From the NCBI RefSeq assembly GCF_902652985.1, contig NC_047016.1:41540001-41604000 (forward strand): a DNA stretch of 64,000 nt, read 5' to 3'. Under the pieces are notes generated by a model that worked only from the letters and a program-made list of their open reading frames with translations, was not told the origin of the DNA and ran no database searches. Position numbers and translations under genes: made by a program. Shown here piece after piece: positions 1 to 64,000 of this stretch; within the stretch, counting starts at the first letter, position 1, and the number at the start of each line of letters is the position of its first letter. Origin of the DNA: Pecten maximus (Eukaryota).

Positions 1-1895
1 GTTACGATGTTGACAAATTATTTATTTGGTAATTTCGTAAATGGCGCTTATACTATTATTGTGATAGCTGTATTTCTTATAATAAATTAGTAGCGTCATA
101 GCTTGTGAAGCTGCATTATAGGTGGTTTATATGACCAAATGCAAATTTAGAAAGCTCCCTAGGCCTATTGATACGGAAGTACCTGGCGGTCATGTTTAAT
201 TTTGTTTTACCAAGAACACCATCGGCTGTATTCTAAACACTGACCAAATCACTGTAAATTGTAGTACACAGTCTTATATACAACAATTTGGTTTACTGAC
301 GACATGTATACAACACAATATACAACTACATTTTGTATGTCGCCATAAAACAACAAAAGGTGACGTGTCAATAATTAAAGTACTCTTATAAGCTCCTTGA
401 AGCGCCCGAAAAAATGAATGTCGCTCTAACTTATCCTGCAAATACGTGGAACTATTGGCAAATAAAAGCAGTAAGAAAAATTTGTTTAGGTCAGTTAACA
501 ACTACTTAGCATATAATGAAAATGTAGTAAGCATATTATGCTGACTTTTTTTTCTGTCGAGATGCTTCAGTGACACATTCGTTTACAATCCCTCTTCAAA
601 TTGTTTATAGTTTCCTCGCTACATGCTTATATTCATGTATTAACATGTTTATACATAAAATTTGTATTTACCTGCGCTTGTCAGTTCCATGGTTTTACTC
701 CTTAACGATGGACAGTGGACAAATCTACCCGAAACACAACAATAAAGTCATTTTATAAAGAAATAGATAATATGCATGTAACATTTTACATTATTTTAAA
801 TAATACTCAAATTAGTTATTTATTTCAGTTATTATATCACTCTGAATCAACATAATAAAAAGTGTGATCTTAGTCACTTAATAAAGTAACTAATGTTATG
901 TATATATCAAAGTTTCATTAAATATATAATACATTAAAAACTTTTTCGAATCAAAGTATATAAGCAGTATTTTCTATAAAGAAATACATGTAGATCTATC
1001 TTACCTGTCTACAGGTAAATAATTAGTTTCCAAAGCCAGTCAACTGCTTTACCATTAGGATGTAATAACGCCTACTGAACTCGTCCTCAACGTCTCGTGT
1101 CGACCACGGCTGTTGGCTCAAGTACAGACAACTTACGTTGATAACACCGCTGTCTGTGTATTATCGTACACATTCCCCTTATACTGCAATGTTTACATAT
1201 ATCTCTGTAGAACAGTCTATCTTAAAATCAACATGTTTAACTCCGGGTTGTTTACAGTGACCATCATTTATCTATGCTAAACATCTATACTGACAGTATT
1301 GTTAACTTTTGACAGTTTATAGATGCCATCACTTATCCATGCTAAACGTCTCTACTGGCAGTATTGTTAGTTTGGACATTTAACAGCCACCTTTTCCTAT
1401 CCATACAAAACGCTTGCAATGACATTATTCAAATTATCATTATGAACTTATTCAAAGTGGGAAATCCTAATCTGACGTCATCAATGGGAATTTATGAATT
1501 TTTACAATAAATCCCCACACTAGTTACGATATCACGTGATCGGCGCAGGACCTAAGATAATGCAGAACAAGGACGAATAGAATGTTGAATGTCGCTTTTG
1601 TTGTGTGTGTTTGGTTGTGTTATTTGTTGTGTTTTTTTGTATAGAATAACTATAAGAAAGTGTGTGGCTTTTATATAGTGGTTCTATATATATGTGTCAC
1701 TATAGAATATTGTTGTTGTTGTTATATTGGAATATTTAAAAGGATTGGGTCGGTGTGTTATTTACATAGTGATTCTACGTGTCACTTTGCTGACGAAGAA
1801 AGCTTGAAAGTCTTAGTTTCTGTCTCTCCGTCTAGCCATTTAAATGATCTACTGGGTTTACAGTGGGGTCGAGGGTTAACATTATACAAGTATTG

Positions 1896-2010
1896 CCTTT
1901 TGTTTTCTGTGTAAACGAGACTATACGGACCTGGTCAAGAGTTTTTTCATCGAGGCCGAACAAACTCTAAAAAAGGTCAGTATAGCCTAGAGTACACTGA
2001 AAGCAAAAGG
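1896..2010. repeat. Imperfect long hairpin (~36-bp arms), probably an old non-autonomous DNA transposon remnant
   Basis: CCTTTTGTTTTCTGTGTAAACGAGACTATACGGACC (from 1896) is an imperfect reverse complement of GGTCAGTATAGCCTAGAGTACACTGAAAGCAAAAGG (ending 2010). Confidence 0.5.
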
Positions 2011-4459
2011 AAACAACTATTCTGTAATATGGCCAACAAACGAATAAGAAGTACTTAAGTTTTCAGTCCGCAGACTGAACTCTGGCACTTAAATATTGTG
2101 GGAAAAGTTTTGTTGCACATGAAGTATTTTTACCGGGTGTTCAACGTGTCTTTTCTCTTGTAATTCCTCTTCTTTAATTGTATCGATACATTGTTGGGGT
2201 ATCTCGTCTGAAATATTGTGAAAACAAAAGTGTTGCCGAACACTCGCTTGTTCCAAGCATTCTGTAGTTAACGGTGATATAAAACAACAGAATGCCTTTT
2301 AGAGTATTAATATAGACATGTCCTCACACTACCTTTGATTCCTTCCAATGATAAAAAGTGAAGCCTTCATCCCTGTCAACCAAGCGTTTTGATTGCATGC
2401 GGGGCTTTATGATGAAGTACAAGCTGGTGGTGGATATGGCGTTGATTAACAAAGTGCAGACTGTCGGTGAGTATGGAGCTGATTGACGAAGTACAAGCTG
2501 GCGGTGGGTATGGAGTTGATTGACGAAGGGCAAGTCGTAATTTGAATACGATTTCCGAAACAATGCGAAGTCGTAGAGTTCTTGCAATGTAACTATTTAT
2601 GCTAAATCCAAATAAAATATGACAAATCAAGTTTCATCGAATGTTATTTTAAGTAATGATTTGTTCTGAATATCATGTCCTTAAATAACAAACGTCAATG
2701 TGAAATCGCGTGTCTATGGAAAGCGTACATCACAGACAATATTGTGTCTTAACTTAATAAATGGAAATTTCAAGTGAACAATCAATATGAGCCAATCTCA
2801 ACAAAACCGTCATGCACTAAAAGAAATATTCTTTTTGTAAGCTTTACTATTATTTTTCATGTCTATTGACTTTGAAAGATACCATTTAAACTGATGGAAG
2901 CTCACTTGTGTGACATCCGACTTCCGTGTACAAAATAAGATAAGTATTGTTGTTGTAAATAGCTCTTGGTTTAGTAATGGTATCTTGTGTGTAAATGATA
3001 AAGCAACAATGTATACCGACATGAAAACGAAGCCGTAATTTAAACCAAAGTCGATAAAACGATGACAAACCTATACCATTACACGGAGACCCACGACAAA
3101 GTACTACGAGAATAAGACCAGGTGTTCCGGAAAGGTAGGCGTCTTCTGCTTCACTTGGCACCCGCAACGCTAATATAGGTAGAATTTGGGTTAAGTGTAA
3201 CACCCCCTCAAATCGATAACAGTAGGCAGATGACAACGGAACCACCAAGTATACCGAACAGCATAAAATACGTCTGAATTCATATATATATTTCATTGTC
3301 ATTCTCAACTCGCATCTCAAGAAACCCTAAGTTATTTTATCACGCCGGGGTATCAAGAATACGCCAATGAATACATAACAAATTAAAACAGTAAGATAAT
3401 CCAAATACTATAGTTAGGAGAAGCATTGGTATTGCTATCTAGAAATAAAGTATTTATATTTGGGTTAGTTGTAAACTGTACATCTTCTTACATTGAAAGT
3501 AAAGATCGAGGTAAGCGTTAAGGAGTCGGCGGGGTCCTTGTTTTCAAGTTTCCGAAGGCATATCCGAACGACATGGTCGTTCAAGTTTGTGTCATTTAAA
3601 AAAAAAACACATCGTCAATACAATTATAGGTGCAATTGAAAGACCTAATATAATTTACATAATAGTCAGGCATAGTGTTATAGCGTGTGACTAATGCCTT
3701 GAAAGGTTCTCTGAAATAAATATATATATATTATCAGATTGCTCTTGTTCCCAACATTATACCGTAAATCGGACTATTTTAGCGAGTGCAAATAAATAGG
3801 TTGTTGATATCAAAATCCAAAGGTTACATTTTTGTGCGCGAACTTCTAACGATTGTTTTACTTACGTTCATGAATAGTAAAAGATGAGGTCAATCTATTG
3901 CAAAAGTTTCGTAAATCTGTTGAATGAAAGCTTAATATATTTGAATATAAGATGAGCCGATAATGCAGTCCAGATCAGTCACTATAAACAGTCGTTAGAT
4001 GGCTATGTACAATGCTTAAGTGTGTGCATCCCCGCTAACAAAGTCGATCACCAACATAATATGTTCCAGGTAAGAACGGTCTTTACTCTTTGTGTAGGGC
4101 TAAAATTCTAGCGACTTTGATTTAGTGACTTTGATATTGAGCGATTCATATATGAAATTTAAAAACTAGTTGAATTAGCTATAATTTGCAGCTTGCTGTA
4201 AGGTAACAGTTTCTTATTTACATACTGCCGATTCACGAGTAATGGGATCATGCTCTGTCATTCAAAATGTTCCTTTATTTCCATCCACGTTCTTTGTATT
4301 GTGTATCTGTCAATATGCTATTCTCGATTTTTTTTTTTTTGTTGTTGTAAGAATCAAAGGATCCATACATTGTAATAGGTCTGTTTTTTCGATGGAATCC
4401 TAGCTACCTTGTAATTTCAAAAATATCATGTAATGAACAACTTCACATTTACCCAACGT

Positions 4460-7400
4460 TCAGTTATTTATTCTATTAACTGCACACAGACCACAAAACT
4501 TCTTGCAGTAGGTAACTGCCAGATCGTAGACGGAACAAATGTTAATTTCTGCCATGAACTCACAGCGAATTCCAGGTTTATCCTCACATGACTGTCCAAC
4601 ACCTTAAAGAGAACAATAGTCAATACAGGCATAAGCAGTGGCAAGATCATAACATTTGCATAATCGGAACAATAATCTTCTATCAAATATGATGAGTGCT
4701 TCATTTCATCGCACTTTCTACGTATGAAATAATTTGTTATATAAAAAGTAAAACTATTTACACAGTAGATACGAGGTCTAATTGATAAGTTGTGAGCCTC
4801 GTATTGAAGGGGGTACTCAAGGATGTTCTTTTTAAGTCCTACTATTCTCTGACTATATAGGGCCGTGTACCCAAGGATTGGTCTGATTTGGTTAGTTTAT
4901 ATCGACGAAATAGTACTCTAAAGTAAACAAGACAAGCAATTTTTCCAACTTAGACAAAATAGGTTAGGGTTAGGGTAAGGTTGAAAGAGTCTGCCATTGC
5001 CATGGCTGTCATTTACGATTGTGGCTTTAAATAGCTTGAGAATCCGCCTCATTCACCTGATCTCGCTCCATCAGACTTTCATCTATTTCCGAAACTGAAA
5101 ACACCTATTTCAGGCATCCTAACCCTAATATGCTGTGGATGACTTTCTAAACAGCCTAGAAAAGGAGTTCTATAAAATGTGGCATTGAGGCCCTTAAACA
5201 CCGCAAAAGTGTGTAGATACTGAAGGGGATTATGTTGAAAAATAATACAATATGTCCGGCAAAATTCAAATCCTTCAATAGGGGATTATGTTGAAAAATG
5301 ATACAATATGTCCGGCAAAATTCAAATCCTTCAATATGAGGCTCACAGCTTATCAATCAGCCCTCGTATAAAATGATTATTTCTATACTGTGTTTATCTA
5401 TTTCATACTGTCTGCATATACTTTATTGACTTCTTGGATCAACGCTACTAACTTCATATGTTTAACGCTTTCACCATGAGTTCTTCTCAGGAAATATTCT
5501 ATGACAAGACATGAACTGAAACAGTCTTTTAACGCCAATGATGAATGTAAAAAACACTTTAAATAAAGACAACTTACTATACATGTTGTCCCTTATGTAT
5601 TTGTACTAATTTTCTTCATTTTCAATTTCAGGTAGATACATGCTAACGCAAGCTATGGGAAAGTTATAAAATTTCAAAAACTTCACCGATACAAACAAAA
5701 TGTACACTCTCTTGATGTCACATAGACACTACATTGTAGAGCAGTAATGCAGCAGACATACGTTTCTAATGTCTCTATGTAGGTCATTAATTAATGGATA
5801 CATTCGTTATCTGTGGATAAGGACAAGAAATACACCTACCCGTTGGTCCAGGAGTGGTATTGATAACTGGAGCTAAAGTTGGTCTAGGAGTGGTATTGAT
5901 AAGTGGAGCTTGTGTTGGTCTAGGAGTTGTATTGATAACTGGAGCTTGAGTTGGTCTAGGAGTGGTATTGATAACTGGAGCTAAAGTTGGTCTAGGAGTG
6001 GTAATGATGACTGGAACTTGAGTTGGTGGAGTTGGTCCAGGTGTGGTATTGATAACCGGGGCTGGAGTAGGTGGAGTTGGTCTAGGAGTGGTAATGATGA
6101 CTGGAACTTGAGTTGGTGGAGTTGGTCCAGGTGTGGTATTGATAACCGGGGCTGGAGTTGGTGGAGTTGGCCCAGGTGTGGTATTGATAACCGGGGCTGG
6201 AGTTGGTGGAGTTGGCCCAGGTGTGGTATTTATAACCGGGGCTGGAGTTGGTGGAGTTGGTCTAGGAGTGGTAATGATGACTGGAACTTGAGTTGGTGGA
6301 GTTGGTCCAGGTGTGGTATTGATAACCGGAACTGGAGTTGGTGGAGTTGGTCTAGGAGTGGTTTTGATGACAGGGACAGGTGTCGGAGGAGTTGGTCTTG
6401 GAGTGGTGTTGATGACAGGGACAGGTGTCGGAGGAGTTGGTCTTTGAGTGGTTTTGATGACTGGAGCTGGAGTCGGTGGAGTTGGTCTAGGAGTTGTATT
6501 GATAACAGGAGCTGGAGTTGGTGGGGTCGGTCTAGGAGTCGTTTGGATGACTGGCGCTGGAGTTGGTGGAGCAATTCGAAGAGTTGTAGAAACCCCTGGA
6601 GCAGGTGGTGGTGGTGTTGGTTGCGGAGTTGTACTAGCAGTTGATACAGGTTGAGGAGGAGTTGGTCGTGATGTAATTTGTGCCAGTGGTGCTGGGGATG
6701 GGGGAGTTGGTACAGGACTTCTATCAACCTTTGCCCCTGGTGTTGGCGTCGGTGGACGTGGTGGTGAACGTGTACTATGAGTAGTTACCGCTGGTATTAC
6801 TGTAGAAAGACTGATCATGTCTGCTTCGGTACACCGCTGTGGAATTGGTGTTGAAGTAGCGAGAACTAGAAAAACATAAATAATATGATATGCTACATAT
6901 TAATATAATATGAATGGGCCTTGAGATCATTATATGTGCAGTACATATTTTGATTGTTACGAAGGTTGACTTACAATGTACTTGCATGTGATGTACCGTA
7001 CATATTTTGACGGGTACAAAAGTTAATTTACCTTTAGGTGATGTGCCGTACATATTTTGATGGTACAAATATTAATTTACCTGTAGGTGATGTGCCGTAC
7101 ATATTTTGACAGGTAAAACGTTAATTTACCTGTAGGTGATGAGCCGTACATATTTTTATTGTTACACAAGGGGCCGTTACAACATCGAGTAGTGAGGACA
7201 TCACCAGTGTGAAGTCGCTTTCCTTTGGGTCTGTTGACGACGTCACACACCTATTGAATGACGAAATACACAGGATTCTCCTTTATTTACATTATCTAAT
7301 GTATTTGTACTGCATTTGGATGGAAGAGGAAACGGTATTCCAGAAAAAATCATTATTTTACGATTAAATATTCTAGTTGCAAGGTCAAATACTGAGTGAT

Positions 7401-10400
7401 AGGAAATGCCCGTTGTGTATTAGTTTCTTATATTTTCGTAATTGAATAGCAACCTCAAAACGAATATCACGATTTATCTGAAAAAAGGTAGATTAATATT
7501 TGTTTCGACGGCAGACATAGGGAGGTCGAACCATGAAACTAACATCAGGTTGATGCTTGATACTCGAAAATATCCTTGAGCATTTTATGTTATACAGAAT
7601 TAAACAGAAACGTCAATTTAAGTGTGAGTTATTGGATGAAATTTATCTTCGCTCGAGATTTTGTTATTTAATTAGTTTCTAAACAAAAACATACCTTCTG
7701 CGGGAGGCATTCCAATTTCATACTAGCGTCAGGGTAAAGCAGCGATGAGGAACACATCTAAAAATAGCACAGTGACATTTACATGCACTAATAAAACACT
7801 GCATATATGTCAAAACTGATCCCAATGTTTTGATGGTATAACGTTATATACTATCTACATACATTTTATTTGACAATACATAATATATTAGATATGGCAC
7901 GATTCTCGTTATTTATCATTGGTTTAAACATGATCATTTTGTGAGGTATTAACCTACTGTTTCTATTTTAGAAACATTGGGTTAACATAATGCAATTCCA
8001 CCCTTTTGCAAACAAGTTTAATATCTAATATTAAACTTTAGAAACTTTGATTCGGTAAATATGGTGTTAAATCGACATGGTAAAATCTGAAATATTCACC
8101 TCGAGCTTCGCCTTCGGTTACATGTACTATCTTATTCTATCAGGTTGGTATAACACCATTTTGACCTCGCCAAATGTCCATAATTGATAATTTAACAATT
8201 AATACTATATAAACGGATTACCTGGTCCTGTCCACATTGTTTAATAGTTGTACAATCTTCCACAGTAGCAGCATTATTGCACGTAAGGCAGAGACGATTA
8301 CCGGGATCATTCTCTAAATCATGAAAAGGTTTCCAGGAAATTAATTGTAAAAAGTTATTATTAAGAAATAAAATACATGTTCAAAATGGATATTGAAAAC
8401 GAATGTTCACATTAAATATTGAATACGAAAAGTGTTTGATATATCTAAAAGGCTACATTTCCGAAAAAAGTGTAATAATGATCGATTTGAAAGAGGAATG
8501 GACAGTTAAATACTTTACTTCATTACCACGCACCAGAAGTTTGAGATTCTCTTTTTTATCTTTTAAAATAAAATAAAAAAGACTAATTTGCATAACGAAG
8601 AAAGTTTATAGTTGATCATTAACATATACCTTGGGTTGATTTCGGTCTTGTAAGCGATCATTACTAGAAAACTGTTATAATGTTATTAGATATACTTCTA
8701 CATCATGGGTGACATTTTAGGCATGTTTTGACAAACCATTCATACGCATCTTTCAAGCAAAATTTTCTATTTCTAAATACTAAATAAGCCATTACTAGAT
8801 GAGGTTTATAAGATATGTGTATAAAACATTTAATGCATTGCATAAAAAGTTTTTCATTGAACTTACGGATTAAAAGGAAACCCTGGGCATTGCAAACATG
8901 AGAGGAACAGCAGTGATGGTAGGTGCGAACGCCATAGTAACCATCGACCCCCGTTTGTGATGCATCAGCGTCACAATTTAACTCTGTACAATCCTATATC
9001 AATAAAAAAAGAATCGGATTGAACCACACAGATTTACATCATGACATAATTCTTAATGTCTAATGTTCTGGGATTCATCGTATGCTACTATAATCACAAA
9101 CATAGGTTTGATATTTAACTTATAGTCGTTTCTAAGACTGAGACTGACAGTGAGCATGACACTCATATGATTTGATACCAAATGTAAACGTTTAAGAGAC
9201 TGGGAGAGCGAGCAAGCACGATGCTACAATCACAAACAGGGTTATGACACATAGTAGATTGCAACTATGTTAAAGTTATGAAGAACTCGAATACTAACCC
9301 CACTTCCCTTGCAACCAGCATTATGGAGGATAATTACGGCTGGATTCTGTGCAGATGAGTTTGGATCCGTCCCATTTAAAACGGACAATCGTTCAACAAA
9401 ACAAACCTATGAAAACAAACAATTCAAACATAAGACGCTTACCTATATTATATGTTCTAAACATGTAATACATTTAATAATCAATTTTGCTTTTATATTT
9501 CCTAAAAAGTGTTAAGTAGTAGTCAAGGTTGATTTCTATCTAACCGTTTATCTAGATGATATGGTAATGCCAATATTTCCTCCCAACTGAAATGATGCTT
9601 TCATTCATTTCAACATGAAGTTGAAAACGATTAACGATACGAATGTATCTCATAAGTCTCTATATAAACAATCAAAATATGTTATTATTAGATAAAGGGT
9701 TATCTATCACAACCAATAAAGTCATTGCTAGTGTCGATAAGTTTCGATAACAGCTCTGCTATCTTCCTCCGACTTGAATGACCAATATAGCGTCTTAGAT
9801 AACGTTTTTACTATAGCTATCCTGACCAGCATGAATAATATGTTTCACAATATGTTAGTACTGTCTTAAAAAAGTTAATAATCAACGATATATTTCTTTC
9901 CATCATACCATCACTTCATTGATTAAGCATGTTGTGTGGTGGGTAAAACAAAGATTAGTACGAAACTAACGCTCACCTCATTAGGTTTGCAAGTGACCGT
10001 TGTATTACAGTCTTTTATTGAGGTCACTCCTTCACATTGGAGACACGTGACAGGGTCAGAAGCTGGAGAATCAGATAGCCATATATATATGCAAATTTGA
10101 AATAGTTATTTCATTATTCTCATAATTTGTTGTGTTCAAAATGTTATATAATTGAACAATTTAGTTATAAAGATTAAGCACACTACTATTAAAGAAAGTC
10201 AGTATAATGTACTTACCTTGCAATGCCTGTACCCAACAACAATAAAGAATAGCGATCAGTGCAACTAAAAATAGAAGGTGATATATCAGTGAAACGAGCT
10301 GCACGTGCACAATTCACATTAGAAAAACAGCACTGTCATTAATCATATCTCCTGATTACGATAGAAAATAAAATCTCATTTTACCCAACCAATAATGTAC

Positions 10401-11925
10401 ACAAAATTGAACGATGTTAAAGAAAATCAATTTACTTTTTATATCATCGCCTAGGTAAGACAAAAACCCAAGTTTAAGAAATAAAGGAAATTAATTGTAT
10501 ACATTTCAAATTTAGAGTTGTTAATAAGCAAATGAAATAAATTATAATTATTTTAAGCGAATGACATGTACACAGTGAAAAGTTCGTTATGCAAATTTGA
10601 CCTAAAAACCTTGACCTGAAATTGACCTGAAAAAATATTCATGCAAATACAAGGTGAAAACTTTATGTCAACTTGAGATAAATTTCACATGAAATTGACC
10701 TAAATTGACTTGAAGACATTTTGTACGTTTATCAAGTTATAAGTATGAGATTTTGCCGCTAATATATACGGCGCAAACCCAGCTGTAACTGATTTCCTAT
10801 GGCATTAGGTTGATAAGTATGCATAATTGGTTATATATTGTCCATATAACCAGTGTTAATAAGAAAATTGATTAATAAAATTATCTTTAAAACTTAAACA
10901 TTAACATGCATTGTGTTATGATATGAGCAAACGGAGACAATATGGTATCGTTCTCATAATGCTACATATTTTACTGTCGTCTATAAGAGGTTGTTTATGT
11001 AACGACGAAATTAACTGACGATTCCGTTATCGATACACCATTTTACTTCTAATTGTTTATATAACAAGACTTACATTTTACGTTTGCACAAATTCCTTCC
11101 ATATTCCCCTGAACCCCGCGACACCATTCTAAAGTAATCGGAGTTCAAAGGTCATATTAACATAATCAATACGTCACACAACTTCTTACAGGACAGCACA
11201 TGTATAAATCTAAGAAAGTATTACGCATATTACCGAAAATACAGATGCATGTAATAGCACGTGTAGGGTTGGTTTTGTCTAGGTCGGTAACCAGTTCATT
11301 GGAAATGCTCAAATGCTCCCTTTAGCATGTGCATCATTTGCGAAAATATTTGTTTTGAACTACGCGGGTGGTAGGGGTGGTGGGTGGTATTATTCTAGGT
11401 GTTGACATTTTCTTGCATAATGCCCCATAATATATTCTAGCAACTGTTCACTAACTGTATACATTCCAGATATTATTTCATTTTTGTTCACGTTTTATTG
11501 GAAAAGATTCATGGAAATCTTAATCGTGCATTTTTTTGAGGGAGAGGTTTCTGAGGCGATAAACAAGGAGTTGATCAAATAATCTGATCAAAAATGCATT
11601 GTAATCCTGTAAATTTAATACCGATAGATATAGAATACATATTTAGATAAATTGAGGCTGCAACGCAAAACGTAAATACAATATATACAATGTAAGTGTA
11701 TAATCGACAAGAAACACAGTTCCTTGTTACAAGCTAGTATCTCGTAACATTGAATGACGCCAACAGTAAGATTTATGCACAATAACTAACCATGCACATG
11801 GATAATGTAGTACAAAAAAACTGTATCATACCATTTATTTTTAGATTGTTATCTATAATACGCTGGCCTTATTTCTTTCTACAGAAAACTTCCTTATCAG
11901 TTAATAGCTGTGTCTTACCTGCCAT
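4460..11925 (-). CDS. Secreted protein: signal peptide + two Ly6/uPAR (three-finger)-like domains + Pro/Thr mucin-like stalk + C-terminal ShKT domain (~606 aa, 10 coding exons)
   Basis: Phase-consistent GT-AG exons: 11925-11919, 10264-10217, 10062-9977, 9406-9299, 8993-8867, 8313-8222, 7757-7695, 7250-7130, 6865-5840, 4602-4460 (1821 nt). N-terminus MAVALIAILYCCWVQALQ is signal-peptide-like. Domain 1 runs TCLQCEG...CCSSHVCN and domain 2 LCLTCNN...CCNGPLCN, both with the LU-type CxxC start and CCxxxxCN end. The last exon encodes CEDKPGIRCEFMAEINICSVYDLAVTYCKKFCGLC, an ShK six-Cys pattern ending CxxxCxxC. AATAAA on the minus strand at 4274-4279. Confidence 0.85.
4772..5366 (+). mobile_element. 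Internally deleted Tc1/mariner (mariner-type) transposon in the last intron of the LU-mucin-ShKT gene
   Basis: ~29-bp TIRs (CGAGGTCTAATTGATAAGTTGTGAGCCTC / GAGGCTCACAGCTTATCAATCAGCCCTCG) flanked by TA on both sides. Residual transposase C-terminus NPPHSPDLAPSDFHLFPKLK (mariner YSPDLAPxD motif) and ...KCVDTEGDYVEK*. Internal ~57-bp duplication around 5225-5337. Confidence 0.9.
5845..6570 (-). repeat. Coding VNTR forming the mucin stalk (45-bp and 36-bp units)
   Basis: About 13 copies of PTPPTPAPVINTTP(R/G) (15 aa) followed by 4 copies of PT(L/Q)APVINTTPR (12 aa) in the 5787-6818 ORF. Confidence 0.9.
6935..7160 (-). repeat. 49-bp tandem repeat made of the exon 3' end plus its splice donor
   Basis: Minus-strand unit AATATGTACGGC(T/A)CATCACCTACAG|GTAAATTAA... 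with junctions at 7130 (true donor), 7081 and 7032, plus 1-2 decayed copies. Confidence 0.85.
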
Positions 11926-12485
11926 AGTACAACAAGGTCGCGTTCAGGACAACTTATACGACAATTTATACAATTTAATACAAAATTCATTTTTCATAAA
12001 CACTAGTAAGAAACATAGTTGATTAAATGAGTTATTTAAGCCATGGTATAGTTATAATTAAACACTAAAATCCCTCAGACAATCAGTACAGTATAAACAT
12101 CGCTAGACACATCTCCTATATGTTTTGGTGTTAAAAGGATATATTATTTTCTTAGATTTTCTTTTGATCCCTAGAATATAACAGTGAAGTCTGTAATGGC
12201 CAAAACTGTCCAATGTGGAGGTTTATTCATAGTATATTTAGGCTCCAATTGTGTTTCATTGATCTAGAGAGTGCTGGTTAACCAAAATATCTTTTGTTCT
12301 GATAAAACTTGATGATGATCACACTTGTCAATGTCACCCTGTACGATTAGGTTTATCTGAGACAGCTACTTTCCTATGATGATAACGACCGAAACCAGCT
12401 GCTTAGTTCCATACATATACATTACCTCTGAGACAGATCAGAACGTTACCGCTTTAATCGAGGGTCATTTCTTACGTCCGCTAAC
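11926..12485. promoter_or_regulatory. Putative bidirectional promoter between the LU-mucin-ShKT gene and the metallopeptidase gene
   Basis: Divergent start codons at 11925(-) and 12486(+). TATAAA on the minus strand at 11965-11970, ~40 bp upstream of the minus-strand ATG. Confidence 0.55.
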
Positions 12486-15400
12486 ATGGTCGACAAAGCA
12501 CCACAGGGTTGTATACTGATCTTAGCCAGTATTATAATATGTACGTATTAACAAGAAATATATACAGAACTTGATACTCATAATGCACAGCATTCCATTT
12601 AAGCGTTCATTTATTACTTTCATATTCGTAATTGTTGTCGAATATTTTAGATATAAAACAACTATATGAGAAATCTCCATTTTAATACGTTCTATATGTA
12701 ATTAATGTCGCAATTTCAGCGGTACTAAGTCTTTCACCCCCATTGTCAGAAGAGGCGCTAAAGTAAGTTTATAAGTCTGACTCTCATTCTAATATAGAAT
12801 ATTCAAACACTTGTGTTTAAAATTCCATGCACATGCACTTTATAAGATATAAGTTGGACATGTAGTATATGCCATATTGTGTTTTCCTACTTAAAATGTG
12901 TATCCATTTTGCTGTTCTGTTTCATATTACATAATAGTATCCATCTAACGCGTTTTGTTTTGCAAATGGGATATCAAATGCTTATGAGTTCATTCCCATT
13001 GTATGTATTTCAAAAAATCGTTTATCAAATCAATCATGTGTATATGACCTGGTTTTTGGACATTCCATAGACCTTCATGTAAATGCTCCCGAATCGCCAA
13101 GATGATATAGACTGGAAGTATCTTAAGCCTCTATTGATGTATTGTATCTAGATACGTATTATGTGCCGGTGTGAACTTCCTCTTTCTGGACGGTTGCTTC
13201 AAATTTACTTCATTGATCAAATATAATTAGTACCATGATTCATACTGGTAATATTCCATATGATTCAGTTATCATGATTTATAGCTCGATTATCAACGCA
13301 TGAACATACCTTGTAATGTATTTCCTATTAACATATTATGCAGTAGCAAAACTTCCTGTTGTTTTTCGAAGCTCGTTGGACAAAGACGTTCGCTATGCTA
13401 TACTTCATTCTAAAATCCATAACCAACATCGCCATTCTACAAAGACATCCTTAAAGAGTATGTATGTTGGTGTAGGGGGGAAAATATACTCCACGCCACA
13501 AATATTCGCACAAACTATCAACGTTGACGCCACACAGGCTGTTTCTCAGGACATCTTGTGGAAGGTAGGCATTAATGTTCGGTTGATATAATTTTTCAGG
13601 TTTATAAAAATATGTATCGACCTTATCAAAAGGCAATAATTGTGTATCGGTTGTTACTACGTCCTTTATATTGATTATTCGTATTCATTCCTGATTTGTT
13701 GTCCTGATAAACATTTGATAAAAAAAAATAATATTACGTTCTTTCTTTTTTATACCACATGTACTATTACTGTTGTAATACTGTATTAATAATGTTACTT
13801 GCTAATGTACTAGAAATATGATATTCTGTTCAATACTTTAATATACAGATAATAATCACAATTATTGCAATACTCTTCTTTGTACTGCTAGTATTATGAC
13901 ATTCTAAAACTATTACATTATTATATTTCCATTTGCTTTGCATTGTCACTATATAATCTGACCAAACCAAAAAGAAAGCTATAGGATCATATATCTAACA
14001 TAACTCCCATTTGTGTAGTGAACAATGTTCGTGACGTCACTAAATGACGTCGTTTTTTTTTCTGACGTAGGGCATTTATTTTCTAAAGAAGGCAGCTTAT
14101 AACTTAAATTATTACCATTATACGGTACAGTTTTTACAATTAAGTTGTGGACATTATCAAAACATATACTATTTTTACACCAGGCGACAGTCATTGTGTC
14201 CTACATGGTAAAATACATGCCCGCGGATATATTTGCTGGAGTAGCGAACAGTCATGGCGTAGGAATATTTACGGCTGCCGATGGTGCCACTGCATTTCCT
14301 GAGAATGCACATCTAGCTGACACTCCTCAATGCCATGGTAGCTTTATTCCATTTCTGCAGTTACATATACATATTCTCGATAACCCATTACTGAATTATT
14401 AACTTAAACTTTCCGTTGCTTGGAGATTTCATGCCAGCTTTCCGTAAATTTTATTTATCGATATTTTATTATAATATTCTGTCATCAATGTATCTCACGT
14501 CACAGGAACATGCAGTGGGGCTTGCTCATACACGTGTACGACTGACGGACGTAAGTATTCAACAATTGCCGGAATTACCAATTCCCGATCTGTGGCACTT
14601 TCAACCAATATCGGCTGTCAGACTGGCGACCCGCAGGGTGGACAGGAAAACATCCTTGTGCATGAATTTGGACACTTGGTATTGATGTATATGCCAAAAA
14701 CATACAGAGATCAGGTAAAATGTGATTGTAAATCGATTTCAATATAAATACTCAAGTCTGTTAAAAGAAACACTTAATTGCAGACTCCAAAATTACTTTG
14801 ATATGCAGTTGGAAAATGTGATCTGGTGTTTCATGGTCAGGTTTAGCGGACAATGAAACAGCGGGACATACCAATTTAAGTGACATTGCGTTTCAAAGAT
14901 AGATTTTAGAAGAAGCTTAAATAAATGTATTAGATAAATGTATTATACCTGGAAAAAGCAGGTGCCACGTTAGGCAGTCTGGAATTTAATGTCAGGTATA
15001 TATTGCCCTCGAACTTTACATCCATATCAAGCGGTCGACCACAACCCACGAAAATATCCGGGGTAAAGTCATGATCATTTTCTCTTCAGCTCATTACCGC
15101 CTACAACTACGCAGCCCAACACCAAGTCTGGTATCCTGGGTACGAGCTCAGCAACAAAGACGAATATTGGGCGGAGGCAACTGCATCGTTCTTCAATGTC
15201 ATAACACGAGATGACGGGCCTGCCGGGGGAATGAACAAGTAGGTGTTGAATGATGCTTTAGATAGAACAGTTTGGCGAGATATTGTTTTACTTCCTTCAT
15301 AAACACATTAAGATCGTTTAAAAACTATGGCATAGCTGTAAGTATATATACATATTTATATAATTTCCTGTGCTGGAGGAATGAAATATTTGTATCAAAA

Positions 15401-17041
15401 AATAAATAAATAATAAAATCAAGGACGGGGGCCGCGATGGCTCGGTAAGTTAAAGTGCCAGCCACGTAATCTCAGGTGAAGATTATAGATGCGTGTTTCG
15501 ACGTTCTCTACACGTATCGGTTTGTATTTCTCATGGGGCTTTCTGTTTACGGGGCGATTAACCTAGCACACAAATAAAACACAAACATTAAAGGACGGAG
15601 TCCAAGGATAATGTGTTAAATGAAAAACGGTGTCAAAAAATGATTGACCAAATGACACACGGGGATCCACAAATAATGAACCAATACGGGATCCTTCCTC
15701 ACAGGGGACAGAGTACAAAACCTTCTTCACAGGCATCAGAGCCCAAGTACTTTCTAACAAGGGAAAAAACCTAAAGACTTTCTTACAGGGGACAGAGTCC
15801 AAATAATTCCTTATAGGGGACAGAAACCAAAGCGCCCAAATACACCTCACAGGGGACATGGCCCAAAGCCTTCCTCACAGGGGATACAGCAAAAAAAAGT
15901 CTTTCTCACATGGGGTCAGGACCCAAATACTTCCTCATTTGGGACATAGTCCAAAACCTTCATCACACGAGACAGAGTCAAAAATCTTCATCACAGGAGA
16001 CAGAGCCAAAAACCTTCATCACAGGGGACATAGTCCAAAGTCTTCATCACAGGGCACATAGACCAAAGTCTCTATCAGAGGGGTCAGATCTCAAATATTT
16101 CCTCACAGGGACAGAATATCAAGCCTTTCTCACCGGAGACAGAAACCAAACCCTTCTTCACAGGAGCGAACGCATAACGGAACTCCGAATTTTAGGTTAT
16201 TCCAATGGAAACATAAGGAATAAAAATTGTAGAAAGAACGAGAGAAAAAAATCCCAAATTAAGTCACCTCGAATAATTACAATTTTTACGTCGTAACGGA
16301 CACAGAACGATTTTAAAAGTATTGTGAATCAAGTTTATAGATTCATTTATATCACTGTGATTGGTTCGGACAAAATATTTGTATGATGAAACCAGAGTAT
16401 CAGCAAGAAACATCTAAAGTAATCCATACGTTCTGTGGCGCTAACTGACCACCATTTCTACTTTATTGGCTAGCAAAATGGTATCACCAACTACATCATA
16501 CAGTTTGACAAAGATTTGTATGACTGGTGTTGTCAATGAAACAATAGACGCTAAGCCTTCCGGAACACCTGATCTGATTCCACTTGTACTTTTTTCAAGA
16601 GTTTTTATGCGAATGTAAACTTTTGTCCGTATGTTGTCCTCGTTTTGTTGACTTTGGGTTAGAATTACGGTGTCGTCTTTATTTTGGTATTCTCTGTTGA
16701 TATTATACAACTTCGCTTTGTAAAAATGCCAAACAGTTACCTAACATTGTGTATATATAGCATACTGAGGTCCAACATTTTTACAGTAATCGAGGACAAA
16801 TAATAACACCGCAAGGAAGCGGGTCACGTATCCTAACACCATATATGGTACTACACGCTTACTTACTCAATCATGCATGTTCTTCTTTACTTGTAGGTGT
16901 GAATTTACCCATATCTGTACATCGGAGACAGAGAATAGAGCTTGGTTAAAAAAGCATGATGCATGGCTATTCAATGTTCTCAGCAAAGTCTACACAAACA
17001 ACCATCCCGAGTACCCCAGTGGACTGCGGATATGTATGTAA
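12486..17041 (+). CDS. Secreted HExxH zinc metallopeptidase, gluzincin type (lethal-factor/PPEP/MtfA-like motif layout), ~315 aa, 7 coding exons
   Basis: Phase-consistent exons: 12486-12540, 12720-12762, 13372-13564, 14184-14337, 14506-14714, 15090-15238, 16897-17041 (948 nt). Signal peptide MVDKAPQGCILILASIIISVLS. ENILVHEFGH with HEFGH at 14661-14675. Downstream NKDEYWAE supplies a third-ligand Glu motif. C-terminal RAWLKKHDAWLFNVLSKVY. Cys-rich loop CHGTCSGACSYTC. AATAAA at 17070-17075. Confidence 0.85.
15690..16165. repeat. Degenerate ~28-bp minisatellite in intron 6 of the metallopeptidase gene
   Basis: Repeated ACAGGGGACAGAGTCCAAAACCTTCTTC-like units, roughly 16-17 copies. Confidence 0.8.
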
Positions 17042-17289
17042 CCGTACTAGAGTCAGTTTATCATGTCAAAATAAACATATGAGCATGCATTTGATTTATT
17101 GTGGATTCCGTGGAAATAAAACATTTGTACCTCACAACATGATCACCATCCTAAGTTTATTGATGTCGAAGAATGTAGATTGATAGATAAATTAAGCACT
17201 TTTAGACAAGGCACACACGATACCATATCAGACACTATAAAAGTCCATATCACGACAGCCTTATACAAATAAACACCGTAATCGCACTA

Positions 17290-18590
17290 CAGGACTAGAT
17301 ACACCTACTGTAAGGCTAGATACACGTACGGTAAGACTAGATACATGTGCTGTAAGACTAGATACATGTGCTGTAAGACTAGATACACGTGTTGTAAGAC
17401 TAGATACGCGTACTGTAAGACTAGATACACGTACTGTAAGACTGAATAAACGTGATGTAAGACTATATACACATGCTGTAAGACTAGATACATATGCTGT
17501 AAGACTAGATACACGTGATGTAAGACTATATACACATGCTGTAAGACTAGATACATGTGCTGTAAGACTAGATACACGTGATGTAAGACTAGATACATGT
17601 GCTGTAAGACTATATACACGTGCTGTAAGACAAGATACACCGATATAAGACTAGAAACACGCACTGTAAGACTAGAAACATGTGCTGTAAGACTATATAC
17701 ACGTGCTGTAAGACTGGATACACGTCCTGTAAGAGTACATACACGTGCTGTAAGACTAGATACACGTACTGTAAAACTAGATACACATGCTGTAAGTCTA
17801 GATACATGTGCTGTAAGACTAGATACACGTGATGTAAGACTAGATACACGCCCTGTAAGACTATATACACGTGCTGTAAGACTATATACACGTGCTGTAA
17901 GACTAGATACACCGCTGTAAGACTAGACTCACGCACTGTAAGACTGGATACACGTACTTTAAGATTAGAAACACGTACTGTAAGACTAGATACACGTACT
18001 GAAAGACTGGATATCATACTGTAAGACTAGATACGCGTGCTGTAAGACTAGATACACGTACTGTAAGACCAGATAATCGTACTGTACGACTAGATACACG
18101 TACTGTGAGACTAGATACGCGTGCTGTAAGACTAGATACACGTACTGTAAGACCAGATACTCGTACTGTACGACTAGATACACGTACTGTAAGACTAGAT
18201 ACACGTGCTGTAAGACTAGATTCACGTGCTGTAAGCCTAGATACATGTGCTGTAAGACTAGATACATGTGCTGTAAGACTAGATACACGTGCTGTAAGCC
18301 TAGATACACGTGTTGTAAGACTAGATACATGTGCTGTAAGACTAGATACATGTGCTGTAAGACTAGATACACGTGCTGTAAGCCTAGATACACGTGTTGT
18401 AAGACTAGATACACGTGCTGTAAGACTAGATACACATGCTGTAAGCCTAGATACACGTTTGTAAGACTAGATACACGTGCTGTAAGACTAGATACACGTA
18501 CTGTAAGACTAGATACACGTGCTGTAAGACTAGATACACGTACTGTAAGACCAGATACTCGTACTGTAAGACTAGATACACGTGATGTAA
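17290..18590. repeat. 21-bp minisatellite (~60 copies)
   Basis: Consensus GCTGTAAGACTAGATACACGT. It generates the spurious 7-aa periodic ORFs in the track. Confidence 0.95.
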
Positions 18591-19435
18591 TACCGTTTCG
18601 TCGAACCATACGGAACTTAAACGGCCAGAGCCAAAGTAAAACCAAAGCAAAAGAACATGACGACCATTTTGAAAGGGGAAACTTCACTTTAGTGTGTTAT
18701 AAGTGTATACGTAGGTGTCAGTACCTCAGTACTAATGAACTAAGTATGAACATTTCAGTTCAGTTCATTTTACAGTATTCCAATGCAAAACAGAATTTCC
18801 CCCACGCTCGTATTTGTTTTCAAAAAATACATAGCAATATTGTCAATGAATTTTAATTACTTTGCACAAAATTCATAATTACAGTTTTGGGCAATTTCAA
18901 TTTATACTGTTAGAAGACGTTTTTAATCCATACAAAAGGACTGCAATAGGAAGTATATTTGACCTTCAGAAAATTTCGCTTAATGTAAAAATATTATGTT
19001 CTTACTCAAAATCCATCATATTTTTATATACCGTTCAGTGTATTCAAAAAAGTAACGTCTTGCTTTGCATGTATGCTATCTTACATGTTATTATCAGCAT
19101 GCTTATGCTAAGTTTTCTAAACCAAAATAAATATTGCAGCATTTCCCCCAAAACCATACATTGTTTTTTTTTTAATCTTTGGCACGAAAAGGATGCTATT
19201 GTCTTGTATAAGTACATGTAGGAACTTAAATGTCTATTTATAGGACTACAGAGGCTATCAATATCATATCATATTTGCTTTTTAGGCCTTTTTTTAACCC
19301 GACCTTTGACTTTAATATGAAATTATAGTCATTATTATCAAATTGGATTTTACTTGAATCCAAAATTCTATGTATGTTCGAAGGGACAGTTAATGAGATT
19401 TTAAAGTTCCTGGTACTGTTTGTATACTTCATAAG

Positions 19436-19473
19436 CCCCCCCCCCCCCCACACACACACACACACACACACAC
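19436..19473. repeat. Poly-C plus (CA)n microsatellite
   Basis: Direct reading of the sequence. Confidence 0.9.
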
Positions 19474-20207
19474 AAAAAATAACGTAACAAAGAATAAACA
19501 AACCAATTTTCTCTTTCAGGTTGTATTTATGTTGATCAACAATCATAAAAATATCCACAAGTACATACATGTAATACCACAACTACACAAGAATGAAATC
19601 AACTATATACAAATATATTGATTCTTGACCAATGAAAATGCTTGAATATTTGTGGGGAAGTGTAACGAAACCAAATTCAGTTTGAAAATCTTAATCCAGG
19701 AGATTGAGGAAACAATCAAACCATGTCAACAATACATATTGATTACTGTAATTTTTGAAAAATCAATTTTGGTTTAGCACAGGAACACGAAATTTATGCT
19801 CAGTCAACAGATAGTTAAATTCTGGGCAGCTAGACTTTAATTACAATGTAGATATACACTATATAGACTATATTGCACAGTGGAGAACCCCGAATGGTCG
19901 AGACTATTTGCAGAAACATTTAAATCATCTTTTTATATTATGTATCATTATATATTTTCAGACAACTCTATACAATAATCATGCAATCCATTGACATAAA
20001 TAAATATACACAATTGCATAAGAAAATAAATGAACTTCCATAAAAAAAAAAAGCATCTGTCTGTTCATAAATTAAGGTCCCGCTCTCAATAGTATAACTG
20101 AACACAATGAATTTCTGCTGTCAAAACAACATATGTAAATCCATTCGAAATTAAAGCATCAACGTCTTGTTCACTACTAAGTCTGGCTAATACAAAAGCT
20201 CAGTAAA

Positions 20208-20540
20208 AACAAAGGGCCTGCATCACTCACCAGGAAATTTCAGTAATCATGGTAAAATACTCTCATGTAAGTTATATTTCAAATATATTCAAATGTATTG
20301 GGCCCCACCCCTCCGACCTCAGGGGAGCCACACCCTTGGTTTATACAAAATTGGATCTCTTTTGCCCAATAATGCTCCAGACCAAATTTCATCAAAATTC
20401 ATTCTGGTGTAATTTCATCAAAATTCATTCTGGGGTTCAAGACTACCCAGGTAGTATTGATTTAAAGGAAATGTTAGTGGACGATGGACGATGTGCCATG
20501 GTATAAGCTCACTGATTCTTTGGGTCAGGTGAGCTAAAAA
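20208..20540. mobile_element. Short degenerate Helentron-associated (HINE-type) non-autonomous element
   Basis: AACAAAGGGCC...CACTCACC at one end. GGACGATGGACG microsatellite remnant and AGCTCAC...GGTGAGCTAAAAA terminal hairpin at the other. Same layout as 21846-24022. Confidence 0.65.
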
Positions 20541-21845
20541 TGAAGTGAAAAATATTAATTGCTTTCTACATATAAATAATGTGATTTGTCCATAGACTAC
20601 CTGGGGTATAATGTACTGTGTAATCATAGCAAAAAAATATGAAAACCTGTGTAAATGTGAAATAATACAGACATACCTGCAATTAGCACACTGCTTATCC
20701 TTCACCTTAATAAGTAATTGAATAACTTAAACAGGTTAGGGAGGAACAAAGTCTATCATTTGTCTCTTTACAGGTGTATTGACATACAATAAATGCAATC
20801 ATTTGGGAAAAGAACTTTATACTCTGAGTTACAAAAAAAATGAAGGCCATACAGTGTTGTGGTACTACAAATCTAAAGCAATTTATCAAAAAAATATGTA
20901 GTTAAAACACTGTTTTTATGGTTTTTAAATTGTTTCACTTCAAGATTAGATAACAAAATATAAAACAAAATTTTGTAATGCAACATTCTGAAGTCCACAT
21001 GACTATCAGTAAAGGCATAAAAATGAACACTTTTGAGATCGATTTTTTATCTGTTATTTCGATATATGTTGAGAAAATATAGGTATGATATTATGCATTA
21101 AAATAAATCTTAATCTTATAAAAGATGTTAAAAATGCATAAAAAGGTATGATTTTAAGTCCAATAAAGATAACTGCATGTAGTGTGGACTGACTAGGCTG
21201 TAATCATGAGTGGGCCAAATAAGCCCTACCAGCAGTTATAATCAACAACCGCACGAAGAAAATGTCACCAAAACTATCGCATCACCGTAATAAGATACAG
21301 GATGTATAGTCACATTCCTGATGATGAAATAGATAGAATGGAGGAGTTTTAAAATCAACATTATGAATGCAAGGTTCACTTGATTTAATCAATTGCATGT
21401 ATGCTAATAAAGAGAGAATGTATAATAACTTTAGAAACATTGGGAGCGTGTTTGTTCACGATGACAAATTGGTTGGTCAAAATCTTTAACATTTCATGTA
21501 TAAATCCTGTCTCCAGACATGTAAATCTAAAAATAGGTCTATAGTTTGTTTGCCAAGACTTGCTAGAAAGTTAAATAAGACTACTATAGATTTGTCCTTA
21601 GTCTATAAACAAACAACTATATTCCGCTCCATGTTTTAAAAGTACCATGGGTATTGATCAGATAAGGGAGGTAACTACAAAATGAGTAACGGTCAAATCA
21701 CAACTAGATGCCACTCAGATGGACTGAATATGACAAAATTGTGGCAGATATTATCATTGATGAACAAAACACAACTCACAAAGAGAAAAGTAAAGAGGAG
21801 AAGTTTTCTTCACACACTGGGGTTAATACATAAACATTCTCAAAT

Positions 21846-24022
21846 ACAAGAGGCCCAGAGGGCCTGTATCGCTCACCTGGTTTCATGAGATATTTGCCAC
21901 TGGTATTGCTATGTCAATATATCATAGGCATTTTATATGGTTACATGAACATTGTTTTTATTGTAATTCTAACAAGAGATCCCAGAGGGATCTTGGCGCC
22001 CACCATTGAATGATCTTTATAGGTTCCATGTCAGATTGATCTTTTCTCTACTTTTCCCTTCCTCTAAGTCTTACTAATCTGTGTAAATTCAGAAACAGCC
22101 CTCTAGTACTTTTCAAACAAGGGGAACCTATATATAAAATTTAAGATTTAGCGATAATGGCTGTCTGTCGGCCATGTTGTTTTCGGATTGGTCCCAAAAT
22201 GCAACACCAGGGACCAAGGGGAACCAACATATGAAATTTGAGAAAGAACCCTTCAGTACCTTCTATAGCGATAACAAACTTCAATTGTCAAAATCCAAGA
22301 TGGCTGCCTGTCAGCCAGGTTGTTTTCTGACTGGTCTCAAAATTCAATATGCATAACTAGGGACAGAGGGGAACCTAATAATAAAATTTCAGAAAGATAT
22401 CTTCAGCAATTTCTGATAAATAGCGATAACAAACTTCAATTGTCAAAATCCAAGATGACTGCCAGTCGGCCATGTTGTTTTCCTATTGGTCCCAAGATGC
22501 AATATGCAGAACAACAGACCAAGGGGAATTTAAAAAAAAGTCTGAGAAAGATCCCTTCAGTACTTTCTGAGAAATAGCGATAACAAACTTCAATTGTCAA
22601 AATCCAAGATGGCTGCCTGTCGGCCATGTTGTTTACCGATTGGTCTCAATATGCAATATGCTTAACTAGGCACCAAGGGGAACCAACATATGAAATTTGA
22701 GAAAGATCCCTTCAGTACTTTCTGAGAAAAAGCAATAACAAACTTCAATTGTCAAAATCCAAGATGGCTGCCTGTCGGCCATGTTGTTTTCCGATTGGTC
22801 TCAAAATGCGATATGCATAACTAGGCACCAAGGGGAACCTACATATGAAATTTGAGAAAGATCCCTTCAGTACTTTCCGAGAAAAAGCGATAACAAACTT
22901 CAATTGTCAAAATCCAAGATGGCTGCCTGTCGGCCATGTTGTTTTCAGATTGGTCTCAAAACGCAATATGCATAACTAGGCACCAAGGGGAACCTTCATA
23001 TGAAATTTGAGAAAGATCCCTTTAGCACTTTCTCAGAAATAGCGATAACAAACTTCAATTGTCAAAATCCAAGATGGCTGCCTGTCGGCCATGTTGTTTT
23101 CCGATAGGTCTCAAAATGCAATATGCATAACTAGGCACCAAGGGGAACCAACATATGAAATTTGAGAAAGATCCCTTCAGTACTTTCTGAGAAATAGCGA
23201 TATCAAACTTCAATTGTCAAAATCCAAGATGGCTGGCTGTCGGCCATGTTGTTTTCCGATTGTTCTCAAAATGCGATATGCATAACTAGGCACCAAGGGG
23301 AACCTACATATGAAATTTGAGAAATATCCCTTCTGTGCTTTCTGAGAAATAGCGATAACAAACTTCAATTGTCAAAATCCAAGATGGCTGCCTGTCGGCC
23401 ATGTTGTTTTCCGATAGGTCTCAAAATGCAATATGCATAACTAGGCACCAAAGGGAACCTACATATGAAATTTGAGAAAGATCCCTTCAGTACTTTCTGA
23501 GAAATAGCGATAACAAGAATTGTTTACGGACGGACGGACGGACGACAGACCACGGACGCAGGGCGATTTGAATAGCCCACCATCTGATGATGGTGGGCTA
23601 AAAATGTCAATTAAGCCAAATTGATCCCTTTTGGCCCCGCCCCTCAGCTCCCCGGGGGGTCATCCCCACCAATTGTACAATTTTGAATCCCCACCCCATA
23701 GTAATGCTACCAAGCAAATATGAGCGATATCCATTGCTCGGTTTCAGAGAAGAAGTCGTTTATATCAAAATAGCTAAATAGACTCCTTTTGGCCCCGCCC
23801 CAGAGGCCCCCAGGGGGTCAGCCCCATCATTTGTACAATTTTGAGTCCCCTACCCATAAGGATGCTTCTGACCAAATTTGGTGAAATTCCGATCAGCGGT
23901 TATGAAGAAGAAGTCAAATAAGTCAATTGTTGACGGACGGACGGACGGACGGACGACAGACCGACGACGGACGCCACGGTATGGCATAAGCTCACCTTGG
24001 TCCTTCGGACCAGGTGAGCTAA
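21846..24022. mobile_element. HINE-type non-autonomous Helentron element (outer member of a nested pair)
   Basis: ACAAGAGGCCCAGAGGGCCT palindrome and subterminal GCTCACCTGG at one end. Internal ~160-bp repeats (TTTTGGCCCCGCCCC...). (GGAC)n microsatellite and terminal AGCTCACCTTGGTCCTTCGGACCAGGTGAGCT hairpin at the other end. Confidence 0.8.
21971..23604. mobile_element. HINE-type element carrying ~9 copies of a ~155-bp satellite, nested inside the outer HINE
   Basis: AACAAGAGATCCCAGAGGGATCTT palindrome and GCCCACCA subTIR. Tandem unit AGCGATAACAAACTTCAATTGTCAAAATCCAAGATGGCTGCC... with ~155-bp period (22268, 22422, 22577 ... 23506). (GGAC)n and terminal TAGCCCACCATCTGATGATGGTGGGCTA hairpin. 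Inserted into an A/T run with no TSD. Confidence 0.85.
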
Positions 24023-24639
24023 TAATTATTTTCTTCTTTATAAATAATGATACAACATTTATCTTGATCAATAAAATCATTAAATCGATAACAGTAAGTA
24101 TCTTGAACAATCCTTTGGGTTTTGGTTGAAAACAAAATAACCCGTATCAGTGGTACATGATCAATTCCAGCAAAAGGATGATATTTTACATGGGCAGTTT
24201 AATGTGATTTATCGACTCTACAGAACCATTTAATACATTAAACATACTAATAAACAAAATGTACGTCTATATATCACACAGTGGAGAAATTTGTACATTT
24301 CCATGATTCTCCAAGTTAGACCTACTTTAGAAATAGCATGTGTTATTGTTGAATTACAGCTTTAAGATATCTTCTTAACTAGACATATCCGATCATTTGC
24401 AGCACATCTATAAGGTTCCCTAACATCAAGATAAGTCGAGATACTACACAACAGTAAGTTTATTTTACACTTACAAAAATTCTAATAATAGATTTATTAA
24501 TAGATTAATGTCTGGTGTTTCATGGAGAGGCAATGATATTTTAATCTCTCTTTATCAGCAGAGGGAAGAAAAATCACACTTTAAAAACACTTAAAAATGT
24601 ACATGTAATTTTTTGTTGTTATATTATTGACTTAATCAA

Positions 24640-24990
24640 CAGGTACTTCTTAACTGACTTAACATGTACATCTTAATTGTATCATAACTTGTCGTATCAT
24701 AAGTGACTTAACATGTACATCTTAATTGTATCATAACTTGTCGTATCATAAGTGACTTAACATGTACATCTTAATTGTATCATAACTTGTCGTATCATAA
24801 GTGACTTAACATGTACATCTTAATTGTATCATAACTGACTTAACATGTACATCTTAATTGTCGTATCATAACTGACTTAATCAACTGGTACATCTTAACT
24901 GTCGTATCATAAGTGACTTAATCAACTGGTACATCTTAATTGTCGTATCATAAGTGGTACATCTTAATTATTGCATTATTAGTGACTTAA
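24640..24990. repeat. ~49-bp minisatellite downstream of the UCK stop codon (likely 3' UTR)
   Basis: GTGACTTAACATGTACATCTTAATTGTATCATAACTTGTCGTATCATAA repeated about 3 times near-perfectly, plus decayed flanking copies. Confidence 0.85.
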
Positions 24991-25149
24991 TCAACCAGTA
25001 TGTTCAACAACAATAAGAGACTTCATCAACAACTAGATCATATTAGTCGTACCAACAACAGGAAGCACAGTACACCTAATCACCAGATTTGTGGTACTAT
25101 GATTATAAAGAACAGGAGATCCCGAATTAATCATTATTTCACAAACAAT

Positions 25150-28100
25150 TCAGTGAGGCCTGCCCACAAATGAGTCCGAGTTATGTCTAAATCTCTTCAC
25201 ATTCTTGTTACTAGGCCGAAGTAGTTCCTGGATATGTTGTACAATCAGGTCAATTGCCACTGGAAATAGAAAAAGAAAATATATTAAACTTCTCCCTACC
25301 CGACATAAATCACATATAGCAAGACATGGAGGCCTGACATTAGCTCCATATTTTCTCCCAAGCTATGAGGGAAAGAGCCAAAAAAAACTCTCCTGTTTGG
25401 GGTTGAAGGAGTGAATCTCAACTCTTTGTGAAAAGTTTTAAGTTGAAAAACAGTCTAGTTTCGGTCAACTCAAGAATCTTCTCTCTCCAGTTGAAGTACT
25501 CCTGTCCCATTCATATGGGGAAAATCTAATCATCTCACTACAGGGTTCAGGGGAGAACAATTATACATGTTTAACACTATAGCAACAATAAAATATGTCA
25601 TCACAGCAACACTTCAATAAAATAGTTTCAATAGGTCTCTACATAATACGTCAACTTTGCATAATTATACATATGTTATCAATAATGTAATATTCAAAGT
25701 TCTTATATACAGCTAAATCACAGCAATATAGCTGTCTGAAAGCAGTTCACAAATTATCATAAGGAGCTACCAGTCAATTTCTTTCTCATATCAATGTGGG
25801 GCATTCAGCCAGAGCTGTGATTCAATGCTAACATCTTGCACACGACCTTTTTTGGGCTGCCTTATCACACATACTCATTTACATCTGAGTCTACTGGAAC
25901 ACGACCAAATAATGCATCTTGTTCACAGATACAAAACAGTGCCTGTCTCTGCACTCAAACTAGTGACAGCCTATCATCCTACCACTGTGCCTCTGTGATA
26001 AGAGGGTACATAGGATAAGATTAAAATAATCATTTATTTTGTTCGGAATAGGAACCTCAACCCTTGTGGCCAGATCCTGTCAAATTGTCACATACTCAGC
26101 AAGCCCCATGTTTGTCATTTTAAGTATCTGCCTTCCTTGGCCTAGATTCCAAAGCTCAAACCTAAATGAGCGAAAGAAAGATTTAGATTCTGGTTGTTAA
26201 TTAGTCTCTACCTGTGTTATCAGCTCCTCGTGGTATTATGACATCAGCATACTTTTTTGTCTGAAAAAAAATAACACCAAGTGTTAATTTGATATCAAGT
26301 ACATGCATGTATCTTAATATCTATACACTGAAATAGTCTTGTTTTACTGTATAGAAAAGAATGCAAAATATTAAGATTGTGAAAAAGTGCTTCGGGCAAG
26401 AAAAATAAAGATTGCATTTCCATTCTGAGCAGAACAGAAATGATACTTGTATTGCTTGCTATTTTCATTCCCATTAGGAAATAAATGATAGACTATGATT
26501 AGATTCTAGATTTTAGATTCAATAATTAAACATGTCAATAGATATAGAGTCCCTATTAAACAAGGATACTCATAACTGATTTCAGGCAAAATTCATCCAG
26601 ACATACGGGACAAGAAGTGTTAACACAATGAGCAGAAAAAATGAATACAACACCATAGCATAATTTCACTAGTGTTTTGGATCAGGTGAGCCAAAAATCA
26701 AACCCATATCTTTTCTTCACAATGAATAGTTCGAACAAATAAAACAATAGTTCCCATGTTATGTAAAAACAATTAAAAGAAACAAAACGAAAATTCAGAA
26801 AAAAAGTTTTGTTAACATAACTTACAGGTAAACAGAATTCCTCAAAGGCAGGTTTTACTAGTGTTGTGTACTGGTGAAGGATTTGCTCTATGTCACGTCC
26901 TCTGTCACGCGTATCTCTTAATACTGTAAGACAAAAAAAATGTATTTATATTTATCAACATTTCTTGCAACAGGAAACAAGCATACTAGGTAATACAAAA
27001 GCAATATATGTCACTTACCAGCAAGTTTTATATATTTTGTATCTTCCTTTGACAGTCTAAAATCTAGACCTGAGTTGCTAGTTAATAATCTCTAGTAGAC
27101 AGTACCTTTCCTGAATAGTATATGGTGTCTTCTCACATAGCCAACATTCTGAATTTTGAGGTATACAGGTAAGGTATTTTGTTGGCCAAGTGATACTAAG
27201 TGTGAAAGGTAGAACTAAGTGAGAATGAACGGGTGTATCTCTGAACGCCAACATTTTGAATTTACCTGTAGGGCAGTTTGTTTTGATAGTGATTATAGTC
27301 TTTTTCCTAAAAGGAGTCTCAATGCCAACATGTAAATTTACCTGTAAAAATTACCTGATGATACTTACCTGGAGGTTAAATTAAGGATTTATAACCAAAC
27401 ATAATGCATTTATATGTATATCTAAAATATTCATTTTATCTGATATCTAATTTAAAAATGGCAATATAATATTATATGTGTGAAAATTATTGTATGTCCG
27501 GTTTTTTTATTTTTTTTAAAGGACATTTTTAATGCATAAACACATAAGATCCATTCCAACAGATATGATTTACACTTATCATCATCATCATCATCTTTCT
27601 AAAATATTTTGATTTATTTTCCATAGGTATATAAGTGATAATGCCCTGACGCTTGGTATCACATGGCCCTAACACATAATTGACCGTTTACATAACCAGA
27701 ATTTATAGATCTGCTTCCAGAAACATTTGAAAAACTCTGAAGTAAATCCATCCGACCCGGGGCCCTTATTATTCTTCATGTTTTTAAGTGTTGCAGCTGC
27801 CTCATTCAAAGTTATCATACCTTCTAAACAAGTTGCCTCTTCTTCATTTAATTCAGGAATATCATAATTTTCCCACTATAAACCCCATATAATTGTTTGT
27901 ATGAAGATTAAACCTCATGTAAAATAGCCCCTTGTTCTGTTATTATTTCCCCATTATCTCGCTGTAACTTTGGAACTACTTTTGACATAAAGTTCCTATT
28001 TTCTAGACTGTAAAAACAATATGTTGCTTTTTTCACCTTCCTCAATCCATAATGCTTTTGCCCTTATTATACTTCCCTTAATTCTATTTACTAAAATATT

Positions 28101-31100
28101 CTCTTATTTTTTCTTACTCAATTTTCCCTAATCTCCATTATTCTGACTTTCCATCTGCTGCATTTCATCTCTGAGATTGTTTTCACTTAACCTGCTTAGG
28201 TTTTTTTTAAAGATGTGTACAAAATTGTTTTTCCTATAATTTCAATAGCTGATTGTCTTTAACTAATTGTAAATATCTGTCTGGAATATTATTTATCATT
28301 TTAGGATTGTAAATAGGAAGACAATAATGGGCTTTTATTTCTTTTAGGGTATTATTTATGATATCAAGATAATTTTGGTCATGTAACAGTGAACTATTAA
28401 ATTTTCACAAACCTCTACCTTTTTTAAACTCGTTATATTTTATGTAATTTCTGGTAAGGAATGGTCAGATCTGTAAACGGAATATATGCATGAATCAAAA
28501 ATACTTGGTTATAAGCTTACAGATACTAAAATAATAGAGTATTACCTTACAAATACTAAAAAAATTGAGTCTTGCTTTTTCTTGGTCTACTCTTCTGACA
28601 TGTATTTCTTGAAATATCAGGATGTTGCTCTCTGAAGACATCAACTAAATTAGAATTCACTGAGTTTGTATTACTAAGAAAAAGAAGGATTTTGACCGGT
28701 ACCGGAGTAATACTTATAGTAAACAGTGTCTTCGAGTAATCCGAGTTCAGGTTAATAAATTTTGACTGTAAGTGATTATAAAAATCTTCAAAAGTTATAA
28801 ATGGCGTTTTGCTCTTGCATTTTTTAAAAATTTTACTACTATTAAAAAAAAAACAAAAAAAGGGTTTTTGCCGTAGGTGCTCCAGCATATCGCCCTCAAA
28901 CTGGCTATATTGCCTTTGTTGAGAGGTACATGTACATGTATATTCATTTTTAACTTTCTTTATATACATTTATGTTTCAGATATTTAAACTTTAATGCAT
29001 GCATGTATGTTGTAAGAAAATAGGGGAAAATACAATTCTGTATGCCGCGTGGAACACAGGTAAATCTCAGGTGACTGTACAGGTAAAAAAGACAACTTAT
29101 ATGAAGCAGTATATAATTGCCTTCCCATTGTTTCCTGAAACAACACCTATAGCTACCTATTGTTAAAAAAAATGTTGGCGTTCAGAGAACACCCCGAATG
29201 AACCGTACCTCATTATATGAGTACATAGACTTGTAGAACGAATATTCATACCCTGCCTACACTGCTCTCCGGCAGGACGACGACCATCTGTCAGAAATTG
29301 TCCGTCCGTCGTCCAGAGCTACGTTATCGCAGCTAATAGACTTGATGCATGGCTGACTACACCTTTCCAGGACAGCCTGGTGTCTAGACCTGGTTGTTAG
29401 TATATAACCCTGATACATGACTATACCTCTGGACAGCCTGGTGTCTAGACCTGGTTGTTAGTATATAACCCTGATACATGACTATACCTCTGGACAGCCT
29501 GGTGTCTAGACCTGGTTGTGAGTATATAGACCAGATATACCCGACTATACCTCTGGACAGCCTGGTGTCTAGACCTGGTTGTTAGTATATAACCCTGATA
29601 CATGACTATACCTCTGGACAGCCTGGTGTCTAGACCTGGTTGTGAGTATATAGACCAGATATACCCGACTATACCTCTGGACAGCCTGGTGTCTAGACCT
29701 GGTTGTGAGTATATAGACCTTATACATGACTATACCTCTGGACAGCCTGGTGTCTAGACCTGGTTGTGAGTATATAGACCTTATACATGACTATACCTCT
29801 AGACAGCCTGGTGTCTAGACCTGGTTGTGAGTATATAGACCTGATACATGACTATACCTCTAGACAGCCTGGTGTCTAGACCTGGTTGTGAGTATATAGA
29901 CCTTATACATGACTATACCTCTAGACAGCCTGGTGTCTAGACCTGGTTGTGAGTATATAGACCAGATATACACGACTATACCTCTGGACAGCCTGGTGTC
30001 TAGACCTGGTTGTGAGTATACAGACCTGATACACGACTATACCTCCGGACAGACTGGTGTCTAGACCTGGTTGTGAGTATATAGACCTGATACATAATTA
30101 TACCTCTGGACAGCCTGGTGTCTAGACCTGGTTGTGAGTATACAGACCTGATACACGACTAAACCTCTGGACAGCCTGGTGTCTAGACCTGGTTGTGAGT
30201 ATACAGACCTGATACACGACTAAACCTCTGGACAGCCTGGTGTCTAGACCTGGTTGTGAGTAGATATCCCAGATACACGACTATACCTCTGGACAGCCTG
30301 GTGTCTAGACTTGGTTGTGAGTATATAACCCTGATACATGACTATACCTCTGGACAGCCTGGTGTCTAGACCTGGTTGTGAGTATATAGACCCGATACAC
30401 GACTATACCTCTGGACAGCCTGGTGTCTAGACCTGGTTGTGAGTATATAGACCAGATACAAGACTATACCTCCGGACAGCCTGGTGTCTAGACCTGGTTG
30501 TGAGTAGATATCCCAGATACATGACTATACCTCTGGACAGCCTGGTGTCTAGACCTGGTTGTGAGTATATAGACCTGGTACATGACTATACCTCTGGACA
30601 GCCTGGTGTCTAGACCTGGTTGTGAGTATATAGACCCGATACACGACTATACCTCTGGACAGCCTGGTGTCTAGACCTGGTTGTGAGTATATAGACCTGG
30701 TACATGACTATACCTCTGGACAGCCTGGTGTCTAGACCTGGTTGTGAGTATATAGACCTGATACATGACTATACCTCTGGACAGCCTGGTGTCTAGACCT
30801 GATTGTGAGTATATAGACCAGATACCCGACTATACCTCAGGACAGCCTGGTGTCTAGACCTGATTGTGAGTATATAGACCTGATATACCCGACTATACCT
30901 CTGGACAGCCTGGTGTCTAGACCTGGTTGTGAGTATATAGACCTGATACACGACTATACCTCTGGACAGCCTGGTGTCTAGACCTGGTTGTGAGTATACA
31001 GACCACATATACACGACTATACCTCTGGACAGCCTGGTGTCTAGACCTGGTTGTGAGTATACAGACCACATATACACGACTATACCTCTGGACAGCCTGG

Positions 31101-34100
31101 TGTCTAGACCTGGTTGTGAGTATATAGACCTGATACACGACTATACCTCTGGACAGCCTGGTGTCTAGACCTGGTTGTGAGTATACAGACCACATATACC
31201 CGACTATACCTCTGGACAGCCTGGTGTCTAGACCTGGTTGTGAGTATATAGACCTGATACATGACTCTACCTCTTGACAGCCTGGTGTCTAGACCTGGTT
31301 GTGAGTATATAGACCAGATATACACGACTATACCTTTGGACAGTCCGGTGTCTAGACCTGGTTGTGAGTATATAGACCTGATACATGACTATACCTCTGG
31401 ACAGCCTGGTGTCTAGACCTGGTTGTGAGTATATAACCCTGATACATGACTAAACCTCTGGACAGCCTGGTGTCTAGACCTGGTTGTGAGTATATAGACC
31501 TGATACACGACTATACCTCTGGACAGCCTGGTGTCTAGACCTGGTTGTGAGTATATAACCCTGATACATGACTAAACCTCTTGACAGTCCGGTGTCTAGA
31601 CCTGATTGTGAGTATACAGACCTGGTACATGACTAAATATTTCAACAGCTTGGTGCCTTGACCTACTTTTGAGTATATCTAGACCGGGTTGAGAGTAAAT
31701 CTAGACCCAAATTGTGTGTATATTTAGACTTAATTGTGACGCCTGGGTGTTAATGCTATAGACCAGAGATATGACTTTACCTCTCCTGGACAGTCTGGTG
31801 TCGGGATCAGTGTCAACAAAAAGTTTCATGTGGAACATGTCTCTTATTTCCTTCAGGTAGAAAACAAGGATTCCTTCAAATAAAACTACATCAGCAGGGT
31901 ATATTGTCTGTGATTCTTCATCTCTGCAAATGAAAGTTGGATAACTTTGAGGTTGAAGAAAGCTTTTCTTACGATTTTTCATTTAACAACAGATACTAAA
32001 ATGAAATCAGAAATCTCATACATGTGGTTAGAAAAGAGACTGTAAATTTTGAAAAACAAAATATAAAACAATGATCAAGTTACCAAATAACATCAAAGAA
32101 AGCACATATGAAAACATATTCATAGAGGAAATATTGGGCACATGATATAGTAATGTAGCCCGAGTTTCCTCTGGCCCTGACACCAGACAGAGGAAACCCT
32201 GGCTAATAATTATGGTGAATTAACTTAAACAAATTTAAACTACTAAGCTTTACCTGCTGTTCCTCACATAGTTGTAATTTGGTATATGTACAGTCTTTCC
32301 TTTCAAAATGTCTCTGATGGTTTTTATCATGTAATCATGATCAAAGGCATCTGAAATGATAATAAAATATCTGGTACTATTACTACTACTATATATATAC
32401 TCCCGGTCATCCACTTTGTCTAAAACCATAATGGCTTATCATTAAACAAGTGACTTAATATGAAACAATGTTTTTTTTTTAATTATAAAAATGAAAATAA
32501 ATATACACTTAAATATCACAACATTGGAGTCTCAAAGCAGTTCACAAATTATTATCCGTGGCTATATCTTTATTGGGCCTATTTTTGCCTATTTGATAAT
32601 TGATTTCTCTAAAATAAATGATAAATTATTGCTGATATATGATACAATCTATGATGAGCAGGGTAGCAAATGATTGCTGTTACTGATTCAATTTGTCCTG
32701 ATCATGATCAGTCATGACATGGACTACTGTCTTAATACAATGTAAAAACTGAAAATATAACTGGAGTTACTTCCCCTTACAGATAAACTATTTTACATGA
32801 CATTTCCAGCACTACCCTATTACATACTCATTTACAGCTGCACAGAGTCGACTGGAACACAACAGAGTGAAGTATTTTGTTGAAGGATAAAACACGGACA
32901 GCAGCTTTGCTGAGATTTGAGCTTGTAATACTTTGATGACCAGCCGATCATCCTACCATTTGACCATTGGGCCTCTGTGTGAAGTTAGAGACTTATGTGT
33001 GATTATTCCATACATTAAATAGTCGAACACTATTATTAGCTAAAACAATAAACTGAACATCCACCTTAATCCACAACAACAGGAGCAGTACTTAAGTAAC
33101 AGGTCAGCATACATGGATATAGAAATATGTAGCTTCTCCTTCTTTTTATATCTTATAGGTTAATTATTACCTGGGTGATCAAAGTTGAACTCGCCACGGA
33201 GAGCCCTTCTCTTCTCATCCTCGTTAAGACTTCTGTAAAATGAATCCTGGCTTATGATAACGACCTGTCTCTGATTATCATCCACCTCTGTTTGACCAAG
33301 CTGTTGCATTATCTTGGCACATACTGATGACTGGAACACACAAAATAAAATAGACAATTAAACAAGTGATTGGTGAAAGGGGCCACCCAGGTCCTTATAA
33401 AGATCAAGGGACATCAACATTTTAACAGTTTATTGTACCACTGACTGGCAGTATATTTAGGGGATAGTAAGTTGTTTTGAGTGGCTATACTGGCGATTAG
33501 AACATGAAATTTGGTTTGAACTCGAGACCGATAGGTCGAGAGTTTAAACCAAATTTCATGTTCTAATCGCCAGTATAGCCACTCAAAACAACGTACTATC
33601 CCCATTCTAACACGTTTACGATCGCATATATTTAGAAACATTGTTTTACAGTGCTACAAGTACGCTGTTAAGTACTCTGTGACCTCCGTTAGTGACGTGT
33701 CATACTGTGGCGGATTGACCAATAAGAGAGAAGCTATCAAAGTCGGTCAATTGGCCACGCCCATACTGGCGAGAGCTCGGTCTGTATGTTAACGAAGCGG
33801 GGTATTTGGATTGTTGTGAAAGTCCTGTTTCCGAAGATTTAAAGACATATTTGGATTTACGCAGTATGCTTAACGACATGTGCATTTTAACAAAGTCAGG
33901 GTTGATGTGTTTCTACAGGCTCAACCGTTATGTGAAATTGTGTGCACTTGTTCCATTTCATTTCGGATTTTACTTGACCTTAGATGCTTACACACGGACG
34001 AAATGAACGTTTCAATCAATAAATGACGGTAAGAATGATGTTAACGATTTTTGTTCAATTTATTAAGTTAATTCATTCTATTCGATTTCTTCACTTTCGA

Positions 34101-35681
34101 TTACAATATCACGGGTCATCAATCATAAATGGTGCAGAGTGTTGAATTTCGCTACGAGTCGAACTTGACGCCATATTGTTTTGATTAGAAACGGGGCGTG
34201 GCTTAACACGATATGTCATGGTTCTATCGCAGATTAGAAGTCGGTCCGCAACCAATCAAAACACGCGTTGCAAACGAATCGTGTTAGAATTTACAATATG
34301 CTAACACAATAAGGCTTTCACAGGTTATCATGTGAAATAATCAACCATGCTTAAATGTCAAATATTATCTCAGTAAATATGAAAGAGGAGATCAACAGGA
34401 TCTATTTTCATTTTAAGTTCGAAATTGAACAACTGATAAAGTATCATATATTTAATAGTTCACAAACTAAACCCTTCAGGACTCTAAAGTCAGAAGAAAT
34501 CTTAGTTATATAAGTCTCTGGTCTGAACTAGTCAGGCACCCTATTCTCTCTATTCTACACTACTCCATCCTTCACAGTTAGGCTTTGTCCACGAAGTCAA
34601 CCACAAGTCCACAACCCAGGTTCTATAGCTCGAAGGATATGCCTCTCAATCTCCTGTGGCTTTCCCCTGGTGTGATCATGATCAATGATGATAGGAGTAA
34701 TGAAAAATACCCTGTCTGCATTGGGGTTCAAACTACAAAATAGTGACCTTCTTGTAGCGGAAATGGGCTTGGGTGAACTCTGGTGACCTGGAGGTAGCTC
34801 AACTGGTAGAGCATCCAGCTAGTGTTCAGAAGTCCCAAGTTCAGATCCTGGTCTGGCCGTGCATTTTTCCTCACCTATTACATTTGACACCCAACTAAAT
34901 ACCTATGGAGGTAGTATTTAAGGTCTTGTTGTGTGTCTTCAGGGTCAAAGACTTTGTTGAAGGAGGAGGAATGTAGCGGAATTGGACTAGGACATCTGGC
35001 TAGTGTTTAGAGGTCCCGTGTTCGAACCCTATTCTGGTCATGCATTTTCCCTCTCCTGTTACACTCTTGCTCTCAAGGCAAACATCCTACCACTAGGCAG
35101 AGACATATAGACATATATAATGTCTCTGCACTAGGCTAGAATAGGGAAAGTCCTCCTAGTCTGAGCTAGTAATAGTAAGGTGAATTATACACTCTCTACT
35201 TTACACTTGTAACAGACTCTAGCTCTAGTCACATGCTGCTTTAATTTGTTAATCTAAGACTAAGGTCATTATACACTCCAAAACAAATACATTTCCAATG
35301 GATTTGTAACAAAATTTAATCGTCATATTTAACAATCATGACTTCAAACTGGCACGACGTGTCTCCAAACAGTTGTTATCCTATCTTGTAATATTAGCAT
35401 ACACGATTTCGAGTCATGCTAGGACCTACTTATTTACAGTAGCTCATGCATGATCATGCAAGTACCCAAATTTCAATGTCCCAACTCAAGATCATAACAC
35501 ACTGCTTAGCATGGAGTATTACGACAACGAAATAAAACAATGGAATTAAATACGAATTTGAGGTCACCTTTCCTGATGCTGTTCCGCCAGCTACACCTAT
35601 CATAAATGGCCGTGGTATTCTATCCATTCCGTTTATCATTTGGTGAATGGACGAATCGCTCACACGAACAGTCGCCATCAT
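25150..35681 (-). CDS. UCK2: Uridine-cytidine kinase (UCK1/UCK2 family), ~256 aa, 7 coding exons
   Basis: Exons 35681-35568, 33330-33171, 32350-32254, 31923-31781, 26923-26826, 26260-26212, 25259-25150 (771 nt, phases consistent). Motifs: [18 protein letters not shown] (P-loop), [69 protein letters not shown], and C-terminal RPH* as in vertebrate UCK1/2. Confidence 0.95.
27231..29195. mobile_element. Non-autonomous TIR DNA transposon with 8-bp TSD in UCK intron 4
   Basis: TIRs GGGTGTATCTCTGAACGCCAACATTTT / AAAATGTTGGCGTTCAGAGAACACCCC. Perfect TSD GAATGAAC at 27223-27230 and 29196-29203. Confidence 0.85.
27530..28550 (-). mobile_element. Degraded L1/Tx1-clade LINE ORF2 fragment
   Basis: Minus-strand remnants YRSDHS (end of endonuclease domain), [41 protein letters not shown] and RQGIIT, with many stops and frameshifts. 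Boundaries approximate. Confidence 0.75.
29366..31700 (-). repeat. ~61-63-bp minisatellite (~37 copies) derived from the UCK exon 4 / intron 4 junction
   Basis: Minus-strand unit GACACCAGGCTGTCCAGAG|GTATAGTCGTGTATCAGGTCTATATACTCACAACCAGGTCTA. True junction GACACCAGACTGTCCAGGAGAG|GTAAAGTCATATCTCTGGTCTATAGCATTAACACCCAGG. Confidence 0.9.
33460..34290. mobile_element. Non-autonomous element with a near-perfect ~65-bp-arm terminal hairpin and 11-bp inverted repeats (Crypton-like architecture) in UCK intron 1
   Basis: Hairpin 33460-33603 (GGGGATAGTAAGTTGTTTTGAGTGGCTATACTGGCG... / ...CGCCAGTATAGCCACTCAAAACAACGTACTATCCCC). ATTCTAACACG at 33604-33614 and CGTGTTAGAAT at 34280-34290. The family name is inferred from architecture only. 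Confidence 0.65.
34753..35063 (+). mobile_element. Miniature LTR retrotransposon (TRIM) with tRNA-like LTRs (Helenus-type)
   Basis: LTR1 34753-34882 (TGTAGCGG...TTACA) contains A-box GGTAGCTCAACTGGTAGAGC and B-box-like GTTCAGATCC. PBS-like TTTGACACCCAAC follows. PPT GAAGGAGGAGGAA precedes LTR2 34972-35063 (TGTAGCGG...TGTTACA, A-box region deleted). Near-4-bp TSD TTCT/CTCT. Confidence 0.75.
35098..35128. mobile_element. 31-bp micro-MITE (hairpin) with 7-bp TSD
   Basis: CACTAGG|CAGAGACAT...ATGTCTCTG|CACTAGG. Confidence 0.7.
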
Positions 35682-36102
35682 GAGCGCGTTTTTGTTTGTT
35701 GCACACGCTTGGAACACTTTATATACTCCTCTTAACATTGAGTTAAATAATCTTCACGGCTGCAACTTAAGTCGGTCGATAAATATTCCATTCAAAGTTA
35801 GATAATTAGAGTAACTACAAATTCTCACGCAATCACAAAACACGTGGTTTTGTGTACATTTTACGACATATCTGTTCACATCGGTTCTGTTTTACGGTAA
35901 CTGGTTGTACTAGGGAAGCGCGTGGGTGGTTTGGTTTGGTTTGGTTTAGTTTAAACAATATTTTATTCATTAATCAAAATAATCAATACATATACAAATA
36001 TTTGTTTATGGGGTGGGGAAAACAAGCTTATAGAGCTGATATTAATTCCTTTCCCATTTACATACAAGGGCAAATATAAATCTTCGAACTGGAACACCTT
36101 AC

Positions 36103-36136
36103 CAGAGACATATATACAGATATATATATGTCTCTG
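36103..36136. mobile_element. 34-bp micro-MITE (same family) with 7-bp TSD, inside the CR1 3' UTR
   Basis: ACCTTAC|CAGAGACAT...ATGTCTCTG|ACCTTAC. Confidence 0.7.
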
Positions 36137-39100
36137 ACCTTACATATCAATATGAAATGAAATAATGATATTTATTGGTTACAATTAAAACCAATAGACA
36201 TATATCGGTTCATGTGGTGACTAGAATTAATAGTAGAAATAAACAACAGTGGTCTGTAAATAAAATTACCTTATATAGCTACGTATAGATGTATGCCATT
36301 ATACATTCGATAGATGACATAATGGGTTGAAAAATATCAGCTAAAACGTTTACTTAGCTTAATATAATTTTGTATTGTCAAGAATATTTGATCATTTTTC
36401 TGTATTGAATAAGTATAATTTCCCCCATAGCAAAGGTTTTTTTTCAGTTAATATTATATCTAACTGAAATAAAGTATTTTGTCTGATATAATGTTGTACT
36501 TGTCACACGATAGTAAAAAATGGTAAGTACTTTCTACTAACCCACATAATGGACTTTCCTCTGAATTTCTTATGTATAAATGTTGTTTAAAATTACTACA
36601 TTTGAGCCTTAATCTTGTATGTAAGATTTGAAGATTTCTATTTCCAATGTTAAATACAATTTGTAACTTGGGATTATTAGTTTGTCCTTTTGTAAAAAGC
36701 CTTTGATTATACTGACAGACGGATTTTCTCGAATATCAACTGGTAATGAATTCCATAACTGTATTGAGGCATTTAAGAATGAGGTTTTGTAAAACTGAGT
36801 TCAGACTTAGTTCTGCAATTAATAAATTGAGAGTAAATTATTTGAATTTCGTGTATTATTCCTATGACTATCTGATACTTTACCTGGAATAAGATCTGAT
36901 AGATAAAATGGAGTTTTTTCTTGTGATACATTTTATGAAACTGTACAATTTTGTGATTTTCCCGTCTTTTAGATATTTTTTTCCAGCCCACATCTTTATA
37001 CAATAGATTTACACTAGACAATTTTGTAGCACCTATAACTATTCTTGCTGCTTCTATTTGAATGTTTTCTAAATTTTTATACAAGTAATTTGGTAAATTA
37101 TCCTAGACAATATCAGAATATTCTAAAATAGGTCTAATAAAAGCAAAATATATTGTTTGGAGAGAATTCCTATCAAGGGTGTTTTCTTAAATTTCTTAAT
37201 ACTGCTAGTCTTGGTGATACTTTTTTTCAATATATAGTCAACATGTTTATGTCATGTACCATCGTCAGATATCAATACCCCTAAGTGTTTATGAGATTTT
37301 ACACTAGTTACATTTATATTGTTCATAGTGATAGGATCATATATCCCTGGTATAGTTTTCCTGCTAATTAATAACGATTCTGTCTTATCGGGATTGAATT
37401 TTACTAACCACTTATTTGCCCATATATGTATTTTCGAAAGATCCTTATTGATAGTATTGATAGCGAGAGTGCGATTTTCAACTATTATATACAAGGCTGT
37501 ATCATCAGCAAATAATTTTATTTTACAATTTATGTCATTCACAATAACATTTATGTATACGAGGAAGAAAAGAGGTCCTAAGATTGAACATTGAGGTACA
37601 CCTGCTTTGATATTTTGAGTTTCCGAAGAAATATCATTTATTACAACCCTTTGACTTCTGCCAGATAAATAATTTTCACACCAAGCTAGTAATTTCCAAG
37701 ATATGCCCGATTCTTTCAATTTATGGATAAGACCCCTGTGCCAAACACGATCAAAGGCTTTACTAATATCACAAAATACAGCAATAATTTATGTACCCGC
37801 GTCTAAAGCCCTCCCAATATCATTTGTAATGTCTAGCAATTGATTTGTTGCAGAATCCCCAGGTGTGAAGCCTGATTGACAATTTGTAAAAAAAAAAAAA
37901 ATTGTATCTATAAAAAAATTGTAAAAGTGTTTGAAAATACACCTTTCCATTAATTTGCCAACAATACTTATCAAAGATATGGGTCTATAATTTGAAACAG
38001 TAGTTTTATCGCCTTTTTAAAAAACTGGTGTAACATTCGCTATTTTCCATAAAGAGGGATATATACTACAATCGATGGACTTAATTGTTAAATAATTTGG
38101 CCAGAATTGAAATAACAGACTGTGTCTTTGCTGCCTTCATTATTCTTGGACTCATTTTATCTGGACCAGAAGCTTTGGAAATATCTAACATATTGATTGC
38201 ATCTTCAACATCTTGTTCAGTAATATTAATATTTTGAAGTTTTTTTATCAGGGGTATTTACATTACAGGGTGGTGTTATATTAGAATCATCAATAGTAGA
38301 TTGACTAATAAAGTAGGTATTAAAAATATCTGCTTTTTGTTTATTATCTCCATAGTATATATTAGTATGTATCAGCGTTGGTATATGAGATGTTTTGACT
38401 GAAAAAATTGTAAAAGTGTTAATCAATTTCCACCAGTCTCGTGTCGATGTAGACATACATTTTATCTTACTTTATATTTTTAAATGTTCATTTTTTGCTC
38501 TCCTAATAACATCAATACATTTATTTCTTGCCTGTCTAAATTGTAGCCAATGATATGGATTTTGTGTACTTTTAGCTTTCCGATGTAATCGTTTCCGAAC
38601 CCTAATTAATTTTCTAACTTCATTATGCATCCATAGTGGTTCATTTTGCCTTATTGTTACAGTTTTATTAGGAATACACCCTTTTGCAATGTTCAAAATT
38701 GCGGAATTAAAAAACCAAGCGAATTCATCAATTGTTAAATTTTCAAGTGGACTAATCCAGTCTATATCATTCAATCTATCACAAAACATTTTATAATCAC
38801 CATTCTTATATAACCAAATATGCCTTTCGATACTCATATTAAAAGTATTAAGACCAATATGTAAAAAAGTGTAAATAGGGCAGTGATATCTTGTCTCAGC
38901 AGGTAAAAAGGATTCGCCCACAACAACGTCCTTTATAATATTTATATCATTTGTCATAAATATATCTAAACGAGAGGAAGAGTGTTCTGTAAAATGAGTA
39001 GGTTCGTCAACAAATTCAATGAAATTATATCGATACATTATGTCACTGATATGATGCGAATTAGTAGCTAACTGATTTTCATTAAAATCACCTGTAATTA

Positions 39101-39298
39101 AAATATCGTCAGATTTATAATTAGCTACCATATCAATAGAATAATCTATTAAATTCCAAATTTCATTTCCAGAGTTTGGAGGTCTATAAAAAGTTCCCAG
39201 CATAATTATTTTATTGTTAAACTGTAGTTCTATCCAAATGCATTCAAGATTATTTACTTCAAATTCCGAACGACGGATCGCAGTAATACTTTTATCAA

Positions 39299-42200
39299 GT
39301 CTATATCTTTGATAATGGGTAATGACTATATGTCTCGTAGAGTGGCAATCAGTACTTTTTATTCCAAAGCCTATGGTAGATTTATATTGAAATATTCATA
39401 CCTCTTATTCTTCTACTATACATTTTTCTTGTTTTTTTTTTACAAAAAAATTAAAACACAATTTGACCAAGTTTGCAAGCTTATTGAATACGTTTTTGCT
39501 TTCACATCTAAACAATATAGATTTCATGTTAATCTTGCTATTGCTTTTACTACAGCATATGGACATTGCATCAAATCCTGGTCCTGGACCAGGTGAACTC
39601 TTAATTTTTCATTTAAAAATCAGAAGTATACGGAATAAAATCGATTATATAGAAAATTTTGCAGGAGAGTATGATATACAATAATGTAATTTGCCTAACC
39701 GAAACACACCTTGATGCTTCTTTACCGACAAGTGAATTGATTATTGATGGTTTTTACTCCCCTTTTAGACTTGATAGAAATTTTGCAGGGGGTGGTATAA
39801 TGGTATATATAATATTGATGCACTTAAAGTCAATAGATTTGGGCTTGAAGTTATGTGGTTTGAAGTGCTTCTTCCTGAAGGTAAGAAAATCGTTATATGA
39901 ATGGCTTATCTGTCTAATTATCATAATGCTAATCATTTTTGGAATATACTTCGTATCTCTTTAAACTAGCTTAAGACCTTACTGATAATGTTATATTGTT
40001 AGGAGATCTGAATGTAGATTTGTTAACAATTTCTCAATATCATGTTTTTGCAGATATTGTTGATACTTTTAATTTGATTAATGTAATATCGGAACCTACC
40101 CGAGTAGGTGCGACAAGATCAAGTTTACTTGATCCTATTTTATTATCAGATTCTCTTACTTGTATAGACTCTTCTGTTATTGAAACTGATAAAGATTTTA
40201 CTGATCATGAAGCTTGTGTTGCTTATATTGAAGTTCCTTTTAAAATTAAACCTGTTTATAGAAGACGAGTATGGCTATATAAAAGAGGTAATTTTGAATT
40301 ATTTAATAATCTTATCAGGGAATATGATTGGAATACTCTTTGTTTTAAAATTGCGATTCAGTTGATTCTGCAAGTGTACAATTTACCAAAGTTTTCCTTG
40401 ATTTTGCTAATATATGCATACCAAATAAAGATGTTACTATTAGACCCAAAGATAAGCAATGGATGAATTCTGATTTGAGAACAAATATGAGAATACGTGA
40501 AAGGTTGAGAAAAATTGCGATTAATTCCAAGCTTCCAAGGGACATAACAAATTAAAAAAAAAACAGAGGAATAAGGTAAATAACATGAAAAAAATTTGCA
40601 AAATCATTTTATGACAATGTAGGTGATCTCATTGATTATTATTATTCAGGTGATCCTAAAAATTATTGGAAATTAATAAAGAGACTTATAGGTAATTCAG
40701 GGTCAGAATCTATTCCTACTCTTTTAGACCCAACCTCTGGTCATTTATCGGTCGATGATAAAGACAAGTCAAATTTACTAAATGAATATTTTTGTAGTAT
40801 TACTAATATTGATGATGATAATACTGAAGTGCCTATTTTAGAACTGAAAACTAACAGCTTTCTAAATTCTTTATTAGTTACTTCTAATGAAATTTGTGAT
40901 GTTTTAAAAAATTTAAAGCTTGGTAAAGCTTCAGGTGAAGATGGTATAAGTCATCATATGCTTAAATACACTGCTGATACAGTTTGTAAACCACTTGAAC
41001 TTCTTTTTAATTTTACTTTATCTACTTGTATCTTTCCAAATATATGGAAAATAGCTAAAGTTATGCCTCTTTTTAAAAAAGGAGATAGGCATTCTATAAC
41101 AAACTATCGTCCCATATCTCTTCTTTCTACTTTTTCTTATTTTTATAAATGACATAGCTGATAATCTTGAATCAACAGCACGTTTATTCGCTGACGACAC
41201 TCCTCTTATAAAGTCGTCTTCCTCATGTCGTGAAATAGAATTAGTTTTAAACAGAGATTTAGAAAAAAAAAATCAGTGAGCAAAAACTTGGCTTGTTACT
41301 TTTAATCCAAATAAAACTGAGGTAATTTTTATATCAAACTCTGACAATATTGAAGAAAATCTTGATTTAATTTTTGATGGAACCTTTTTAAATTTTAGTA
41401 GTTTTCATAGACATCTTGGAGTCATATTTAATTCAAATGCTAAATGGTCTGACCACATCGATGAAATTTACAAATCAGTACTGAAAAAAATAACGTCTTG
41501 AGGAAAATTAAATATATGTTAAAGAATGATGTTCTTTTAAGAATTTATAAATCATTTATTTTACCTGTACTTGAATATGCATGTGAGGTTTGGGACGGAT
41601 GCTCTCAAGCTGATTCAGAAAAGTTAGAGCGGGCTCAGCGTGAAGCAATAAGAACAATAACCGGGTTACCATCTTATACAAGAAAGGAATATTGATATTT
41701 TGAAACAGAATTGGAACTCGTTTCAGACAGAAGAGCTAGAAGAAAACTTCAATTACTATATAAGATAAACAATAATATGACTCTAAGTCATCTATCAAGC
41801 TTATTACCTCCTTCAGTAGGCGATATTAATCCATACACTTTAAGAAATAAGGACACCTTCAGAATTCCAAATTACCGACTTTCCACTACAACTAACTCCT
41901 TCTTGCCCTCTGCTTTAAAAACCTGGAATAACTTAGACGACAATATTAAATCCTTACCTCTTAATTCTTTTAAACTAGCTCTTTCCCAACCTATCTCTAC
42001 TAGTCTGCCTTGTTACTTTAATTATGGAGAAAGAAAGTTTAACATTATACAAACTAAATTAAGACATCAGTGTAGTTCCCTCAAAGATGATCTTTTCCGT
42101 GTAAATTTAGCACAGGACTCTATTTGTGTAAACTGTGGCAATATTTGTGAAAATGTCCATCATTTCTTTTTTGAGTGTCAGAGATATTTTACTGCCCGTG

Positions 42201-42564
42201 CTGAAATGCTCCAAGCTTTTAATGACTTAAACATACATGTCGATTTAAATTTATTACTTTATGGAAATGAAAACTTGGCTTTGGAAGTAAATTGTTATGT
42301 ATTTGAACATGTGCAGTCATTTATAAAGTCCAGCAGAAGATTTTGAATGTAATATACTTGTATATCTTTATTATGTACATTGCATGTTAAATTAAATTAT
42401 GCAGGTTTTTTTTCTTTTCTTCCCATAAATGTTGATTTTACTATATATTATACCTATGTCATCGTTTGTAAATAATAATATGTTTATTGGAGAAGGCTTT
42501 ATAAGTTGGAATGACTTGTGCCTAATCCCTTTGTTCTTACAATAAAATATGTTTAAAGTAAAAA
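39299..42564 (+). mobile_element. Nested CR1/L2-group LINE, opposite orientation, with internal RT deletion
   Basis: 14-bp TSD AATACTTTTATCAA (39285-39298 and 42565-42578). Motifs LLLQHMDIASNPGP, ICLTETHL, LGDLNVD, KASGEDGIS. NYRPISLLS is joined directly to ...FINDI...LFADDT, so the RT core is deleted. C-terminal CVNCGN...HFFFEC. 3' AATAAAATATGTTTAAA plus A-rich tail. Confidence 0.92.
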
Positions 42565-43669
42565 AATACTTTTATCAACATATACGGCAATACCTCCCCG
42601 CCCACCCTATCTGACCGAGATTTTACAAATGGGCCATGAAATTTAGAATGGGAAAGATCGTCTGATTTTTCCGTATTTGGTGATAACCAAGTTTCAGTAA
42701 ATGATAAAATGTCATATTGATATAGTTCACTAAAATTATGTCTGTTTTTGGTAATAAACTAGTAGTGCACTTCCGATAAGTAGTTTTGGTTTAGAATGGA
42801 TAAATCAGAAAGGGATGGACGTTCGGGACCCGGGTAACTTTCAATATCGCCACAGCGAAGGAGAACTTTTAGAAAACATATCAGAAAAAATATATAACTC
42901 ACAGTAAAAAAAAATCAATAACACATGTAAAAACAAGGTCAGGGTACGATCCATAACGTAAAAGGGAGAAATAAAGACATGAAAATAATATCAGTATATA
43001 GGATACAATATACTTCAAAATAGGAAGTGTATGTACAAGGTGTATAGTATCAGAATATTTATCCAACTTCTTAACAGTACACATGTTTAAGGAATGTTTA
43101 TCAAGTAAGTCTTTTTGTTTGCTCAAAGGTAACTGACTTGACCTCGCATGATACAAACCGATACTGACACGGTAGGAAAAATAATCAACAGGTATTATGT
43201 AATATGATAGGCATAGTAAGGATATCTCCGTGTCCAAATATATTCAGTTTGCAAAAGACGAGGTTCAAGTGAGAAAACATAGTGCCACTGAGTAATAAAG
43301 TAAATAGAGTTTAGCAGTACAAATCACTTCTCAATAGGAATAAGAAGGTACGTTTTATAAGTCACCACAGTACAATAACATAAGTAACAAAACATTAAAA
43401 TTGAAATGAAAATTGTTATATTACATCGGGTAGGCATCTAGTATTGAGGGGGGAATGATTGTAATTTGGCCTGCTGTTTACTAAACACACAGCCATATGT
43501 GTACATTATATCACATGCCCAATAATCACCAGCATGCATATTTGGTGGGTGCAAAATAGCACAATGCACAATGACATTTACATGGCGACGCATGTACATG
43601 CTAGCCATATAGACACACATTCACACAATCACTCACCTACAATAATCATATAGACATCGGCATACATAT

Positions 43670-43872
43670 ACACACATTCATTCATTAGCTCACACATACA
43701 CACATGCATTCATTAGCTCACACATACACACATGCATTCATTAGCTCACATATACACACATGCATTCATCAGAACATCTATACATACATGCATTCATCAG
43801 CACACCTATACACACATGCATTCATCAGCACACCTATACACACATGCATTCATCAGCACACCTATACATACA
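43670..43872. repeat. 28-bp minisatellite (~7 copies)
   Basis: CATTCAT(T/C)AGC(T/A)CAC(A/C)(C/T)ATACACACATG units. Confidence 0.85.
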
Positions 43873-45443
43873 TTAATAATTAGAGACATGGTTGGGTTTA
43901 TTTTGTTTAACGTCCTATAAACAGCTAAGGCGTCTAACGTTACGTTAGATATCTTTTTCTATGTACATTATATATATATATTGTGTCCAGGGACCCGGAT
44001 TTGATATAGACTATTAATGATAGATAATACATACTGTTTATATCTGGAAGATTATTCAGTACAGAACAGTTGTGTATACAATTGTCTTTCACATACTATT
44101 CCTTTTCACAATCATGTTTATAGACTACATGTCGGTAGGGAATAGAAAGCTGTACAATCAAAAACAATTATTGTATGTGTATTTAACCTATAGAATTTTA
44201 TATACTGTTTCATATAGCATAAGCTGGCTTTCTCCTTGTATTTTACACAGCACTACTAAACTTTCGGTAGAGCTATTCTCTCAACGAAAAGTTCACTGTC
44301 TTTATACATTTACTCAACAACAAGTGTACATAAAGTGACTTTATATACAGTACAGGTAAAAATCATAGGTACCCTTGGGTACTGCCCATTACTGGGGGTT
44401 TTGCTGTTCATCACCTCTTAGGGTGTAGTGCACTAATATAGTTTACCTGTAGTTTAAATGTAATGCACTACTGCACCAGGTGTAAAGGTTAGCTCACACT
44501 CCACTGTATTACTGGTACGGAAATGTGAGAGTTGTGTCCCTTCGATAGAAACGTGTTCTCTTCAAAATGTAAAGGAGCTATTGTCGTTCATTGTCATACT
44601 TATATATTATTATACATGTACATCATGATGTTTTTGTGTAGCTTATATTTGATGCAGTTTGGTATGTTGTGAAGGATAAGTTTGATCATTTTATAACGAG
44701 TGAAACATGATCATGATTTTTTTCTCATCATGAACTGTTAAGGATGTACGTTAAAGGAAACTTTTCAAAAGGCGGGGGTCTAGAGTCACCCAGGTCCCCA
44801 GAAACTCTCGACAAAGTGTCGTATTACCAAATTCTGGGAGTTTCTTTTCAGCTTTTTGTTTAATCATCACGTTATTATTTCCCATGATTAACTGTTCTAG
44901 GGTCAAGAAAATAAGACAGGATTGCATGTTAAGAGGGCGTGGGACATTAAAGAAAATAAAACGGGGATCTCAGAGCAGTCCAAGATCAATACGTTTTTAA
45001 ATGGAGTTAATAAAACGATAATATCTGTTGGGATTATCTTTAAAAGTGTTTATGTCCACACAAACTTCTAAGAATGCAAAGTTTTCAGATTACATAGAAG
45101 ACATAAGATCGTTTTCTCTCTCAATTTGTTGCCGTGTATTCTTTGTTTTAGCACCCCGCCTGGATCCGCCTATGACTTGCATACGCGTAGCCAGGTTATT
45201 TTGTATGTGTATGTAGAGAAATGAAATGATGGGTGGATGAGTACCGTATTATAACATACTTTAAGTGTATGTACAATTTAAGCCCGTCATTTCCGGGTGT
45301 CCGGGTACTTAAGTTGTCCTGTTTTAAACGACGAGCCTTGTACAGCATTTAGAATGATAATTTGTGTTGACTTAACCTTATTTTGCACGCTTGGAACTTA
45401 TTTATACATAATCATTACAACAAGATGGCATATATACATATTT

Positions 45444-45447
<4 letters not shown>

Positions 45448-45484
<37 letters not shown>
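45448..45484. repeat. (GA)n microsatellite
   Basis: Direct reading of the sequence. Confidence 0.95.
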
Positions 45485-45485
<1 letters not shown>

Positions 45486-45497
45486 ACTCACAATACG

Positions 45498-45768
45498 ATG
45501 CCTATGGGGTATATAATTAGGGTTTTGACCAACGTTGTGGGGAATAATCGGTTGTATGGGGATTCCTCTGATTCCCCATAAATCCAAGCACTATTTTATA
45601 AGAATCGGGATACAAAAATTTGTAAGTTGCCGCCAAAAGTTGAAAATGTGCTATTTTTAGAACAACTGGCAAATTCCATTCTCTCACACTGCCGTAGAAG
45701 TCGGCTTCAAGAATTAAGGGTAATATTCCCCTCAAACCTAATAAATGTAATAAATATTCCCCACAAGA
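45498..45768 (+). mobile_element. Partial copy of the MITE found at 52158-53131
   Basis: ATGCCTATGGGG..., GGGGATTCCTCTGATTCCCCATAAATCCAAGCAC... and GTTGCCGCCAAAAGTTGAAAATGTGCTATTTTTAGAACAAC match 52156-52218 joined to 52904-53060. Confidence 0.75.
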
Positions 45769-45884
45769 CGAGAGAGAGCAGTAACCTTAGTCAGTCTCAT
45801 CAGTCATTCTAATCAGCTAGTCTCATCACTTAGCAACATCAGTCAGTGTCTCATCAATCAGTGCCATTAGTCAGTCACATCAAT

Positions 45885-46570
45885 ACTGTATGGTATTACA
45901 AGAAAGATATTGTGATAATATTGTATTACAAGAAAGATATTGTGATAATATTGTATTACAAGAAAGATATTGTGATAATATTGTATTACAAGAAAGATAT
46001 TGTGATAATATTGTATTACAAGAAAGATATTGTGATGTTATTGTATTACATGAAAGATATTGTGATAATATTGTATTACAAGAAAGATGTTGTGATGATA
46101 TTGTATTACAGGAAAAATATCATGATGCTATTGGATTGCTAGAAACATCCAATATTGTGATAATATTGAGTTACAAAAGAGGTGTTGTGATAGTATTGTT
46201 TAACAAGAAAGGTATTTTAATTGTAATGTCATGTAAAAACGTCACTGTGCTGTAATTGTCTTGTAATAATGCATAGTGGGGTATTGTTTTATAAGAATGA
46301 CATTGTGGGGGTATTTTTTGTGTGAAGGCCGTTGAGGGAGTATTGTTTTGTAAGAATACCGTTCGGGGGTATTGTTTTGTAGGAATGACGTTGTGGTTGT
46401 ATTGTTTTAAAAGAATGACATTGCGGGGGTATTATTTTGTAAGAGTGTCATTGTGAGTTTTTTTCTTTTTTTAAAGATATCATTTTGAGGGTTTTTTCTT
46501 TTAAGAATATCATTGTGAGGGTATTGTCTAGTAAGAATATCAATGTGAGGGTATTGTCTTGTAAGAATGA
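45885..46570. repeat. 30-bp minisatellite with a polar decay gradient
   Basis: GTATTACAAGAAAGATATTGTGATAATATT is near-perfect for ~8 copies (45892-46130), then increasingly diverged units continue to ~46570. Confidence 0.85.
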
Positions 46571-49500
46571 CATTTGTTAGGGTAACTAGAGCTCAATGTG
46601 ATCTATGCTGGCCGTGACTATCACAAAAGGTCATCGTTGTTATTAATAGTAATTTCTTGTTATCGTTATGTCGACTTATTTTTTAAATGGATCGAAATCA
46701 AACAAATGATTGCATGAAATTACCTCGTTTTTTAGGTTTCGAAAGTAAATGTTAAGGTCATGATTGTTATCTATAGAAAATATTTGTCATCACTGTAACG
46801 ACTTCGTTTTTGAAGGATTTTAAAGTAGCTTTATAAAGAGATAACATATGAGAGTACCTTTGTTTCAGTGTGTCAGGGTCAAGGTCATAGTTACTGCTCA
46901 TAAAGAATATTTGTCATTGCTCTAGAGATTTTATTTTGAAAAGGATACTGATCAAACTTCACGCAATGCCCGGATTACAGTTACTCTATCAGAACATATT
47001 TTCATCACTTTAGTGCTGATATTTAATATCACAAAAGGCAGTTGCTAGTGTAGTGTACAAATATGTAAAGTACACAACCGGATGCACATGTACCAGTATT
47101 TGTTCGGTAATAAGTCCAATCCTGGTAATAAGTCCAATTCTGGTAATAAGTCCAATCCTGCTAATAAGTAAAATCTTTGTTAATAAGTCCAGCCATACCT
47201 TTGTAACTAGAGATATGTACAAATATTATTTCAATGTTCTGCAATAAGCCCTCCCTCTTGGAGTTATCCTTCTCAGCTTACTGGAGGACAATTACGACAG
47301 TTGTTGCGGGAACGCGAAGGTATTTGTATCCGTTTAGTCGATTACTATACTCTAAAAATAAGAAAATAATGTTGATGAAGAAACATTTGTGCATTTTGTT
47401 ATTTGAAATACAGCTAAAATATCGAGTCATAAATTGTCTTTGTTTCTTAGTTTACTTGGAACAGCTAAGTTAATGCAGTGGTGCATTTCGACCATCGGCG
47501 ACCTCATCTCATTATCATAAAAGTAACTAATATTGGACTAATAGTATCTTAAGATAGAGGGCCGGGTAGTTTGTTCAAATGGATAATCTTGACCAAAAGG
47601 TCACAGGTGTAAATTGTCTTAAAGAAGATTAACTAAGAGGCTCAGATCAATAATATGTTAACCGATAGCATGCTGCGATGAAAAGGCTTCGAGTTTATTC
47701 CAAAGAATGAGTTCTGCCTACTCAAAGGGTCAAAATGTGCCAAACTCTCCAGATTTTCTCTGATAATTTAAAATAACCAAGTCGCACGTCGAAGGAGTCT
47801 GGTATTTGGCGACTAAATTATTGTGAACACTATATAAGTTTGGGAAGCTAACATCAACCGGCTGATACAACACACATGTGGTTTACTTACTTACTTACTT
47901 AGCTGTGGCGTACAAAATCTGTAACTGATTCACTGTATATCTTACACAACAACGACACATTCGGGAAACACATTTGTGGGTACTATAAAACGGGTTCATT
48001 TAGTAATTTAAATTTGAACAACTTATTAACAGAATAATAACGTGAATGTAGAGGAGATCACATGTCAATGCCTGGCAATTGAACCCGGGATCTCTGCCTT
48101 ATTAGACTAAACAAATGAATGAACTAAAGATAAATTATAAACCGGTTAACTTACCATGGGTATATATATAGGTAAGCAATTTAATCTAATAATGACTTGC
48201 CTTCAATATAAACTATTCTCGTCCCCAGGTAAAACTCGCGTAAAATTGCGATTTTTACCTGGGACGAGGATAACAAGAAATAACAAATGTATGTTTGTGT
48301 GCAGTGCGGTTTAAAAAAATGTTCTGCCTTTAAAAATACCTCTCAATTGTCTGTTTACTTCAATATGAAGTTATTTAACTTGAGCTGTTAAAGTACCTTC
48401 ACCCAAGCATACAGCACATGTACCCTATACCAGGATGTATCTTTTAATAGAACTCTTACGTCAGACTTCTACATTTTCACAAGTTAACTTAATATACCGT
48501 AAGGAAAAGAAAGTAGTTTTGAACCAATGTAAAGATCAAGTGAACTGATACTATTTATATAAATTTCAGTTGAATGCTGAAATAGAGTGGACTATCTTAC
48601 GGTGTAGATTGCAGAAAAAATAGCGATAAAAATTCTACTTCTGTAGATTAACTAATTTTGGTATCACTTTAAATAGGGATTTCCAAAATCGAACACGTGT
48701 GTGTGACCGTCATCATCAATGTCACCATTATAATTGATAAAGAATCTTTGTCATTGCTCTAGCGACTTTATTTCAAGGATATTACTCAGACTTCACATAT
48801 TGATCAGGTATGAGAATATCCCAAATTAGTTCGTGTTTCAAAGCGATAAAGTTGCTAGTGTTGGATGAGAACAAGATTTGTCAGAATAATAAACCCTTCC
48901 ATACTAATAATAGTTTATCAGGCAATAAGCCAATATCAAATTATCCATTCCATAACAGTTTATCATGCAATAAGCCAATAATAACCAATCCATTCCAATT
49001 AAATTTTACCAGGCAATAAGCCAATAATAAACACCCATATCAATTAAATTTTATCATGCAATAAGCCAATAATAAAACCGCACGTACTTATTACAGTTCA
49101 GTGAAAATGATAATAACTAATGTTTTTTTATTGTCTTGCAATAACCATCAACTAACACCACATCCGAATTTTCCCAGAATTTACCCGTTGGCCCTCTTGG
49201 CTTATTGGAGGTAAATAACGACATGTATACCTGGCTCTAAGAGTAAATATGTATCGTTTGTGAGGCCTTGGTAAACTGGGCAAATTTGACAATTATGATA
49301 CTAAAGAAACGTGTACATTTATGTATTCGATTGTTTGTAATAAAGGGTAAATTTAAAAAAAACAAACTCACAGCCTTTTTTTTTCTAGGATTTAATCTGG
49401 GTTAGGGTTGGTTAACGCCGTGGTACATTCCTTCCATCGTCCAACTTTTTGTCCGTCTACAACGCCCTTTTCTCAATAGCATGAACACATCTATTAAATC

Positions 49501-50476
49501 AAGGACTGTTTGTAGAGTTTGTCAAAATGCATAACCTTGACCCACTTTCAATGTTACAGATGTTACAGACTTCTTCTTAATTGCTGATATGCATAGTTTA
49601 ATTATATTTTGGAAGTAGCACTTAGATGAAAAGTCATTCAGCTTGTTTAAAAGAATGACCTTGGCCTACGTTTGAATTAACGTTATAACTGTATTGTATT
49701 GCACAATTATAACCTTTCGATAAGGTCGATACATGGTTTTATCAATCTGAAAAAATTATCGACCGAGAACGAAAATTATATATTTTGTGATATTATTCTA
49801 TTATTAAAAGTACTTTGTGATACTTATAAAATAAAACATGTACTCAATTAAACAGCATTAAACTTATTAAGCTTGCTTTCAGTACGCACGAATTTTCAAC
49901 GCAATGCAAAAACTTAACTGTAATAAATTACACATACTTTTGTAATAGCATTTTATGATCAAAAACAGATTGTGGTATTATGTACATAATTTCATATCTG
50001 ATCTGTATTTTGTTTCACACAGTGCTATTATGTCATATGTAGTGATGGGCGTGACCTGTTAATGCGTCTCTCTACCAAATATATACCATGTACCCGGAAC
50101 GTGTCTAAAATAAACCTATATCTTCTAAAACACATTCCCGTCAGCTTAAACACATACTTAGGTACAGGAATTTTGATAACTTAAAAGACAAAATAAATTC
50201 AGAAAATGCTTCTAAACTTCAACAGAGTGTCAAAATAAAGTGAAAGACATGGCATTGTAGATTACAGAAGAAATATCCGTAATAAATTTTGTATACTGTA
50301 TACATCTGTATACTGACTAGGAATAGTAGAATTTTTATAGGTTTTTACGAATAAAACATCCTTGTCTATATATAACACCCGTATTACTGCATTCTTTATT
50401 CAAAATGGCTACTTCGTGAGGACATCAGAACGTTTTACACTAGTGTTAAGCTTTTTATAATAGGAAAAAGGACAAA

Positions 50477-63729: not shown

Positions 63730-64000
63730 CTAATAAACAGAAAACATTTTTTTATGAGTTCATAATTTAAAATTAAACATTATATCTAGATGAAAAAGTT
63801 AGATTTTTCTGTATTAATAAAATCAAATACTCATGTTTTTGTGTTTGATGCTTAAGACAAATTCCTGTATCTTTACACGGGATTTTTGATATCATCTATC
63901 ATACAAGAGCTGTTTGCTGGTACAGTGTACTGTATATATAGTCAAAAACAGTAGTCGTAGCTTCACTGTCACAAAGAGTTATTGTTTTACGTTTGCTTTC

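Follow-up and report, generated by a model that had tools for sequence, protein, structure and literature searches.

A minisatellite in intron 4 of a Pecten maximus uridine-cytidine kinase gene resembles the adjoining exon-intron boundary, while assembled transcripts use the true donor

The fourth intron of a uridine-cytidine kinase (UCK) gene in Pecten maximus carries dozens of copies of a short repeat that resembles the end of the preceding exon together with its 5' splice site, which raises the question of where this repeat came from and whether its donor-like sites take part in splicing. The locus was examined within a stretch of 64,000 nucleotides (hereafter the window). The UCK gene lies on the minus strand and comprises seven exons with an intact frame of 255 amino acids in the joined-frame translation (Table 1). 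Exon 4 terminates in the codons DTRLSRR followed by a single G. An earlier note on this DNA had read the exon as DTRLSRR|G; the mRNA instead reads DTRLSRR-V, the last exonic G opening a Val codon and not a Gly codon.

Table 1. Positions in the window of the UCK exons, the seed junction and the parts of the intron 4 array, in order of transcription.
Feature	Positions	Strand	Evidence
UCK exon 1 (coding part)	35568..35678	-	ATG to AAG|GT; intact joined frame
UCK exon 2	33171..33330	-	PF00485 E=0.0048; joint to exon 3 in RNA contigs, 3/3 RNA runs
UCK exon 3	32254..32350	-	PF00485 E=0.036; joints on both sides, 3/3 RNA runs
UCK exon 4, true donor GAG|GTAAAG at 31781/31780	31781..31923	-	PF00485 E=2.9e-8; human UCK2 E=4e-19; RNA exit at 31781, 3/3 runs
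Seed monomer (last 22 nt of exon 4 and first 39 nt of intron 4)	31742..31802	-	Array consensus match
Decayed spacer and lead-in copy, lead-in without donor GT	31597..31741	-	Unit comparison; 31560-31685 identical in another sample's DNA contig
Full units, each with pseudo-donor and lacking 3 exonic nt	29385..31596	-	61-mers average 96% identity to consensus
Terminal part-unit, 3-nt longer exon-like form, AAG|GTGTAG	29354..29384	-	19/22 match to exon end
UCK exon 5, acceptor partner of exon 4, phase 1	26826..26923	-	PF00485 E=2.4e-5; frame continues VLRD
UCK exon 6	26212..26260	-	Intact joined frame
UCK exon 7 (to stop codon)	25150..25259	-	Intact joined frame, 255 aa

Tandem Repeats Finder (TRF) placed the array at 29370-31678, with a period of 61, 37.6 copies and 92% matches. 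Splitting into units yielded 36 full units (28 of 61 bp and eight of 63 bp) running from 31596 to 29385, beyond which the terminal part-unit, with its 22-nt exon-like piece at 29384-29363, keeps the 3-nt longer form that the earlier note had ascribed to the most distal unit. The count of about 37 copies given in that note stands, but their direct adjacency to the true donor does not, as approximately 140 nt of decayed sequence lie between, with a single decayed lead-in copy near 31655-31597. This nearest copy lacks the GT, and an intact pseudo-donor first occurs 203 nt downstream of the true donor; a read-through from exon 4 meets a stop codon at 31703-31701. Within the array 25 of the 36 units were distinct, with a mean of 4.46 differences between units, and units lying further apart did not differ more (rho 0.04, p 0.35). 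The edge copies were the most diverged, and unit 1 stood furthest from the others (mean distance 7.5).

The array consensus matched 31802-31742 at 48 of 57 ungapped columns, which bears out the proposal that each unit consists of the end of exon 4 and the start of intron 4. This alignment scored 66, while dinucleotide shuffles averaged 18.9 and peaked at 37, and none of 3000 reached it. Taken separately, the exon part scored 32 (0/3000 shuffles reaching it) and the intron part 39 (3/3000). Furthermore, a 15-nt core had 38 matches in 64 kb against 0.41 expected, and all of these fell on the 37 copies or on the exon end itself. Since the end of exon 4 is conserved to human UCK2 and 21 of 40 homologous loci have an intron at this position, the junction predates the array and seeded it. 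Tandem amplification from a splice junction, as suggested in the earlier note, is thus supported by the junction match, the UCK2 conservation and the core matches.

It is very unlikely that the repeat is instead a dispersed satellite or transposon-derived sequence inserted beside the exon, with its likeness to the junction due to chance or secondary conversion. Such an origin would be favored if the intron part of the seed were itself decayed array, and the best score outside the array among 1884 tiles, 46, belonged to a 21-bp array at 17293-18590. However, the exon part alone exceeded all shuffles and encodes residues common to human UCK2, no further copy of the unit was found within 64 kb, and in DNA run X4 the summed depth, which does not equate to copy number, was 271 at the array edge vs approximately 30-41 in single-copy stretches. 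A search of metagenome contigs for an exact 31-nt match to the unit found none, the host being probably absent from those contigs. Intron 3 contains a dispersed element with a summed depth of 195,676 in run X4. Origin of the array from a palindromic dispersed element in intron 3 was rejected, as the two have only a short word in common, judged by eye, in comparison with the 57-column match to the junction.

The observed homology shows a head-to-tail duplication of approximately 60 bp across the exon 4 donor into intron 4, presumably through slippage or unequal crossing-over. One copy would then have lost three exonic nucleotides and gained the GTAAAG-to-GTATAG change, followed by expansion and homogenization to 36 units, while the coding seed and both edge copies would have escaped homogenization, as their divergence suggests.

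The copies retain AG|GT at the donor-homologous place without exception (37/37), in agreement with the earlier note, which had also assigned a second CAG|GT to every unit; the latter was present in 35 of the 36 unit tails. Pseudo-donors comprised 29 GAG|GTATAG, four GAG|GTTTAG and four single variants, with none identical to the true GAG|GTAAAG over positions -3 to +6. The +4 A-to-T change removes one consensus match without altering the modelled U1 duplex energy (-6.9 vs -6.9), and most copies equal the true donor by this measure, with units 1 and 3 weaker (-5.5). As the change is common to nearly all copies, it represents a single event fixed before amplification; at 2 of 21 other animal loci the homologous exon end is likewise followed by GTAT. 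These findings do not support the earlier proposal that selection weakened the copies from GTAAAG to GTATAG. GTTTAG occurred in two of the first three units vs two of the 33 other full units (p=0.027), a post hoc comparison of related, non-independent copies, and for this reason weakening of the proximal units is not claimed as a signal of selection. Outside the array, intron 4 has 125 GT sites, 9 of which pair with U1 in the model as well as the true donor does, including a perfect consensus at 27369. As a check on structural masking, pseudo-donors are predicted to be more paired than the true donor of exon 4 (mean unpaired value 0.21-0.22 vs 0.39-0.54), but opening energies overlapped (means of 6.0-6.9 vs 5.2-6.4 kcal/mol).

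Evidence for splicing came from three RNA runs of three studies, one on record as RNA and two assigned by guess, in the form of assembled contigs, in which rare isoforms are dropped and levels are not given. In contigs of all three studies exons 2, 3 and 4 are joined, and the exit from exon 4 lies precisely at 31781. At contig level, mRNA splicing therefore uses the first, true donor, and the lengths of the contigs suggest that they continue into exon 5. Depth was zero at 31684-31745 in the three RNA runs, and depth in 31746-31807 equals the exon-only cover; these values are set aside, as rare forms are lost from contigs and the DNA run likewise shows a hole at 31686-31750. The 12 joints listed for 31560-33400 cover only the edge of the array, and none of them linked exon 4 or the array edge backwards. 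No circular or recursive product appeared among them, a weak result given that only the array edge is included. The effects on splicing or NMD and the recursive or circular products envisaged in the earlier note are thus unsupported by these contigs and joints.

The nearest intact copies might yet be used at a low rate, yielding stop-containing transcripts removed by NMD, so that the length or sequence of the array tunes the UCK level and selection has eroded the copies closest to the exon. We consider this unlikely. It would accord with the complete retention of AG|GT, with the equality of most copies to the true donor in modelled U1 energy, and with the loss of GT from the nearest copy and the lower strength of units 1 and 3; use of proximal pseudo-sites has precedent in human 6-16 and CBS in the available text of PMC1557585, and NMD would conceal such products. 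Run X10 (RNA by guess) also contained array-like contigs, with a depth of 47.9 over 31560-31621 vs 19.1 for the mRNA contig. However, the RNA contigs of three studies exit at the true donor, use of the first intact copy would give an exon of 346 nt, decay at the edges is expected of any tandem array, and an array in the neighboring gene keeps a perfect copy of its own donor 49 nt downstream.

Each unit could also be regarded as a source of micro-exons, the CAG of the unit tail and the pseudo-donor 24 nt further on bounding an in-frame cassette (GLDTRLSR). Inclusion of this cassette between exons 4 and 5 would repeat part of a conserved motif. The 24 nt keep the frame and contain no stop, CAG is present in 35 of 36 tails, and a branch-point-like TACTCAC lies ahead in most units (TACTAAC in 3/36). 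This use is nevertheless hardly credible, as there is no polypyrimidine tract, with YAG sites in the array preceded by no more than 9 T within 21 nt vs 9-15 at the six true acceptors. The branch-like A lies just 8 nt from the AG, a spacing shorter than usual in animals, and such a joint was absent from the 12 listed for 31560-33400 (array edge only). A joint reading would make the array a length-tunable valve on a nucleotide-salvage gene, with copies diverting a minor fraction of the UCK pre-mRNA to stop-containing forms or to the 24-nt in-frame micro-exon and with the nearest copies erased by selection, such arrays perhaps arising because mutation is biased at exon ends in invertebrate genomes rich in repeats; this combination appears quite improbable.

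The array is most probably a near-neutral minisatellite of the 'mirage' type, with pseudo-donors that are silent at contig level. Use of the true donor would follow from exon definition together with a preference for the most upstream donor, by analogy with the F7 experiments, the copies starting 203 nt away. A product from a downstream copy would keep at least 203 nt of intron and reach a stop after 27 codons, and any such rare product would presumably be removed by NMD. True-donor splicing and removal of rare products would thus leave the array as near-neutral cargo.

A second array of the junction type was present in the window, at 6988-7156 in the neighboring gene, such that 2 of 16 donors tested in the window carry one. 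The junction array in this neighbor has no link to UCK function. Furthermore, another animal (L035) has an independent array at this UCK donor, representing 1 of 21 homologous UCK donors elsewhere. This recurrence suggests that repeat-rich invertebrate genes commonly acquire such repeats as a by-product. A single UCK locus matters little in itself; it is a large and clean addition to the known splice-junction minisatellites and a natural substrate for first-donor preference outside mammals. If common, these repeats would bear on intron gain via duplicated boundaries, as proposed in the portion of PMC3087553 available, and could mislead gene prediction and spliced alignment.

A literature search, with most subscription journals outside its scope, returned no paper on a UCK minisatellite and none combining bivalve, intronic, minisatellite and splice site; no mollusc mirage paper was found among the listed titles and abstract openings, and the available parts of PMC12783039 and PMC10078293 contain no junction-spanning case. 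The novelty implied in the earlier note does not hold, as the same arrangement is already described in human and amphioxus genes (PMC1557585, PMC3087553, PMC3902484, each as available in part). Donor-spanning minisatellites are reported in human 6-16 (25 pseudo-sites), CBS intron 13 (15-20 units), LMNB2 and PDGF in the accessible text of PMC1557585, and these resemble the UCK array in their intronic position, copy number and unit size. In LMNB2 and PDGF the true donor alone is used, as in the UCK contigs, whereas 6-16 and CBS also use two pseudo-sites, the nearest ones, none of which was seen in UCK at contig level. In the 37-bp VNTR of human F7 intron 7 the first monomer likewise spans the exon-intron boundary and donors are reiterated in the intron, and in the same partial text only the most upstream donor was seen in use, with identical pseudo-sites silent. 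The F7 pseudo-sites are adjacent to the true site and identical to it (5-9 units), in contrast to the UCK copies, of which 0/37 are identical over -3 to +6; the full UCK units also lack three exonic nucleotides and are separated from the seed by the decayed stretch. The UCK array works like the F7 VNTR but lies outside its strict form, in which pseudo-donors are identical. The amphioxus 'mirages', in which exon-intron boundaries of globin genes (BflGb6, BflGb9), Adh3, TnC and PGBD5 are duplicated in tandem, differ in having 3-6 copies in BflGb6 vs 37 in UCK and in belonging to other genes and apparently another phylum; length instability is also reported for them (PMC3087553, PMC3902484, in part). 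As described in the accessible sections of these papers, they share with the UCK array a boundary-spanning tandem repeat in an invertebrate, imperfect copies that mostly keep the splice signal, a homogenized interior from which edge units are excluded, and normal mRNA splicing. In UCK, correspondingly, the repeat unit shares homology with an exon-intron boundary of the gene that hosts it, its copies lie head to tail in the adjoining intron with the splice signal kept in many, the interior is homogenized with the decayed lead-in and the terminal unit with its extra 3 nt left out, and regular mRNA splicing is kept in 3/3 runs at contig level.

A uridine-cytidine kinase (UCK) gene on the minus strand hosts the array; it contains seven exons with GT-AG introns, and the joined frame is intact over 255 residues. 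PF00485 was matched by four of the six UCK exon pieces scanned, and human UCK2 aligned with exon 4 (E=4e-19), DTRLSRR lying at the end of both. The last Arg of this motif is residue 166 of human UCK2 chain 1xrj (261 residues), which we take to be substrate-binding.

Features of the UCK gene, tandem arrays and neighbouring elements (window coordinates)
Feature	Coordinates	Strand	Unit	Basis
UCK exon 1	35678-35568	-		joined frame
UCK exon 2	33330-33171	-		joined frame
UCK exon 3	32350-32254	-		joined frame
UCK exon 4	31923-31781	-		joined frame
UCK exon 5	26923-26826	-		joined frame
UCK exon 6	26260-26212	-		joined frame
UCK exon 7	25259-25150	-		joined frame
UCK intron 4 array	29370-31678		61 bp	TRF
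Second donor-spanning array	6950-7156	-	49-50 bp
Tandem array	17293-18590		21 bp	TRF
Tandem array	15694-16167		28 bp	TRF
Tandem array	22157-23915		155 bp	TRF
Tandem array	43655-43873		28 bp	TRF
Tandem array	45889-46574		30 bp	TRF
Palindromic element, UCK intron 3	32150-32205		~55 bp
Broken frames, UCK intron 4	27650-28400
Broken frames, upstream of UCK	36460-42343
Neighbour gene	50450-52171	+		long single frame, B-box PF00643, E=9e-7
Neighbour exon	57906-58214	-		death domain PF00531, E=9e-12
Neighbour exon	14475-14714	+		weak SprT-like, E=0.007

TRF resolved a single array of 37.6 copies. Full units number 36, of which 28 measure 61 bp and eight 63 bp; a decayed lead-in copy precedes them and a terminal part-unit closes the array, in agreement with the roughly 37 copies counted in the earlier note. 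The interior is homogeneous (mean of 4.46 differences between units, 25 of 36 distinct, distance without trend) and the edges are diverged, unit 1 being furthest from the others and the lead-in copy lacking the GT. The terminal part-unit retains three extra nucleotides and matches the exon end at 19 of 22 positions, and is thus the longer, exon-like form previously described. The array edge is real, since the window sequence over 31560-31685 is reproduced without any difference in a DNA contig of a different sample. In one DNA run cover was zero over 31686-31750 and the flanking contig left the stretch at 31751; this decayed spacer may vary among individuals, although the hole itself proves nothing. 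The yeast-type branch-point word TACTAAC stands three bases ahead of a CAG in three distal units (starts 29630, 29506 and 29445, minus strand), with TACTCAC in most other units.

When the array consensus was aligned with the exon 4/intron 4 junction (22 nt of exon end, 39 nt of intron start), 48 of the 57 ungapped columns matched and one 3-nt gap fell within the exon part. The junction score of 66 was reached by none of 3000 dinucleotide shuffles (maximum 37), and among 1884 tiles taken from the rest of the window the highest score was 46, inside the unrelated 21-bp array. Taken separately, the exon part was equalled by 0 and the intron part by 3 of 3000 shuffles. These results bear out the proposal of tandem amplification seeded at the splice junction, which the alignment against shuffled sequence had been intended to probe. 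That the unit instead arose as a dispersed repeat is very unlikely; within the 64 kb its 15-nt core (up to three mismatches) occurs at 38 sites (0.41 expected), one being the exon end and the other 37 the array copies. The direction was from junction to array, given that the protein encoded at the exon end is conserved and that an intron has long stood at this position. Metagenome contigs returned 70 homologous loci, of which 40 were examined and 30 left out as low-identity or partial (L032, L037-L063, L067, L069). A GT lies one base past the motif's last codon in 21 of the 40, some of them apparently mutually related, and the remaining 19 continue with Val. The 3-nt gap deletes one Arg of DTRLSRR; its presumed substrate-binding role would explain how the seed escaped conversion.

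As the earlier note stated, AG/GT is kept in 37/37 copies; none is identical to the true donor over -3 to +6. The four GTTTAG copies have weaker modelled U1 duplex energy (-5.5), and the commonest form equals the true donor (-6.9) with five consensus matches versus six. Opening energy in predicted structure did not separate copies from the true donor. Selection weakening the copies from GTAAAG to GTATAG was not borne out: the +4 change, common to almost every copy, can be counted as one event only, and GTAT need not disable a donor, as two of the 21 loci from other animals (L010 and L011; donors inferred from position) have it after the homologous exon end. The nearest copies are the weakest (p=0.027, post hoc, copies non-independent), the sole hint of selection, for which edge decay accounts equally well. 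The array is not the only source of donor-like sites in intron 4, where 9 of 125 non-array GT sites equal or exceed the true donor, one being a perfect consensus at 27369. Four strong donor-like sites cluster at 27266-27369 (minus strand), approximately 350-450 nt ahead of the exon 5 acceptor.

The first intact copy lies 203 nt downstream of the true donor. Owing to a read-through stop at 31703, every downstream donor used by extension yields a premature stop, and such products would presumably undergo NMD. Of 24 runs listed, all as contigs, four were examined over 31560-33400: one of DNA and three of RNA, each of the latter from a separate study (RNA on record for one, guessed for two). In 3/3 RNA runs, exons 2, 3 and 4 were joined in a single contig across GT-AG introns, and contigs left the stretch exactly at 31781 to continue for ~470-500 letters, a length suggesting exons 5-7. 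Backward links from exon 4 or the array edge were absent among the 12 joints listed for 31560-33400, which covers a small part of the array, and contigs drop rare forms. A further 179 loose ends and 2445 pieces lie outside this listing. The suggested effects on splicing, or recursive or circular products, thus found no support. One guessed RNA run contained array-like contigs (depth 47.9 over 31560-31621, or ~1.3 each if spread over 37 collapsed copies), which are compatible with pre-mRNA or DNA carry-over. Low-level leakage to NMD through the copies is improbable, given the use of the true donor in all three RNA runs. Each unit contains a conceivable 24-nt in-frame micro-exon, but its acceptor has no pyrimidine tract, and this reading is very unlikely. 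The array is a real, well-formed donor-spanning minisatellite, most probably silent and near-neutral.

Elsewhere in the gene, the summed depth of the palindromic element reached 195,676 in DNA and was likewise very high in RNA contigs, indicating a high-copy dispersed MITE-like repeat. The broken frames in intron 4 and upstream of UCK resemble LINE endonuclease and reverse-transcriptase pieces.

For sixteen donors of the window, six from UCK and ten from two neighbouring genes, the sequence downstream was searched for repeats of the donor's own junction; the ten were read by eye, with two uncertain and several placed 1-2 nt off. All 300 shuffles were beaten at two of the 16, namely UCK exon 4 and the donor at 7130. 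The latter is followed by three 49-50-bp copies that join 27 nt of exon to the beginning of the intron, about 3.4 copies in all. CAG/GTAAAT is unchanged in the first of these copies, and joining the first donor to the next exon leaves the frame open. The exon repeated is Cys-rich, and a mucin-like exon rich in Pro and Thr lies at 5790-6865 in the same gene. The exon ends closest to the 21-bp array and to the 28-bp array at 15694-16167 are ~260 and ~450 nt away, respectively, and neither array repeats the junction there. Among homologous UCK donors, 2 of 21 beat all 300 shuffles. At L035 (1799-1950), in another animal, a 49-bp unit starts from the donor itself (G/GT), taking in a single exonic base and then intron sequence; at least three copies are present before the contig breaks off within the array. 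At L017 the array begins 15 nt past the donor, which is not included. Three successive introns of the L017 UCK gene, also from another animal, carry a tandem array ~10-15 nt past the donor (4160-5018, 5188-5253, 6157-7364), with two further arrays upstream. Both loci's arrays are of independent origin, given sequences unlike the window's unit.

No report of this UCK array was found in the literature searched. PMC1557585 describes human minisatellites (F7, 6-16, CBS, LMNB2, PDGF) in which the first repeat unit straddles the border of exon and intron; the true donor alone is used in F7, LMNB2 and PDGF, and 6-16 and CBS use two further sites. The F7 pseudo-sites are functional, yet outcompeted by the most upstream site. 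Amphioxus 'mirages', described in PMC3087553 and PMC3902484, are imperfect boundary repeats that leave splicing undisturbed; many retain the splice signals, and homogenisation affects the interior but not the edge units. The window array shares all four mirage features tested but lacks the identical pseudo-sites of the strict F7 form, and is therefore classed as a mirage that works like F7.
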